A DNA stretch of 64,000 bases from Acidobacteriota bacterium (GTDB lineage Bacteria > Acidobacteriota > Thermoanaerobaculia > Multivoradales > J023). Location: NCBI GenBank assembly GCA_038748685.1, contig JBCDIS010000002.1:2226-66225 (forward strand), read 5' to 3'. Below, in pieces: positions 1 to 64,000 of the stretch. How positions within the stretch are numbered: the first letter of the stretch is position 1; every line of letters begins with the position of its first letter. Position numbers and translations under genes: made by a program. The notes beneath the pieces are model-generated. The model was not told where the DNA came from and made no database searches. It worked only from the letters and a program-made list of their open reading frames with translations.

Positions 1-250
1 CGCCCTCTTGGCCCTGTGCGCCCACCTGGGGGGGGCGCAGGCCACCGTCGACCGCCTGCTGGCCCAGGAGATCCGCATCTACGCCCTCGACGAGGACGTC
101 TCGCACCTGACCTTCCTCGACGCCGTGATGCAGGATCTGCGCAACGGGATCCAGCTGGCGGTCCAGGGGGGGAACCTCCAGATCACCGACCCCGACCTCT
201 CCCACCACCCGGCCCTGGTGCAGTGGATCGGCGGCTGCGCGGGGACCTGA
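1..250 (+). CDS. C-terminal fragment of an upstream gene, hypothetical (partial, start outside window)
   Basis: ORF in frame 2 runs from the window edge to TGA at 248-250. Strong GC3 bias consistent with coding. No recognisable motif. Confidence 0.45.
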   Translation, partial: ALLALCAHLGGAQATVDRLLAQEIRIYALDEDVSHLTFLDAVMQDLRNGIQLAVQGGNLQITDPDLSHHPALVQWIGGCAGT

Positions 251-321
251 CGACGCCCCCGGCAGCCGAGCCCGTCCAAGATCCGGATCGCCGGAGGGCA
301 GCCGAAGCCCTGGAGGACTCC

Positions 322-1482
322 GTGGCGCGGTGGCGGGGCTGGCCGGTGGGCCTGCACGCCGCCGCCCTCCTACTCCTCGTGGGGGTGGTGGCGTGGCGCT
401 TCTGGCCCCAGCTCACCGACCCCCTTCCCCGCATCGACGAGAGCTTCTACCTCGGCGCCATCGACCGGGTGGCGGAGGGGCGATCGCCGTTCGGCCAGGA
501 GGGCTATTTCTACCCCTCCGCCATGGCCTACGCTGGCGCCGGCGTCGCCGCCGTGGCGCAAAGTCTGGGCTTGCCGGGGGAGGGCACCGTCTCGGCCCTG
601 CTGCGGCTGGCCAACCTGCTGGGGTCCGCGACGATCCTGTGGTTCTCGGTGGCCTGGGCGCCGGGATCGTGGGGACGGCGCCTCCTCCTCGCCGCGGCGC
701 TGGCCTGCCTGCTGCCGGGGGTTCGGCTGGCGATGCTGACCGGGAACCTGTCCCTGGCGGTGGTCCCGGCGATCCTGGTGGGGCTGTGGATCTGGCGCCG
801 ACATCCGGTGACGGCGGGGATCCTGCTGGGGGCCTCGGCGGCGGTCAAGCCCCTGGCCCCCGCGGCGGTGCTGGCCCTCGGCGTCCACCGCCCGACGACC
901 CCCGGTGTCGGCTGGCGGCATCGCCTCGCGGCGGCGGTGGCCATCGCCCTGGCGGCCACCGCCATCCTCGGCTTCCCCCACCTCGGCGAGCTCCTCCACC
1001 TGGCCCAGGACCAGGTGCTCAACACCCGCACCTTTTCGGTACACCGGGTGCTCCTGGCCCTGGGGCTCGCGGTGCCGAAATTGGCGGTGCAGCTGGCGGT
1101 GGCCCTCGGGGTGGTGGTGATCGCCCGCCGCCGGCCCATGGGCCCCACCCGCTTCCTGATCTTCGGCGTCGTCGCCGTCACCCTGGCGGCCCCCATGCTG
1201 TGGAACCACACGCTGCTGGTGACCCTGCCGATCCAGGTGATGGCGGTGCGACTGGCCTGGCGGCGGTGGGGGCGGCACGCCTACGGCCTCTTCGGTGAGG
1301 GGCGGATGCGGTTCTACGGCCTGGTGCTGGTGACCCTCGCCGTCGCCGCCATTCAGTTTTGCGACGGCGTCGACGGGGTCACCACCCAGGGCCGCTGGCT
1401 GCAAATCCTCGGGTTCGGCGTCCCGACCTTCGCCCCCGCGGCCCTGGGTCTCTTCGTCGTCTCCTATACGGACGACATCTAG
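322..1482 (+). CDS. Polytopic membrane protein, DUF2029/GT87-like glycosyltransferase fold (putative)
   Basis: About 10 predicted hydrophobic helices and an Ala/Leu/Val-rich composition typical of polyprenol-dependent membrane glycosyltransferases. No in-frame ATG exists. Earliest plausible start is GTG 322, just after the stop of the upstream gene. Start is uncertain. Confidence 0.6.
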   Translation: MARWRGWPVGLHAAALLLLVGVVAWRFWPQLTDPLPRIDESFYLGAIDRVAEGRSPFGQEGYFYPSAMAYAGAGVAAVAQSLGLPGEGTVSALLRLANLLGSATILWFSVAWAPGSWGRRLLLAAALACLLPGVRLAMLTGNLSLAVVPAILVGLWIWRRHPVTAGILLGASAAVKPLAPAAVLALGVHRPTTPGVGWRHRLAAAVAIALAATAILGFPHLGELLHLAQDQVLNTRTFSVHRVLLALGLAVPKLAVQLAVALGVVVIARRRPMGPTRFLIFGVVAVTLAAPMLWNHTLLVTLPIQVMAVRLAWRRWGRHAYGLFGEGRMRFYGLVLVTLAVAAIQFCDGVDGVTTQGRWLQILGFGVPTFAPAALGLFVVSYTDDI

Positions 1483-1514
1483 CCCGGATTTTTACCGCTA
1501 GCCGAGCGGCCGGA

Positions 1515-2303
1515 TCAGCTGGCGCCGGTGCCCACCTCGTGGAGGGCGAAGGCCGCCCCCTGGGGGTCGAGACACTGCACCACCCGATCGCCGCCGGGCA
1601 CGTCCATCGGTTCGTGGAGCACTTGGCCGCCGGCGTCCCGAATCCGATCGAGGGCCGCCTCCAGGCCGTCCACCCGCATATAGCAGAGCCACGCCGACAC
1701 CGGCATCCCTTCGGGTCGGTTCATCATGCCGCCGGCGGGGGCTTCGGCGGGCGCGTCGGGGTGGGAGAAGAGCTGGTAGATGCCCGCGTCCCCCCCCATG
1801 TCCATGGGCTCCCCGGCCTTCCAGCCGAAGAGGGCGCTATAGAACTCCAGGGACGCCCGGTGGTCGTCGCTCATCAGCTCGTGCCACGAGACGTGGCCCA
1901 CCGGAGGCTGGGCCGGCTTGGGGGTGGGGTCGTTCAGGGTGATGGGGGCGATCACGGCGCCGTAGGGGTCGGCGATGGTGGCGAAGCGGCCGACCTCCGG
2001 GATGTCCTGGGGCGGAACCACCACCGAACCCCCGAGCTCGGCGACCTTGGCGACGGTGGCGTCGACGTCGGGGACGTGGACGTAGGCAATCCAGTGTGGG
2101 GGCACCCCCATCGACTTGGCTTCTGCGGGGAGCTCCATCACGCCGCTCATGGGGGCTTCGTCCACGGTGAACATTGTGTAGGGCATGGGGCCGTCCCAGG
2201 GCAGGCTGCCCCAGCCCAGGACCTTTCCGTAGAAGCCCTGGGCGGCGGTGGGGTCGGAGGTCATGAGGTCGTACCAGACAAAGTGGCCTGAGGCGTCGGA
2301 CAT
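1515..2303 (-). CDS. VOC (glyoxalase/bleomycin-resistance/dioxygenase) superfamily protein with two tandem VOC domains
   Basis: 262 aa. Sequence GFYGKVLGW...HWIAYVHVPDVDATVAKVAELGGSVV, and a second repeat SLEFYSALFGW...AWLCYMRVDGLEAALDRIRDAGGQV, match the VOC pattern. Confidence 0.8.
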   Translation of the reverse strand: MSDASGHFVWYDLMTSDPTAAQGFYGKVLGWGSLPWDGPMPYTMFTVDEAPMSGVMELPAEAKSMGVPPHWIAYVHVPDVDATVAKVAELGGSVVVPPQDIPEVGRFATIADPYGAVIAPITLNDPTPKPAQPPVGHVSWHELMSDDHRASLEFYSALFGWKAGEPMDMGGDAGIYQLFSHPDAPAEAPAGGMMNRPEGMPVSAWLCYMRVDGLEAALDRIRDAGGQVLHEPMDVPGGDRVVQCLDPQGAAFALHEVGTGAS

Positions 2304-2483
2304 CGGAGGTCTCCCTTGGTGGCGCGCCCGGTCGGGCGCCTCGTTTCGTGAACTCGCGGGTTCATCGATGCGGGCTTCGGGTTTCCCTTGGATACGGCGA
2401 TCGTAGCCGCCGGTTGCGGCTGGGGCGGAGTCCCCGCTTCGAAGCGCGTTTTTGGCCCGAACGGGGTTCGGCCTCGGGTTCGG

Positions 2484-3506
2484 CTACCGCCCGCCGTCGA
2501 GGAGCTGGGAGGCGGTGACGAAGGCGTACCCGGCGCTGCGGGCGGCGGGGATCTCCGCCGCCAGGGCTTCGAGGGTCTCGGGGTACGGGTGGGCGATGCC
2601 GAGGGCGCCCCCCCTGGCTTCCGCTTGGCGTAGCAGCTCCGCGAACTGCGAGCGGATGGCGGTCACCTCGCGGTCGTTGTCGAGGAAGACCTGCCGTTCC
2701 CCCGCCGGCACCCCGAGCTGGCGGGCGAGGCTGTAGGCCACCGTGTCGGCGGTGGTGCGGGAATCGACGAAGAACAGATTCCGGCGGGCGAGCTCGCCGA
2801 GCACGGCGGACATGGCGTCGCGGTCCGCCACCATGGCGGAGCCCATGTGGTTGTTGACCCCCACGGCCCCCGGCACCGCCTCGATGGCCCGGCGGGTGGC
2901 GTCGGCGATCTGCTGCGCCGACATGGACGTCGACAGGGCGCCGGGACCGGGATCGTTCCCCCCCTGGGGCTCCATCGGCAGGTGACAGAGGATCTCGTCC
3001 CCCCGCCGTTGCAGCTCCGCCACCACCGCTTCGGTGCGCGCCTCGTACGGCAGCACGGCGTAGGAGAGGGGAACCCCGAGGGCCCCCAGGTCCCTCACGT
3101 CTTTGACGCTGCGCCCCAGGTCGTCGATGACGATGGCCACCCTCGGCGCCCCCCCGGGCCACGGCCCCGGTGGAGGCTGGCGGCGGATCTCGACGGCGGC
3201 GCCGTCACTCCCCGTTTCCCGAGCCGCGGGGGACTCGGCGTCGCCGCCGTCCAAAGTCCCCGTGGACGGGGTCGCCTCGGCGGCAGGATCGGGGGTGGGT
3301 TTCGAGGTCGGGGCCGACGGACGGGGAGCCGGTGGGTCGGCGGGATTCGAGCCGCCTCCGGCGAGGTCAGCCAGCTCCGGCTTGGCCGGCGGGCGGGTCA
3401 GCTGGTAGCCGAGGTAGAGGCCGGCGGCGAGAACGGCCGACGCGAACAGCGCGAGGACCGCCTTCGCGCCCACCGTCACTTGGGGGCGACGTCGATTCGA
3501 TGGCAT
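2484..3506 (-). CDS. Divergent polysaccharide deacetylase, YibQ-like
   Basis: N-terminal TM anchor, Pro/Ala-rich linker, then RVAIVIDDLG...VNNHMGS (NodB-like divergent deacetylase core). Sits 18 bp downstream of ctpA, as in envC-yibQ clusters. Confidence 0.8.
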   Translation of the reverse strand: MPSNRRRPQVTVGAKAVLALFASAVLAAGLYLGYQLTRPPAKPELADLAGGGSNPADPPAPRPSAPTSKPTPDPAAEATPSTGTLDGGDAESPAARETGSDGAAVEIRRQPPPGPWPGGAPRVAIVIDDLGRSVKDVRDLGALGVPLSYAVLPYEARTEAVVAELQRRGDEILCHLPMEPQGGNDPGPGALSTSMSAQQIADATRRAIEAVPGAVGVNNHMGSAMVADRDAMSAVLGELARRNLFFVDSRTTADTVAYSLARQLGVPAGERQVFLDNDREVTAIRSQFAELLRQAEARGGALGIAHPYPETLEALAAEIPAARSAGYAFVTASQLLDGGR

Positions 3507-3524
3507 CGGAGGTCCGTCGGGCCG

Positions 3525-4736
3525 TCAGGCGGCGACCTTCTCTTCGTCCTCGGCGCCGTCGCCCAGGAGCTGGTCGAGCCCCCGTTCGAGCACCGGGTCC
3601 TTTTCGGCGTCTTCGTCGTCCGCCAGCCACGGGGCCACCCGCACCCGGACGTCCGGGTCGAGGGCCTCGTTGATCGGGGTCTGGTCGGGGCCGGTGAAGA
3701 ACGCGTGGGTCACCTCGAGGCGCCCGCCGTCGGAGAGGGAAATCATGCGCTTGCGGCCGGAGTGGCCGAAGGTGGCCTCACCCACGAGGGTCGCCTCGGT
3801 ACTCTGGCTCAGCACGCTCACCAACACCTCGGCGGCCCCTTGGGTCCCCCGGTCGATGAGGACCGCCAGGTCCCCTTGCCAGGGGGAGTCGCCGTCGGTG
3901 GAGAAGGATTCGAGGGCCTTGTCGCGGCTGCGCAGGGAGCCGAGGTCGCCGCTGGTGAACAGCCCGGCGACGGCGTAGGCGACGCTCTCCTCACCCCCCG
4001 CGACCCCCCGCAGGTCGATCAGCAGCTTGCCGCTCTGCTCCAGACCCGGCAGGCCTTCGGATCCGCGGGTCAGGGTACGCAGGCTTTCCTCGACGCTCGC
4101 CAGGGTCCCATCGTAGAAACCCGGGACCCGCAGAACCGGGACCCCGCGGTGCTGTTCGAGGACCACCGCTGGACGCTCGTACTCGCCGAGGGTCAGCTCG
4201 ATGTCGTCCTTCTGGCCGTTCCGCAGACGCTCCACCTCGATCACCGTCCCCGGTTTCCCCGCCAGCACGCCGTGGATCTCGTAGAGGGGGGTTTCGCGGG
4301 TGGGCCGACCCTCGATGAGGGACAGGATGTCCCCCTTTTCGAGCCCGGCCTCGTCCGCCGGACTCCCTTCCTCCACCGCCACCACGAAGGCGACGCCGCG
4401 GTCCTTGAGCACCAGCATGCCGCTGCGCTTCGAGCCGACGGTCCTGGCCTGTTCGTAGGCGGTCACGGCTGTGGCGGGGATGTAGAGGGAGAAGGGGTCG
4501 AGGGCGTCGACGGCCCCCTCGAACGCCCCGGCCATGAGGGAGGCGTCCTCCGGCTCGTCGACGTAGGCCTTGGACACCAGCCCGAAGACCTCCATGAAGA
4601 CGGCCATGTACTTGTACGGGGAATCGCTGCCGTCGTCATCCTGGCGATTCGACGCGGCGACCATGGTGCTACCGATGACCAGGAAAACGGTGGTCAACGA
4701 GAGGAAGATGAAGACGACTCGACCTCGGCTCAACAT
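3525..4736 (-). CDS. ctpA: S41 family C-terminal processing peptidase
   Basis: Signal/TM, PDZ region (GDILSLIEGRP), and S41 core (LIDLRGVAGGEESVAYAVAGLF; GTQGAAEVLVSVL). Confidence 0.85.
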   Translation of the reverse strand: MLSRGRVVFIFLSLTTVFLVIGSTMVAASNRQDDDGSDSPYKYMAVFMEVFGLVSKAYVDEPEDASLMAGAFEGAVDALDPFSLYIPATAVTAYEQARTVGSKRSGMLVLKDRGVAFVVAVEEGSPADEAGLEKGDILSLIEGRPTRETPLYEIHGVLAGKPGTVIEVERLRNGQKDDIELTLGEYERPAVVLEQHRGVPVLRVPGFYDGTLASVEESLRTLTRGSEGLPGLEQSGKLLIDLRGVAGGEESVAYAVAGLFTSGDLGSLRSRDKALESFSTDGDSPWQGDLAVLIDRGTQGAAEVLVSVLSQSTEATLVGEATFGHSGRKRMISLSDGGRLEVTHAFFTGPDQTPINEALDPDVRVRVAPWLADDEDAEKDPVLERGLDQLLGDGAEDEEKVAA

Positions 4737-4868
4737 GAAGGTGACGGCTCCGGAATTCTGGGTGGGGTGCGCCGGGGGGGAAGGCCCCGCAAGCGGAGGG
4801 CTCAGAAAGGGTTACGGGTGAGCTTCGCCCAAGGTTCTAGCCCTGGGGCGGGGGAGGGTCGCGGCGGC

Positions 4869-6023
4869 TCAGCGCAGCCATTCTCGGGGGTTCTGGGGCT
4901 GGTTCTCGATGCGTATTTCAAAGTAGAGGACGTCGGTGGCGACGCCGATCACATCCCCCAAGGCTAGCACATCCCCCTTGCCCACATTCAGTAGGTCGAG
5001 GCCGGCGTAGAGGGTGAAGACCCGGCCCGGGTGGTGGACCACCACCATCGTGCCGTAGCCCTCGAAGGTGGAGGCGTAGAGCACCTCCCCCGGGAACACC
5101 ACCCGTACTTTGTCGCCGGCTTGGGTGGCCAGGTCGAGGCCGTTGTGGGGCACCTGGGTGCGGTATCTCGGGTCCGTGCGGGGGCCGAACTCCAGCGTCA
5201 CGTCCCCCACCGCCGGCCAGTCGAGGACGCCGCGGAAGTCCTGGATCGGCGTGCCGTCGAGGGACGCCGAGCCTTCGTCCGCCACCAGGGTCTCCACGAA
5301 GCGTGTGAGCTTCCGCTCCTTGTCTTCGAGGGCGCTGGCCTCCTCCGCCAGCCGCCTGCGTTCGCGGGTCACCCGATCGAGGACCCCCTGGTGTCGCCGT
5401 TTGGCGGCCACCAGGTCGTCCCGGCGCTGGGCTTCCTGGCCCCGCCACTGGGCGACCTCCTCCAGCTCCGCCACCAGCCGTGCCCGCTCGCCGGCGAGGG
5501 ACTCCCGCAGCTCGGTGAAGCGGTCCAGGTCCTTGCGGTCCCGCAGGACGAGGAATCGCAGCTGGCGGATCGCCGGCAGGAGATCCTGCCCCGTATCGAG
5601 GGCGAGGAAGAGGCGCAGGTACCCCTGTCGACCCAGGCGATAGAGCCCCGCCAGGCGGCGGCGCAGATCCCCCCGCACCTCCCCGAGGGCCACCTCCAGC
5701 TCACCGACGCGGGTCTCGGCGTCGGCGGCCCGGGCGCTGGCCAGGTCGAGGGCGGCGGTGGCCTCGTCGAACCGAGCCTGCTGGAGCTGAAGCTCCGTGC
5801 CGACCCGCTCCAGCTGATCCTCCAGGGTGGCCTCCCGGGAGCGCATGGAGTCGAGGCTCGACCGCAGCTTGGAGATCTGCTCGCGGATCTCCTCCAGTTC
5901 CTGCTCGCGGGTTTCGAGGCTCTGTCCCCAGACGGCGTGGGCGACGAACCCCAGGGCCGCCGCCAGGAGGGCGGCGCAAAGCCAGCGGAGCCGGGTCGGG
6001 GAGCGGGGCCTGGCGACGTCCAC
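4869..6023 (-). CDS. envC: Murein hydrolase activator EnvC-like (coiled-coil plus degenerate M23/LytM domain)
   Basis: Signal peptide, then about 230 aa of Glu/Arg/Leu-rich coiled coil, then C-terminal LytM domain (GLDLATQAGDKVRVVFPGEV...GTMVVVHH). Lies upstream of ctpA. Confidence 0.8.
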   Translation of the reverse strand: MDVARPRSPTRLRWLCAALLAAALGFVAHAVWGQSLETREQELEEIREQISKLRSSLDSMRSREATLEDQLERVGTELQLQQARFDEATAALDLASARAADAETRVGELEVALGEVRGDLRRRLAGLYRLGRQGYLRLFLALDTGQDLLPAIRQLRFLVLRDRKDLDRFTELRESLAGERARLVAELEEVAQWRGQEAQRRDDLVAAKRRHQGVLDRVTRERRRLAEEASALEDKERKLTRFVETLVADEGSASLDGTPIQDFRGVLDWPAVGDVTLEFGPRTDPRYRTQVPHNGLDLATQAGDKVRVVFPGEVLYASTFEGYGTMVVVHHPGRVFTLYAGLDLLNVGKGDVLALGDVIGVATDVLYFEIRIENQPQNPREWLR

Positions 6024-6035
6024 GGAATCAAGATA

Positions 6036-7076
6036 TCAGACCTGGGGCGTCGTCCCCGTCGTCGTTTCAGCCGGCACCACGCCGAGCCCCGGTCGGTCCG
6101 GCGGCACCATGCGCCCCCCTTCGAGGCGGGCTCCGTCGAAGGGGTCGTCGGCGATCAGCAAGGGGCCGTCGAGGTCGACGAAATCCACCAGGGGCGCCAG
6201 GTGTGCCGCCGCCGTCACCGCCAGGGAAGTCTCCACCATGCACCCCAGCATGATCTGCAGGCCGTGGGCCCTGGCCGTGGCGATCATCCGCAGCGCCTCG
6301 CCGACGCCGCCGCATTTCATCAGCTTGACGTTGATGCCGTCGAAGGCGTCCGCCAGCCTGGGGATGTCCTGTGCCCGGTGGACGCTCTCGTCGGCGAAGA
6401 TCGGCAGGGGGCTTCGCCGGCGCAGGGCCCGGGCCCCCGCCAGGTCATCGGCGGGGAGGGGCTGCTCCACCCACTCGACCCCCATCGACGCCAGCCATGC
6501 GAGCCGCTCCTCGGCGCCTTCCAAGGTCCAGCCCTCGTTGGCGTCCACCCGGATCGTCTGGTCGGTCACGTCCCGCACCGCCTCCAGCATCCCGCGGTCG
6601 TCGTCCGCCCCCATCTTCACCTTCAGGATCTCGAAGTCCCCCGCCCCCCGGGCCTTCTCGGCCATCCCCTCCGGCGTGCCCATGCCGAGGGTGAAGGAGG
6701 TCGGCGGCGCCGCCTTCGGATCGAGCCCCAGCAGGTCGTAGAGGGGCGCATTCAGGCGTTTGCCGGCGAGGTCCCGAAGCGCCATGTCCACCGCCGCCTC
6801 GGCGGCCCCCTGACCCGGCACCGCGGCCCGGGCGGCGGCCCCGTCGAATCGCCGCGGGTCGAAGGAGCCGAGGGCCTCCGCCATGGCCTCCACCGCCCCC
6901 GCCGTCGACCCGCGATCCTGCCCGTAGCGGGGCAGGGGCGCCGCCTCCCCGAGGCCGATGCGCTGGCCGTCGTCCACCTCCACCAGCAGGTTCTCCCGCC
7001 GGTCCGTGACCCCCCGGGCCAGCCGGAACGGGTGGAGCAGACGCAGGTCCAGGGGCCGGTGGCGGATCTGGATCAC
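6036..7076 (-). CDS. L-Ala-D/L-Glu (dipeptide) epimerase, enolase superfamily
   Basis: 346 aa. Enolase-superfamily capping plus TIM barrel, KVKMG...DANEGW...FADES...KLMKCGG motifs typical of YcjG/YkfB dipeptide epimerases. ATGA start/stop overlap with the upstream serine hydrolase. Confidence 0.8.
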   Translation of the reverse strand: MIQIRHRPLDLRLLHPFRLARGVTDRRENLLVEVDDGQRIGLGEAAPLPRYGQDRGSTAGAVEAMAEALGSFDPRRFDGAAARAAVPGQGAAEAAVDMALRDLAGKRLNAPLYDLLGLDPKAAPPTSFTLGMGTPEGMAEKARGAGDFEILKVKMGADDDRGMLEAVRDVTDQTIRVDANEGWTLEGAEERLAWLASMGVEWVEQPLPADDLAGARALRRRSPLPIFADESVHRAQDIPRLADAFDGINVKLMKCGGVGEALRMIATARAHGLQIMLGCMVETSLAVTAAAHLAPLVDFVDLDGPLLIADDPFDGARLEGGRMVPPDRPGLGVVPAETTTGTTPQV

Positions 7077-8581
7077 GGCTCCGGGTCCCGCACCGGCGTC
7101 AAGTACTCGTAGCGCTTGCGCAGTCGCTGCACCCGTCCGTCGTCATCGAGCTCGAAGACCACGGTCTCGCCGTCCCCCATGCGGAAGGTGTGCTCCCCCG
7201 CCGGCTCCAGCGGGGTCACGCTGCCGTCGGGGTCGTCGTCCGGTGGATAGCTGTGCTCGTACAACACCAGCTGGCCGTCCAGGACCATCGCCCGCGCTTC
7301 CCAGCCCCAGGGGTCGGTGTAGGTGCCGAGGTAGCGGTCCCAGGCCGGATCGGCCACCTTCGGCTGGGCCGGCGCCGCCGTGGCCGCCGCCAGGGCCGGT
7401 GCCACCGCGTCGTACGCCCGGCGACCGAAAAACGTGGGGCTAGCGTCGTCGGCGTTGGTGACCACGATCACGGCGAGGTCCTCGTCGGGCACAAGGAGGA
7501 AGTGCGTGCGGTGTCCGCCCACCCAGCCGCCGTGGGCGACGTAAGTGGTGCCGCCGCGCCTCGACACCGCGAAGCCGAGGCCGCGACCGCCGCTCCAGTC
7601 GTCCCGCACCCAGTGGGGGCGGTGCATCTCGCGGACCGTGGCGGGGCGCAGCACCGGGCCGTCGGCGGGGGCTTCGGCGAGGTGTAGGACGGCGAACCGC
7701 GCCAGGTCCACGACGCTCGACACGATCTGCGCCGCCGGGGCCACGGCCCGGGTCTCGTAGTAGAGGCTCTCCTGCCGCTGCCCGCCCCGCTGCCGCAGAT
7801 AAGCCGTCGCCAGCCGTTCGAGGGTCTCGGCGTCGGGGGCGGCGCGGCTATGGTCCATACCGAGGGGGGCGAAGATCTGGCTCTCCACGAACTCCGCCCA
7901 CGTCGTCCCCGACACCGCCGCCACCACCTCGCCGAGGAGGGTCATCCCCAGGTTGGAGTATTTGTAGCGCTCCCCGGGGGGGAAGATTGCCGTCTGCCCC
8001 GGCAGGGCCGCGATCAGCTCTTCCCGGGTGGGACAGTCATGGGTGGTCCAGTAGGGGAAGGCCCCCTCCCGCGGCAGACCCGAGGTGTGGGTCAGGAGGT
8101 GGCGGATCGTGATCTCGGGGACGTCCTCGAATGGACTCTGGATGGCAAACCACGGCAGGTGACGCGCCACCGGGTCGTCGAGCCGTAGCAGCCCGCGGTC
8201 CCGCAGCTGGAGGATCGCCGTCGAGGTGAACAGCTTGGTCACCGAGCCGATGCGGTACAGCGTGTCTGGGGCCGCCGGCGCGCCGGTGTCGAGGTCGGCG
8301 ACGCCGTAGCCCTTCGCCCAGAGGAGCTCTTGGCCTTGGACGATGCCGATCGACAGCCCCGGGATGCCGCGGTGCGCACGCTGCTCTTCGATCCAAAGGT
8401 CCAGCAGCGTCAGTGCGGCGGCCACCTTCGGATGCTCCGCCAGCGCTGCCCCACTCTGTGTGTGGGCGTTCTGGATGGGGGCAGCTTGGCTGACGTCGGC
8501 CCGAGTGACCGAGGTCCACGGGAGGGCACAAGCCACGGAGAGGGCGAGGGGGAGGATGCAGGTGCGGAGGTTCCTGGGCAT
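7073..8581 (-). CDS. Serine hydrolase, class C beta-lactamase / D-aminopeptidase-like
   Basis: Signal peptide (MPRNLRTCILPLALSVACALP), S-x-x-K active site (GSVTKLFT), YSN motif (YKYSNLG), HGG (VAHGGWVGG). Start set at internal ATG 8581. The 8644 start would add a non-signal extension. Confidence 0.8.
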   Translation of the reverse strand: MPRNLRTCILPLALSVACALPWTSVTRADVSQAAPIQNAHTQSGAALAEHPKVAAALTLLDLWIEEQRAHRGIPGLSIGIVQGQELLWAKGYGVADLDTGAPAAPDTLYRIGSVTKLFTSTAILQLRDRGLLRLDDPVARHLPWFAIQSPFEDVPEITIRHLLTHTSGLPREGAFPYWTTHDCPTREELIAALPGQTAIFPPGERYKYSNLGMTLLGEVVAAVSGTTWAEFVESQIFAPLGMDHSRAAPDAETLERLATAYLRQRGGQRQESLYYETRAVAPAAQIVSSVVDLARFAVLHLAEAPADGPVLRPATVREMHRPHWVRDDWSGGRGLGFAVSRRGGTTYVAHGGWVGGHRTHFLLVPDEDLAVIVVTNADDASPTFFGRRAYDAVAPALAAATAAPAQPKVADPAWDRYLGTYTDPWGWEARAMVLDGQLVLYEHSYPPDDDPDGSVTPLEPAGEHTFRMGDGETVVFELDDDGRVQRLRKRYEYLTPVRDPEP

Positions 8582-8647
8582 GTTGACGATCCTATCGCCC
8601 GGCGCGGGTCGGTCCGCTGCCCTGCCCCCGCGGTTCCTGGCCAATAG

Positions 8648-9145
8648 CTACCCCAGGATCTGCGGGTTGAGCCGCCACATCGCCCAGTTCAGCACGCTGG
8701 CGAAGCTCACCCACAACAGATATGGGACGAGGAGTGCCCCTGCGAGGGGCCGCACCCGCGAGAACGCCACCATCGTCGCCAGGATGAGTACCCAGAGGAC
8801 CACGATGTCGACGAACGCCCAGCCCCCCATCCGCCAGGCGAAGAACAGCCAGCTCCACAGTCCGTTGAGCACCAGCTGGGCGCAGAACAGGGTCAGCGCC
8901 CCCCGCACCGGACCCGCAGACCCCTGGCGCCAAACCAGCCAAGCGGCGATGCCCATGAGGGCGTAGAGGACGGTCCACACCGGTCCGAACAACCAGGACG
9001 GCGGCGCCCACGGCGGCTGGACCAGCTCCGAATAGAACGACGCCGCCCGAATCGAGCCGAACGCGCCGACGGCGGAGACCGCGAAACTCAGCGCTAGCCA
9101 GGCCACCAGGCCGGCGATCTGCTTACCTTTGGAGTAGGACGACAT
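8648..9145 (-). CDS. tspO: TspO/MBR tryptophan-rich sensory protein
   Basis: 165 aa. Five TM helices and Trp-rich pattern (WLFGPVWTVLY...WSWLFF...LWVSFASVLNWAMW). Confidence 0.85.
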   Translation of the reverse strand: MSSYSKGKQIAGLVAWLALSFAVSAVGAFGSIRAASFYSELVQPPWAPPSWLFGPVWTVLYALMGIAAWLVWRQGSAGPVRGALTLFCAQLVLNGLWSWLFFAWRMGGWAFVDIVVLWVLILATMVAFSRVRPLAGALLVPYLLWVSFASVLNWAMWRLNPQILG

Positions 9146-9345
9146 GGAGGGCTCCGGTGGTTGAGGGGCGAGTGTAACTCTTTGGGATCGCTGGAAGTGA
9201 AGTTAGGGTGCTCCTCTCGTCGGCGGGGCGAGCCCATCGCTAGGACCTTCTCTTGGTCTTTGCTCTTGGCTGAGATGTCACCATGTCCAAACTCCGGGTC
9301 TCACGATGTCGAAGTTGGAGTCGACCCTTAGTCTGGATGAGTCAT

Positions 9346-10124
9346 TCAGCTGCCTTGGCGGCCAAGTCGCCAGATGGTGATCTCTCCTTGTAGCGTGTTG
9401 ACGATCAGAGTCATATCGATCTTAGAGAAGTAGAATGCCTTAAGCACTCTGGGGTTTCCTTGGGTGATAGGGATTTCTTGAAATTTTCCGTATCTCCCAA
9501 TCCAATCGCTCGGAACCCAGGGATCTCCCATCGAGACGTTCAACATGACCCACTTTTGGGCGTTTTCACGGTATTGAGCGCTCTGTGCTGGTTCCCCTGA
9601 GCCAAGAAGGCTGATCCGAGCTGAAGAGGACAGGGGTCCCGCGAGGCCAGCTGCTCGAGACCTTGCATCTTTGAGCCCCCACCGCGGGTAGAGGGTCGCG
9701 CTGGCGGTGTAGGCGCCGGTAGGAAGGCTGTCAGTGGAGAAAACTACATCACCAACGCCCGAAGCGAGTCGTACTCGTTCGCTTTTTCCGATCCAGACAT
9801 CATCCTGTTTCTGATCCTTGAGAGACAAGTTCGCCATGACTTCAACGGTGCCGGGAACGTTTGTCTCGAAGCTCAAGCGCACGCTTCCATCTCCAGTCAG
9901 CTCAGGTTTGACCTTCAGGGAGTACTTCCTCGTGTCTACCTCCGGCACAATTCCCTCTTCGGGCTGGGGTCTTAGGGGTTGATCAGAAGCCTGATGGCGA
10001 TCCAAGGTTGTGGACTCGACACTGCCTTTCTTGTCTGGCCTCTCTCCCCTGTTTCGCGGCTCTTCCGATTTTGGGGCGCAACAGAGCGAGCTGGTCAAGA
10101 CGACTACGACGAGTGATCTGAGGA
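9346..10124 (-). CDS. Hypothetical secreted protein encoded in a low-GC islet
   Basis: Signal peptide MTSVLRSLVVVVLTSSLCCAPKS from ATG 10124. Local GC is about 48%, against about 69% in flanks. No recognisable motif. Confidence 0.55.
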
Positions 10125-10336
10125 CGCTTGTCATGATGTTTGGGCCTGTTTTTGAATTGATGGACCGGACCAGGCGTACTCGGCCTGGGTAACCTTTGAG
10201 ATCAAAAGACCCGACTGCGATCAAGTTGTTGCGCGTAGGCGTCAAGCGCCCCGATCCACTGACCACATCTCGTTCGAGGAGGAGCAGCCTAGTTCTATGG
10301 TGGAACTGGACGTGCAGCCGAGACTCTAGGGAAAAG

Positions 10337-11311
10337 TCAATCCAAGTCGCTTCGGCAGGCGTCGTCGAACGCGGCTTGGGCCGCGAGCAGGTGGCTCCAG
10401 TCCCGGGACGGGTTCGTCAGGGTGACCGAGAGCCGGTTCCGGCGCTTCTCGAGGTGGCGATCGAGGTCGACGCCCAGGGGGGCCAAGCGCGCGGCGAGCT
10501 CGCAGTAGCGGACGCCGATCCAAGCGGCTTCGTCCAGGTGCTGATCGAACGAGAGGCTGACGGGATCGCCGTCGTAGCCGGCGAGGCGGGCTGCGGTGAA
10601 CGGCCCGGCCCCGGGCCGCTCCCCCCACGTGGGGACAAAGTCTTCTAGGAGATCCAGGGCTTCGGAGGAGTCGGGGACTCCCAGGGGAGCGAGGAGGTGC
10701 CGAGCCCAGTCCCTTCTCTCCAGGAGGTGCAGGTCCAGAAAGAGCGCAATCGCCAAATCGAGCTTGGGGATCTGATCGTTGGGGACCCGGGCGGAGCCGA
10801 CGGCGGGCTGCTTCCACGGCCCGAAGGCCCGAGTAGCCAGAAGGTCCGGCGGCAGGGCCCGCGGTGGCCGGTGGCCGCCGTCGCCGCATTCGTGGGGAGT
10901 CCAGCAGGAGCTGACGGCGTGGTCGTAGTGCAGCGGCGCAACGCCGCCCTCGGCGGTGGCTTCGAGACCTCCGCCCCCCTCGCCGTGGGCGATGGACCGG
11001 CAGTGGTCCTCCCAGTCGATCCTGCACGTGGCGACTTCGGATCCTCCTTGGATGATGGCGGAGGACGCGCAGGGGGCGGTGACCAGGGTCGAAAGGCAGG
11101 ATCGCAGATTCCCTTCGACGATCAGTCGTTCCCCCTGGGCGTCCCCGGCGTCGAGGGCGGAGATGCGCAGGTGGGCGGTGGCGTGGAGGACGCCGCCGCC
11201 GCAGTCGTCGAGGGAAAGATCCGCGTCGGCGACGACCCGGACGGCGAAGAGCGGTGCGCACGACGCGGCCAGGAGCAGGGCGAAGGCCAGGGCGGGGCCG
11301 AGGCGGGACAC
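10337..11311 (-). CDS. Hypothetical secreted protein, Cys-rich N-terminal half plus C-terminal domain paralogous to the upstream gene
   Basis: GTG start immediately follows the TAA of the upstream gene (GTAAGTG junction). Signal peptide. C-terminal 110 aa (FLDLHLLERRDWARHLLAPLGVPDSSEALDLL...WIGVRYCELAARL...AAFDDACR) aligns with the gene at 11312-11821. Confidence 0.6.
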   Translation of the reverse strand: MSRLGPALAFALLLAASCAPLFAVRVVADADLSLDDCGGGVLHATAHLRISALDAGDAQGERLIVEGNLRSCLSTLVTAPCASSAIIQGGSEVATCRIDWEDHCRSIAHGEGGGGLEATAEGGVAPLHYDHAVSSCWTPHECGDGGHRPPRALPPDLLATRAFGPWKQPAVGSARVPNDQIPKLDLAIALFLDLHLLERRDWARHLLAPLGVPDSSEALDLLEDFVPTWGERPGAGPFTAARLAGYDGDPVSLSFDQHLDEAAWIGVRYCELAARLAPLGVDLDRHLEKRRNRLSVTLTNPSRDWSHLLAAQAAFDDACRSDLD

Positions 11312-11821
11312 TTACCCCACCTCCCGGCAGGCCCCGTCGAAGGCTTCCTGGGAGATCTCGATGACCTCGACGGCGCGGTCCAGATCGTCGGTCACGGGGG
11401 AGGAGCCGCTGCGGCGCGCCTCTACCCTCGCCTCCAGAACCTCGGCCGGGAAATCGACGGCGCGGAGCTCCGCGAGGAGGGCGCAGTAGCGCTGACCGAA
11501 CCAGCCGGCGTCGATCCGCGGGTCGACGCTGTTGGGGCGCCGGTCCCACGTGTCGGCGAAGCGTAGGAGGACCCTCGACGCCGCGGAGCTCCGGTCGGAG
11601 ATGCCTAGGGGCTCCAAGACCCGCTGACGCCAGTCTCGGGGGGCGGTGTGGCGGAGGTCCAGGAAGACCTGGACCACGCCGTCCATCTTGGGGACCAGGT
11701 CTGGGGGTATGACGACGGAGCCGGGCCGAGACCCATCAGGCCCTTGCGCGGCCACAGGGGCAGCGAGCCCCACGATCAGCAGAGCCACGAAGCCGTTGCG
11801 AAGACGAAAGTAAGGTTTCAT
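11312..11821 (-). CDS. Hypothetical secreted protein (paralogous domain family with the downstream gene)
   Basis: Signal peptide MKPYFRLRNGFVALLIVGLAAPVAAQG. Domain FLDLRHTAPRDWRQRVLEPLGISDRSSAASRVL...WFGQRYCALLAEL...EAFDGACR. Confidence 0.6.
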   Translation of the reverse strand: MKPYFRLRNGFVALLIVGLAAPVAAQGPDGSRPGSVVIPPDLVPKMDGVVQVFLDLRHTAPRDWRQRVLEPLGISDRSSAASRVLLRFADTWDRRPNSVDPRIDAGWFGQRYCALLAELRAVDFPAEVLEARVEARRSGSSPVTDDLDRAVEVIEISQEAFDGACREVG

Positions 11822-12092
11822 GTTGTGGAACCCTCCCTGGAAGCAACTTCACACCAAAATTAGCCTAAAAATCTGACCTCGTCAATCATTAGGGCTTTCT
11901 GTAGAGTAATCATGAGCAATTGATCTTGGTGCCCGGTCTCAGCCGCGGAGCGGCGACCTTCCGCTAGCTGGGGGCGCGAGCCCCCAGACCCTCAGATCCC
12001 CAGACCTTCCTAGAACCGGAGCACCCCAAGGCCCACCTCCCCACCGCGTTTCGCGGCGATACACTCTGGCCCCATCTGAAACTGAGGAACCC

Positions 12093-13910
12093 ATGCACCT
12101 TCAAACCATCGACTGGATCGTCGTCTGCGCCGTCCTCGGCCTGTCCCTGGCCATCGGCGGATGGGCGGCGCGGCGGGCCGGGGCCAGCGCCGGGGAGTTC
12201 TTCCTCTCCGGCCGCAACATGCCCTGGTGGCTGCTGGGGGTGTCGATGGTGGCGACGACGTTCTCCACCGACACGCCGAACCTGGTGACCGACATTGTGC
12301 GCACCCACGGCGTCGCCGGCAATTGGGTGTGGTGGGCCTTCCTGCTCACCGGCATGGCGACGACCTTCGTCTACGCGCGGCTGTGGCGTCGCTCCGGGGT
12401 GGAGACCGACGTGGGCTTCTACGAGCTGCGGTACTCCGGGCGCTCGGCGGCGTTCCTGCGGGGGTTCCGGGCGGTCTACCTCGGGGCGTTCTTCAACGTC
12501 ATGATCATGGCCACCGTGACCCTCGCGGCGATCAAGCTGGGGGGAGCCCTGTTGGGGCTGTCCCCGGTGACGACGGTGGCGGTGGCGGGCACGGTGACGG
12601 TGATCTACTGCATGCTCGGTGGGCTCACGGGGGTGATCGTCGCCGACTTCCTTCAGTTCGGCCTGGCGATGGCGGGGTCCCTGGCGGCGGCGTGGTACGC
12701 CCTCGATCGGCCCGAGGTGGGGGGGCTCGAAGGGCTGCTGAGCCACCCCGACGTCGCCCCGCGGCTCGCCCTGGTGCCGGACCCATCGGACACGGGGCTC
12801 CTGGTGAGCCTCCTGGTGGTTCCGCTGGCGGTGCAGTGGTGGAGCGTCTGGTACCCGGGGGCGGAGCCCGGAGGGGGTGGCTACGTGGCCCAGCGGATGC
12901 TGGCGGCCCGCAGCGAGGGGCATGCCCAGGGGGCGACGCTGCTATTCAACGTGGCCCACTACGCCCTGCGGCCCTGGCCTTGGATCCTGGTGGCCCTGGC
13001 GTCGATCCTGGTGTTTCCGGATCTCGATTCCCTGCGGCGGGCCTTCCCCGCCGCCGACCCGTCGGTGGTGGGTCACGACATGGCCTACGCCGCCATGCTC
13101 ACCTTCCTGCCGGCGGGGCTCCTCGGTCTGGTGGTGGCGTCCCTGGCGGCGGCCTATATGTCGACGATGTCGACCCACCTCAACTGGGGGGCGTCCTACC
13201 TGGTCCACGACGTTTACCGCCGTTTCGTCGATCCAGGGGCGACGGAGCGCCAGCTGGTGCGGGTCGGCCGGGCGTCGACGGTGGTGCTGATGGCCCTCGC
13301 CTGCGGGGTGTCCCTGCTGCTGTCGAACGCCCTCCAGGCGTTCCAGATCTTGCTCCAGATCGGCGCCGGGACGGGTCTACTCTTCCTGCTGCGCTGGTTC
13401 TGGTGGCGGGTGAACGCCGCCGCCGAGCTGGTGGCCATGGGGGTGTCGTTCCTCGTGGCGTTGTACCTACAGTTTTTCCACGACAGTCTCTTCGACTTCC
13501 CCCTGGCGGACTGGCAGCGGCTGGTGCTCGGCGTCGGCGTGACCACCGCGGCTTGGCTGGCGGCGGCGCTGCTCGGTCCGCGGACCGACGAGGCGGTGCT
13601 GCGGAGCTTCGTGCGTACCGTTCGGCCCGATGGCCCGGGGTGGAGGGCGGTGCGTCGTCGCGCCGCCGCCGAGGGCGTGCCCCTGCCGGAGGGACCCTCC
13701 GAGCTGCCCCTCGGCATTGCCTGCATGGTGCTGGGGTCGACGGCGGTCTACTCCGCCCTCTTCGCCACCGGGCGCTTCCTCTACGGCCAACCGGCCTCCG
13801 GCGCGGTCCTCGCGTTCTGCGCCGTGGCCTGCGCTTACGGCATTCGACGGCTCTGGGGTCGCCGCCCCTCGGGACGCCCGCCCTCGTCGCGCCAGGGGGT
13901 GACGGCGTGA
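12093..13910 (+). CDS. Sodium:solute symporter family (SSF) transporter
   Basis: 605 aa, about 14 TM helices, SSF signature region (GEFFLSGRNMPWWLLGVSMVATTFSTDTPNLV). RBS GAGGAA precedes the ATG. Its stop overlaps the start of the next gene (GTGA). Confidence 0.85.
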   Translation: MHLQTIDWIVVCAVLGLSLAIGGWAARRAGASAGEFFLSGRNMPWWLLGVSMVATTFSTDTPNLVTDIVRTHGVAGNWVWWAFLLTGMATTFVYARLWRRSGVETDVGFYELRYSGRSAAFLRGFRAVYLGAFFNVMIMATVTLAAIKLGGALLGLSPVTTVAVAGTVTVIYCMLGGLTGVIVADFLQFGLAMAGSLAAAWYALDRPEVGGLEGLLSHPDVAPRLALVPDPSDTGLLVSLLVVPLAVQWWSVWYPGAEPGGGGYVAQRMLAARSEGHAQGATLLFNVAHYALRPWPWILVALASILVFPDLDSLRRAFPAADPSVVGHDMAYAAMLTFLPAGLLGLVVASLAAAYMSTMSTHLNWGASYLVHDVYRRFVDPGATERQLVRVGRASTVVLMALACGVSLLLSNALQAFQILLQIGAGTGLLFLLRWFWWRVNAAAELVAMGVSFLVALYLQFFHDSLFDFPLADWQRLVLGVGVTTAAWLAAALLGPRTDEAVLRSFVRTVRPDGPGWRAVRRRAAAEGVPLPEGPSELPLGIACMVLGSTAVYSALFATGRFLYGQPASGAVLAFCAVACAYGIRRLWGRRPSGRPPSSRQGVTA

Positions 13911-16900
13911 GGGGGCTCTGGCGGGTGCTCGTGCTTGCGGTGGCGGTCGTCTCGGCGCCGGCTCTCTCCGCGGCGCCGGTGCAAGACTCCCTGCTGAGCG
14001 ACGGGGCGGCGTGGGTCGAGGAAACCCTCCAGCGCCTGACCCTGGAGCAGAAGGCGGCGCAGCTGGTGATGGTGCGGTCCTTCGGTCAGCACGCCCACCC
14101 CCGCTCGGAGACGCGGACCGAGCTGCGGCGTCTCGTCTCAGAGGTGGGGGTCGGCGGCGTGGTGGTCTTCGACTCGGACCTCGAGTCCATCCCGTCGCTG
14201 CTGGCGGACCTGCAGCGGGCGGCCGTGGACGGACCGTCAGAGGTGCCGTTGCTGGTGGCCTCGGACCTCGAGCGGGGGCTGAGCTTTCGGGTGCGGCGCG
14301 GGTCGGTGCCCCTGCCGACGGCCCTGGCGGTAGGGGCCACCGGCTCGGCGGAGGCGGCGCGGTTCTACGGTGAGGTGACGGCCCGGGAGGCGCGGGCGGT
14401 GGGGATCCACTGGGTGTTCGCGCCGGTGGCGGACGTCAACAGCAATCCGGCGAACCCGGTGATCCACGTGCGCTCCTTCGGCGAGGATCCTGGCCGCGTG
14501 GGGGACATGGTGGCGGCCTTCGTCGAGGGTGCCCGGGGGGACGACCTGGCGAAAACGGGGGTGATGACGTCGGCCAAGCACTTCCCCGGCCACGGGGACA
14601 CCGCCATCGACAGCCACGTCTCCCTACCGACCCTGGAGGTCGACCGGGCTCGCCTCGACGCCATGGAGCTGGTGCCCTTTCGCCGCGCCATCGAGGCGGG
14701 GGTGGATTCCGTGATGCTCGGCCATGTCTCGGTGCCGGCCCTCGATCCGTCGGGGGCCCCGGCCACCCTGTCGCCGGCCATGGTCACCGATCTGCTGCGC
14801 CGTGACCTGGGGTTCGGCGGGCTGGTGGTGACCGACGCCATCGAGATGGCGGCCCTCGACGGGGTGGCCCCCGGGTGGGACGGCGGCGCGGCGGTGGCGG
14901 CGGTGATCGCCGGGGCCGACGTCGTCCTTCTGCCCAAGGATACTCGGGCAGCGGTCCAGGCCCTGGCCAGCGCGGTGCGGGAGGGGCAGCTCACCGAAGG
15001 GCGCCTCGACGCTTCGGTGCGGCGGGTGCTGGAGGCGAAGGCCAGGCTCGGGCTGCATCGAGATCGGAGCCCGGAGCCAAGGCTCGGGGAAATCGCCCGG
15101 CCGGAGGACCTGGCCCGCGCTGCGGAGATGGCCCGGGAGTCGGTCACCCTCGTACGGGACAGGGACGACCTGGTGCCGTTGCCGATGGAGGAGCCCCTGC
15201 GGCTGCTGCACGTGGCGGTCACCGGACGCAGCACGGAATGGGTCACCGACGCGCTGGAGGCCCGGGGGGTCGACGTCGCGACCCGGCGCCTCGGCTGGGA
15301 GGTCTCGGAGGCCACCGCCGGCAACATCCTGGCCCGGGCCCCCAAATTCACCCATATCGTGGTGTCTTCCTTCGGGCGGACGCCGGGGGCGGAGCTGTCG
15401 TCGTCGGCCCTCTATCTGCTGAAGCGATTGATGCGCTTGCGGGATGACGGCGGGCCGCCGGTGATTCTCCTGGGGCTCAGCAGCCCGTACCTGCTGGCGA
15501 AGCTGCCCGGCGCCCCAACCTACCTCTGCACCTACGGCTCGGCCTCGACCAGCCAGGAGGCGGCGGTTGCTGCGCTCTTGGGGGAGACGGCGGTGGGGGG
15601 ACGGCTGCCGGTGACGCTGCCCGGCCTCTATCCGTTGGGTCACGGGCTGGATCGTCCCCGCCGGGACCTGACCCTAGGGGAGGCGCCGATGGACGACGCT
15701 GCGGAATACCCAATGGCGGAGGTGGATCGTCTACTCGAAGGTTTCGTGGCGGAGGGAGCGTTCCCCGGGGCGGTCCTCGCGGTGGGCCACCGCGGTCGGC
15801 TCGTCCACCACCGGGCCTACGGGCGGCTGTCGTACGACGACGGCGCCCCCGCGGTGGAGGTCGAGACGCGGTACGACCTCGCCAGCCTCACCAAGGTGAT
15901 CGCCACCACCACCATGGCGATGATCTTGGTGGACGAAGGCCGCCTAGACCTCGACCTGCCGGTGCGGGCCGTGCTGCCCCGCTTCGAGGGTCCGGGGAAG
16001 GAAGCGGTCACCGTCCGCCATCTCTTGACCCACGCCTCGGGGGTCGACTGGTGGGCTCCGCTCTACGAAGAGCTAGAAGGGAAGGACGCCTACCTCGAAC
16101 GGATCCAGGCCATGGACCTGGTGGCGGAGCCGGGTACCGTCACCCGCTACAGCGACCTCGGGGTGATGCTCCTGGGGGAGGTCTTGGAGCGGGTGGCGGG
16201 GGAGCCGCTGGACGTCTTTGTGGAGCGGCGGGTCTTCGGCCCCCTCGGCATGGGGGCCACGGGCTTCCTGCCGAACCGGGCCCTGTGGAGCGCCATCGCC
16301 CCCACCGAGCGGGATCCTTGGCGGGGTCGGGTGCTCCAGGGGGAGGTCCACGACGAGAACGCCCACGCTCTGGGCGGCGTTGCCCCCCACGCGGGCCTCT
16401 TCGGCACCGCCGGTGATCTCTCCCGCTTCGCCCAGATGCTGCTGTGGGGGGGCGCCTATGACCACCATCGCCTCGTGTCGCGGCCGACGGTGGAGGCGTT
16501 CACCCGTCGCGCCGGCGTGGTGGAGGGGTCGGACCGCGCCCTCGGTTGGGACACCAGGTCTGCCACCGGGTCGTCCGCCGGGGGTCTTTTCTCCCCGGAT
16601 TCCTTCGGCCACACCGGCTTCACCGGGACGTCGATGTGGATCGATCCGAAGCGGGAGCTCTTCGTCGTCCTGCTCACCAATCGGGTCCACCCGACGCGGG
16701 AGAACCGGCGGATCCGCCAGGTGCGACCCGCCGTCCACGACGCGGTGGTGCGGGCTCTGGGACTGGTGGAGAAGCAGGCGGGCCAGGTGGAGGTGGGGCT
16801 GGACCGACTGGCGTCTGGGGACGCAGACGTCTTGGCTCAGCTGGAGGGGCGTCGCCTCGGTCTGGTGGCCCACGCCGCGTCCCTCACCGCGGACGGTCGC

Positions 16901-17944
16901 CACGCCATCGACGTGCTGCGGGGTCTGGGCCTCGATCTGGTGCGGCTCTTCGGGCCGGAGCACGGCCTGCGGGGGCGGGCCGCGGCGGGGGAGTCGGTGG
17001 ACGACGGCGTCGACCCGCGGAGCGGCCTGCCGGTGGTGAGCCTCTACGGCGCCCGCCGGGCCCCGTCCCCTGAGGACCTCGCCGATCTCGATGCCTTGGT
17101 ATTCGACCTACAGGGGGCCGGGGTCCGTTTCTACACCTACGTCAGCACCCTGCTCCTCTGCCTCGACGCCGCCGCCGAGGCCGGTCTGCCCCTGGTGGTC
17201 CTCGATCGTCCCAATCCCCTCGGGGGGGAGCGGATCGAAGGACCGGTGTCGGCGCCGCGGGACGAGGTGGCCGCCAGCTTCCTCAACCTGGCGCCGGGTC
17301 CCCTCGTCCACGGCCTGACCCTCGGCGAGATGGCGCGGTACGCCAACGCCCGGAGGGAGCGTCCCGTCGAGCTTCGCGTGGTGCCGATGGGGGGCTGGAC
17401 CCGTTCGATGACCTGGTTCGACACTGGGCTACCGTGGACAGCGCCGTCGCCGAACCTGCGTTCCCCCGAGGCGGCCCTGGTCTACCCCGGGGTGGCGTTT
17501 CTGGAGGCCACCAACGTTTCGGAGGGTCGCGGCACCGAAGCCCCGTTTCTGCGGGTGGGGGCGCCGTGGCTCGACGGCGCTGCGGACCCGCCGACGGTCC
17601 CGGGGGTGGAGCTGACGCCCACCCGCTTCGAGCCGAAGTCTTCGCCGGCGGCGCCGTCCCCCAAGCACCTGTGGAGGACCTGCGACGGCTGGCGCCTAGA
17701 CGTGACGGATCCGAAACAGGTAGAGCCGTACCGCCTCGGCCTCACCCTGCTGAAGGCACTGTCGACGCACCCGGAGTTCACCTGGCGCGACCGCGGCGAG
17801 GCCCTCACCCGCCTGCTGGGTACCCCCGCGGTGCTAGAAGCCCTCGAACGGGGGGACCCGGTGGACGACGTGGTTGCCGCCGACGTCCCCGGTCACCGGG
17901 AGTGGCGAGAGGCCCGGCGTTCGTCGCTCCTCTATCCAGAGTAG
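13907..17944 (+). CDS. Secreted tri-domain peptidoglycan-fragment hydrolase: GH3 NagZ-like beta-N-acetylglucosaminidase + beta-lactamase-fold (AmiE/AmpH-like) + DUF1343/NamZ-like exo-beta-N-acetylmuramidase
   Basis: 1345 aa from GTG 13907 (signal peptide MRGLWRVLVLAVAVVSAPALSAAP). GH3 motifs (KHFPGHGDTAIDSH) in aa 30-600. Serine beta-lactamase fold with S-x-x-K (DLASLTKVIATT), YSN-like (RYSDLG) and HTG (GHTGFTGTS) in aa 610-960. DUF1343/YbbC-like region in aa 975-1345. The 1927-aa ORF in the track is an artefact of an upstream extension in the same frame. Confidence 0.85.
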   Translation: MRGLWRVLVLAVAVVSAPALSAAPVQDSLLSDGAAWVEETLQRLTLEQKAAQLVMVRSFGQHAHPRSETRTELRRLVSEVGVGGVVVFDSDLESIPSLLADLQRAAVDGPSEVPLLVASDLERGLSFRVRRGSVPLPTALAVGATGSAEAARFYGEVTAREARAVGIHWVFAPVADVNSNPANPVIHVRSFGEDPGRVGDMVAAFVEGARGDDLAKTGVMTSAKHFPGHGDTAIDSHVSLPTLEVDRARLDAMELVPFRRAIEAGVDSVMLGHVSVPALDPSGAPATLSPAMVTDLLRRDLGFGGLVVTDAIEMAALDGVAPGWDGGAAVAAVIAGADVVLLPKDTRAAVQALASAVREGQLTEGRLDASVRRVLEAKARLGLHRDRSPEPRLGEIARPEDLARAAEMARESVTLVRDRDDLVPLPMEEPLRLLHVAVTGRSTEWVTDALEARGVDVATRRLGWEVSEATAGNILARAPKFTHIVVSSFGRTPGAELSSSALYLLKRLMRLRDDGGPPVILLGLSSPYLLAKLPGAPTYLCTYGSASTSQEAAVAALLGETAVGGRLPVTLPGLYPLGHGLDRPRRDLTLGEAPMDDAAEYPMAEVDRLLEGFVAEGAFPGAVLAVGHRGRLVHHRAYGRLSYDDGAPAVEVETRYDLASLTKVIATTTMAMILVDEGRLDLDLPVRAVLPRFEGPGKEAVTVRHLLTHASGVDWWAPLYEELEGKDAYLERIQAMDLVAEPGTVTRYSDLGVMLLGEVLERVAGEPLDVFVERRVFGPLGMGATGFLPNRALWSAIAPTERDPWRGRVLQGEVHDENAHALGGVAPHAGLFGTAGDLSRFAQMLLWGGAYDHHRLVSRPTVEAFTRRAGVVEGSDRALGWDTRSATGSSAGGLFSPDSFGHTGFTGTSMWIDPKRELFVVLLTNRVHPTRENRRIRQVRPAVHDAVVRALGLVEKQAGQVEVGLDRLASGDADVLAQLEGRRLGLVAHAASLTADGRHAIDVLRGLGLDLVRLFGPEHGLRGRAAAGESVDDGVDPRSGLPVVSLYGARRAPSPEDLADLDALVFDLQGAGVRFYTYVSTLLLCLDAAAEAGLPLVVLDRPNPLGGERIEGPVSAPRDEVAASFLNLAPGPLVHGLTLGEMARYANARRERPVELRVVPMGGWTRSMTWFDTGLPWTAPSPNLRSPEAALVYPGVAFLEATNVSEGRGTEAPFLRVGAPWLDGAADPPTVPGVELTPTRFEPKSSPAAPSPKHLWRTCDGWRLDVTDPKQVEPYRLGLTLLKALSTHPEFTWRDRGEALTRLLGTPAVLEALERGDPVDDVVAADVPGHREWREARRSSLLYPE

Positions 17945-17983
17945 TCCTTACCCGGAGTCGTCCTGCCCTGGAGCCTCGCTTGT

Positions 17984-18382
17984 GGGTCGTCCCGCGGTTC
18001 TGCGCGCGGCCTGCAAAACTCGCGGGTTCGTTGTGGCTTGGGCGTTGCCGTGTCCAGGTTCAGGGCGTCCTACCGAATCGGCCGCTGTTCCAGCTCGGAC
18101 AGTTTCGGCCGTGCTCGAATCCGCGGGACTCGCTCGACCGCTGTTTGAATGGTGAAAGGCCGGGGTCGGGTCGTCCCGCGGTTCTGCGCGCGGTCTGCAA
18201 AACTCGCGGGTTCGTTGGGGCTGGGCGTGGTCGTGCCCAGGTTCAGGGCGTCCTACCGAATCGGCCGTTGTTCCAGCTCGGACAGTTTCGGCCGTGCTCG
18301 AATCCGCGGGACTCGCTCGACCGTTGTTTGAATGGTGAAAGGCCGGGGTCGGGTCGTCCCGCAGTTCTGCGAGCGGCTGACG
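17984..18382. repeat. Tandem direct repeat, 184-bp unit, 2.2 copies, in convergent intergenic region
   Basis: Copies start at 17984, 18168 and 18351 (the last truncated after about 32 bp). Copies 1 and 2 are about 95% identical. Each unit starts with GTCCCGCGG and contains its reverse complement CCGCGGGAC about 135 nt downstream. Confidence 0.8.
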
Positions 18383-18388
18383 TTCTTC

Positions 18389-20728
18389 CTAGGGTTGGAC
18401 CGTGGACGACTCGGTTGGCAGAGGTGGCTGCGGCCACACGTCAGAGGTTTCGTCCGGGACGACCTCGAAGATCGCCAAGGGGGGCAACGACTCGACATCA
18501 TGGAGGAGGCGTTCGAGGCTTTGGGCCGACATCTCGACGTGGGCCAAGCGCCAGGTCCCAGGGGCGAGGTTTGAGAGCTGGAGCACTGGGCCTGAGGGCG
18601 GAGCTGCCATGACCGAGCTCGTGTGGAGTAGGGCGCCGGTTTGGGAGATCAAGACCAGACCTTGGAGCTGCGACGGAGTCCACGGCTCCCCGGTCCAGGA
18701 GTAGAGGCGAGCGTGGCCACCCCGACCCGAGACTTCGAGCACGATTGGGCTCTCTAGAGCCCGCCGGACGCTGAGCCAGGGAAAGCCCATTGCCTCGACT
18801 TGAAGGTCCACCGAGCCCCCTTTGCCGGGTGGGAGGGTGAGGGCAAACCAACCCTCCGGGTCGGTGGTGAAGGTTTCCGTACCCGCCATGACGCCGCCCG
18901 ATGGATGGAGGGGCGTGGTCGTCACACGGGCTTTCGGTATGGGATTTCCGGCAGCGTCCACGACCCTCACGGCGACGAGCCGGCTCTCTTCCAGAACGAG
19001 ATCGAGGGGACCCAGGGACTCGTCGTCGCTCAGCTCCACTCGGCGAAGGGAGCTCTCCCGTGAAAACGTCCCTTCGGAGAGCTGAGCTGCAAGCATCCAG
19101 ATTCCCGAGCTCAGAGCATCGAGCTCGAACTGTCCTGTCGCCGTGCTGCGGATGGACCTGGACTCCGCCGGTAGGGCGGAGGCGGTGACCAGGACATCCG
19201 CCACCGGTTGACCGGCGACATCGAGAACTTGTCCGAAAATCCTTCCCTCCGGAAGATCTAGAACCACCGGCTTCTCGGAGTCCAGGAACTCGACGCGCTT
19301 CAGTAGGGAGCGTCGCGCCGGGTCTTCACGCGGACTGGCGACAACGCGGTAGGTGCCGGCATGGGGTAGCAGGACTTCGAAGCGACCGTCTCGGCCGGTC
19401 TCCACCTGCACGACCGATGTCGTCAATGTCTTCGTATCGGCTGTTGGAATCAGCTGGAGGCGACTGGCGACCCCCTCGCCCCGTAGCTGGACCACGCCCT
19501 CGAATCGGGGCACTTCAAGCGACCAGGAGAGGTGGCGCGCCTCGCCCTCCCCGAGGTAGATGTCCTTAGCCGCGACGCTGTAGCCGAGCCCGTCTTGGGA
19601 GAGTTGCAGCTCCAAGCGCCAGTGGCCGGGGGCCAGAGATTCCCAGGAGCCGGTTCCTCGGGCTTCGAAGGTTGCGTGCCGGGCCTGTCCATCGCTCCAG
19701 CCGGCCGTATCCTGAGGGGTGGCGGCCCAGCGAGCGCCGAGCCGGGTAAGGAACTTGAGCGTCCTTGTTTCCACGCCGAGCACCACCTCTAGCCGGGCGG
19801 ACGCGGGAAGCTCAGCCGCAAGGACGAGCCCTTGCCCGTCTTCGAGGGGCGGAGTGGGTAGCAACTCGGGGACATGCTCGCTGTCCGAAGGGTGGACGAG
19901 GACGGAGTAGGGGGCGTCGCTGTCTACGACTAGATCGCACCATCCGCGAGCATCGACTCGGCAGAACGCCAGGGCCTTCTCTGGCAGATCGCGGGCCGCT
20001 GGATCGGAGGGGTCGGCTCCTGGATGAAGCTCGACAGTGCTCCCCGCGGCGGGCTCCTCCGTTCCCCCCAGGGTGCTGTGGACGTGCAGTGTCGCCCCGC
20101 GGGATAGGGAGACCGTCCCGAGGCCCATGGGGACATCGGGTTCGAATGTCAGGTGGCGGCGCGGGAGAGGCGCGAAGGTGGGAACCTGCAAGAAGGAATC
20201 GAAACAGCCCGTGGGTACCCTCGCCGTCCACCGTCCGTCCAGCTGAAGGTCGGCGGGGAGGAGCCAAGAAGACGTGTGTTGACGCTGCGGTGCCGTTCCG
20301 CAAGGGACCAGGCGGACGTCGAAAAGCGGTGGCCACCGGACTGGGGGCGCCCCGTTGACGATGTCGAGGCGTCCGCTCAAGTCCGTCGCGGGAACCCAGT
20401 CGATGTCGACGGGGCCCGAACCGTTGCAGGCGTCCTGGTTCAAGGAAAGCGGCGTACTGACCCAGCCGGGGGCTTGGAGCACCAGCAGCGTGCCGTCGTG
20501 CTGTCCGCACTCGGGCAGTGCCAGCCGGATGCTGCCCAAAGGGTCCGATTCGCCTACAGGGACATCGATCCGTCGCCAAGTGCCCCCGTGACGGAGGTAG
20601 GCCGTGACGTCTTGCGAGGTTGCCGAGTCAGGGGTCTGGACCGTGATGCCACGGCTTTGTGTCTCGCGCGGGAGCTCAGCCGGAAGAAGCGCGGTGGCGA
20701 CCCACAGCGTAAGCGTTGCTATGGCCAT
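18389..20728 (-). CDS. Large secreted hypothetical protein (multi-domain, beta-rich; possible carboxypeptidase-regulatory/Cna-B-like repeats)
   Basis: 779 aa, signal peptide MAIATLTLWVATALLPA. Repeated motifs of the form GxV.D..G.PV..A.V. Only 9 bp downstream of the Cys-rich small gene. Confidence 0.6.
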   Translation of the reverse strand: MAIATLTLWVATALLPAELPRETQSRGITVQTPDSATSQDVTAYLRHGGTWRRIDVPVGESDPLGSIRLALPECGQHDGTLLVLQAPGWVSTPLSLNQDACNGSGPVDIDWVPATDLSGRLDIVNGAPPVRWPPLFDVRLVPCGTAPQRQHTSSWLLPADLQLDGRWTARVPTGCFDSFLQVPTFAPLPRRHLTFEPDVPMGLGTVSLSRGATLHVHSTLGGTEEPAAGSTVELHPGADPSDPAARDLPEKALAFCRVDARGWCDLVVDSDAPYSVLVHPSDSEHVPELLPTPPLEDGQGLVLAAELPASARLEVVLGVETRTLKFLTRLGARWAATPQDTAGWSDGQARHATFEARGTGSWESLAPGHWRLELQLSQDGLGYSVAAKDIYLGEGEARHLSWSLEVPRFEGVVQLRGEGVASRLQLIPTADTKTLTTSVVQVETGRDGRFEVLLPHAGTYRVVASPREDPARRSLLKRVEFLDSEKPVVLDLPEGRIFGQVLDVAGQPVADVLVTASALPAESRSIRSTATGQFELDALSSGIWMLAAQLSEGTFSRESSLRRVELSDDESLGPLDLVLEESRLVAVRVVDAAGNPIPKARVTTTPLHPSGGVMAGTETFTTDPEGWFALTLPPGKGGSVDLQVEAMGFPWLSVRRALESPIVLEVSGRGGHARLYSWTGEPWTPSQLQGLVLISQTGALLHTSSVMAAPPSGPVLQLSNLAPGTWRLAHVEMSAQSLERLLHDVESLPPLAIFEVVPDETSDVWPQPPLPTESSTVQP

Positions 20729-20737
20729 GGAATCGGA

Positions 20738-21124
20738 TCAGCAGCTGCCGCCGGTGCACCGCGTAAACAGCGGAGTAGAGAAGTCCAGGGAACAGTCGCG
20801 GTACCTTCTTTGCGAGATCTCCCAGCCGTCCCTCTGAAGCCTGTCGCAGGTGTTACCCACGCAGCAGACGGCGATTCTCCCGAGGCCGAGGAGACCGGGT
20901 TTCGTCGCGCACTTCATGCACAGCCCGTGCGGAACCGATCCAGAGGATCCACCACACTGGTTATCCGGGTCGATGTGGCGTGGTGCCGGCGAGGTCCCGA
21001 GGTCGGTGGTCTCGACCACTGCATCCGCAAGGCTTGGGTCGACGGTGGTTGAGGTCTCGGAAGCGAGCAGCGGGCAGGTCAGCGTGGCGAGTACCGCGAT
21101 AGATAGGGCAAAGCGAAGCACCAT
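20738..21124 (-). CDS. Small Cys-rich secreted protein, hypothetical
   Basis: ATG 21124 preceded by AAGGGAGGG RBS. Signal peptide MVLRFALSIAVLATLTCPLLA. About 12 Cys in 110 mature residues. Local GC about 50%. Confidence 0.5.
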   Translation of the reverse strand: MVLRFALSIAVLATLTCPLLASETSTTVDPSLADAVVETTDLGTSPAPRHIDPDNQCGGSSGSVPHGLCMKCATKPGLLGLGRIAVCCVGNTCDRLQRDGWEISQRRYRDCSLDFSTPLFTRCTGGSC

Positions 21125-21356
21125 TTCGATCCCTCCCTTGGAGCACCGTTGTCTTCTTAGTTCAGATACAAAGCACATAAATTGTATTTAGACGAAGCGG
21201 GAAGCTCAAGTGGGAGGAGGGTCCGCCAGCGAAATCTCTAGAAAAGCCAAATAGCTTCAGCTGCGCAAGAAGCGGCCAGGGAAGGTCGCCCGACGGGGAC
21301 CCGAAAGGAAGGGTGTCGCGGTAGGGACACCGGCGGCCGATCGAGCACCCTCGACG

Positions 21357-23618
21357 TCAGGCCCGCTGGCGGATCATCAGGACGGCGGTCTGGCTGCCGC
21401 GGATCACGCCGGCGGGTATGCGGCCGAAGACGCGGCGGTGGCGCTGGCGGCTGAGGCCTAGGACGACGAGGTCGACATCGGCGGCGTGCTCCACCACCGC
21501 GTCCACCACGCTGTCCCGGCGGACCACCTTGACCTCGTGGCGGCCGCTGGCCTCGTCGTCCGCTAGGAGCTGGATCTCCCGTTCCAGCCAGGCTTCTTGG
21601 TCGGCGTCGGCCCCGGGTAGGGAAATGCCGAGGTAGCGGACCTCTAGATCTTGGGTCCGCAGGAGGCTGCCGAGGAGGCGGGCCCGCAGGCTGCTCTGGT
21701 CCCGCCGGCCCCCCACCGGCACCAGCACCCGGCGCACCGTCGACGGACGCCAGCCGTCGGGGGCCCGCAGCAGAACGACGTCGCTGGCCACCTCCCGCAT
21801 GAGCCACTCGAGGCTGGCTCCGAGGGCTTCGGGGTCGAGCCCGTCGTCGTTCCCGGCGTCGTCCGTCTGGAGGTCCCCCAGGCCCAGCAGCAGGCTCTCG
21901 CAGCGGTAGGTCTGGGCCACCCGGCGGATGTCCCGCCAGGGATCCTTGGCCACCGTCACCAGGGCTTCCGGTGACAGCTCGGCGGCGAAGGCGGTGGTGA
22001 GGGACTCCCCCAGCACCTGCTGGGCGTAGGCGAGCTGGGGGGGCACCTGGTCGGGGCGCCAGGTCTCCGGCGTCCGCACCACTGAGAGCAGCAGCACCCG
22101 GCCCACCTGGGCCGGCGCCAGGGCGTTCGCCACCATCACCATCGATTCGGCGCTGGCGGGGTTGGCGATGGGGACGAGCACCAGGGGGCTGCGGCCCCGC
22201 AGTCGCACGAGGGTCGGGTCGAGGGCTTCGGCGGCGGCGTCCGCCACCTGGGCGCGGCGGGAGAAGATCGCGTAGTAGAGCCCGCCCCCCGCCGCCAGCC
22301 AGGCGAGGGCGATGCCGCCGGCGGCGGGGACGCTCAGGCCCTGGAAGAGGGCGAGGGCGAGGCAGGCGAGGCCGCCCACCGCGGGCACCAGGGGAAAGAG
22401 GGGCAGGCGAAGGGACTCGGAACGGCCGCCGCCGCGGCGCCGGGCGAGGATGTTGGTCCAGTGGGCGAGGGCGAAGGAGATCAGGAAAATCAGGCTCGAA
22501 GCGGCGCCGGCGGCGGCGACGTCGGGGATCGCGAGGACCGCCACCACCACCGTGGCGGAGGTCAGGAGCACCGCCGCCACCGGGGTGCCGCGGGCTTCGT
22601 CGAGCTGCCGCAGGCGGGCCGGCAGGTTGCGATCCCGGGCCATCACCAGGGCGATGTGGGACGACGCCAGCAGGTTCGCCTGCAGGGCCGACGCCATCGC
22701 TAGCACCGCCGCCAGGATCACCAGCCAGAAGCCGGTCTTCCCGAGGTACGCCTCCGCCGCGATGGCCACCACCGCCTCCGGGTCGGCGCTCGCCATGGCG
22801 GCGATGTCGGTCCCCTCGGGGACCCCCACGGTGGAGATCAGGAAAAGCAGGGGCAGGTAGATCAGAAGGGCCAGGACCAGCGACGCCACCATGGCCCGGG
22901 GCAGATTGCGGCGGGGTTCCTTCACCTCGCCGGCGACGGCGGCGATGAGGTCGAACCCCTGGAGGGCGATGAAGGTGTAGCCCATGGCCTGGAGCAGGCC
23001 CATGCCGCCGCCGGAGAAGAAGGGGTCGAGCCGCTGCCGGATCGCCCCCTCCGGCAGGCTCGGCAGGGCCCACAGACCGCCGGCGATGAGCACGGCGAAG
23101 ACCACCACCTTGCCCACGGTCTCCCACTGGCCGCCGCCGCCGGGGCGGCGGGCCAGGCCCCAGGTGTAGAAGGCCGTCGCCCCCAGGGCCAGGAGGGTCA
23201 CGCACTCGCCGCCGCGGATCCACGTCGGCGGCGCGCCGGCCACCTGGCCCCACACCGCCTCCAGCACGATGGCGGCGAAGGTGCCGAAGCCGAGGGCGTA
23301 GAGCACCGCCGCCATGATCGAGGCGAACCACACCACCCAGCCCACCATGAAGGCCGTCTCCACCGACAGCACCTTCTTGGCGAAGGTGTAGGTGCCCCCC
23401 GACTCGGGGAACGAGGTGGCCATCTCGGCGAAGGTGAGGGCCGTCAAGAGGGCGATGAAGCCGTTCAAGGCGAAGGCCACCAGGGCGCCAGGGCCGGTGA
23501 CCGCGAAGGCGACCCCCGCCAGGGCCAGGATGCCGCCGCCGACGATGGCGCCGACGCCGATGCCGGTGGCCCCCAGGAGGCCGATGTGCCGGGGGTCCGA
23601 AGGGGGGAGACTGCTCAT
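21357..23618 (-). CDS. APC-family amino acid permease fused to tandem C-terminal universal stress protein (UspA) domains
   Basis: 753 aa. About 12 TM helices (GIGVGAIVGGGIL...), then two Usp-like alpha/beta regions (VLVPIANPASAE...; VLVPVGGRRDQSS...VLGLSRQ). Stop of the upstream SSF gene is 7 bp away. Confidence 0.8.
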   Translation of the reverse strand: MSSLPPSDPRHIGLLGATGIGVGAIVGGGILALAGVAFAVTGPGALVAFALNGFIALLTALTFAEMATSFPESGGTYTFAKKVLSVETAFMVGWVVWFASIMAAVLYALGFGTFAAIVLEAVWGQVAGAPPTWIRGGECVTLLALGATAFYTWGLARRPGGGGQWETVGKVVVFAVLIAGGLWALPSLPEGAIRQRLDPFFSGGGMGLLQAMGYTFIALQGFDLIAAVAGEVKEPRRNLPRAMVASLVLALLIYLPLLFLISTVGVPEGTDIAAMASADPEAVVAIAAEAYLGKTGFWLVILAAVLAMASALQANLLASSHIALVMARDRNLPARLRQLDEARGTPVAAVLLTSATVVVAVLAIPDVAAAGAASSLIFLISFALAHWTNILARRRGGGRSESLRLPLFPLVPAVGGLACLALALFQGLSVPAAGGIALAWLAAGGGLYYAIFSRRAQVADAAAEALDPTLVRLRGRSPLVLVPIANPASAESMVMVANALAPAQVGRVLLLSVVRTPETWRPDQVPPQLAYAQQVLGESLTTAFAAELSPEALVTVAKDPWRDIRRVAQTYRCESLLLGLGDLQTDDAGNDDGLDPEALGASLEWLMREVASDVVLLRAPDGWRPSTVRRVLVPVGGRRDQSSLRARLLGSLLRTQDLEVRYLGISLPGADADQEAWLEREIQLLADDEASGRHEVKVVRRDSVVDAVVEHAADVDLVVLGLSRQRHRRVFGRIPAGVIRGSQTAVLMIRQRA

Positions 23619-23625
23619 TTCGGGG

Positions 23626-25080
23626 TCACGGGTCTTCCCGGGGCCAGGGGAGGCTGGCGGCGAGTCCGGTGGCGAAGGTGATGCCGGAGCCGACGAGGGC
23701 GTACCAGGGCCAGGCGAGGGACGTGCCGAAGAATACGGTGGTCATCACCGCGAGGCCCACCACCAGCCCGGCGAGGGCGGCCCGCTGGCCCACCCGGGGG
23801 GCGAAGGCGCCGAGGAAGAAGACCCCGAGGACGATGCCGGTGGTGAAGGCGGCGATGCCGAGAACGCTGGCCACCACCGACGACGCCAGCCACTGGCCGC
23901 CGATGCCGACGGCGATCTGGACGAGGCCGAAGACCACGGTGAGGCCCCGGGTGAGGCGCAGCTGGCGCTCGGGGGAGACGTCCTTTTGGGCGGTGCGGCC
24001 GGCGGCGGGGAGGAAGAAATCCCGCACCGCGGCGGTGGCGCAGGAGTTGAGGGAGCTCGACAGGGTCGACATGGCGGCGGCGAAGACCGCCCCCAGCAGC
24101 AGCCCGAGGAGCCCCGTCGGCACGTGGTCGAGGATGAAGCGGGCGAAGACCCTGTCGGTCCGCTCGAAGGCCGTCTCCGGCGGGAAGGTTTGGTAGAAGG
24201 TGAACAGGGCGACCCCGAGCACCAGGAAAGCGGCGAATTGGGCGAACACCACCAGCCCGCTGGACCACACCGCCCGCCGGGCGTCCGCCAGCCCCCGGGC
24301 GCAGAGGTACCGCTGGACCAGCATCTGGTCGACGCCGTGGGACCCGAGGGTGATGAAGGCGCCCCCCAGGAGTCCCGCCCAAAGGCCGTAGGGCTCGCTC
24401 CAGTCGAGCCGCAGATCCAAGGCCCGCCACTTTCCGGCCTCGGCCCCCGTCGCCACCACCTGCCCCCAGCCGCCGGGGAGCAGATCGAGGAGCACGACGA
24501 AGGCCACCGTCGCCCCCGCCATGTAGACCACGAACTGCACGAGGTCGGTCCACAGCACCGCCCGCATGCCGCCGAGGAAGGTGTAGACGATGGTGACGGC
24601 GCCGATGGACGCCACCGCCAGGGGAAACGCCAGGCCCGTCATCTCTTGGAGGACGATGGCCGAGAGGAACAGGCGCAGGCCGTCCGCCAGGCTGCGGGTG
24701 ACGATGAACAGGGCCGACGCCGCCCGCTTGGCGGCGGCGCCGAAGCGGCGGTCGAGGACTTCGTAGGCGGTGAAGAGGGAACCTTCGAAGTACTGCGGCA
24801 GCAGCACGTAGGCCACCACGAAGCGGCCCACCACGAAGCCGAGGGCGATCTGTAGCCAGGTGATGTCCCGCCCGAAGGCGAAGCCGGGGATGCTCAGGAA
24901 GGTGACCGTCGACGTTTCGGTGGCGACGATCGAGACCAGGATCAGCCACCAGGGCCGGTCGCGGCCGCCCACCACGTAGTCGGCGAAATCGCGGCTCCGG
25001 CGGCCGACCCAGAGCCCGAGGCCGACGACCCCCGCAAGGTAGGCGAGGAGCACGGCGAGGTCGAGAAAGCTCAGGCTCAC
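23626..25080 (-). CDS. Sodium:solute symporter family transporter
   Basis: 484 aa, GTG start. SSF motifs (GGRDRPWWLILVSIVATETSTVTFLSIPG). Confidence 0.8.
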   Translation of the reverse strand: MSLSFLDLAVLLAYLAGVVGLGLWVGRRSRDFADYVVGGRDRPWWLILVSIVATETSTVTFLSIPGFAFGRDITWLQIALGFVVGRFVVAYVLLPQYFEGSLFTAYEVLDRRFGAAAKRAASALFIVTRSLADGLRLFLSAIVLQEMTGLAFPLAVASIGAVTIVYTFLGGMRAVLWTDLVQFVVYMAGATVAFVVLLDLLPGGWGQVVATGAEAGKWRALDLRLDWSEPYGLWAGLLGGAFITLGSHGVDQMLVQRYLCARGLADARRAVWSSGLVVFAQFAAFLVLGVALFTFYQTFPPETAFERTDRVFARFILDHVPTGLLGLLLGAVFAAAMSTLSSSLNSCATAAVRDFFLPAAGRTAQKDVSPERQLRLTRGLTVVFGLVQIAVGIGGQWLASSVVASVLGIAAFTTGIVLGVFFLGAFAPRVGQRAALAGLVVGLAVMTTVFFGTSLAWPWYALVGSGITFATGLAASLPWPREDP

Positions 25081-25374
25081 GGTGCCGTTCCCCTAGGGGG
25101 TCGACGCCTAGGGGCTGTGGTCTTCGCGGAGGTAGCTGGAGGGGAATCCACGTCGTCGGGCCTGAAACTCAAGGGATGTGGGCGGAGGAAACGGGGAGGC
25201 GCTTCGATTGCTCCCGTTTTCGGGCCGATGCTACTATTCCCGTGAAGTTCTAGTGAAAATGTTCATGGCCCCGGCGGTCAGCTTTGTCTTCTGCGGTTCG
25301 CGAGGTTCGGTCCCTGGGACCTGAATCCATCAGCCGCGGTGGGGCCCCGGGGCGAGCGCGAAAGGGACAACCGT

Positions 25375-28320
25375 ATGCACTGGTCCGGGCCCCCACTCCA
25401 CCGCCGTCTCCTCCTTCTGCTGATCGTCACCGGGGTGCTCGCCACCCTCGCCGCGCCTCCGGCGATGGCCCAGCTCACCGGCACCATCGCCGGTGAGGTG
25501 ACGACCCAAGACGGCGAAGCCCTGCCGGGCGTCCTGGTGGAGGCGCAGGGGGACGTGTTGCCCCGACCGCGTACCGTGGTGACCAATGCCGGAGGCAAGT
25601 ACCGGCTGCCCCTCCTTCCCCCCGGCACCTACACCCTGTCGTTCGATATGGACGGCATGGAGCCGGCGAAGCGGCAGGCCCGGGTGTTCCTGGACCAGAC
25701 CACGACGGTGGACGTCTCCCTGCAGGTGGGGGCGGTGGAGGAGCAGCTCGAAGTGGTGGGGGCCGCGCCGGCCCTCGATGTTACCTCCGCCGAGCTCAAG
25801 ACCGCCCTCGACGACGCCGTGATCGAGCAGCTGCCGGTGGGGCAGGAGTACCGGGACCTGGTGAAGCTGATCCCCGGTGTCCAGTACACCGAGGACGCCG
25901 TCCGCGGCCCCAGCGCCGGCGGTAGCGGACAGGACAACGTCTACCTCTTCGACGGCGTCGACGTCAGCGTGCCGCTCTTCGGCACCCTCTCCGCCGAGCC
26001 GTCGTCCCACGACATCGACCAAATCTCCGTCATCAAGGGCGGCGCCAAGGCGGTCGACTTCAACCGTTCCGGCGGCTTCACCATCAACTCAGTGAGCAAG
26101 TCCGGCACCGGCCAGTTCCGTGGCAACGCCAGCTACCAGCTCCAGAACGAAGACACCACCGGCGAGCGGGACACCGGATCGAGCGCCGAGTTCGAGGAAG
26201 ACAAGGATTGGACCATCCTCAGCCTCGGCGGGCCCATCGCCCAGGACCGGCTCTTCTTCTACGGCTCCTACTACCGGCCCACCATCACCCGGGACAGCCG
26301 CTCCAACCTCTACGGCGCCGTCCCCGACGCAGAGAGTGAGCGGGACGAGTTCTTCGGCAAGCTGACCTTCAACCCCAGCGACTCGGTCTTTCTGAACCTG
26401 AGCCACCGCAACTCCGACCGCGAGAACACCGGCGAAGGTGTCACCACCGAGACCCGGGCGGGCTCCACGGCGGAGGGCAGTGAGGCCACCCTCGAGATTT
26501 CCATCCTCGAAGGCACCGCGATCCTCAACCCCGAGAGCTTCCTCAGCTTCAAGTACACCGACTTCGTCAATGACACGTCGTCGCGGCCGGACAACCTCCT
26601 GGATTTCCCCATTTTCGTCGACGGCAGCCTCGGCCTCGACATCGCCAACCTCGACCAGCAGGGCCTGTTTCTGGTGCCCCAGCCCATCGATGGGCAGGAC
26701 GCCTTCAACGACTTCATCGCTCCCCTCGTCGACCGCTTCGGATTCCTCGAGAACGGTGCCCGCACCGGCGGCGGCACGGTCGGAGTCGGCTCGACGATCG
26801 ACGACATCGACTTCGCCCGCCAGAGCTTCAAGGTGGCCTACGACTACCTCCTCGGCAACCACGAGATCCACGTGGGCTACTCCTGGTCCCGCGACGAAGA
26901 GGACCTTTCCCGCACCTCCAACGGCTGGGGCGTGCTCTCGGTGCCGGGTGGACGCACCACCCTGAGCGACGGAACCCCCATCTTCTACGAAGCCCGTTTC
27001 GAGCAGCAGAGTCTGCGGGACGCCTCCGGCGAGGTGATTCCACCCATCAACTCCCGCATCGAATCCCAGAGCTTCGAGATCAACGACACCATCACCCTAG
27101 ACGACTGGACCATCAACGTCGGCGTGCTGGTGAGCAACGACGAGCTCTTCGGCCAGGGCCTGCGGGAGAACAGCGCCAACGTCTCCGGCTTCGAGCTGGC
27201 GCCGGGCAACCGCTACAAGATGTACGAGGTGGACTGGGACGAGATGATCCAGCCCCGCCTCGGCGTCGCCCGCAGCTTCGACGAGGGCCGGACCTCGGCC
27301 TACGCGAGCTACGCCCGCTACCACCCCGCCGCCAACTCCCTGCCGCGGGCGGCGTCGTGGGCCCGCAACCTGCGGCGCAGCATCCGCGCCTACTTCGACG
27401 CCTCCGGCACCTTGATCGGCGTCGACCCCGTGCGCTCCTCCTCCGGCAAGTTCTTCGCCGACGACCTCGATCCGCGGTCCATCGACGAGTTCCTCCTCGG
27501 CTACTCCCGGCAGCTGACCCCGCAGTGGACCCTGAAGGCCCACGCCCGCTACCGCTACGGCCAGAACTTCTGGGAGGACACCAACAACAACGCCCGGCTG
27601 CGCTTCGAGCCCCCGGACGGCATTCCGCGGGAGCTCTACATCCCGGACCTCGACGCCTTCCGGGACGAGGTGGGGGGGTCGTCGTACGTGATCGCCGAGC
27701 TGGACGACGCCTTCACCAAGTATTACGAGGCCAGCGTCGAGGCGGAATGGCGGGGCACCAAGGCCTACGCCCGGGGCTCCTACGTGTGGAGCCATTACTA
27801 CGGCAATTTCGACCAGGACAACACCACCACCGTCAACGACGCCAACGCTTTCATCGGCTCGTCGTTCATCGCCGACGGCGCGGGTCGGCAGCTGTGGAAC
27901 TTCCGCGAGGGGAACCTGCGGGGGGACCGCCGTCACCAGGTGAAGCTCTACGGCTACTACAACTTCGACTGGGACGGCACCCTCGGGGTCTACGCCATCC
28001 ACCAGTCGGGCCAGCCGTGGGAGGCGTGGGACGTGGAGATCTACCGGCAGTTCACCTCCAGCACCAGCGACACCAGCCGGTTCGCCGAGCCCGCCGGGTC
28101 CAGAACCACCGACTCCCACTCCCAGATCGACGTCAGCTACACCCAGAACTTCACCCTCGGGGGGCGCTACAACCTCCAGCTCGTGGCGGACGTCTTCAAC
28201 CTCCTCGACGAGCAGACGGGCTACAACATCCAAAACAAGCGCAACAGCGCCGACTTCGGAGAGCCGAGGACGTTCTTCGATCCTAGACGTCTGCAGCTAG
28301 CGGTGCGCTTCTTCTTCTAA
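25375..28320 (+). CDS. TonB-dependent outer-membrane receptor, Oar-like (N-terminal carboxypeptidase-regulatory-like domain plus beta-barrel)
   Basis: Signal peptide MHWSGPPLHRRLLLLLIVTGVLATLAAPPAMAQ. CarboxypepD_reg-like segment (GTIAGEVTTQDGEALPGVLVEAQ...GKYRLPLLPPGTYTL). Plug-like region and long beta-rich barrel ending in aromatic ...LQLAVRFFF. Confidence 0.75.
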   Translation: MHWSGPPLHRRLLLLLIVTGVLATLAAPPAMAQLTGTIAGEVTTQDGEALPGVLVEAQGDVLPRPRTVVTNAGGKYRLPLLPPGTYTLSFDMDGMEPAKRQARVFLDQTTTVDVSLQVGAVEEQLEVVGAAPALDVTSAELKTALDDAVIEQLPVGQEYRDLVKLIPGVQYTEDAVRGPSAGGSGQDNVYLFDGVDVSVPLFGTLSAEPSSHDIDQISVIKGGAKAVDFNRSGGFTINSVSKSGTGQFRGNASYQLQNEDTTGERDTGSSAEFEEDKDWTILSLGGPIAQDRLFFYGSYYRPTITRDSRSNLYGAVPDAESERDEFFGKLTFNPSDSVFLNLSHRNSDRENTGEGVTTETRAGSTAEGSEATLEISILEGTAILNPESFLSFKYTDFVNDTSSRPDNLLDFPIFVDGSLGLDIANLDQQGLFLVPQPIDGQDAFNDFIAPLVDRFGFLENGARTGGGTVGVGSTIDDIDFARQSFKVAYDYLLGNHEIHVGYSWSRDEEDLSRTSNGWGVLSVPGGRTTLSDGTPIFYEARFEQQSLRDASGEVIPPINSRIESQSFEINDTITLDDWTINVGVLVSNDELFGQGLRENSANVSGFELAPGNRYKMYEVDWDEMIQPRLGVARSFDEGRTSAYASYARYHPAANSLPRAASWARNLRRSIRAYFDASGTLIGVDPVRSSSGKFFADDLDPRSIDEFLLGYSRQLTPQWTLKAHARYRYGQNFWEDTNNNARLRFEPPDGIPRELYIPDLDAFRDEVGGSSYVIAELDDAFTKYYEASVEAEWRGTKAYARGSYVWSHYYGNFDQDNTTTVNDANAFIGSSFIADGAGRQLWNFREGNLRGDRRHQVKLYGYYNFDWDGTLGVYAIHQSGQPWEAWDVEIYRQFTSSTSDTSRFAEPAGSRTTDSHSQIDVSYTQNFTLGGRYNLQLVADVFNLLDEQTGYNIQNKRNSADFGEPRTFFDPRRLQLAVRFFF

Positions 28321-28328
28321 CTTTTGGC

Positions 28329-28366
28329 CCGCGCGATCGGGGCGAGCCCCGGTCGCGCGGGTCGTG
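28329..28366 (+). terminator. Putative intrinsic terminator hairpin downstream of the TonB-dependent receptor
   Basis: Near-perfect 15-bp stem CCCGCGCGATCGGGG / CCCCGGTCGCGCGGG with one mismatch. No clear T-tract, which is common in high-GC genomes. Confidence 0.4.
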
Positions 28367-28428
28367 CGCGCGGATGGTTGGCTGTGTCAAAGATTGCCAC
28401 AGCGGTCGTCTCATGACACTCTCGAGGC

Positions 28429-28773
28429 ATGGCACAACGACAGACCCTGAACGTCTCTCTTCCCGAAGCCCAGGAGCAGTTCGTGCGTTCGCAGGTCAGC
28501 ACTGGTCGCTATCGGACCGCGAGTGAGGTGGTTCGCGACGGTCTGAGGATGCTCGAAGAGGCGGAACACCGTCGGCTGGTGGAGAAGTGGATCTACGCGG
28601 ACCTGAGCGACGAAGAGCTAGCGCTCTTGCCCGAAGGATTGAAGCAGAGGGCCCGAGCCCACTTTCAAAGCCTCGCGGATGCAGCGGTGGAAGACGTCAA
28701 GGAGGGCCGGGTCGTCGACGGGCCAAGTGCCTTGGCGCGCATGCAGAGGGCGCTGCGGTCGCGCTCTGAATGA
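28429..28773 (+). CDS. parD: Type II antitoxin, ParD family (ribbon-helix-helix)
   Basis: N-terminus LNVSLPEAQEQFVRSQVSTGRYRTASEVVRDGLRMLEE is the canonical ParD RHH. ATGA overlap with the downstream toxin. Confidence 0.8.
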   Translation: MAQRQTLNVSLPEAQEQFVRSQVSTGRYRTASEVVRDGLRMLEEAEHRRLVEKWIYADLSDEELALLPEGLKQRARAHFQSLADAAVEDVKEGRVVDGPSALARMQRALRSRSE

Positions 28774-29093
28774 GTCGCTTTCTCCTCACCGAGACCGCGG
28801 AAGGGGACTTGGAAGAGATCCTCGCCTTCATTGTCGAGCGGGATGGCGTAGGTCGAGCCGAGCACGTCTTGGGGCACTTCCTCGATGCATTCGACAACCT
28901 GGCGGCCTCCCCAAGGATCGGCCACCGGAAGAGATATCTCACCGGTGACGCATTGCGATGGTGGCCCGTGTTTCGATTTCTGGTTCTTTACGATCCGGAT
29001 GCCTCGCCGCTGACCGTGATGAGGATCGTTCACGGCGCACGGGATCTGGACCAGATCTTCGGCGGCACGCCGCGGCTCTCTCCCGAGGAGTAG
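28770..29093 (+). CDS. parE: Type II toxin, ParE/RelE family
   Basis: 107 aa. Motif RFLVLYDPDASPLTVMRIVHGARDL typical of ParE. Overlaps parD by 4 bp. Confidence 0.8.
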   Translation: MSRFLLTETAEGDLEEILAFIVERDGVGRAEHVLGHFLDAFDNLAASPRIGHRKRYLTGDALRWWPVFRFLVLYDPDASPLTVMRIVHGARDLDQIFGGTPRLSPEE

Positions 29094-29109
29094 TGGAAGA
29101 CCGTGTCCG

Positions 29110-29712
29110 TCAGGCGAGGTGGGCGCGGTCTAGCCATTTCTCGACCGAAACGGGCCTGGCTGAGGCGAGGCGATCCAGCAGGCGGACCGGATCGGCGTCC
29201 ACCGCCAGCATGGCGCGGGTCTCGGCGTGGAGGAAGCCCCGATCCACCATGCGGTCGAGCATGTCCACCAGGGGGTCCCAATAGCCGTCGACGTCGAGCA
29301 GTCCCAGGGGCTTGAAGTGGACCCCGAGCTGATTCCAGGTGAAGGTCTCGAACAGCTCGTCCAGGGTGCCGATGCCCCCGGGTAGGGCGACGATGGCGTC
29401 GGCCATCTCGTACATCCGCTGCTTGCGCTCGTGCATGGTGTCCACGAGGATCAGATCGGTGATGCCGTGGTGCGCCACCTCCCGCTTCACCAGCACCTCG
29501 GGTAGGACGCCGATCACCTTGCCCTGGCCCGCCATCACCGTGTCGGCGACGATGCCCATCAGGCCGACGTCACCGCCGCCGTAGACGAGGGTCGTGCCGC
29601 GGGACGTCATCTCCCGGCCGAGGGTGCGGGCGGCGTCGCCGTAGGCGGGGGAGGCGCCGGAGTTGGAGCCGCAGAAGACGGCGAGGGTGCGGAGCGTAGG
29701 CGAATCGGTCAT
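29110..29712 (-). CDS. LOG family cytokinin riboside 5'-monophosphate phosphoribohydrolase (TIGR00730)
   Basis: VFCGSNSG...GGGDVGLMG...[12 protein letters not shown] motifs. Confidence 0.85.
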
Positions 29713-29823
29713 GGTCGAAGCTCTCCGGGCAAGGGCGGATCGGTAGGTAGGGGAGCGGGGTTTGGGGCGGCGCCCGTGAAGGGCCGCCGGGCCGTGCGCA
29801 TCTTGGTGGTTCGAGATAGAACG

Positions 29824-32388
29824 ATGTTATACCGTCTGCCGATGGCACCACGACATGCGATTCATCCTGCGCCCCGCTCTGTTCCCCTCTCAGCTCCCCT
29901 CCGCCTCGGCGCGGTGTTTCTAGGCGCGGTGTTTCTAGGGGCCTTCGCCCTCATTTTGGGGGCCGCCTGCTCCCGGGCCCAGGACAGCGTTCCTTCGGCC
30001 ACCGCCGACGTTGCCGCGGAGCCGCGGGCCGCCGGGACCCCCAACCGGCTGGCGGACGAGCCCAGCCCCTACCTCCGGCTCCACGCCAACAACCCCGTCG
30101 ACTGGTACCCCTGGGGACCCGAAGCCCTGGAGACGGCGCGGCGGGAGAACAAGCCGATCTTCCTGTCGGTGGGCTACTCCACCTGCTACTGGTGCCACGT
30201 GATGGAGCGGGAGAGCTTTTCCGACCCCGAGATCGCCTCGTTGATGAACGCCAACTTCGTCAACATCAAGGTCGACCGCGAGGAGCGTCCGGACCTCGAC
30301 GAGATCTACATGACCGCCACCCAAGTGATGACGGGGCGGGGGGGCTGGCCCAACTCGGTGTTCCTGACCCCCGACCTGCGCCCCTTCTACGCCGGCACCT
30401 ACTTCCCGCCGACCCGGCGGGAGAACATGCCGTCATTCCGCATGGTCGTCGAAGGAATGCGGGCCTCCTGGCTCGACCGGCGGGGGGAGGTGAAGGACCA
30501 GGCTCGCAACATCTACCTGGGGATGGAGCACCTGCTGAAGGCCGGCCGGGAACCCGCCGGCCGGGTGGCGGAGGGGGCGACGGAGGCGACCCTGGGGCGG
30601 CTCGCGCAGCGCTTCGACGCCGAGCACGGCGGCTTCGGCGAGGCGCCGAAGTTCCCGTCCCCGGCGAACCTGCTCCTCCTCCTGGGGATCGCCGAGGCCG
30701 GCGACGGCGACGACGCCCGCCGCGCCCGGAGCCTGCTGGAGACCACCCTCGACGCCATGGCCCGCGGCGGGCTCTACGATCAGATCGGGGGCGGCTTCCA
30801 CCGCTACGCCACCGACCGGCGCTGGCGGGTCCCCCACTTCGAGAAGATGCTCTACGACAACGGGTCCCTGCTGGAGGTCTACGCCCGCTGGCACGCCCTC
30901 ACCGGCGACCCCGGGGCGGCCCGGGTGGTGCGGGGGACGGCGGCCTTCCTGGCGCGGGAGCTGACCTCCCCCCGGCGGGCCTTCCTCTCCGCCATCGACG
31001 CCGAGACGGATCACCGGGAGGGGGCCTTCTACGTGTGGACCGAGGCCCAGCTAGCGGCTGCGCTGAGCGCCGAGGAGCGATCCTTCGCCGGCCCCATCCT
31101 CGGTTTCTCCGGCGAACCCACGTTCCGGGACCCCCACGGCGGTGACCCCGGCGAGCCTCTGTCCTTCATCCTCCATCTCCCGGAGCCCCTGGCGGTCCGC
31201 GCCGCGGCGGAGGGAACCGACCGGAGCGACCTCCTCGCCCGGCTAGGGCCGATCCGCCGGAAGCTGCTGGACGCCCGTTCCACACGGCCCCGGCCCCTGA
31301 CCGACGACAAGATCTTGGCGGATTGGAACGGCCTCGCCATCGCCGGCCTCGCCACCGCCGGCCGCCTCCTGGGGGACGACGACCTGACCCGCCAGGGGGC
31401 GTCGGCGGCGGACGCGGTGCTGGATCTACTGCGCCCCGAAGGGCGTCTCCACCACGCCTGGCACGTCGACGCAGGCGGGGAGGAAGGGGCACCCTACGGC
31501 GACGCCTACCTGGCGGACTACGCCTACCTCGCCCACGGGCTCCTGGCCCTCCACCGCGCCACCGGAGAGGGGCGCTGGCTGGCGGCGGCCCGGAGCTTGG
31601 TGGACGAGGCCTTGGAACGTCTGTGGGACGACGACGCCGGCGGCTTTTTCACCGCCGCGGCGCGGGAGGACCTCCTGCTGCGCTCCAAGGCTCCGGGGGA
31701 CGGGGCCCGGCCCTCGCCCCAGGGGGTGGCGGCTTGGGTGCTGCTGGACCTCGCATCCGCCTTGGATGAAGGGGGGGCGGGCTACGCCGAGCGGGCGGGG
31801 GCTCTGCTGCGGGCCTTCACGACGCCGATGGAGCGCAGCCCGGGAACTTATGTGACCCTGTCCGCCGCCGCTGACCGCTACTCGGCAACGGTGGGCTCTG
31901 GGTCGACGGAGGGCTCCGGGTCGACGGCCGCCGGAGCGGAGGACGCCGGAGCGGAGAAGGCCGGAGCGGCGGCGGGGGGAGCCATCGCCGGGCTGGAGGC
32001 CCTGGCCCGGTCCAAGGTGTCGGCGGCGGCGGTGCTCGGGCCGGCGGCCGAAGACGGTTGGCGGACCTTCGAGGTGCGGCTGACCGTCGCCGACGGATGG
32101 CACGTCAACGCCCATCCCGCCTCCGACGAGTTTCTCGTGGCCACCGAGCTGCGCCCGGCCGGTAACCGAGGCCTCCGGGGCGTCGTCTACCCCGAAGGCC
32201 GGCCCCTGGACGCGCCTTGGGCGGAAAAAACGATCTCGGTGCTGAGCGGCACGGCGACCCTGCGGGGGGAGATCGCCCCCGGGGACGGCGGGGCCGCGGT
32301 GGAGCTGGTGTTCCAGGCCTGCGACGCCGAGCGGTGTCTGCCCCCCGTGACCCGTCGACTGCCCCTGGGGGAGGGGGGCGGCGGTTGA
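29824..32388 (+). CDS. Thioredoxin-domain protein, YyaL/DUF255 family (N-acylglucosamine 2-epimerase-like alpha/alpha toroid) with C-terminal DsbD-alpha-like domain
   Basis: [52 protein letters not shown] is the DUF255 thioredoxin signature. Signal peptide region. Start at ATG 29824 or 29842. Confidence 0.8.
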
Positions 32389-33824
32389 GGCCCGGCGGGC
32401 CGGCGGACGGAGGCCCCGGGACCGGATTCCGGCTGCGATCGACGTCGGCGGATCCACACCGAACCCACGTCCTCCGGCCGGGAAGGAACCTCGTCGGCAG
32501 CGGCCGGGACTGCGATATCCGCCTCGACGGGAGGGGCATCTCCCGGCGCCACGCGGAGATCGAAGTGGACGGGGATCGCTGCACGGTGGTGGACCTCGGC
32601 AGCAAGAACGGGACGACGGTGGACGACCGAGCCGTCACCCGGGGGGAGCTGGCGACCGCCTCGGTGGTGGCCTTCGGCGCCTCCGCCTGGCGCCTGGAGG
32701 ACGTCGACGGGGACGACCTGGTGCTGGCGGTGGAGCTGGAACCGCCCCTGGGGGAGAAGTTTGATGGCGGTGTGGGGGAGGGAACCCGCGGCGACACCAC
32801 CTACCTACGCACCGCCGACGGCGAGCCGCCGGACCCGCCGCCGGCGCTGCCGAAGGGTGCGGTGGCGGGGGTCTCGGCACCCATGCGCACCGTCTACCGA
32901 CATCTCTCGACCCTGTCCCGGGGGGATGTCCCGGTCCTGGTGGTGGGGGAGACGGGGGTCGGAAAGGAGCACCTGGCGAGGGCCCTGCACGACGGATCCC
33001 AGCGCCGTGGCGGTCCATTCGTGGCGGTGAACTGCGCCGCCCTGCCGGCGGAGCTGATGGAGGCGGAGCTGTTCGGCATCGGCAAAGGGGTGGCTACCGG
33101 CGTCGCGGCCCGGCCCGGGCGGATCCGCCAGGCCGACGGCGGGACGCTGTTCCTCGACGAGCTGGCGGACCTGGCCCTGCCCCTCCAGGCCAAGCTGCTG
33201 CGGGTGCTCCAGGAGGGGGAGGTGGTGCCCCTCGGCGAGCGTCCGGCGACGGTGGACGTGCGCTGGGTCGCCGCCACAAACGTCTCCCTCGAAGACCGCA
33301 TCGCCGACGGACGCTTCCGGGCGGATCTCTACTACCGGCTGTCGGGCTTCGTGCTGGAGGTGCCGCCGCTGCGGGACCGGCCGGAGGATCTCCCGGGGCT
33401 GGTGGCGCATTTTCTGCGGCTCTACGGCGCCGAGACCCACACCGCGGTGCGGGGGATGACGGTCAAGGCCATGGGCCTACTGCAGGAGCGGGACTGGCCC
33501 GGCAACGTCCGTCAGCTGGCCCACGAGCTGCGGGCCCTGGTCTACCGCTGCGCCGATGGCCAGGTGATCGACGCCGCCCTGCTCGGCGACGATGGCGGTC
33601 GGGGAGACGGCGGCGAGAAACGGGGGCCCGTCGAGCGGCTGGCGGACCGCCTCGAGCTCGGCGACGTGCCCCTTGCCGTCCACCTCGAAGCCCTGGAGCG
33701 CCGCATGGTGCAGCGGGCCCTGGAGTCCACCGACGGCAACCAGAGCGAGGCGGCGCGGGTCCTCGGGGTATCCCGCAACGGCCTCGCCAAGCGACTCCGG
33801 CGCCTCGGCCTGTCGGCCCGCTAG
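32385..33824 (+). CDS. Sigma-54-dependent transcriptional activator with N-terminal FHA domain
   Basis: FHA ([34 protein letters not shown]). AAA+ sigma54-interaction domain ([19 protein letters not shown]; GAFTGA-like [10 protein letters not shown]; ESELFGH-like; DLYYRL). C-terminal Fis-type HTH ([23 protein letters not shown]). First in-frame start after the upstream stop is TTG 32385. Start is uncertain. Confidence 0.75.
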
Positions 33825-33844
33825 CCCGGGCTAGGGACAAGCCC

Positions 33845-35113
33845 TCAAGGCCGAAGCCCGATGGGGACTCCGCAGGGGTCGCTGTGGATCCATCCCCCCG
33901 GCGGCGGCTCCGGGTCGTCGGGGAAGCGCAGCACCAGGGTGCCGGTGGGAACGCACTCGCCGTCGATGAAGACCCACTCGGGGGCCACCGCCGACAGCAG
34001 GTGCCCATGCTGATCGTAGACTTCGAGGGCCGCACCGCCGGAGCCGAACCGGCGTCCTGCGGCGAGGCTGGCGGAGGAGCGCCACAGCTCGCCGACATCC
34101 AGCGCCTCGCCCCCCAGGAGCTCGCGGTAGCCGCTGGCGGGGGCGTAGACCCCCAGGACGTCACCGCCGAGGGCTTGGGGGGCGGCGAACGGCCACAGGC
34201 GCTCGTCGGGGAGCGTGGGGGACGGCGTCCGCTTCAGCTTGACGGGGGCCAGGAAGGTCCGTTCCACCGGGTCGTACCAGGCGATCTCGTCGTCGCCGTC
34301 GGAGTCGAGGTCGGCGACGACGGGGATCGCCGTCGTGCCCCGGGTCGTCGTCCCCGCGGCCTCCCGCCCGATGAGGGCGAGGGCGTGGACACCCATCGGG
34401 CAGTCGGCGCAGGGGGCTGCGGGATCGTAGTCCAGCCACAGGATCTCCCGCGACACCGGGTCGAAGAGGGCGGCGTGGGCCCGGTCTAGATGTCCCCAGG
34501 AGCCGCGCCAGTCTCCGATGAGGGGCAGCCAGCCCTGCCCGGTGCCGGGGTATCGATGGCCGGCGCACCGCAATCGCCCGGCGACGGCGCTATCGGTCTC
34601 GCACAGGTAAAACACGCCGCTGGCGCTGTTGTAGTAGCCGACCCGATCCGGTCCGCCGGGGGTCTCGGGGCTGACTCCGAGGGGGCTGCGGAAGGGGACC
34701 ACCAGAACCTCGACGGTCCCCAGGGCTGAGGTTCCTAGGGCCGTGGTGAGTCGGTAGGTGAAGGTGTCGAGGCCGAAGAAGTTGGCGTTCGGCCGATAGG
34801 TCCAGGTGTCGCCGTTTTGAAGGATCGTGCCGTATCGGGGCGGTGAGTCGAGGGAGACGGCCGGGGGCGGAAAGGCACCGGCGGTGATGTCGTTGGCGAG
34901 CAGCTGGGCGGTGGAGAAGTGCAGCTCTTGGGCCTGGAGGCCGGAGAGGGAGTCCGGCCGCGGGGCGAGCCTTGCGGCGGGGGCGGCGGAGGTCACGGCG
35001 ACGGGGGCGCTGGTCGCGAGGACCGCCCCCAGCAGGATCCCCGTGAAGGCCCTCGCCAGGGCCCGGAGGCCGGGTCTGGGGGTCGGTGGACGGCTCTCTA
35101 TCGATGTGTTCAT
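33845..35113 (-). CDS. Secreted hypothetical protein with Ig-like/cadherin-like N-terminal domain and FG-GAP/VCBS-like Asp-rich segment
   Basis: ATG 35113 gives signal peptide MNTSIESRPPTPRPGLRALARAFTGILLGAVLATSAPVAVTSAAPA. The upstream 290 aa of the 716-aa track ORF is an alternate frame of the kinase gene and is excluded. DLDSDGDDEIAWYD motif. Confidence 0.55.
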   Translation of the reverse strand: MNTSIESRPPTPRPGLRALARAFTGILLGAVLATSAPVAVTSAAPAARLAPRPDSLSGLQAQELHFSTAQLLANDITAGAFPPPAVSLDSPPRYGTILQNGDTWTYRPNANFFGLDTFTYRLTTALGTSALGTVEVLVVPFRSPLGVSPETPGGPDRVGYYNSASGVFYLCETDSAVAGRLRCAGHRYPGTGQGWLPLIGDWRGSWGHLDRAHAALFDPVSREILWLDYDPAAPCADCPMGVHALALIGREAAGTTTRGTTAIPVVADLDSDGDDEIAWYDPVERTFLAPVKLKRTPSPTLPDERLWPFAAPQALGGDVLGVYAPASGYRELLGGEALDVGELWRSSASLAAGRRFGSGGAALEVYDQHGHLLSAVAPEWVFIDGECVPTGTLVLRFPDDPEPPPGGWIHSDPCGVPIGLRP

Positions 35114-35204
35114 GGAAGTCTCCGGTAGAGCGAGTATTTGAGGAAGATCTGTGGTGTGTCCCCCCGGGGGGGTCAGGTCTTTGGAACGCAAAAGGGATGC
35201 CAGC

Positions 35205-38081
35205 TCAGGGCTCGGCTGGGTCGGGCCAGCGGGCGTTGAGCCAGGCGCGCACAGCGGCGATCTCGGGGGCGTTGCGGGCCGGGGCTTCGCCGTAGAGGAG
35301 GAGGGCTCCGCGGGCGAGGCGCAGGGCCCGTTCCGACTCCAGGTCGAGGGCGCCCAAGGTCCTGGCGAGGGCGAAGTCGGTCTTCGCCCGGGCGTCGGCC
35401 CGCCGGTCCGCCTGCATCTCGGGGGCTGACGCTCGGCTGAGCAGGGGGAGGGCCCGCTCCGGGCGTCCCAGGTCCAGCTCGGCGGCCCCCAGGGCGGTGT
35501 GGACGTCGGCGAGGCGACCGTGGCCCGTACCCAGGGCTGCAGCCCAGTACCCTTCCGCCCGAAGCAGGTGCGGCAGGGCGTCCCCCGGGCGGCCGGCGAG
35601 GCGCAGGCACTCCCCCAGGTTGAAAGCCGCCTCGGCGATGCGGGGGTGGCCGGCGCGGTGGGTACGGGTTTGGATGTCGAGGGCCCGTTGGAAAAGGGGG
35701 ATGGCGAAGACGGGCTGGCCCTGTCGCACCTGGGCGCTCCCCAGGTTCGCCAGGGCGATGGCGACGTATGGGTGGTGGTCGCCGTGCCGTCGCTCGAAGA
35801 CGCCCAGGGCTTCGGCGAAGGCGTCCCGGGCCTCGGGGAAGCGCCCCGCGGCGGTGAGGGCGCTGGCGAGGTCGGTGAGGGACATGGCGACCCGGTCGTG
35901 GTCGTCGCCGAGGGCGGCGCGGCGGAGGTCCAGCGCTTCGCGGTGACGGCGTAGGGAGCCGTCGAAATCTCCGAGCTCGAGGTCCACCGCCCCAAGCTGG
36001 GCGAGGACGCCGGCGGTGTGGGGATGCCCCTGGCCGAGGTGGCGACGATAAAGCTCCAGGGCGCCTTCGAAGGCCCCGCGGGCGTCCAACCAGCGGCCCA
36101 GCTCGAAGGCGGCGTCCCCGACCCGGACGAAGGTTCCCGCCAGCGACAGGTGGTCGTCGCCGAAGATCCTCGCCTTGGCTTCGAGGGCGGCGGCGTAGCG
36201 GTCTCGGGCGTCCTCCACCCGGCCCTGTCGCATCGCCACCAGTCCCCGCAGCTCTAGGAGCTCGGCCGAGAGGGGCCCCGGGGCGGTGGACCGCTCCAGC
36301 AGGGCCTCGGCCTGGTGGGCGCTCTGCTCGGCGTCCTCCGGTTGTCGCAGCAAATGGGCCTGGACCCGGATCCGGCGCAGAAATCCTCGGGCCGCGGCCC
36401 GCTGGTGGCCCCCCGCCTCCGCCGCCAGCAGGGCGCGGACCAGGGCGTCGTCGGCGCCGTCGCCGTCGGCGGCCGACTCGTGGAATCGGGCCCGTTCGAG
36501 CCAGGCCTCCGCCACCGCGGGCCAGTACCCGAGGTCCTCCGCCCGGCGGACGGCGTCGTCCGCCACCGCCGTCCCCGCGTCGTAGTCCGCCACCATCCAC
36601 AGGGCCCGGGCTTCGGCGAGGCGGTCCTGGAGGGTGGTGAGGCGGGCGCGGCCCTCGGGGTCCTCCGGGAGCGCCGTCGGCGCCAGCAGGCCGCGGGCGT
36701 CAGCGCAGGCGAACGGAGGGGCGAGGGCCTCGTCGAGTCGGGCCCTCTGCTCAGGGGATGTCGAATCGACGTCGGCGACGATCTCCACCACCGAGGCGAC
36801 GTCCCGCAGGGATCGGTGCAGGCACTCCATCCGCAGGTCGAGGAGCTCCGCGCTCTGGTCCCCCCGCAGGTGGGTCGCCTCGCAGGCGTCACGGTACATG
36901 GCGGTCCAGGCGGTTCCATAGGCTTCGAGGCCGGCGGCGATGGAGCCTTCCGCCGCCGCCCCAGCCTCCGTCGCCCCAGGGCCCGAGCCGCCGTATCGGA
37001 AGAGGAGGGAGCGGGCGGACGGTCCCCAGGCCGACGCCAGCCGCTCCGCTCCGGCGGCGCATTTCTCCAGGGGGTCGGGGGCGCTCCGCGAGGTCAGCAG
37101 CCAGGTGGCGCCCCAGCCCGCCGCCGCGAGGGCGACGGCCACCCAGGCGGCGGCCCGCCGTCGTCGCCCCGGGTCCCGGGCCAGGTCCTCCAGCAGGGCA
37201 TCCATGGAGGGGTGACGGTCGTCGGGATCGAGCGCCAGGCCGCGGGCCAGGGGACGGCGCAGGTAGGGGGGCAAGCCGTCGCCGTCGTCCCCCGGGGTCG
37301 GCAGGCGTCCGGTCAGGGCGTGGAAGGCGACGACGCAGAAGCTGTACTGGTCGGCGGCGGGGCCGACCCCGTCGCCCCGCCGCTGCTCCGGCGCCATGTA
37401 GGCCGGCGTCCCGAGCACCGCGCCGACGCGGGTCCCGTCGCCCTGCACCTGGCCCTGGCTCTGCTCCTGGCCGGGGCCTGGGCGGGGCGACGGGATCTCC
37501 AGCCCGGGCTCCGTACCTTGGCTCGGTGTCGCCGCCGAGGCGCGGGCCAGGCCGAAGTCGAGCATCAGGACCCGGCCGTCGTCCGCCACCATCATGTTGG
37601 AGCCCTTGACGTCGCGGTGGATCAGTCCGGCGCGGTGTGCCGCCGCCAGCCCCCGCCCGGCCCGCAGCAGCACGTCCATCACCTCTTCCGGGGTCCGTCC
37701 CTCGGCCCGCAGCCAGTCGTCGAAGGTGACGCCCTGGACCAGCTCGGTGGCGATCCAGACCTGATCTCCGTCGGTGCCGGCGTCGTGCACGGAGATCACG
37801 TTGGGATGGTTGAGCCGGGCCAGGGCTCTGGCCTCGCGGATCAGCCGCGCCCCCCGCCCGCGGGATCCGGTCGGCAGCTTGAGGGCGACCCGGCGATCCA
37901 GCTCGGGGTCGTAGGCCGAATAGACGCGGCCCATGCCCCCTTCGCCGATGGGGTCCAGGACCACGTAGCGGCCGATCCCGTCGCCGCGGCGCAGCTCCGT
38001 CCGCGGGCCTCGGCCACCGAGGGTCTCGGTGTCGAGGGTCTCCGTCGGCGGGTCGGCGGTGTGGGGGTCGTTGGGTTCCAT
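35205..38081 (-). CDS. Eukaryotic-like Ser/Thr protein kinase with long C-terminal TPR region
   Basis: Hanks kinase motifs: GEGGMGRVY, VALKL, HRDVKGSNMM, DFGLAR, GTPAYMAPE. Then a TM segment (AAWVAVALAAAGWGATWLL). Then about 550 aa of TPR-like repeats. Start at ATG 38081 (MEPNDPH...). The alternative start is 38216. Confidence 0.8.
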   Translation of the reverse strand: MEPNDPHTADPPTETLDTETLGGRGPRTELRRGDGIGRYVVLDPIGEGGMGRVYSAYDPELDRRVALKLPTGSRGRGARLIREARALARLNHPNVISVHDAGTDGDQVWIATELVQGVTFDDWLRAEGRTPEEVMDVLLRAGRGLAAAHRAGLIHRDVKGSNMMVADDGRVLMLDFGLARASAATPSQGTEPGLEIPSPRPGPGQEQSQGQVQGDGTRVGAVLGTPAYMAPEQRRGDGVGPAADQYSFCVVAFHALTGRLPTPGDDGDGLPPYLRRPLARGLALDPDDRHPSMDALLEDLARDPGRRRRAAAWVAVALAAAGWGATWLLTSRSAPDPLEKCAAGAERLASAWGPSARSLLFRYGGSGPGATEAGAAAEGSIAAGLEAYGTAWTAMYRDACEATHLRGDQSAELLDLRMECLHRSLRDVASVVEIVADVDSTSPEQRARLDEALAPPFACADARGLLAPTALPEDPEGRARLTTLQDRLAEARALWMVADYDAGTAVADDAVRRAEDLGYWPAVAEAWLERARFHESAADGDGADDALVRALLAAEAGGHQRAAARGFLRRIRVQAHLLRQPEDAEQSAHQAEALLERSTAPGPLSAELLELRGLVAMRQGRVEDARDRYAAALEAKARIFGDDHLSLAGTFVRVGDAAFELGRWLDARGAFEGALELYRRHLGQGHPHTAGVLAQLGAVDLELGDFDGSLRRHREALDLRRAALGDDHDRVAMSLTDLASALTAAGRFPEARDAFAEALGVFERRHGDHHPYVAIALANLGSAQVRQGQPVFAIPLFQRALDIQTRTHRAGHPRIAEAAFNLGECLRLAGRPGDALPHLLRAEGYWAAALGTGHGRLADVHTALGAAELDLGRPERALPLLSRASAPEMQADRRADARAKTDFALARTLGALDLESERALRLARGALLLYGEAPARNAPEIAAVRAWLNARWPDPAEP

Positions 38082-38314
38082 GGACACGGTGGTGTGTGGG
38101 CTGGGGCTGCCCCCTCGGTGGTCACCGGCCTGCGCACGGAGTGGGCGATCCGAAGGCTCGGGCGGGCTCCGGGTGGCTCCGGAGGCAGGTGAACCAGGCG
38201 CCGGAGCCGGTGGCACCTGACTTGCTCTTGGGGCCTCCGGGCACCGGCCTGATGGGTTCCGGTGCTCTACGACCTAGTACCTAACAAGCTTCGATCTACC
38301 AAGGAGTTGTCGAT

Positions 38315-41300
38315 ATGTTTCGACGTTTCCCACGATGTTCCGGCCTCCGGATCCTCGGCCTCGCCGTCATCCTTTGTGTGCTGGGGGCTTCCGCGCTCTT
38401 CCCGTCGTCTCCGGCCGCCCTCTCGGCCCCGTCGAAGGGCTTTGCCGGAGGAACCTCCGCTCCAAACGATCCTTTCGTCCAGGAGCCCATCCATCCGATT
38501 CCGGGCGATTTCCACGAGACCTACCAGTGGCCCCTCGGCTATCACTACCTCTTTGACGTAAAGGATATCGGGTACCAGGATGCCTGGGACCTGAGTCAGG
38601 GGCATGGGTATATCGGGATCCTCGACGGTGGGTTCGCCGCGTACCACGGCAACCGCGGGAACCACACGCCGTCCATAGGTATGCAGGAGATCGCCGGGCA
38701 GGTGTTCCGGCCCCAGGTGGACGGTCTAGTCACGGCCCTCGGAAATCAGGGTTCAGGGGGCCGAACCCTGACCCTGCGGCGGCTCGATCAGATCCTGTCG
38801 GCGCCGCCCCTGGCGACCGTCACCACCTCGGCGGGTGGACCCCGCTGGCGCTTTGCCCCCATCCTGCCGGTGACTCTGACCGCCGGAGTCGACTACGTGG
38901 TGCTGGTCGAGTCAGGGCCCGGTTCGGTGGTTCGGCAGACCCATGATCCGGGCTTCGAGTTTCCCCGCACCTTTGGCGATGTCACCCTGATGGGGGGCGT
39001 GCGCTACGCGCCGGGGGATACGTCGGTGACGGTGCGACCGGAGGAAGTGTCGGCGGCGACCGACATCGCCTTCAGGCCCGTCGGTTCGAACATCGATCAG
39101 CGGCCCTGGCGGGAGAATGCCGATCGCCACTTGGTGACGGTGCACCCCGACCTCGAGGGCAGCTTCCGTGAGCACCTGTCGCCGTCGTGGGGCTGGGACG
39201 CCCGCGCCGTCTACTTCGGTCAGAGATTCGGCCACGGTATCCACGTCGCCGGCCTGGCGGGGGCCGACACCGACAACGGCTCCGGCGTCGCCGGGGTCTG
39301 CGGCGGCTGCAGCCTCCTGCTCGGCAATTATGGTCTCGACGGCTATGTACAGAGGTTCATCGAGTTGGTGGACGCCGGGGTGCAGGTGATCAACATGAGC
39401 TTCGGGGACACCTTCGATCCGGTGACCCTCGGACCCCTGCGGGACGCCATCGAGGACATCGCCGACCGCCGCGACGTCGTGCTGGTGGCCGCCGCCGGCA
39501 ACGACGGGCAGGCCTTCGCCGATTTCCCCGCCGAGCATCCGGACGTCCTCGGGATCGCCGGCACCGACCCCCTCGGTCACCTGTGGAGCGATCTCGGCAA
39601 CTGCGCGAGTCCGGGGGACTGCGCCTCGAACTTCGGAGTCGGCGTCAGCCTGTCGGCCCCCGCCAAGAACGTCCTCTCCACCTGGTACCCGGGGAACGAC
39701 TATGACGTCGCCGCCGGAGGCAACGGGGAGGTTCTGTGCGGCGACAGCCTCCACGGCGCCCCGGCCGACGGCTACGGCCTGTGCACCGGCACCTCCATGT
39801 CGGCCCCGCAGGTCACCGGCGCGGTGGGTCTGCTCCGCTCCGCCCACCCCTTGCTGCCGAGGGGCGAGGTGAAAACCGCCTTGGAAAGCACCGCCCGCAA
39901 CACCGGGTCGAACCTCGGAGCTGGTCTTCTGGACGTGGGGGCGGCGCTGGAGATGACCCTCGGCGCGTCGGGTGGCGTCCAGGTGCGAAACCGCTTGACC
40001 CCCCTCTTCTCCCTCTACAGCGCGGCGGCGGAAGACTTTTTCTACACCACGGTGCCCCAGATGGCCGCTTCCGCTATCCAAGATAGCGGCCGCCGCGGCT
40101 TTGCCGACATCGAGGACCCCGACTACCCGAGCCCCGCGGCCCCTTACGCCAGCTGGTCCAACCACCCGACGGTGGCGGGCTACAACGCCTTCCCCGACGG
40201 CGCCGGGCAGGTGCCCCGGTCGAACGTCCACGTCTTCACCACCGATTGGAACCCCGCCACCGGCAACCGCGACCTGGTGCCCCTGTACCGTCTCAGCTAC
40301 GTGGCCCCCACGGCCCAGAACGCGGCGAACCGGGACACCGGATACGCCACGTGGATGGCCGGGAACCACGGGGTGGAAGGTTTCCGCGCCCTGGGCTATG
40401 AGCTGGACGGCGTGGAGGGCTACATCTTCCCGCCGGGCGCAGCGCAGCCCGCCGGTACCGTCGGGCTTTACCGTCGCTACAACAGCGCCCGCAAGGACTC
40501 CGCCCTTCTGGTGGAGGGGGAGTCGATCCAGGGATACACCGTCTCGCCGATCCTGCTGGGCTACGTCTACGCCTCAGGCGTCGGCGGCGGTGTGGACAGT
40601 GACGGGGACGGCCTGATCGACGGCTTCGAGGCCCTGCTGGGCACCGATCCCGCGGCCGCCGACTCGGACTGCGACGGCGCGTCGGACGGCGCCGAGATGT
40701 CGCTGACGGCCCTGCCCACGGATCCCCTGGACGGGGCCTGCGGTCCCGATGTGGGGGTCGATCTCACCACCGGGTCGGCGCCGGGGGGCAACTACTCGGT
40801 CGCCGCGACGGTCACCGACTGGGGTCCGGGGGTGGCGCAGCAGGTGGTGCTGGAGGTTCTCTTCGAGTCCTCCCACTGGGATTGGTACGTCACACCCCCC
40901 GCAGGCTGCGCCTTCGTTCCCCCGGCGAAGGGAATCATCTTGATCGGTACCCGCAGTCTGTACCGCTGTAACCTCGGAAACCTCGCCGCCGGCGGGTCCC
41001 TTGTCCGCAGCTTCACGGTGCAGCCTTCGGTGGATCCTTCGACCCTCGCGGTCATCGCGACGGTGACCTCGTCGACCCACGATCCGCAGCCGGCGAATGA
41101 CCAAGACATCGCCTACCTCAACGGGGGTTCATTGGTTCAGTGGGAAGCCGAGATTCCCGGTTGGGTGCCTACGGGCTCGAGCTACGTTTCCGGAAGCAGA
41201 GCAGCAAGGGGCGAGGCCTCTTCGACACCCTTGGCGGCTTCGCGAGTGAGCGGCCTCCAGCCCCCTGGCAATGTCCTTCCAGACTTCTCCGCTCGCGCGT

Positions 41301-41320
41301 CATGCGCGAATCGCGGATGA
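38315..41320 (+). CDS. Secreted subtilisin-like serine peptidase (S8 family) with large N-terminal extension and C-terminal DUF11-like/Asp-rich region
   Basis: Signal peptide MFRRFPRCSGLRILGLAVILCVLGASALF. Catalytic triad motifs: Asp (IGILDGG), His (GHGIHVAG), Ser (GTSMSAPQVTG). Confidence 0.8.
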   Translation: MFRRFPRCSGLRILGLAVILCVLGASALFPSSPAALSAPSKGFAGGTSAPNDPFVQEPIHPIPGDFHETYQWPLGYHYLFDVKDIGYQDAWDLSQGHGYIGILDGGFAAYHGNRGNHTPSIGMQEIAGQVFRPQVDGLVTALGNQGSGGRTLTLRRLDQILSAPPLATVTTSAGGPRWRFAPILPVTLTAGVDYVVLVESGPGSVVRQTHDPGFEFPRTFGDVTLMGGVRYAPGDTSVTVRPEEVSAATDIAFRPVGSNIDQRPWRENADRHLVTVHPDLEGSFREHLSPSWGWDARAVYFGQRFGHGIHVAGLAGADTDNGSGVAGVCGGCSLLLGNYGLDGYVQRFIELVDAGVQVINMSFGDTFDPVTLGPLRDAIEDIADRRDVVLVAAAGNDGQAFADFPAEHPDVLGIAGTDPLGHLWSDLGNCASPGDCASNFGVGVSLSAPAKNVLSTWYPGNDYDVAAGGNGEVLCGDSLHGAPADGYGLCTGTSMSAPQVTGAVGLLRSAHPLLPRGEVKTALESTARNTGSNLGAGLLDVGAALEMTLGASGGVQVRNRLTPLFSLYSAAAEDFFYTTVPQMAASAIQDSGRRGFADIEDPDYPSPAAPYASWSNHPTVAGYNAFPDGAGQVPRSNVHVFTTDWNPATGNRDLVPLYRLSYVAPTAQNAANRDTGYATWMAGNHGVEGFRALGYELDGVEGYIFPPGAAQPAGTVGLYRRYNSARKDSALLVEGESIQGYTVSPILLGYVYASGVGGGVDSDGDGLIDGFEALLGTDPAAADSDCDGASDGAEMSLTALPTDPLDGACGPDVGVDLTTGSAPGGNYSVAATVTDWGPGVAQQVVLEVLFESSHWDWYVTPPAGCAFVPPAKGIILIGTRSLYRCNLGNLAAGGSLVRSFTVQPSVDPSTLAVIATVTSSTHDPQPANDQDIAYLNGGSLVQWEAEIPGWVPTGSSYVSGSRAARGEASSTPLAASRVSGLQPPGNVLPDFSARASCANRG

Positions 41321-41369
41321 AGACCTTGAAGTTACGGACGAGTGTCGACCAACCACCGTCCGAGATGAT

Positions 41370-43058
41370 CTAGCGCGTCCTCGGTGCCGCCGAGGACCGG
41401 GGCCCCAGGCGCTGCATCAGAGCCTGGGCCCCGGCGTCGTCTGGCACCGCGTCGAGGGCGCGCCGGCAGGCGGCTCGGGCGTCGGCCCGGGCCGTCTCCG
41501 GATCGAACCCGTGGCCGGGGGCGGCGGGCCCCCGGCGCCATTCCCAGCGCTTGGCCCACACCCGGCAGACGCCGGTGGAGGCGGCGGCCCTCTGGCGGGG
41601 GGTGCGGGCGAGGGACTCGGCCTCGCGGAAGCTGTCGACGGCGAGGCCGAGGTGTTCGTCGGCCCGGGCCTCCTCACCCTGGCGGTCCAGCTGAAGGGCC
41701 AGCTCCAGGTGGGCGTTGCCGATCAGGGAGGGGGGCTCGGAGGCGGTGGGCGTCTCGCGGGCGGCGGCGGTGGCGTGGGCGATGGCGGCGGCGTAATCGC
41801 GATCGAAGAAGGAGGCGACGGCGTCGAGGTAGGAGGGCGCTTGGGCGCCGGTCTGCGTCGGCGCGATGCGGCGGAGGGTGTCCCCCAGGAGGAGGAAGAG
41901 GACCGCCGCCAGGCCGAGGGTGAGCCCGGGCAGCAGCCGGCGTCGGAGGGCCGACGGGACCCGTTGCCGCGGCCGGCCGGACCGGGCCGCGACGGGTTCG
42001 CCGTCGAGGTAGCGGCCCAGGTCGTTCGCCAGGTCCTCCGGGGTGGGGTAGCGGTCCGCCGGAACCTTGGCGAGGGCCTTCAGCACCACGCCGTCGAGGT
42101 CGCTGGGCAGGCCCCGGAGCCGGTCCCTGGGGTCCTCGGCGGGTTCCGTCGACGGGGTTTCGGAACCGGTCGCCCGCGTCCGTTTCTTGGGAGAGCGTTC
42201 GGGACTGGAGGGCCGTCGGTGGAGGGGGCGACGGCTGGGGGGCGTCGGGGTGCCCTGGTAGACCGCCCTCAGCCGGCCGATGACGTCGCCGGAGGCGAGG
42301 TCCGGGGTGTGGAACGGGGGACGGCCGGTGAGCAGCTCGTAGAGCACGGCCCCGAGGCCGTAGACGTCGGTCCTGGGGTCGATGCCGTCGCCGGCGATCT
42401 GCTCCGGGCTCATGTAGTCCGGGGTCCCGAGGAGCACCCCCATGTCGGTGTCGTGGGCGTCGTCCGCCAGGCCGCCGGTGACCGCCTTGGCGATGCCGAA
42501 GTCGATGACCTTCGGGAAGCAGTCCCCCGGCCCGCCGACCACCAGGATGTTCGAAGGTTTGAGGTCGCGGTGGACGACCCCCTTGCGGTGGGCGTGCTGG
42601 ACGGCGCCGCAAACCCGCAGGAACAGCCTGAGGCGGGCCGGCACCGACAGTCGATGCCGCTTCGCGAACTCGGTGATCGCCAGGCCCGGAACGTACTCCA
42701 TGACGAAGTAGGGCAGGCCCGCCTCGGTGGTTCCGGCTTCGAAGATCTGGGCGATGTTGGGGTGGCTCATCATCGCCAGGGCCTGGCGCTCGAGCTCGAA
42801 ACGGGCGAGGGCTTCGCCCACGGCCAGGTGCTCCCGAAGCAGCTTCACCGCCACCCGCCGGCGGACGGGGGCGGTTTGTTCGGCGAGGAAGACGCGCCCC
42901 ATGCCCCCGCGTCCGATCTCGTGGAGAAGGCGATAGGGGCCGATGGAAGCCGGGGGCCGGCTCGGCGCGTCGGCCGGTCGGCCGGGGCGGCGGAGGTAGT
43001 CGCCGAGGTCGGTCTTCTGGCGTGGGGGGAATCGGGTCGCTGCGTCGTGCAAGGGCAT
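41370..43058 (-). CDS. Eukaryotic-like Ser/Thr protein kinase with TM segment and C-terminal extracytoplasmic domain
   Basis: GRGGMGRVF, VAVKLL, HRDLKPSNIL, DFGIAK, GTPDYMSPE. TM LLPGLTLGLAAVLFLLL. Start at ATG 43058 (MPLHDAATRF). Confidence 0.8.
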   Translation of the reverse strand: MPLHDAATRFPPRQKTDLGDYLRRPGRPADAPSRPPASIGPYRLLHEIGRGGMGRVFLAEQTAPVRRRVAVKLLREHLAVGEALARFELERQALAMMSHPNIAQIFEAGTTEAGLPYFVMEYVPGLAITEFAKRHRLSVPARLRLFLRVCGAVQHAHRKGVVHRDLKPSNILVVGGPGDCFPKVIDFGIAKAVTGGLADDAHDTDMGVLLGTPDYMSPEQIAGDGIDPRTDVYGLGAVLYELLTGRPPFHTPDLASGDVIGRLRAVYQGTPTPPSRRPLHRRPSSPERSPKKRTRATGSETPSTEPAEDPRDRLRGLPSDLDGVVLKALAKVPADRYPTPEDLANDLGRYLDGEPVAARSGRPRQRVPSALRRRLLPGLTLGLAAVLFLLLGDTLRRIAPTQTGAQAPSYLDAVASFFDRDYAAAIAHATAAARETPTASEPPSLIGNAHLELALQLDRQGEEARADEHLGLAVDSFREAESLARTPRQRAAASTGVCRVWAKRWEWRRGPAAPGHGFDPETARADARAACRRALDAVPDDAGAQALMQRLGPRSSAAPRTR

Positions 43059-43390
43059 TCCCGGGGCGGACGGTGGACGAATCCCGCGCGCGTCGCCGCG
43101 CGGGCACAGCTCGGTTCGCCAGCATCGGGAAGGGGCGGGGGGCCCCGAAGCAGCGCCGCGCCGGACGGCCGGCACGCGCAGAAGAACAGCAGGAAGAGTC
43201 TACCGTCTTGGGTGGGTTGCGTCAGTCTTTTCATAGCGAGTGAGCGATATTGGTCAAGCCTTGCAAGTGTCCGCCGGGCAAGCCTCCCCGATTGACGGGT
43301 TTTGCCTAGGGCTCTCGCCGATATTTGTGGAGCGTCACCGCTCTGGAGTCAGCCTCCGGAGCCATCCCCGCACGGAAACAAGGAGACACC

Positions 43391-44446
43391 ATGCGCCTGA
43401 CCCCGAACCTCCCCCCGTCTGTCCCAAGAATCCTCCGCCGTCCGGCCGCCGTCGCCCTAGGGACCTTCGCCCTGGCGGCCCTCGCCGTGGGGGCCTTGGT
43501 CTGGGCGGCTCCGGCCCTGGCGGATGACCACGACCACAGCCACAGTCACCCCATGGCCGACGGGGCGTCCCCGACGACGATGCCGGGTGCTCTGAATCGG
43601 TCGATGATGGAGGGATTCGATGTCCCCGTGGTGAGTGCCGAGGGCGGGGACTTCTCGCGGAACTACCGCACGACCTGCAATCCGGTCTTCGAGCGCTACC
43701 CCGTGGCGGGCCCCCACAACAACGGTTACGACGCCAACTGGCATAGCTGGAACTGCAATACCGCCCACAGCAACTCCGACTACTACCCGTGGCACCTGGG
43801 CAACGACATCTTCGGCGCCGAGGGAACCCCCATCGTCGCCGCGCAATCGGGAACCATCAGCTACTCCTTCTGGGACAACACCGGTGGCAAGGTGGTTTAC
43901 GTGGTGGACGACTGCGGCTGGTGGCACTACTACGCCCACCTCAAAGACGTGGATCCAGGTCTCTACCTGGGGCAGTACGTGGAGGCCGGCACCCGTCTCG
44001 GCACCCTGGGCAGGACGGGCAACGCCGCCGGTACCGAGCCCCACCTGCACTACTCGGTGTACCCCGGCACCTTCGCCAACGGCGTCGATCCCCACCCCTA
44101 TCTCCTCGGGGTGCAGAACGGGTCCTGCCAGAGCGGCAACGCCTGCAGCTGTCTCTACGGCATCAACGTCGACAACTTCGCCGTCGGAGTCCCGGATACC
44201 GACTGCGGCCACCGGGTGTGCGGCCTGGCGAACGAGCTGTTCACCTGCTCCGGCAGCAATTGGTCGAAGATCGGCGCCGCTGGTTCCTGCAACGGCTCGT
44301 GCTCCTGCCCCGGTGGCAAGTTCAAGAACGGCCGTGACATCCCGGCCCACATGACCCACTGCGGCTTCCGGGTCTGCGGCATGAACTCGAAGTACTGGGA
44401 CTGCACCTCGTCGGGCTGGAGCAACACCGGCCTCAACTGCAGCTGA
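43391..44446 (+). CDS. Secreted M23 family metallopeptidase with Cys-rich C-terminal module
   Basis: AAGGAGA RBS. Signal peptide. M23 motifs HLGNDIF (HxxxD) and EPHLHYSVY (HxH). C-terminal 110 aa contain about 16 Cys. Confidence 0.8.
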   Translation: MRLTPNLPPSVPRILRRPAAVALGTFALAALAVGALVWAAPALADDHDHSHSHPMADGASPTTMPGALNRSMMEGFDVPVVSAEGGDFSRNYRTTCNPVFERYPVAGPHNNGYDANWHSWNCNTAHSNSDYYPWHLGNDIFGAEGTPIVAAQSGTISYSFWDNTGGKVVYVVDDCGWWHYYAHLKDVDPGLYLGQYVEAGTRLGTLGRTGNAAGTEPHLHYSVYPGTFANGVDPHPYLLGVQNGSCQSGNACSCLYGINVDNFAVGVPDTDCGHRVCGLANELFTCSGSNWSKIGAAGSCNGSCSCPGGKFKNGRDIPAHMTHCGFRVCGMNSKYWDCTSSGWSNTGLNCS

Positions 44447-44721
44447 CGCCCCCCACAACGAGTCCTATCGGAACGCCCGGGGTGAGCCCTGTGCCGCTCC
44501 GTACCTTTTTCGTCGTCGACGATGAAGGGTTTGGGCAGCGGTTCTCGCCGATACCCGGTGATTCCCGTCATCACCATGGGTCCCTTCGCAGCGGACCCAC
44601 CCTCGTTCTTTCCGGCGGCCATCCGTTGGCGTCTTGCCCGCACCGCGGCCCTGCCCGTATTGCGGCCCTGCCCGTATTGCGGCCCTGGCGTTCGGCGACG
44701 GTTCCGTCCAGGAGATGCTCG

Positions 44722-46170
44722 ATGCTCAAATCGTTCCTGTCGTTTCCCGTCACAGCTCTACTCTTCTGTCTCGCCCTTCCGGCCTTGGGCGCCCCGTCGC
44801 TGTCGGCGGATCGCGAGCCGGATCCCTGCTTCGAAGCCTGCGCCGCCGTCGAAGCGGGTTTCGTCGACGCCTCCGTCACCGAGGGGCTCTGCCACTGCGA
44901 CCGCGCCTTCGGCATCACCCTGGTCGAAGCGCAGCGGGACTCGGGTCAGACCTGGTGCGCCCAGCAACCCGGTATCGCCATCGATGCCCGCAGCTCCGAG
45001 AAGCGCCCCAGCGGCTCCGACTGGGCCGCCATCGCCACCCCCCTGTGGATGCGAACGGTGGCCCACAACGGCGAATACTCGAAGATCCGCGACCTTTACT
45101 ACCGCCACCACGGCGCGGTGAAGATCCTCGCGGTCGTCAACCAGGAATCCCTCGGCGCGGCCCTGCCGGCCAACAATGCGAACTACTGGACCTGGTCGAG
45201 GTACGCCGACGCCTATGCCGCCGCGGCGGTGGACCTGGCCCGCAACTACGGCCAGTTCATCGCCGCCTACGAGCTCTGGAACGAGCCGGACCACATGGGG
45301 ATCCCCACGTATCGCGCCGCCCTGCTGATCCAGCGCGCCGCCCTCGCCCTCAACCGGGAGGGGATCGACGAGCCCTTCATCACCGGTGGGATCGTGGCGT
45401 CGCCGCCGGGCTGGACCGACTACCTGAGCCAGATGATCTACTACATCGGCTCCCAGGCGTGGCCCCTGATCGACGGCGTAGGTCTCCATCCCTACAACCA
45501 TTCCGTGGATGGACATCCTGGGGATGCGGCTTGGGGCGACATGGAGGCGACGATCCTGGAGGCCCACCGGAGAGGCTTCTACAAGCCGGTATGGCTGACG
45601 GAATTCGGCCTGGCGGAGGCCGTCGGATCCCCGGACTGGGGCCGCCAGGCGGTCTTCCTGGACAAAGCGTACGACCTTTTCTACGACCTCGGGCCGAACG
45701 TGGTGCCCCACGCCTTTTGGTTCGCATTCGACGACCGGGTCTACCAGCAGCCCAACCTGGAGCACTGGGGGTTGGTGAACTACAACCACGCTAACCTGCG
45801 CCTGGCCGGTGAGTTCTTCCGCAACCATACGAAGGAAGTCCAAGGGAACCTCGCCTGCAGCACCTGGGACGGCGACGTGGACGGCTGCGACGCCCACGGC
45901 TGGGGGACGACCCAGGACTGTGCGTATTACTTCTGTAGCGGCAAGTGCCGTCCCCGCGGCACGTCGAACTGTCAGGCCGGCTGTTCTCAATACTGCAACG
46001 GCACCAGCGCCGACCTGCCCTGCAGCACCTGGGACGGCGACCTCCAGGGCTGTGACGCCCACGGCTGGGGGACGACCCAGGACTGCGCGTACTACTTCTG
46101 CAGCGGCAAATGCCGTCCCCGCGGCACGTCGAACTGCCAGGCGGGCTGCTCGAACTACTGCTGTAACTGA
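44722..46170 (+). CDS. Secreted glycoside hydrolase, GH5-like (clan GH-A), with two C-terminal Cys-rich tandem repeats
   Basis: AGGAG RBS and signal peptide MLKSFLSFPVTALLFCLALPALG. Conserved acid/base motif YELWNEPD and nucleophile region VWLTEFG. The C-terminus carries two copies of a 55-aa, 8-Cys repeat. Confidence 0.75.
   Translation: MLKSFLSFPVTALLFCLALPALGAPSLSADREPDPCFEACAAVEAGFVDASVTEGLCHCDRAFGITLVEAQRDSGQTWCAQQPGIAIDARSSEKRPSGSDWAAIATPLWMRTVAHNGEYSKIRDLYYRHHGAVKILAVVNQESLGAALPANNANYWTWSRYADAYAAAAVDLARNYGQFIAAYELWNEPDHMGIPTYRAALLIQRAALALNREGIDEPFITGGIVASPPGWTDYLSQMIYYIGSQAWPLIDGVGLHPYNHSVDGHPGDAAWGDMEATILEAHRRGFYKPVWLTEFGLAEAVGSPDWGRQAVFLDKAYDLFYDLGPNVVPHAFWFAFDDRVYQQPNLEHWGLVNYNHANLRLAGEFFRNHTKEVQGNLACSTWDGDVDGCDAHGWGTTQDCAYYFCSGKCRPRGTSNCQAGCSQYCNGTSADLPCSTWDGDLQGCDAHGWGTTQDCAYYFCSGKCRPRGTSNCQAGCSNYCCN
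45856..46167 (+). repeat. In-frame 165-bp tandem duplication (2 copies) encoding the Cys-rich C-terminal module of the GH5 protein
   Basis: Copies at 45856-46020 and 46021-46167 are about 95% identical at the nucleotide level. Encoded motif: CSTWDGD.(D/Q)GCDAHGWGTTQDCAYYFCSGKCRPRGTSNCQAGCS.YC. Confidence 0.7.
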
Positions 46171-46178
46171 TGCGCGAA

Positions 46179-46213
46179 GGCCCCCGCCGGTGAACCGACG
46201 GGGGCCCCTTTCA
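46179..46213. terminator. Putative bidirectional terminator hairpin between convergent genes
   Basis: 8-bp GC stem GGCCCCCG / CGGGGGCC with a 12-nt loop, followed by CCTTTC. Confidence 0.45.
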
Positions 46214-46236
46214 GCAACGATCCAACGGGGCGCCGA

Positions 46237-48885
46237 TCAGCGGGCTTCGACGATGATCGAGCGGATGGCGTCGTTCCAGCCGAGGTTTTGCAGGTTGCCG
46301 GTCCCCGACCCGTCGAGCACCAGGGGGGTGCCGCGGAACCCGGACTGGCGGTAGGCGCGGACCTTTACCTGGTTGCCGACGTAGATCGACGAGATCCCCC
46401 AGCCGTCGAGCCCCAGGTCCCGGAGGTCCCCCTCGTCGTAGCGGCCGGGCTCCAGCATCAGTAGATCGCCGTGGTAGCCGGCGTTCTGGTACGCGGTGAC
46501 GTAGCGATTCCTGGGGGCGATGATCACCGACTCGATCCGGTTGTCCCAGCCCTTGGGGCCGAGGTTGTTGGTGGAGCTGGTGAGGAACGTCCAGTTGTTC
46601 CACCAACTCTGCCGGTCGAAGGCGACGATGTCGACGCCGAAGAGCTGCATCGAGGAGATGGTGGTCGGCAAGATGCCGAAGGAGTCCCGGAGCTGGGTAT
46701 AGGTATAGAAGCCGGTGGGGACGTGGGCCCGGGTGCCGGTGTAGCCGGTTCCCGAGTAGAAGGTGGCGTAGGTATTCTCCCGGTCCCGCACCTCCACCGA
46801 GTGGATCCAGTTGTCGTAGTAGTACCGATCCACATCCGGCAGGTTGTGGCGCACCGTGGCGTAGGGTCCGACGCCGTTGGGGCTGTGGTACATCCGCAGT
46901 TCCAGGTGATCGTGGATGGCGAAGGAGTCGGTGTTCTTGGCGTAGGTGCCGAGGTCCGCCTCCGTGCTGAGGCCCCGGGGAATGGCCAGGTCCCAGCCCC
47001 GGTACTGGGTGTGGTCGAAGGCGACCACCGCGTCGTCGACAAAGGTGGCGGGCAGGGTCAGGGTCCAGTCGCCGAGGAGGCCCCAGGAGTAGCTGCGCTT
47101 GCGCTGGATATCGATCAAGCCGGCGTCCTGGGAGGAGACGTCGAATTGCCGGAACCAGCCTTCCCCCCAGGGGGCTCCGGGGGACGCCAGGGCGTCGGTG
47201 AAGCCCTCCGGCCGGTCATTGAAGTCCTTGGACCGGGCCAGGACGGCGACCCCCTCCAGATGGAAGAGATAGGACTCCGCCTGCTGCGCCCAGCCGTAGT
47301 CGATATGGTTGAAGGGTAAGGACTCGACGGAGAGCGGAGAGTTCACGTCGCAGCCGTTGTGCAGGTAGAACGCCGGGTCCAGATGGTCCAGGGCGCCGTT
47401 GCGCCAAAGGGAATGGAAGAGACGCCGGTCGGCCTTGTCGTTGATCTTGGCCAGGGTGGGGGCGAAGGTGTCGCCGCCGGGGGAGCGTTCCCAATGCCAG
47501 ATCTGCGGGCCCACTTCTTGATGCAGCTGGTTGCGGTCGTAGTCGCCCCCGACGAAGGTGCCGGTAGAGTCGGCGTGGGTGTGGACCGATTTGAGGGTCC
47601 CGTTCTCCTTCAGCCAGCGCACGTAGTCCACCATCGACGGGTCCTTGGGCGCGGTGAAAGGAGCGGCGAAGTCGTCGGACGCCTGCTCGCCGAAGTTGCG
47701 GGTCGAGGCAATGGGAAAGTCCCCTTCGGGAAAGGTGAGGGCGGTGCTGCGGAACGGCCCGTCGGTGTCCCCCGCCCTTTGGGCATGGTTGCGATCGAGG
47801 TATTCGAAGAGGAGCTTGTACTCGAGGTCGAGGTCATGGACCCACGCGGGGCCCGAGTCCGGCACCACCGCCTGGGGACGGCCCTGGTCGTCGAGCCAGC
47901 CCTTGCCGTTTTCGTCCCGAAAGGCCGGGTCGGGGATCACCGCGAGGCGCTTCGCATCGATCCGGGAGATCTTGAGCTCGGGGCGGGCGATGGGGTTTTG
48001 CAGCAGCCGGTCGGAGGGGCTCAGCTCGGGACCCCGGCGGATCTGATGCATGTAGATCTCGAGCACGGAGCTGTCCTGGCCGGTAAGGGTGTAGAGGTCG
48101 TCCTTCACGTAGAAGACGTCCTCGAAGGCGACGGTGCCCGTCACGAAGTCACGGCTCTCCAGCAGGCAGTCCTCGCAGGGCCACGGGCCCGGGTTGCCCG
48201 GCGACTCCTTGAGATCGACGGCGTTGAAGGACCGTAATTCGGTGGGGTGCTGGAGGTAGGTGTCTTCCCAGCGGCCGTCGAGGTCGCCGAGGACAAGGTC
48301 GGTCCGGCGGGCGAGGGGCTGGGGATGGGAGGTGATGCGGTCGTCGTGCTTTCTCCACAGGAGTGAACGCACCACCGATGCCTCAGGGAAGTTGCCGATC
48401 AGGACAGCGCCGCGGAAGCCGCCGTAGGAGTAGGAGATGGAGCGGAAGAGCTCCCGCATGGCGAGGACGGTCCTGCCGTCTTGGTGGGCGTCCTCACCGC
48501 TGCTATGGCCGTAGACTTGGGTCTCCACCACTTGCATGACGTAGCCCTGGGCGAGGAGGTCCTGCCGCAGCCGCTGCAGGCGGTCCGCCAAGGCGAAGAA
48601 CACGAAGGGGTTGCCGTTGGCGTCGGCGAGGCGCTTTTCCAGCAGTACCACCACCAGGTTGGAGTTGGTGGGGGTGGGCTGGCCGTCGTCGAGGATCGGG
48701 TTCAAGATCTGGAGCTCTGCGTCGCCGTCGCCGTCGTGGTCGAATCCCTCGAAGTCGGCGAGGATGTCGCGAAGGTCCGCCGCCGAAGCGGCAGCCGGCA
48801 GAAGCAGAGCGGCGCAGAGGAGCGCGAAGAGGAAGGGGAGAAGCCTGGAAGGGGCCGTGCCCCGGGTTGTTCGGGAGAAGTTCAA
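46237..48885 (-). CDS. Large secreted hypothetical protein; possible His/Cys (caspase/gingipain-like) core, and C-terminal beta/gamma-crystallin-like Greek-key domains
   Basis: No in-frame ATG precedes the signal peptide. TTG 48885 is preceded by a perfect AGGAGG 6 nt upstream. Yields MNFSRTTRGTAPSRLLPFLFALLCAALLLPAAASA/AD. C-terminal segments (YSGTGYTG...; YQNAGYHGDLLML...SSIYV) resemble beta/gamma-crystallin motifs. Confidence 0.6.
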   Translation of the reverse strand: MNFSRTTRGTAPSRLLPFLFALLCAALLLPAAASAADLRDILADFEGFDHDGDGDAELQILNPILDDGQPTPTNSNLVVVLLEKRLADANGNPFVFFALADRLQRLRQDLLAQGYVMQVVETQVYGHSSGEDAHQDGRTVLAMRELFRSISYSYGGFRGAVLIGNFPEASVVRSLLWRKHDDRITSHPQPLARRTDLVLGDLDGRWEDTYLQHPTELRSFNAVDLKESPGNPGPWPCEDCLLESRDFVTGTVAFEDVFYVKDDLYTLTGQDSSVLEIYMHQIRRGPELSPSDRLLQNPIARPELKISRIDAKRLAVIPDPAFRDENGKGWLDDQGRPQAVVPDSGPAWVHDLDLEYKLLFEYLDRNHAQRAGDTDGPFRSTALTFPEGDFPIASTRNFGEQASDDFAAPFTAPKDPSMVDYVRWLKENGTLKSVHTHADSTGTFVGGDYDRNQLHQEVGPQIWHWERSPGGDTFAPTLAKINDKADRRLFHSLWRNGALDHLDPAFYLHNGCDVNSPLSVESLPFNHIDYGWAQQAESYLFHLEGVAVLARSKDFNDRPEGFTDALASPGAPWGEGWFRQFDVSSQDAGLIDIQRKRSYSWGLLGDWTLTLPATFVDDAVVAFDHTQYRGWDLAIPRGLSTEADLGTYAKNTDSFAIHDHLELRMYHSPNGVGPYATVRHNLPDVDRYYYDNWIHSVEVRDRENTYATFYSGTGYTGTRAHVPTGFYTYTQLRDSFGILPTTISSMQLFGVDIVAFDRQSWWNNWTFLTSSTNNLGPKGWDNRIESVIIAPRNRYVTAYQNAGYHGDLLMLEPGRYDEGDLRDLGLDGWGISSIYVGNQVKVRAYRQSGFRGTPLVLDGSGTGNLQNLGWNDAIRSIIVEAR

Positions 48886-49132
48886 AGCAATACCTCCTGG
48901 ATGGAGTGGATGTTCGATGGTGTGGCCCCGCGGCTGTGTCCGGGGCCGTTCTCCATGGGCTATGCCGCCGCGGCGATAAACCCGCCACCCCGATCGAAAA
49001 ACCTTGGTCCCGGACTCCGCATCGCGGCTTGACACCCCCGCGGTATCTCCCTAGGGTCTGTGGCATCACAGATGAAATAGCCGGCGCAGGCTCGAGCTCG
49101 AGGGCCAAGGCGGCGGAGCCACGGAGGTAGAC

Positions 49133-50851
<1,719 letters not shown>

Positions 50852-50863
50852 AAGGGGACGACG

Positions 50864-51397
50864 ATGAAGACTTTCGGCTACCTCTTGATCATCGGCGGGT
50901 TCATCGGCGCGGCGTACTTCACCGTTCTCGATCCGGTGGACGTGCCCCCCGTCCCCTTCCTCGCCTTCCTCGTGGCCAGCGCGGCGGGGGTCGCCCTGGT
51001 GCGGGTCGAGGCGCATCGCTCGGCCAACCGGGGTGAGCACCTGGCGGCCAGCATCGAGGCCCTGGGCCAGAGCCTGGAGCGGCTGGCGGAGGAGTCCAGC
51101 CGCTTCGACGCCGAGAAGGACTCGATCGACGTCTACGATCTGCGGCTCGAAGTGGAGCGCCGGTTCCCCGAGCACCTCGACGCCTTCGTGGAGGCGCGGG
51201 AGAGCCTCGCCCGCAGGTTCGGGCTCCAGGCGTACGCCGAGGTGATGAACGCCTTTGCGGCGGGGGAGCGCTACCTCAATCGGGTATGGTCGGCGTCCAC
51301 CGACGGCTGGATCGACGAGGCCCACACCTACGCGGAGAAGGCGAAGCGCCAGTTCCAGGACGCCCTGGAGACTTTCCGGGCGCTGCCGTCGGGCTGA
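50864..51397 (+). CDS. Hypothetical membrane-anchored protein (single N-terminal TM helix plus alpha-helical domain)
   Basis: Lies 13 bp downstream of the OPT transporter. MKTFGYLLIIGGFIGAAYFTVL forms a TM helix. The rest is acidic and helical. No recognisable motif. Confidence 0.5.
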   Translation: MKTFGYLLIIGGFIGAAYFTVLDPVDVPPVPFLAFLVASAAGVALVRVEAHRSANRGEHLAASIEALGQSLERLAEESSRFDAEKDSIDVYDLRLEVERRFPEHLDAFVEARESLARRFGLQAYAEVMNAFAAGERYLNRVWSASTDGWIDEAHTYAEKAKRQFQDALETFRALPSG

Positions 51398-51596
51398 ACC
51401 GTCGGCGGGGGAGACCGGCCCCTCGAAGGGGTCGGATCCGTCGCGGATTCGGCCCCCGTATGTCGCGTTCCCTTGTGTCAAGATATCGACCGATCCGAAT
51501 ATGCGACCCCTGCCCGTCGGGCGCGGGGCGGCATCGCCCCCCACCTCGGCGGTCGTGTCTATTTCTTCCAACCTGAACCCGTCCTCAGGAGGCTAC

Positions 51597-52886
51597 ATGT
51601 CTTACCTCACCCTCACGCGCCGCGCCGCCGGCGGCGCCTGCTCCGCGCTGCTGCTCACCGCCGCCCTGGCGGCGACCACGCCGGCTCCGTCGTCGGCCCA
51701 GCTGCCGCCGGACCTGGACATCGAAGAGGTCACCAACCTCCCCGACACCGTCGCCATCCGCAACGCCGGTGACGGCAGCAACCGCCTGTTCCTCGTCCAG
51801 CAGCAGGGCATCATTCGCATTTACGACGTCGACACCGACACGCTCCTGACCACGCCGTTCCTCGACATCCAGTCCCTGGTGGACGACGGCGGCAACGAGC
51901 AGGGGCTCCTGGGTCTCGCCTTCCACCCCAACTACGAGATCAACGGCCTCTTCTTCGTCAACTACACCTACGACCCGGGTCCGGGCCTCGACCGCACCCG
52001 CATCGCCCAATACGAAGTCTCCGCTGGCAACGCCAACGTCGCCGACGCGTCGTCCGCCGGCACCATCCTCGAGATCGAGCAGGACTTCGGCAACCACAAC
52101 GGCGGCGACATCCATTTCGGCCCCGACGGCTTCCTCTACATCGGTATGGGGGACGGCGGCAGTGGTGGCGACCCCAACAACCGAAGCCAGGATCCGAACG
52201 AGCTGCTCGGAAAGATGCTGCGGATCGACGTCGATCCCTTGCCCAGGGGTGGGGCTTCGGACTGCGGCCTGGTGGGTAACTATCAAGTTCCTGCGAGCAA
52301 TCCCTTCGTCGGCGACGCCTCCACCTGAGACGAGATCTGGGCCCTCGGGGTGCGCAACCCCTGGCGCTTCAGCTTCGATCGGGCCACCGGCGACATGTTC
52401 ATCGGTGACGTCGGCCAGTCGGCGCGGGAGGAGATCTCCTACCAGCCCGCCGCCTCCACCGGCGGTGAGAACTACGGCTGGCGCTGCTACGAGGGCAACG
52501 AGCCCTTCAACACCAGCGGCTGCGGGTCCATCGGCGATTACACTTTCCCGATCCTTGACTACAACCGCACCGGCGGCGCCTGCTCGGTGACCGGCGGCTT
52601 CCGCTACCGCGGCGCCATCGACGGCTTCGGCGGCTACTACGTCTACGCCGACTACTGCAATGGTCGCATTTACGCCGCCAACAACCCCGGCGGCGTGTGG
52701 TCGACCCAGATCTGGCGGGACACCAGCCTGTTCATCACCACTTTCGGCGAGGACGAGAGCGGGGAGCTCTACCTCTCCAACCAGAGCGGCAACATCTACC
52801 GCTTCACCGGTCCCTCGGGGTCGATCTTCGAAGACGGCTTCGAGTCCGCCGACCTCCTAGCCTGGTCCAGCTCCACCGTCGACTGA
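51597..52886 (+). pseudogene. PQQ-dependent sugar (glucose/sorbosone) dehydrogenase, beta-propeller, interrupted by an in-frame TGA at 52326-52328
   Basis: AGGAGG RBS, ATG 51597, signal peptide. Both halves are in the same frame and read straight through family-conserved sequence ...NPFVGDAST[TGA]DEIWALGVRNPWRFSFD.... The downstream half contains GENYGW and the C-terminal propeller blades. Confidence 0.7.
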
Positions 52887-52892
52887 CGGAGA

Positions 52893-52924
52893 CCGGACCC
52901 CTCCGCCTCGGCCGAGGGGTCCGG
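52893..52924. terminator. Putative bidirectional terminator hairpin between convergent sugar dehydrogenase and NUDIX genes
   Basis: 11-bp perfect stem CCGGACCCCTC / GAGGGGTCCGG with a 10-nt loop. Confidence 0.45.
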
Positions 52925-52926
52925 CG

Positions 52927-53439
52927 TCAGACGCCGAAGTCGAGGGCGTGGTCCAGCATGGCGTCCCCCTCGAAAATGAATCGGCCGTAGAAGGTGTCCC
53001 CCGCCAGCAGGCGGGGGAGCCACAGCCGGTCGTCGGCCCACATCTCGTCGTAGGGGATCTCCCCCCGGCGGGTCCACAGGGGGATCGCCTCGTCGGTCTC
53101 CCGGGCTTCCCCTTCGTGGCGTTCCGCCAGGAAGGCGTGGACGTGGAGGCTGTAACCGTCGACGAATTGGAAGAGCAGCTCCCCCCGCTTTCGGCAGCCC
53201 AAGGGGGTCACGTGGAGCTCTTCTTGGACCTCCCGCACGGCGCACGCTTCGTAGGTCTCGTCCCCCTCCAGCCGTCCGCCGGGGGCATTGACCTTGCCGG
53301 CGCCGAGGCCGCGCTTCTTGCGGATCAGCAGGACCTCGTCACCGCGGGTCACAAAGGTCAAGGTGGCGCGGTCCACCGGCCGCCAGGTGGCCCAGTCGAT
53401 GGCGTCGACCCGCCTCGGGACCTCGGATGTTGTCGTCAT
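52927..53439 (-). CDS. NUDIX hydrolase (MutT-like)
   Basis: Nudix box GGRLEGDETYEACAVREVQEELHV. Confidence 0.8.
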   Translation of the reverse strand: MTTTSEVPRRVDAIDWATWRPVDRATLTFVTRGDEVLLIRKKRGLGAGKVNAPGGRLEGDETYEACAVREVQEELHVTPLGCRKRGELLFQFVDGYSLHVHAFLAERHEGEARETDEAIPLWTRRGEIPYDEMWADDRLWLPRLLAGDTFYGRFIFEGDAMLDHALDFGV

Positions 53440-53595
53440 CCAGCGAGCCTACCGCCGGCCCCGGTGGGCGGTCAAAACCCACTTCGCCGAGATTCCATGT
53501 AACCCCGGCGGCGGTAGCGCATCTTAGGTGGCGTAGATGACAAACAACCCGGCCCGCCGAGCGCGGCCGTTGATATCGAGCCAAGGAGATACGCC

Positions 53596-54156
53596 ATGAG
53601 CCAGTTCCAAGTCCACACCCAGGAGACCGCCCCCGCCGCCGCCGACACCCTCGCCCAGGTCGAGAAGGGCTACGGATTCCTGCCGAACCTGATCGGCGTG
53701 ATGGCGGAGGCCCCCGCCCTGGCCGAGGCGTACGTGGCCGTCGCCGGGGCGTTTGGCAAGAGCTCCCTCTCCGCCACCGAGCAGCAGACCGTGCTGCTGG
53801 CCGCCAGCACCGTCAACGGCTGCACCTACTGCGTCGCCGCCCACACCACCGTCGGTCAGATGACCAAGGTGCCGGCGGATGTCCTCGAATCCCTGCGGGC
53901 CGGTGAGGCCCTCGCCGATCCCAAGCTCGAAGCCCTTCGCCGGCTGACGGTGGCGGTGGTGGAGAGCCGCGGCTGGCCCTCCCAGGAGTTGGTCCAGGGC
54001 TTCTTCGATGCCGGCTACGGCAGGCAGCAGCTCCTGGAGGTGGTCCTCGGCGTCGGCCTCAAGACCCTCTCGAACTACACCAACCACCTCGCTGACACGC
54101 CCCTCGACGCCGCCTTCGCCGCCAACGCCTGGCAGCGCAGCGAGGCGGCCGCCTGA
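53596..54156 (+). CDS. Carboxymuconolactone decarboxylase family protein (AhpD-like)
   Basis: CxxC..H motif (VNGCTYCVAAH) in an alpha-helical CMD fold. Confidence 0.8.
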   Translation: MSQFQVHTQETAPAAADTLAQVEKGYGFLPNLIGVMAEAPALAEAYVAVAGAFGKSSLSATEQQTVLLAASTVNGCTYCVAAHTTVGQMTKVPADVLESLRAGEALADPKLEALRRLTVAVVESRGWPSQELVQGFFDAGYGRQQLLEVVLGVGLKTLSNYTNHLADTPLDAAFAANAWQRSEAAA

Positions 54157-54244
54157 CGGGTCATCGATCCCAGGAATGCTTGAAGCGCCCTCCGGGAGGG
54201 GGGCGCTTCCCGCGTCTAGGCCTTCCGACCCACGTGACCTGAGG

Positions 54245-55240
54245 TCATTGGGACTCGCAGCGAAGGCTCGATCCGACCGTCCGGCAGTGGACGCCGAGAT
54301 GCTTCACGGTCGGGGCGCCCCACTCCGCCCGGACCGTCACGAACATATGGGAGGCGACCGATCGATCGCCTATGGCCGACGGCCGATAAACCCAGGTTCG
54401 AAGCGCCGCGCTGGAAATGTCCGCCATCTCTGAATCGTCCACCTTCATCGGCTCCACCGTCCGGACGCAGCCGTAGCGATCCATCAAAAGCTTGAAAATC
54501 ATCACGTGACGGGAACCCGGCGCCAACTTGGAACCGAAATACGGCTGCGGGGTGTGGAGTCTCTCGGGGCGCTGAACCCATGGCATCGCCGCCGAGAGCT
54601 TCCGAGCTTCTTTTTCAGATACGGCGTCCATGGCAACCGGTCCGCCGCCCGGCGATGTTTCCCTTTGCAGGAGGCCCTCGCAGAGCTTGATTCGGACCGA
54701 GCGATCGAGGTCCGGGTCCAGGTCGCCATCGAGGAGATCGCGGTAGGTGCCGAAGGCCTCCTCCCAACGTTCGAGATGGGTGAGGACCAGGGCGTGGCTG
54801 AACCGCGTCGCGTCGGTCGGCGTTCCGTTCGCGGCGACGGCTTCGAAGGCCCGGGCCGCCGACTCCAGCTCGGCCACTTCGGCGTCGCCGTCGGAGAAGA
54901 GAGCGAGGCCGAGCAGGTGGTAGGCCGCCGCCCGGCTCTCGGGATCCTCGGCGGCGTCCACGGCCCGCCGCGCCGCCGCCCCGGCGTCGTCGAACTTCTG
55001 GCGGTGTAGGTAGGCCGTCGCCAAACCGATCAGCGCCTCGACGGATCGGCCTGATGCGTCCCGGTCCGCCCTTCGAAACGCTCGCACCGCCTTGCGGTTG
55101 TCCCCTTGGTCCAGGTACCCGTAGCCCTGCTCGACGGGATTGTTCTCCTGGGACGCCGCCGCACAGAATGCTGGACACGCCAGCGCGTAGACGAGGGCGG
55201 CGGCCAAGAGTCGGTGAACGGTCCGTTGTGCTCGCTTCAT
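54245..55240 (-). CDS. TPR-repeat protein with C-terminal TonB-C-like domain (energy transducer TonB family, putative)
   Basis: Signal peptide, TPR-like helical repeats, and C-terminal 90 aa with a TonB-C-like pattern. Paralogous to 55327-56286. Confidence 0.6.
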   Translation of the reverse strand: MKRAQRTVHRLLAAALVYALACPAFCAAASQENNPVEQGYGYLDQGDNRKAVRAFRRADRDASGRSVEALIGLATAYLHRQKFDDAGAAARRAVDAAEDPESRAAAYHLLGLALFSDGDAEVAELESAARAFEAVAANGTPTDATRFSHALVLTHLERWEEAFGTYRDLLDGDLDPDLDRSVRIKLCEGLLQRETSPGGGPVAMDAVSEKEARKLSAAMPWVQRPERLHTPQPYFGSKLAPGSRHVMIFKLLMDRYGCVRTVEPMKVDDSEMADISSAALRTWVYRPSAIGDRSVASHMFVTVRAEWGAPTVKHLGVHCRTVGSSLRCESQ

Positions 55241-55326
55241 CCCTCGATCCCCCGTTGCGTGTCGTTGCGGAGTGGCTCTTTCCCCCTACTAGACAAAGCG
55301 AAGAACAGAGGATCTTTTGGGCGGCG

Positions 55327-56286
55327 CTACTTCTTCTCGGGTCGACGAAAGTTGACCGTGGTGTTGTAGACGACCGCAACGGGCTTTCCATCCAAAGTCC
55401 CGGGCTCATAAACCCTCCGGGCCACCCCTTCGAGGGCCGCCGCGTCCAGCTCGGGGTCGATGCCCCATAGGAGGGAGACGTTCCTAGAGCAGCCATCGGT
55501 GTCGACGACCGTGCCGATGAACACGGTGCCCTCACCGCTTGCCGAGGGATAGCGAATCCTGGGAGCGGCGAGGACGATCGGCTTCAGGACTTCCTTCGGG
55601 GCTACGTGCTCAGCACCCTTGCCCGAGACTTCGACCGGCCCGATCTGCATGGGGGCTCGGCCCACGTCCTCTCCGTTCCAGAGGGGCAGCTCGAGGTCAG
55701 GCAGCCGTCGGAGAGCTTGGCGTTTCGCATCGCAAAGCTCGAGCCTAACCACCTCGGCGCGCATCTTTGGTAGATCGCGGGTCGAGAGTTCTCGGTAGGA
55801 CTCGATCGCTTCCAGCTCCCGCTCCAGGAGTACGAGGATCCGGGCCCGAGCGAAGCGGGGCTGGAAGGCCTCGGGATCCGCGGCGGCCGAGTGGCGGAAG
55901 GCCTCCTCCGCCGCGGCGAGATCCTGTTCGGGTGGGCTTCCCTCAGCTCGGAGGGCAAGACCCCGGAGGAAGTGGGCCGCCGCAACGGACGTGGGGTCGC
56001 CGCCGAGCTCGACGGCCTTCCGTGCGACGTCTTCAGCCTCGGCGTATTGGGAGCCTCCGAGGTGGATCGAAGCGAGGGCGAGGAGGGCTTCCGAGGACTG
56101 TCCCCTGGCCAGTTGGTCGGCGGAGCGGAACGCTCGGGCCGCTTCTTCGTGCTTGGACGCTTGCAGGAGAGCGTGGCCCCGTTCCAACTCCTCTGAGATC
56201 TTCACCGCCAGCTCGGCGCTGGCGGGGGACGCCCCGAGGCCGAAGGCGAGCAGGAACACGGCGACGAACATCGGGTTTGACGGCAT
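55327..56286 (-). CDS. TPR-repeat protein with C-terminal TonB-C-like domain (paralogue)
   Basis: AGGAGG RBS. Signal peptide MPSNPMFVAVFLLAFGLGASPASA. C-terminal EVLKPIVLAAPRIRYPSASGEGTVFIGTVVDTDGCSRNVSLLWGIDPELDAAALEGVARRVYEPGTLDGKPVAVVYNTTVNF matches the TonB C-terminal domain pattern. Confidence 0.6.
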   Translation of the reverse strand: MPSNPMFVAVFLLAFGLGASPASAELAVKISEELERGHALLQASKHEEAARAFRSADQLARGQSSEALLALASIHLGGSQYAEAEDVARKAVELGGDPTSVAAAHFLRGLALRAEGSPPEQDLAAAEEAFRHSAAADPEAFQPRFARARILVLLERELEAIESYRELSTRDLPKMRAEVVRLELCDAKRQALRRLPDLELPLWNGEDVGRAPMQIGPVEVSGKGAEHVAPKEVLKPIVLAAPRIRYPSASGEGTVFIGTVVDTDGCSRNVSLLWGIDPELDAAALEGVARRVYEPGTLDGKPVAVVYNTTVNFRRPEKK

Positions 56287-56413
56287 TGCAGAACCTCCTG
56301 TCTACAACACGCGCGAAACCCGCGAAGACTCTCGAATCGGAAACCGTCGCCGGGGCGTCGCCCTTCGGATCAGGCCTAGGCCTGATCCGAAGAACTTGGG
56401 GGAAGGACCGACG

Positions 56414-58603
56414 TCAGTCCTTGTGGAAGCGCTCGCCCTTCTTGGCCATGTCCCGGAGCAGCTGGGCCGGCTCCAGCCGGACCCCGTGCCGCTCGGCGAA
56501 GATGTCGAGTCGGCTGACGACGTAGTCGAGGCCGAGGCGGTCGGCCTCTCGGAGGATGCCGCCGCGGAAGGGGGGGAAGCCGAACCCGAAGATGACGCCG
56601 ATGTCGATGTCGTTCGGGTTCGAGATGATGCCGTCCTCGATGCACATGGCGGTCTCATTGAGCATCTGCAGCCAGCAGCGCTCGATGATCTCGGCGTCGG
56701 CGATCTCCGCCTCGTCCCAGTCGATGAGCTCGTAGACCGACGAGGCGACCTTCTTGGGGGTCTTGCGGTAGTTGTAGAAGCCCTTGCCCCCCTTGCGGCC
56801 CAGGCGCCCCGCCTCGATCATCTTGGCGAAGACGGGGGACGCGGCGGCGCGCTCACCGGCGTATTCCGTCATCACCTTGCCGGCGTGGAAGCCGACGTCG
56901 AGGCCCACCTCGTCCAGCAGCGCCAGGGGGCCGACGGGCCAGCCCCAGCGGGTGAGGGCCTTGTCGATCTGCTCGATGCGGGCGCCCTCGGAGAGGAGGA
57001 AGAGGGCCTCGTTGACAAAGGGGCCGAGGACCCGGCTGGTGAAGAAGCCCGGTCCGTCGTTGACGACGATGATCGTCTTGCCCATGCGCCGACCCACTTC
57101 GACGGTGGTGGCGAGGGTCTCGTCGGAGGTGCCGGGGTGCTTGATGATCTCCAGCAGGGGCATCTTGTGGACGGGGCTGAAGAAGTGCATGCCCACCACG
57201 TTCTCGGGCCGCTTCGAGGCCTCCGCCAGGCGGGTGATCGGGATCGTCGAGGTGTTGGAGGCGAAGATGAGGTCATCCCCGGCCTCGGCCTCCACTTCCC
57301 GCATCACCTTGTGCTTGATGTCGACGTCCTCGAACACCGCTTCGATGACGAAGGGGATGCGGGAGAAGCCCTTGTAGTCGACGGTGGGCAGGATGCGGCT
57401 CATCGCCGTCTTCTGGTCCACGGGGCGGTACTTGCGGCGCTTCACCAGCTTGCCGAAGAGGCCGTTGCAGTGCTGGAGGCCGCGGGAGAGGGACTCGTGG
57501 TCACGGTCCTTCATCACCACTTCGTAGCCCTTGTGGGCCAGCACCTGGACCACCCCCGAGCCCATGAAGCCGGCACCCAAGACGCCGATGCGGTCGAGGT
57601 CCCGGGCGCCCTTCGCCATCTCCTTGGCGCGGCCGTCGACCTCGTTCTTGGCGAAGAAGATCGAGATGAGACCCTTGGCGACGTCGGTCACCACCAGGTC
57701 GGCGAAGCCGTCGGCCTCCACCTTCAGGGCCTCGTCGAGGGGAAGGGAGATGCCCTCCCGCACCACCTCGATGGCCTTGATGGGGGCAGGATAGTGGCCG
57801 CCGCTCTTCTTCAGCACCGTCTCCCGGGCCTTGTCGTAAACGATGTTCTTGGCGCCGGGGGTGCGGGCCAGAAGGTCGGTGGCGAAGGCGGCGATACCCT
57901 GCTTCTTCATCGCCTTGCGGGCCTCTTCGGGCTTGCCGCGGGCGACCAGGTGCAGCGCCGCCCGATGCAGGGCGGTGGGGTTGCAGGTTTCGTCCACCAG
58001 GCCGAGTTTCTTGGCCTTGCGGGCGTTCACCTGCTTGCCGGTGAGGATCAGGTCGAGGGCGGCTGGTACGCCGATGAGGCGGGGCAGTCGCTGGGTGCCG
58101 CCGAGGCCGGGGTAGAGCCCTAGCTGAACCTCCGGCAGCCCCAGCTTGGTGTGGTCGGCGGTGGTACAGACCCGGTAGTCGCAGGCCAGGGCCAGCTCCA
58201 GGCCGCCGCCGAGGCAGGCGCCGTCCACCGCCGCCACCACCGGGAAGGGCAGGTCGGCGAAGCGGTTCACCAGCTCGTGGCCGCGGTGGATCATCGCCTT
58301 CACCTCCGCCGGGTCCTCGAACTCCCGCAGCTCCTCGATGTCGGCGCCGACGACGAAGTAGCCCGGCTTGTCGGACACGAAGATCATGCCCCGCAGCGGC
58401 TGCTCCGCCAGCTCGTCGATCTGCTGCTCAAACCAAAGGAAGTAGCGGGTCGACAGGGTGTTGACGCTCTTGGCCTTGTCGTCGAGGTGGACCCAGGCCA
58501 CCCCGTCTTCGATCTCCACGCGTCCGGGGGCCGTCGAGGCCAGGGCCGCGGCGTCTTCGGTGGCGGGGGAGTCGCTGTTCGTATCGCTGTTTCCGGGGTT
58601 CAT
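56414..58603 (-). CDS. Fatty-acid oxidation complex alpha subunit (enoyl-CoA hydratase / 3-hydroxyacyl-CoA dehydrogenase, FadB/FadJ-type)
   Basis: Crotonase fold (AAVDGACLGGGLELALACD) and NAD-binding 3HCDH domain (IGVLGAGFMGSGVVQV...FFSPVHKMPLLEI). Confidence 0.85.
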   Translation of the reverse strand: MNPGNSDTNSDSPATEDAAALASTAPGRVEIEDGVAWVHLDDKAKSVNTLSTRYFLWFEQQIDELAEQPLRGMIFVSDKPGYFVVGADIEELREFEDPAEVKAMIHRGHELVNRFADLPFPVVAAVDGACLGGGLELALACDYRVCTTADHTKLGLPEVQLGLYPGLGGTQRLPRLIGVPAALDLILTGKQVNARKAKKLGLVDETCNPTALHRAALHLVARGKPEEARKAMKKQGIAAFATDLLARTPGAKNIVYDKARETVLKKSGGHYPAPIKAIEVVREGISLPLDEALKVEADGFADLVVTDVAKGLISIFFAKNEVDGRAKEMAKGARDLDRIGVLGAGFMGSGVVQVLAHKGYEVVMKDRDHESLSRGLQHCNGLFGKLVKRRKYRPVDQKTAMSRILPTVDYKGFSRIPFVIEAVFEDVDIKHKVMREVEAEAGDDLIFASNTSTIPITRLAEASKRPENVVGMHFFSPVHKMPLLEIIKHPGTSDETLATTVEVGRRMGKTIIVVNDGPGFFTSRVLGPFVNEALFLLSEGARIEQIDKALTRWGWPVGPLALLDEVGLDVGFHAGKVMTEYAGERAAASPVFAKMIEAGRLGRKGGKGFYNYRKTPKKVASSVYELIDWDEAEIADAEIIERCWLQMLNETAMCIEDGIISNPNDIDIGVIFGFGFPPFRGGILREADRLGLDYVVSRLDIFAERHGVRLEPAQLLRDMAKKGERFHKD

Positions 58604-58840
58604 CTCATGGGCTCCTGTGCTGGATCAATGGACGCGAAGAACGGTCCGCCGCCGGTGGAGATAGGCGTGCAGGCTGACCTTCATCGTAGGCTCCATGCCG
58701 CATCGTGTCAAGCGCGACGGATTCAGCACGGAGCCCGCCGAGCAGCGCCATTGGCCCGAAGATCCAGGGCTCATCGTATTTTACCTACCGGTAAGACAAG
58801 AGGCGGGGAGGCGAGATATTGCCGCAGGACGGCACGGACG

Positions 58841-59338
58841 TCAACGTCCTGGCCCGCCCTCCCCCGCCTCCGCGAGCACCGCCTGGACCAGAGCGTCTCC
58901 TACTCTGAAACCGGCGGCGCGAAGGCGGGCAATCTCATCCCGGAGACATGGGATCTCGTCACGCAGTCGGGCGGCGAGGAGGAGTCCCAGGGTTCCGACG
59001 GGGTCCAGGCCGAGGGCCCGGGCTCTACGCCGAGCGTTGAGATCGTCCATCACGATCCGATCTGCGTCGACCTGTTGAGCCAGGAGCATTGCAGCCGCTT
59101 CTCCGGGGCCCGCGGTCTTCAGGATGGGGGGCAGGTCGCGAAGTGCGAACGGCCTTTCACGCAGCCAGGTGCCTAGCGCTCTCGAAACCTGCCCGGCGGA
59201 GTCGTCGCGCCCAGCCGAGATCTCCGCGACAACCTCGGAGGGAACCAGGATCTCATCGGCACCACGGCGGAGGAGATCGAGCCTGTCGAGCTTGGTAAGG
59301 AAGATCAAAGGGCTGGCGTCGACGACCCATCGGGTCAT
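58841..59338 (-). CDS. PIN-domain protein, DUF3368 family (putative toxin of UPF0175/PIN pair)
   Basis: MTRWVVDASPLIFLTKLDRLDLL: PIN acidic residues D7 and D89 (IVMDDLNAR). ATGA overlap with the upstream small ORF. Confidence 0.7.
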   Translation of the reverse strand: MTRWVVDASPLIFLTKLDRLDLLRRGADEILVPSEVVAEISAGRDDSAGQVSRALGTWLRERPFALRDLPPILKTAGPGEAAAMLLAQQVDADRIVMDDLNARRRARALGLDPVGTLGLLLAARLRDEIPCLRDEIARLRAAGFRVGDALVQAVLAEAGEGGPGR

Positions 59339-59600
59339 CCCGCCAGCTCTCGTGCAGCGAGGATCTCGTGGTCCATCTCCTCACCCAGAAGGTTGATGGC
59401 AGCGACGTCGACGTTCTGCAGCTTGGCGAGGAAGTCCGGGCGGTTCATCTGCGCCAAGCCCGCAGCCTGTTCCGCGGTCAACCTGCCGATCTCGAACAGC
59501 TTGGCCGCTGCGAGAAACGCGAGCGCATCCCCGAAGGAGGTTTCCTCGACGTCCAGAAGCTCGGGCAGGTCGTCTGGGTAGGGGATGACGGCGTGTTTTA
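59335..59600 (-). CDS. UPF0175-family putative antitoxin (HTH), start codon unresolved
   Basis: Minus-strand translation ...IKHAVIPYPDDLPELLDVEETSFGDALAFLAAAKLFEIGRLTAEQAAGLAQMNRPDFLAKLQNVDVAAINLLGEEMDHEILAARELAG* matches the UPF0175 pattern (LS.G.AAELAGMSR.EF...L). No in-frame ATG/GTG/TTG lies upstream of the HTH. The upper coordinate is approximate. ORF was below the 60-aa track threshold from any canonical start. Confidence 0.5.
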
Positions 59601-59656
59601 TGGCTGGCTCCTCTTGCAGTCTAGTGAAGCCTATCAGGAGCCGTTTGAGCCGACTT

Positions 59657-60814
59657 TCAGTACAGGTCGAACACCAGGATGCGGGCGTCGATGGGGCCGT
59701 TGCGGACGGGGTAGCGACGACGGGGCCGCAGGCCGATGTGTTTGCCCCGGTCGGCGTCGCCGGCGAGGACGACGGCGGTCCAGCCGGCGTAGCGCTGTTT
59801 GAGCAGATCGCCGAGGCGCCGCCACTGGTCGGGGGCGCCCCGCAGGCGTTCGCCGTAGGCGGGGTTGATCAGCAGAAGGCCCGGGCCGGGGGGCGGCTCG
59901 AAGGCGAAGGCGTCCTCTTGCTGGAGGATGGCGCTGCCGGTGAGCCCAGCCCGCTCCAGGTTGCGCCCGGCGGCGCCGATGGCCACCTGGGAGCGATCGA
60001 CGCCGAAGAGCTGGATGTCTTCGGCGGGGGCGTCCGAGGGCTCGTCGCGGATCCGCTCGAAGGCGTCGGCGCTGAACCCAGGCAGCCGCTCGAAGGCGAA
60101 GCGCGGCCGTAGGGTCGCCGGCGACCGGCCGAGGGCCCAAGACGCCGCCTCGATCAGGAGGGTGCCGGAGCCGCACATGGGGTCGACGATCGGCCCTTCG
60201 CCGTTCCACTCCGCCGCCAGCACGCAGGCGGCCGCCAGCTGCTCCCGCACCGGCGCGTCGGTGCGGGCGACGCGATAACCCCGCCGGTCGAGGGGATCCC
60301 CGGAGGTGTCGAGGAGGAGGGTGGCCTCGTTCTTGTGGAGCCGCAGCCGCAACGCCAGGTCCGGATCCTGCCGATCCACCGACGAGCGCTGGCCGTGGCG
60401 GTCCCGCTGGCCGTCCACCAGGCCGTCCTTGACCCGGAGGGCGGCCCACCGTTCGTCGGTGATCTTCGATGACGACACGGTGGCCTTGATCGCCAGGGTC
60501 TTGGCGGGGGACATCAGTCGGCCGACGTCGTGGGCGCCCTTCTTGCCCCGGCGGCGCACCAGGTTGCGGGCCCCGGCGTGGAGAGCGTCGCCGTCCTGGC
60601 CGCTCCAGGTGCCGAGCTCCACCAGTACCCGATTGGCGGTGCGCAGCCGCCAGTTGGCCCGCCACACGTCGCGCCAGGTACCGGTGAAGGTCACGGCCCC
60701 CCGCCCGGCGGACGGCGAGTCGATCCCCAGGCGTTGCAGCTCCCCGTGCACGAAGGGCTCGAGCCCCAGGGCGCAGGTGACCACCAGCTTCAGCGGTGCG
60801 GGTGTTTGGGCCAT
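59657..60814 (-). CDS. THUMP-domain class I SAM-dependent RNA methyltransferase (RlmL N-terminal-type, m2G)
   Basis: ATG 60814 (MAQTPAPLKLVVTC...). THUMP region. SAM motif I (DPMCGSGTLLIEAA). Catalytic motif LINPAYGERL (NPPY-type). Confidence 0.75.
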   Translation of the reverse strand: MAQTPAPLKLVVTCALGLEPFVHGELQRLGIDSPSAGRGAVTFTGTWRDVWRANWRLRTANRVLVELGTWSGQDGDALHAGARNLVRRRGKKGAHDVGRLMSPAKTLAIKATVSSSKITDERWAALRVKDGLVDGQRDRHGQRSSVDRQDPDLALRLRLHKNEATLLLDTSGDPLDRRGYRVARTDAPVREQLAAACVLAAEWNGEGPIVDPMCGSGTLLIEAASWALGRSPATLRPRFAFERLPGFSADAFERIRDEPSDAPAEDIQLFGVDRSQVAIGAAGRNLERAGLTGSAILQQEDAFAFEPPPGPGLLLINPAYGERLRGAPDQWRRLGDLLKQRYAGWTAVVLAGDADRGKHIGLRPRRRYPVRNGPIDARILVFDLY

Positions 60815-60902
60815 GGCCGGGATGCTACACGACCGCCGCCTCGGGCGGTTCCCCGTCGGCCCTTGGGGGTAGACTGGCGCCCCATCCGAACGTCCAAGAG
60901 GA

Positions 60903-62651
60903 GTGACCATGCTCGCCAGGTCTAGGGCCCCGTACCGCTTCGCCCATCGCCATCCCACCGCTCGCCTTTCGGTCCTTTGGGTGCTGCTTAGCCTGCTCGT
61001 CACCCCGACGTTCGGGGCCGAAGCCTCTGCGGAGGACGCCGCCGTCGACGAAGGGGCGTATCCGATCCCGGCGGCGCCGGATCGGGCCGAGGGGGACGGC
61101 CCCTACGACCGGCTGATCCTGCGGGGGGCCACCCTGGTGGACGGCACCGGCTCTCCCCCCATCGGTCCGGTGGACATCGTCATCGAGGGCAACCGGATCA
61201 CCGAGGTGGCGGTGGTGGGGTATCCCGGCATCGAGCCCGACGCCGAGGGGCGGCCCGAACTGGGGGAGGACGGCCGGGAGATCGACCTCTCGGGGCATTG
61301 GATCCTGCCGGGGTTCGTGGACATGCACGGACACATCGGCGGGGAGTCCCAGGGGACGCCGGCGGAGTACGTGTTCAAGCTGTGGATGGGGCACGGGATC
61401 ACCACGATCCGCGACCCCGCCTGCGGCAACGGACTCGACTTTTGCCTCGACCACAAGGCCAAGAGCGAGGCCAACGGGATCACGGCGCCGAGGATCGAAG
61501 CCTACGTGGTCTTCGGCCAGGGCCGGGACGAGCCCTTCACCCGCCCTGAGCAGGCTCGGGCTTGGGTCGACGGCGTCGCCGACCGGGGGGCGGACGGTCT
61601 CAAGTTCTTCGGCTATCGGCCCGACATCCTCAAGGCGGCCATCGAGCAGGCGGTGGAGCGGGGGCTGCGGACCGCCTGCCACCACGCCCAGCGGGACGTG
61701 GCCCGGATGAACGTCCTCGACACCGCCCGCTGGGGGCTCACCACCATGGAGCATTGGTACGGCCTGCCGGAGGCCCTTTTCACCGACCGGACGATCCAGG
61801 ACTATCCCCTCGACTACAACTACCAGAACGAGCAGGACCGCTTCGGCCAGGCGGGTCGCCTCTGGGCCCAGGCGGCGGACCGCGGCTCGGAGCATTGGAA
61901 CGCGGTGCTCGACGAGCTGTTGGAACTGGACTTCACCCTCGTGCCGACCCTGACCATCTACGAGGCCAGCCGCGACCTGATGCGGGCCCGCCGCGCCGAG
62001 TGGCACGACACCTACACCCTGCCGGCGCTGTGGGATTTCTACCGTCCGAGCCGTAAGGCCCACGGTTCCTACTGGTTCCACTGGACCACCGAAGACGAGG
62101 TGGCCTGGAAGCAGAACTACCGAAAGTGGATGGGCTTCCTGGAGGACTACAAGAACCGCGGCGGTCGGGTGGCGGCGGGGTCCGACAGCGGCTTCATCTA
62201 CAAACTCTACGGTTTCGGCTACGTGCGGGAGCTGGAGCTGCTGCGGGAGGCGGGGTTCCATCCCCTGGAGGTGATCCGCGCCGCCACCCTCAAGGGGGCC
62301 GAAGCCCTCGGGCTCGACGGCGAGATCGGCTCGGTGGAGCCCGGCAAGCTGGCGGACCTCGTGGTGGTGGAGGCGAATCCCCTGGAGAATCTCAAGGCCC
62401 TCTACGGCATAGGCGCCATCCGCCTCGACGAGGATAACGTCCCCCGCCGGGTGGGGGGCGTGAAATACACGATCAAGGATGGGATCGTCTACGACGCCAA
62501 GGGGCTCTTGGCGGACGTACGGGACATCGTGCAGCGGGCCAAGGACGAGGCGGGGCGGCCGGAGCTGATCCAGCCGGGCTTGCCGGAGGACCTCCCCCAC
62601 GTGAAGGCGGCGGCCGACGCCCCGGGGGGCAGTAGCGGCCACGGCCACTAA
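60903..62651 (+). CDS. Amidohydrolase family metal-dependent hydrolase (secreted)
   Basis: Signal peptide. Metal-binding HxH (GFVDMHGHIGG), later H (ACHHAQ), and C-terminal D (AAGSDSG) of the amidohydrolase TIM barrel. Confidence 0.75.
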   Translation: MTMLARSRAPYRFAHRHPTARLSVLWVLLSLLVTPTFGAEASAEDAAVDEGAYPIPAAPDRAEGDGPYDRLILRGATLVDGTGSPPIGPVDIVIEGNRITEVAVVGYPGIEPDAEGRPELGEDGREIDLSGHWILPGFVDMHGHIGGESQGTPAEYVFKLWMGHGITTIRDPACGNGLDFCLDHKAKSEANGITAPRIEAYVVFGQGRDEPFTRPEQARAWVDGVADRGADGLKFFGYRPDILKAAIEQAVERGLRTACHHAQRDVARMNVLDTARWGLTTMEHWYGLPEALFTDRTIQDYPLDYNYQNEQDRFGQAGRLWAQAADRGSEHWNAVLDELLELDFTLVPTLTIYEASRDLMRARRAEWHDTYTLPALWDFYRPSRKAHGSYWFHWTTEDEVAWKQNYRKWMGFLEDYKNRGGRVAAGSDSGFIYKLYGFGYVRELELLREAGFHPLEVIRAATLKGAEALGLDGEIGSVEPGKLADLVVVEANPLENLKALYGIGAIRLDEDNVPRRVGGVKYTIKDGIVYDAKGLLADVRDIVQRAKDEAGRPELIQPGLPEDLPHVKAAADAPGGSSGHGH

Positions 62652-62659
62652 TGTGACCC

Positions 62660-63484
62660 CTACGCCGGCGGGGGCTTTTCGCTGTTCGGTCGCTGGAAAA
62701 TCTCGCCGTCGTCGAGCCGCACGGCGGTGAGGTGGCCGCCCCAGGCGCAGCCGCTGTCGAGCCCGAGGGTCCCCGGCCCCCGGTGGAACCCGAGGGCGGC
62801 CCAGTGGCCGAAGACCACCCGCCGGTCGGCGGTGCGCCGGTCCGGCGCTTCGAACCAGGGCCGGCATCCCTCTGGAGCGGTCGACGGAGGACCCTTGTGG
62901 GGGCAGGGGTCGCCGTCGGCGGTGAGGGTGCGGAGGTGGACGAAGGCGAAGAGGGCTGTGGCGATCCGCGCCAGCTCAGCCTCGTCCCCTTCCCTTTGGG
63001 TACTGCCGAGGGCCTTGACGCCCCCCAGCAGCTCGGCGGCGTCGTCCCCCCGCAGGGCGATTTCCGCCCGCCGGGCCCACGACTCGGCGTCGTCCGGGGT
63101 CCACCACGGCCATAGGCCGGCGTGGACCAAGAGGGCGCCGCCGTCGCGGTGGAGGAGGGGCCGCCGGCGGAGCCACGCCACCAGCTCTGCGCCGTCGTCG
63201 GCGGCCAAGATCGGGTCCAGGTCCGGCTGCGGCCGCCGGGCGACGCCGAGGTGGGCGGCGATGAGGTGGAGATCGTGGTTGCCCAGCACGGTGACGAAGC
63301 GATCCCCCAGCCCCTCGTGCTGCCCCCTGGCCCAGCGCAGGACCCCCAGGGAGTCGGGGCCGCGGTTCACCAGGTCCCCCACCATCCACAGGCGGTCCGC
63401 CGCCGCGTCGAAGGGGAGATCCCCCAGCAAGAGATCCAGGGTGCGTGCGCAGCCGTGGACGTCGCCGATCGCGTAGGTGGCCAT
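62660..63484 (-). CDS. apaH: Bis(5'-nucleosyl)-tetraphosphatase, symmetrical (ApaH)
   Basis: MATYAIGDVHGC...DLVNRGPDS...GNHD... calcineurin-like PPP motifs characteristic of ApaH. Confidence 0.85.
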   Translation of the reverse strand: MATYAIGDVHGCARTLDLLLGDLPFDAAADRLWMVGDLVNRGPDSLGVLRWARGQHEGLGDRFVTVLGNHDLHLIAAHLGVARRPQPDLDPILAADDGAELVAWLRRRPLLHRDGGALLVHAGLWPWWTPDDAESWARRAEIALRGDDAAELLGGVKALGSTQREGDEAELARIATALFAFVHLRTLTADGDPCPHKGPPSTAPEGCRPWFEAPDRRTADRRVVFGHWAALGFHRGPGTLGLDSGCAWGGHLTAVRLDDGEIFQRPNSEKPPPA

Positions 63485-63494
63485 CGAAGGCGGC

Positions 63495-64000
63495 TCAGCG
63501 GTCCTCGTTTTCGAGCTGGCGGCGCATCTCTCCGAAGTGGGCCCGCTCGTCGTCGCTGGCCTCCGGGTAGTGCATGTCGAGACTCCGCAGGCTGGCGGCG
63601 ATGATCTCCGCCACCCGCAGCCGCATGTAGGGCTTGTCGTCGGCGGGGACGGCGTACCACGGGGCCCACGGGGTGGAGGTGGCGTTCAGGGCGTCCTCGT
63701 AGGCGTCCATGTAGTCGTCCCAGAACCCCCGCTCCGTCACGTCGCCGGTGGCGAACTTCCAATTCTTCTCCGGCCTGTCGAGGCGGGCGAGGAAGCGGTT
63801 CTTCTGTTCCTCCCTCGAAACGTTGAGGAAGAATTTGAGGATCACGGTGCCATTGCGGGCGAGGTGCTTCTCGTGGTCGCGGATCGACTCGAAGCGGTGC
63901 TCCCAGATGCGCTCGCGGTCGACGCTCTTGGGCAGCTGCTGGCCTTCGAGGTACTCCGGATGGACCCGCACCACCAGGACCTCTTCGTAGTAGCTGCGGT
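63495..64000 (-). CDS. ppk2: Polyphosphate kinase 2 (PPK2) family protein, C-terminal part (gene continues beyond window end)
   Basis: ILKFFLNVSREEQKNRFLARLDRPEKNWKFATGDVTERGFWDDYMDAYEDAL is the conserved PPK2 lid/C-terminal region. The ORF is open to the window edge. Confidence 0.75.
   Translation of the reverse strand, partial: RSYYEEVLVVRVHPEYLEGQQLPKSVDRERIWEHRFESIRDHEKHLARNGTVILKFFLNVSREEQKNRFLARLDRPEKNWKFATGDVTERGFWDDYMDAYEDALNATSTPWAPWYAVPADDKPYMRLRVAEIIAASLRSLDMHYPEASDDERAHFGEMRRQLENEDR

What the first reader, a model, noticed from the sequence alone, without database searches (positions are those of the whole stretch)
12093..17944. Symporter coupled to a secreted NagZ-AmiE-NamZ triple fusion: a one-polypeptide muropeptide disassembly line
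- Seen in sequence: a 1345-aa signal-peptide protein concatenates three domains. These are a GH3 domain (KHFPGHGD), a serine beta-lactamase fold (SLTK, HTG) and a DUF1343 domain. Its GTG start overlaps the stop of a sodium:solute symporter (GTGA), implying translational coupling.
- Established knowledge: B. subtilis encodes NagZ, AmiE (a beta-lactamase-fold exo-MurNAc-L-Ala amidase) and NamZ (DUF1343 exo-beta-N-acetylmuramidase) as three separate proteins for exo-lytic peptidoglycan recycling. In Tannerella forsythia the MurNAc importer MurT is an SSF-family transporter.
- Inference: this locus fuses all three exo-enzymes and pairs them with a candidate MurNAc/amino-sugar symporter. That would form a compact scavenging module acting outside the cytoplasmic membrane. 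I do not know of a characterised three-domain fusion of this kind.
- The same window also carries an L-Ala-D/L-Glu epimerase, a serine hydrolase and an OPT peptide transporter, so the cell-wall salvage theme extends beyond this locus.
Basis: partly seen in the sequence, partly recalled or inferred. Interest (0 to 1): 0.75.

Follow-up and report, generated by a model that had tools for sequence, protein, structure and literature searches.

The report
Fused three-enzyme cell-wall recycling protein
One exported 1345-residue protein joins the three enzymes that take bacterial cell wall apart sugar by sugar.

Summary
ORF 13907-17944 (+) is one uninterrupted gene. It encodes a signal peptide, a two-domain GH3 NagZ, an S12 beta-lactamase-fold domain and a GH171 NamZ. 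All catalytic motifs are intact, and its GTG start overlaps the TGA stop of symporter 12093-13910.

The fusion is not a one-off. More than 100 protein clusters, mostly from Thermoanaerobaculia MAGs, share the architecture. Other phyla carry a NagZ plus beta-lactamase-fold double fusion with a separate NamZ. The domain order matches the published reaction order NagZ, AmiE, NamZ.

The transporter reading needs revision.
- **Symporter 12093:** it most resembles the neutral-sugar transporter vSGLT. It is linked to the fusion only in a subclade, usually with a periplasmic M14 peptidase gene in between, and that gene is missing here.
- **Symporter 23629-25092 (-):** it most resembles the sialic-acid transporter SiaT. 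It stays near the fusion across phyla, next to a MurK-like kinase and, in three relatives, MurQ. It is the better MurNAc-importer candidate.

This window lacks the kinase, MurQ, NagB and YdjC found in relatives.

No paper describing the triple fusion was found, although automatic annotation already names all three domains. I rate it a new variant of a known pathway, of moderate interest.

The parts
13907..17944 (+). Gene for the 1345-aa exported NagZ / AmiE-like / NamZ triple fusion
   Evidence: Continuous ORF, uniform GC3, Pfam domains, and more than 100 full-length homologue clusters.
13907..13975 (+). Sec-type signal peptide, about residues 1-23 (MRGLWRVLVLAVAVVSAPALSAA)
   Evidence: Read from the sequence. 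Homologues have SPI-like or lipoprotein-like N-termini. No dedicated signal-peptide predictor was run.
14039..15652 (+). GH3 NagZ module. The N-terminal catalytic domain spans residues 45-376 and the C-terminal domain about 390-582. It carries the Asp-His dyad motif KHFPGHGDTAIDSH (14576-14617) and the nucleophile Asp310 in VVTDA (14825-14848).
   Evidence: Pfam PF00933. The alignment to B. subtilis NagZ (3bmx) puts D232/H234 and D318 on identical residues. These residues are invariant or nearly so in 61 homologues.
15722..16720 (+). S12 / beta-lactamase-fold domain (residues 606-938), the candidate exo-MurNAc-L-Ala amidase (AmiE-like). Motifs are SLTK (15884-15895), YSD (16148-16156) and HTG (16610-16618).
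   Evidence: Pfam PF00144. The best NCBIfam match is PBP4B, below its cut-off. The motifs are invariant in homologues. A free-standing protein 46% identical sits in the unfused NamZ-kinase-MurQ-AnmK-NagZ cluster of L030.
16859..17935 (+). GH171 NamZ module (residues 985-1343) with the conserved Glu1018 in FGPEHG (16949-16966)
   Evidence: Pfam PF07075 and PF20732. PEHG aligns with 4k05 and 4jja. Foldseek gives target-normalised TM 0.84-0.87 to 4k05 and 4jja. PEHG is invariant in homologues.
12093..13910 (+). 605-aa sodium:solute symporter ('SSF603'), vSGLT-like. Its stop overlaps the start of the fusion gene.
   Evidence: Pfam SSF. Best solved relatives are vSGLT 2xq2/3dh4 and SGLT1/2. Orthologues lie upstream of M14 plus the fusion in L001, L043, L044 and L045, and directly upstream of a double fusion in L048.
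23626..25092 (-). About 488-aa sodium:solute symporter ('SSF490'), SiaT-like. This is the transporter conserved with the fusion and the better MurNAc-importer (MurT-like) candidate.
   Evidence: Pfam SSF. Best solved relative is SiaT 5nv9, E 8e-51. Orthologues lie near the fusion in 12 Thermoanaerobaculia-type loci, directly after the double fusion in L019, L020, L028 and L029, and on the same locus 5 kb away in L018. A BcrAD_BadFG kinase is adjacent in 13 loci.
25246..28320 (+). TonB-dependent-receptor-like outer-membrane protein (CarboxypepD_reg plus Plug), divergent from SSF490. Candidate importer of peptidoglycan fragments.
   Evidence: Pfam. It is 55% identical to the receptor that closes the island in L043. 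Orthologues are also present in L001, L010, L012 and L044.
21357..23618 (-). Amino-acid permease with a C-terminal Usp domain, directly downstream of SSF490. Possible uptake of amino acids released from stem peptides.
   Evidence: Pfam AA_permease plus Usp. The same SSF490-then-AA_permease pairing occurs in Terriglobia locus L018. The role is inferred.
7073..8647 (-). Second beta-lactamase-fold serine hydrolase (AmpH / DD-peptidase-like), a conserved neighbour of the fusion
   Evidence: Pfam PF00144. The best NCBIfam match is AmpH, below its cut-off. Orthologues lie upstream of the fusion in L003, L011, L021, L024, L025, L043 and L044, and in L010 at the locus edge.
6036..7142 (-). Enolase-superfamily dipeptide epimerase (L-Ala-D/L-Glu epimerase or DgcA-like)
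   Evidence: Pfam MR_MLE. NCBIfam matches are below their cut-offs. Orthologues lie in the same islands in L003, L006, L011, L021, L024 and L025.

Best explanation
The gene encodes a periplasmic, tri-functional exo-lytic peptidoglycan hydrolase. It combines the three steps of the Bacillus subtilis NagZ / AmiE / NamZ pathway in one polypeptide, in reaction order.
1. The GH3 module removes the non-reducing-end GlcNAc.
2. The S12 (beta-lactamase-fold) module cuts the stem peptide off the exposed MurNAc.
3. The GH171 module releases MurNAc, which exposes the next GlcNAc.

The likely substrates are glycan strands or muropeptides. They could come from the cell's own wall turnover or be imported through the neighbouring TonB-dependent receptor.

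Two Na+-coupled symporters then probably take up the two sugars. The overlapping vSGLT-like SSF603 would carry neutral GlcNAc. The SiaT-like SSF490, 5.7 kb downstream, would carry carboxylated MurNAc. Amino-acid and peptide carriers would take the peptide products.

In relatives the cytoplasmic steps are encoded in the same island: a MurK/NagK-type kinase, the MurQ etherase, YdjC and NagB. In this genome they must lie elsewhere.

What is shown: the architecture, the intact catalytic motifs, the conservation and the gene neighbourhoods. What is inferred: the enzymatic activities, the periplasmic location, the substrate of each transporter, and any hand-over of intermediates between domains.
For: **The protein**
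- Three-domain architecture, with all Pfam scores far above their cut-offs.
- The NagZ Asp-His dyad and the nucleophile Asp align with B. subtilis NagZ D232/H234/D318.
- The Glu of PEHG aligns with the DUF1343 structures 4k05 and 4jja.
- SLTK, YSD and HTG are present in the middle domain.
- All of these residues are invariant or nearly invariant across 54-61 homologues.
- The published reaction order is 1 NagZ, 2 AmiE, 3 NamZ (PMC8054146, read). The domain order is the same.
- AF2 models are confident. The NagZ plus S12 part has pLDDT 91.6 and pTM 0.87. The S12 plus NamZ part has pLDDT 90.4 and pTM 0.77.
- The NamZ part matches 4k05 and 4jja with target-normalised TM 0.84-0.87.

**The neighbourhood**
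- Relatives L043 and L044 carry this island: LdcA-like S66 | serine hydrolase | SSF603-M14-fusion | SSF490-NagB-YdjC-kinase-AgcS | MurQ-TBDR. MurQ scores above the NCBIfam cut-off.
- The unfused Symbiobacteriaceae cluster L030 reads Opp | Blac | NamZ-kinase-MurQ-AnmK-NagZ.
- In Longimicrobiales and Gemmatimonas the order is double fusion, SSF490, BcrAD_BadFG kinase, with NamZ divergent.

**The transporters**
- SSF490 is closest to SiaT, NIS, SMVT and SMCT. SSF603 is closest to vSGLT and the SGLTs.
- The SiaT carboxylate ligands Ser60 and Thr63 are conserved in SSF490.
Against: - No activity has been measured for any member of this fused family.
- The amidase role of the middle domain rests on fold, motifs and gene context. 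The nearest solved folds are esterases: EstG and family VIII carboxylesterases.
- The second motif is YSD rather than the Y-x-N typical of class C enzymes.
- This window lacks M14, the kinase, MurQ, NagB and YdjC, so the downstream pathway is not shown for this organism.
- Transporter substrates are guesses from the closest solved relatives. SiaT Arg135 and Gln82 are not conserved at the aligned positions of SSF490.
- SSF603 orthologues at 70% identity or less sit in unrelated neighbourhoods.
- pTM values come from two overlapping sub-models, not from the whole protein. Active-site geometry could not be measured.
Confidence: 0.72

Rival explanations
1. The overlapping symporter 12093-13910 is the MurNAc (MurT-like) importer, and together with the fusion it forms a self-contained two-gene scavenging module.
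For: - The 4-nt GTGA overlap and an SD-like motif.
- SSF603 orthologues share contigs with fusions in at least 14 cases, judged by matching contig lengths.
- SSF603 lies directly upstream of a fusion in L048.
Against: - SSF603 is closest to neutral-sugar carriers: vSGLT and SGLT1/2.
- In most relatives an M14 gene separates it from the fusion.
- It is absent upstream of the fusion in 10 loci that have 8 kb of flank.
- More distant orthologues lie in unrelated contexts.
- The symporter that co-occurs with the MurK-like kinase and MurQ is the other one, SSF490.
Confidence: 0.2
2. The middle domain is not a MurNAc-L-Ala amidase. It would be an esterase or another S12 hydrolase, for example a peptidoglycan O-acetyl esterase or a DD/DL-peptidase that trims stem peptides. 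Peptide removal from MurNAc would then be done by another enzyme.
For: - The nearest solved structures and sequences are esterases: EstU1 4ivi, EstG 7u1b, EstB.
- All NCBIfam matches are below their cut-offs.
- YSD replaces the usual Y-x-N.
Against: - NamZ needs peptide-free terminal MurNAc, and B. subtilis uses a beta-lactamase-fold enzyme (AmiE) for exactly this step (PMC8054146).
- The S-x-x-K, Y-S-x, H-T-G motif set resembles S12 peptidases such as the Streptomyces R61 DD-peptidase, rather than the W-x-G of family VIII esterases. This is from my own knowledge plus the alignment.
- The domain is fused or adjacent to NagZ and NamZ in five phylum-level lineages.
- The best NCBIfam match is PBP4B.
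Confidence: 0.15
3. The enzyme mainly degrades chitin or another GlcNAc-containing glycan rather than peptidoglycan, and the neighbouring genes form a general amino-sugar catabolic island.
For: - GH3 NagZ-type enzymes also cleave chitooligosaccharides.
- Relatives encode YdjC (chitin-disaccharide-deacetylase-like) and NagB.
- The kinase's only NCBIfam match is NagK, and it is weak.
Against: - Characterised NamZ enzymes are MurNAc-specific (PMC8054146).
- MurQ, an LdcA-like S66 peptidase, M14, a dipeptide epimerase and AnmK accompany these genes in relatives.
- A peptide-cleaving fold has no role in chitin breakdown.
Confidence: 0.05

Closest known systems
Bacillus subtilis exo-lytic peptidoglycan recycling enzymes NagZ (YbbD), AmiE (YbbE) and NamZ (YbbC), from the operon murQ-murR-murP-amiE-nagZ-namZ (PMC8054146)
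   Same: - The same three enzyme families, all secreted.
- The same sequential logic: GlcNAc, then peptide, then MurNAc, from the non-reducing end.
- The NagZ module has the same two-domain build and Asp-His dyad as YbbD.
- The NamZ module keeps the PEHG glutamate.
   Different: - There they are three separate proteins. Here they form one 1345-aa chain in reaction order.
- The host is a diderm Acidobacteriota, so the protein would be periplasmic.
[quoted passage not shown]
- Orthology of the middle domain to AmiE was not tested directly.
Tannerella forsythia MurNAc salvage: NamZ1/NamZ2, AmpG and MurT-MurK-MurQ (bioRxiv 10.1101/2021.12.02.470905; PMC5790795; PMC7670621)
   Same: - A diderm with periplasmic GH171 enzymes.
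- A sodium-symporter-superfamily MurNAc importer followed by a BcrAD_BadFG-type kinase and MurQ. Relatives of this window show SSF490 beside the kinase, with MurQ in the same cluster.
   Different: - T. forsythia enzymes are separate proteins, and its MurNAc-L-Ala amidase is still unidentified.
- Similarity of SSF490 or SSF603 to Tf_MurT could not be measured here.
- This window itself lacks the kinase and MurQ.
Two-domain fusions catalogued in 2008: Glyco_hydro_3 plus S12 DD-peptidase (Bacteroides thetaiotaomicron NP_811352.1, Salinibacter ruber YP_444518.1) and DD-peptidase plus DUF1343 (YP_439122.1) (PMC2605481)
   Same: The same pairwise domain combinations. The NagZ plus S12 double fusion also occurs in Gemmatimonadota, Longimicrobiales, Terriglobia and some Thermoanaerobaculia, with NamZ encoded separately in several of them.
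   Different: Those are two-domain proteins that were listed without a functional reading. The protein here carries all three modules.
Proteus mirabilis SiaT (PDB 5nv9) and Vibrio parahaemolyticus vSGLT (PDB 3dh4, 2xq2)
   Same: - Closest solved relatives of SSF490 (E 8e-51) and SSF603 (E 4e-31) respectively, aligned over nearly full length.
- SiaT carries an N-acetylated sugar acid, which is chemically closest to MurNAc. vSGLT carries a neutral hexose, which is closest to GlcNAc.
   Different: - Of the SiaT ligand residues, only Ser60 and Thr63 are kept. Arg135, Gln82 and Thr58 are not, so SSF490 is not a sialic-acid transporter.
- No substrate is shown for either protein.

Membership tests
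GH3 NagZ-type beta-N-acetylglucosaminidase | Glyco_hydro_3 N-terminal catalytic domain scoring above the Pfam gathering score | tested here: met
   PF00933, 278 bits against a cut-off of 27, residues 45-376.
GH3 NagZ-type beta-N-acetylglucosaminidase | NagZ signature K-H-[FI]-P-G-[HL]-G-x4-D-[ST]-H with the Asp-His dyad, plus the nucleophile Asp | tested here: met
   KHFPGHGDTAIDSH (residues 224-237) and VVTDA (Asp310) align with B. subtilis NagZ D232/H234 and D318. They are invariant or nearly so in 61 homologues.
GH3 NagZ-type beta-N-acetylglucosaminidase | Hydrolysis of terminal beta-1,4-GlcNAc from muropeptides or pNP-GlcNAc | not testable with these tools
   Needs an enzyme assay.
AmiE-type exo-MurNAc-L-Ala amidase (beta-lactamase fold, MEROPS S12-like) | Beta-lactamase / transpeptidase fold with the S-x-x-K, Y-x-[ND] and [HK]-T-G motifs | tested here: met
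   PF00144, 240 bits. SLTK 660-663, YSD 748-750 and HTG 902-904 are invariant in homologues. The fold matches beta-lactamase-fold structures.
AmiE-type exo-MurNAc-L-Ala amidase (beta-lactamase fold, MEROPS S12-like) | Closer sequence relationship to B. subtilis AmiE (YbbE) than to esterases or class C beta-lactamases | not tested
   The YbbE sequence was not obtainable with the tools and no AmiE structure is solved. The best NCBIfam match is PBP4B at 164 bits, below its cut-off of 385.
AmiE-type exo-MurNAc-L-Ala amidase (beta-lactamase fold, MEROPS S12-like) | Conserved genomic association with nagZ, namZ and murQ | tested here: met
   It is fused to NagZ and NamZ here. A free-standing homologue, 46% identical, lies in the L030 cluster with NamZ, kinase, MurQ, AnmK and NagZ.
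AmiE-type exo-MurNAc-L-Ala amidase (beta-lactamase fold, MEROPS S12-like) | Amidase activity on MurNAc-peptides | not testable with these tools
   Needs an enzyme assay.
GH171 NamZ exo-beta-N-acetylmuramidase | NamZ_N (DUF1343) and NamZ_C domains scoring above the Pfam gathering scores | tested here: met
   PF07075, 239 bits against 26.9. PF20732, 112 bits against 25.
GH171 NamZ exo-beta-N-acetylmuramidase | Conserved glutamate at the tip of beta-strand 2 (B. subtilis NamZ Glu92, the putative catalytic residue) | tested here: met
   Glu1018 in FGPEHG aligns with PEHG of 4k05 and 4jja and is invariant in 54 homologues. Equating it with Glu92 is my inference from the motif.
GH171 NamZ exo-beta-N-acetylmuramidase | Conserved arginine of the C-terminal auxiliary domain (B. 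subtilis NamZ Arg279) | tested here: inconclusive
   An invariant Arg1208 in SEGRGT exists. Its correspondence to Arg279 was not established.
GH171 NamZ exo-beta-N-acetylmuramidase | The two-domain Rossmann-like fold of the DUF1343 crystal structures | tested here: met
   Foldseek gives target-normalised TM 0.84 to 4k05 and 0.87 to 4jja.
MurT-type sodium-symporter-superfamily MurNAc importer | Member of the sodium:solute symporter family | tested here: met
   Both SSF603 and SSF490 match PF00474.
MurT-type sodium-symporter-superfamily MurNAc importer | Gene adjacent to a MurK-type (BcrAD_BadFG) kinase and MurQ | tested here: inconclusive
   - Met for SSF490 orthologues in 13 relatives for the kinase and in 3 for MurQ.
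- Not met in this window, which has no kinase or MurQ.
- Not met for SSF603 in any locus.
MurT-type sodium-symporter-superfamily MurNAc importer | Sequence similarity to T. forsythia MurT (Tanf_08375) | not tested
   The sequence was not obtainable. The original paper (PMC5075041) is not held.
SiaT sialic-acid:Na+ symporter | Neu5Ac-binding residues Thr58, Ser60, Thr63, Gln82 and Arg135 | tested here: not met
   In SSF490 only Ser60 and Thr63 are conserved. Thr58 becomes Glu, Gln82 becomes Ala and Arg135 becomes Ala. It is SiaT-like in fold and branch, but not a SiaT.

The most novel reading that the evidence does not exclude
The three modules pack into a rigid single machine whose active sites pass the growing non-reducing end from one to the next. 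One polypeptide would then depolymerise peptidoglycan strands processively and completely, more efficiently than the three free enzymes. This would be a natural substrate-channelling exo-muralytic enzyme, used by Thermoanaerobaculia to feed on bacterial necromass imported through a dedicated TonB-dependent receptor.
Probability: 0.25. Interest if true: 0.65.

Novelty: new variant of a known kind. Interest (0 to 1): 0.45.

Why it matters
Exo-lytic peptidoglycan breakdown by NagZ, AmiE and NamZ has been worked out only in B. subtilis. NamZ has also been studied in T. forsythia, whose MurNAc-L-Ala amidase is still unidentified.

- **Independent support for the pathway.** A natural fusion of all three enzymes, in reaction order and conserved in a whole class of Acidobacteriota, is Rosetta-stone evidence that the beta-lactamase-fold amidase belongs with NagZ and NamZ in diderm bacteria too.
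- **A single-protein reagent.** It could be used to test whether proximity or channelling speeds up complete cell-wall depolymerisation.
- **Two candidate sugar importers.** The islands contain two distinct Na+ symporters that could be amino-sugar importers. Very few non-PTS MurNAc or GlcNAc transporters are known.
- **Ecology.** The islands mark Thermoanaerobaculia as likely consumers of peptidoglycan, a large pool of soil and sediment organic nitrogen.

None of this overturns current understanding. It extends a known pathway.

Tried and rejected
- **Frameshift or separate genes:** rejected. GC3 is uniform in one frame and full-length homologues are abundant.
- **The 1927-aa ORF 12161-17944 listed mechanically:** rejected as a high-GC artefact. 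Its upstream part has GC3 of 0.53.
- **Homologue search with SSF490 to reach Bacteroidota MurT:** the 120 listed hits were all close orthologues at 68% identity or more, so it gave no link to MurT.
- **The original MurT paper (PMC5075041) and the AmiE paper (PMC2901692):** neither is held, so no direct comparison with Tf_MurT or YbbE was possible.
- **NCBIfam on both symporters:** only superfamily-level or sub-threshold matches to PutP, PanF and ActP. There is no support for proline or pantothenate specificity.
- **Mapping SiaT ligand residues onto SSF490:** only partly conserved, so inconclusive for a carboxylate substrate.
- **Promoter and terminator consensus scan of 11700-18500:** nothing found.
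- **Rfam on the repeat region after the gene:** nothing found.
- **Foldseek against afdb50:** library unavailable.
- **Whole-protein structure prediction:** not possible because 1345 aa exceeds the 1200-aa limit. Two overlapping sub-models were used instead, and their coordinates could not be inspected, so active-site distances were not measured.
- **Search of this window for M14, S66, NagB, YdjC, kinase, AgcS and MurQ using the L043 proteins:** none found.

Full report
**1. The observation**

The window is about 70% G+C, so long spurious ORFs are common. The mechanical list shows a 1927-aa ORF at 12161-17944. Its upstream part has GC3 of only 0.53. From 13907 onward every 450-nt block has GC3 of 0.86-0.93 in a single frame.

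Translating 13907-17944 gives 1345 residues without a stop. The GTG at 13907 overlaps the TGA at 13908-13910 that ends the symporter gene 12093-13910, and an AGGGGG run lies 7 nt upstream.

Pfam finds four domains, all far above their cut-offs:
- Glyco_hydro_3, residues 45-376
- Beta-lactamase, residues 606-938
- NamZ_N, residues 985-1187
- NamZ_C, residues 1191-1343

The upstream protein is an SSF member. The N-terminus, MRGLWRVLVLAVAVVSAPALSAAP, looks like a Sec signal peptide.

**2. Are the three modules intact?**

- **NagZ module.** The GH3 region aligns with B. subtilis NagZ/YbbD (3bmx) across both of its domains. The Asp-His dyad (D232/H234) and the nucleophile (D318) fall on identical residues.
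- **NamZ module.** It aligns with the two DUF1343 crystal structures. FGPEHG lies over YGPEHG and FSPEHG. The NamZ paper names a glutamate at the tip of strand 2 (Glu92) as the putative catalytic residue (PMC8054146).
- **Middle module.** It has S-L-T-K, Y-S-D and H-T-G.

In alignments of 61 and 54 homologues these residues are invariant or nearly so.

AF2 models of two overlapping parts are confident. Residues 27-950 give pLDDT 91.6 and pTM 0.87. Residues 590-1345 give pLDDT 90.4 and pTM 0.77. I could not inspect the coordinates.

By Foldseek the NamZ part matches 4k05 and 4jja with target-normalised TM 0.84-0.87. The middle part matches beta-lactamase-fold esterases and class C enzymes. No AmiE structure exists.

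**3. How common is it?**

The homologue search returned 120 listed clusters, about 110 of which carry all three domains. Where sources give a name, they are mostly Thermoanaerobaculia or Acidobacteriota MAGs. JGI's automatic names already list 'beta-glucosidase-like glycosyl hydrolase / YbbC (DUF1343) / CubicO group peptidase'. Eight close relatives (62-65% identity) are NagZ plus S12 double fusions without NamZ.

A scan of species-representative genomes gave 42 loci:
- Triple fusions occur in Thermoanaerobaculia, 'Ca. Multivoradales' and 'Ca. Sulfomarinibacteraceae'.
- Double fusions occur in Terriglobia, Longimicrobiales and Gemmatimonadota, with a separate, divergently transcribed NamZ.
- A Symbiobacteriaceae locus (L030) is fully unfused: Opp-ABC | Blac | NamZ - BcrAD_BadFG kinase - MurQ - AnmK - NagZ. 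Its Blac protein is 46% identical to the middle module here.

**4. The neighbourhood, and which transporter**

Gene calls for two relatives (L043, L044) show a complete island:

S66 (LdcA-like) with NAGPA | serine hydrolase (-) | SSF (603 aa) - M14 peptidase - triple fusion (+; consecutive genes overlap by 4 nt) | SSF (490 aa) - NagB - YdjC - BcrAD_BadFG kinase - AgcS (-) | MurQ - TonB-dependent receptor (+)

MurQ and AgcS pass their NCBIfam cut-offs. The S66 domain, the kinase, YdjC and NagB match below theirs.

A tblastn synteny table over all loci shows the following.
- **M14:** directly upstream of the fusion in 14 loci.
- **603-aa symporter (orthologue of 12093-13910):** upstream of M14 in four loci (L001, L043, L044, L045), with a fragment at the edge of L012. 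It is absent from 10 loci that have 8 kb of upstream flank.
- **490-aa symporter (orthologue of window 23629-25092, minus strand):** within about 6 kb of the fusion in 12 Thermoanaerobaculia-type loci. It follows the double fusion directly on the same strand in L019, L020, L028 and L029, and lies 5 kb away on the same locus in L018.
- **BcrAD_BadFG kinase:** beside the 490-aa symporter in 11 loci by tblastn, and in L019 and L029 by Pfam.

The 603-aa symporter does share contigs with fusions in at least 14 metagenomic cases, judged by matching contig lengths. In L048 it overlaps a double fusion directly, without M14. At 70% identity or less, however, its orthologues sit between TerB and MatE genes in unrelated contexts.

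Against solved structures, the 490-aa protein is closest to the sialic-acid symporter SiaT (E 8e-51), followed by NIS, SMVT and SMCT1. Those transporters carry anions or carboxylates. The 605-aa protein is closest to vSGLT and SGLT1/2, which carry neutral sugars.

MurNAc carries a carboxylate and GlcNAc does not. The most economical assignment is therefore SSF490 for MurNAc (MurT-like) and SSF603 for GlcNAc. This is inference only. Just two of the five SiaT ligand residues are kept, and Tf_MurT could not be compared.

**5. What is special about this window**

tblastn with all L043 island proteins finds only five of them in the 64 kb: the serine hydrolase, SSF603, the fusion, SSF490 and the receptor. 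M14, S66, NagB, YdjC, the kinase, AgcS and MurQ are absent. Pfam scans of the remaining window ORFs agree.

A near-identical MAG contig carries the same pair of genes (P0001 and P0241, both on a 14,961-nt contig).

Here SSF490 is followed by an amino-acid permease with a Usp domain. The same pairing occurs in Terriglobia L018.

**6. Mechanism**

B. subtilis NagZ, AmiE and NamZ together digest intact peptidoglycan from the non-reducing end in the order 1 NagZ, 2 AmiE, 3 NamZ. Single enzymes release little (PMC8054146). The fused protein has its modules in that same order.

I propose a periplasmic cycle:
1. GlcNAc is removed.
2. The stem peptide is removed.
3. MurNAc is removed, and the cycle repeats.

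The cycle would be fed by wall turnover or by fragments imported through the adjacent TonB-dependent receptor. The products would be taken up by the two symporters and by amino-acid or peptide carriers. Cytoplasmic processing by kinase, MurQ, YdjC and NagB is documented only in relatives.

The periplasmic serine hydrolase (AmpH-like) and the cytoplasmic dipeptide epimerase in the window fit stem-peptide processing. Both are syntenic in relatives.

**7. Comparison with what is known, and novelty**

- Four full-text searches found no paper that describes or characterises the triple fusion. The NamZ papers do not mention fusions.
- A 2008 survey of serine-protease architectures lists the pairwise fusions Glyco_hydro_3 plus DD-peptidase and DD-peptidase plus DUF1343, without interpretation (PMC2605481).
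- The NamZ paper reports the family mainly in Bacteroidetes, with fewer in Firmicutes, Actinobacteria and gamma-proteobacteria. Acidobacteriota are not mentioned.

The finding is therefore a new architectural variant of a known pathway, in a lineage where that pathway has not been discussed. It is a useful Rosetta-stone link and a good experimental target, but not a new kind of system.

**8. Verdict**

| Item | Verdict |
|---|---|
| Observation | Confirmed |
| Enzyme reading | Sound (confidence about 0.7) |
| Transporter pairing | Should shift to, or at least include, the second symporter at 23629-25092 |
| 'Compact module' claim | Incomplete in this genome |
| Interest | 0.45 |

Noticed in passing
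window 17984-18377: A 183-bp tandem repeat (2.1 copies, 94% identical) fills the gap between the stop of the fusion gene and the end of the convergent CarboxypepD_reg gene. It has no Rfam match and no further copies in the window.
   Followed up: partly
window 51249-52883 (+): A glucose/sorbosone dehydrogenase (PF07995) gene is interrupted by an in-frame TGA at 52326-52328. The Pfam profile continues across the stop. It could be a pseudogene, a sequencing error or a recoded stop.
   Followed up: partly
window 10340-11311 (-) and 11315-11821 (-): Two adjacent paralogous proteins (34% identity, E 9e-20) with hydrophobic N-termini and no Pfam family lie between TspO and the symporter. A third ORF without a family is at 9349-10266.
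   Followed up: partly
window 2487-6035 (-): A trio resembling envC/ctp/yibQ: an M23 peptidase with a coiled-coil N-terminus, an S41 C-terminal processing protease with PDZ, and a divergent polysaccharide deacetylase. It lies directly beside the epimerase and serine hydrolase.
   Followed up: no
window 21357-23618 (-); L018 2882-4309: An amino-acid permease fused to a C-terminal universal stress protein domain follows the SiaT-like symporter. The symporter-then-permease pairing recurs in a Terriglobia MAG.
   Followed up: partly
L043 8343-10004 and 13 other loci: A roughly 550-aa M14 carboxypeptidase with a signal peptide is the most constant upstream partner of the fusion (14 loci). It has no NCBIfam match and is absent from this window. 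It may be an uncharacterised periplasmic stem-peptide peptidase.
   Followed up: partly
L043 2306-4861; L044 1188-3731: An 850-aa protein joins an LdcA-like S66 LD-carboxypeptidase to a NAGPA (phosphodiester glycosidase) domain, and in L044 also to a SPOR domain. This is another unusual cell-wall fusion in the same islands.
   Followed up: no
L043 16217-16978 and orthologues in L006, L010, L011, L012, L021, L024, L025, L044: A YdjC-family deacetylase sits between NagB and the kinase where NagA might be expected. It may stand in for GlcNAc-6-P deacetylase in these islands.
   Followed up: no
L019 and L028: In the Longimicrobiales locus L019 and the Gemmatimonadota locus L028, two GH3 modules lie in tandem before the beta-lactamase-fold module (tblastn shows two full GH3 matches). 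Class IV aminotransferase and M14 genes lie nearby.
   Followed up: no
window 35208-38273 (-), 41373-43199 (-), 32166-33821 (+): Two Ser/Thr protein kinases, one with a long TPR array, and an FHA-domain sigma-54 activator lie downstream of the island. A similar kinase and sigma-54 activator flank the fusion in L045.
   Followed up: no
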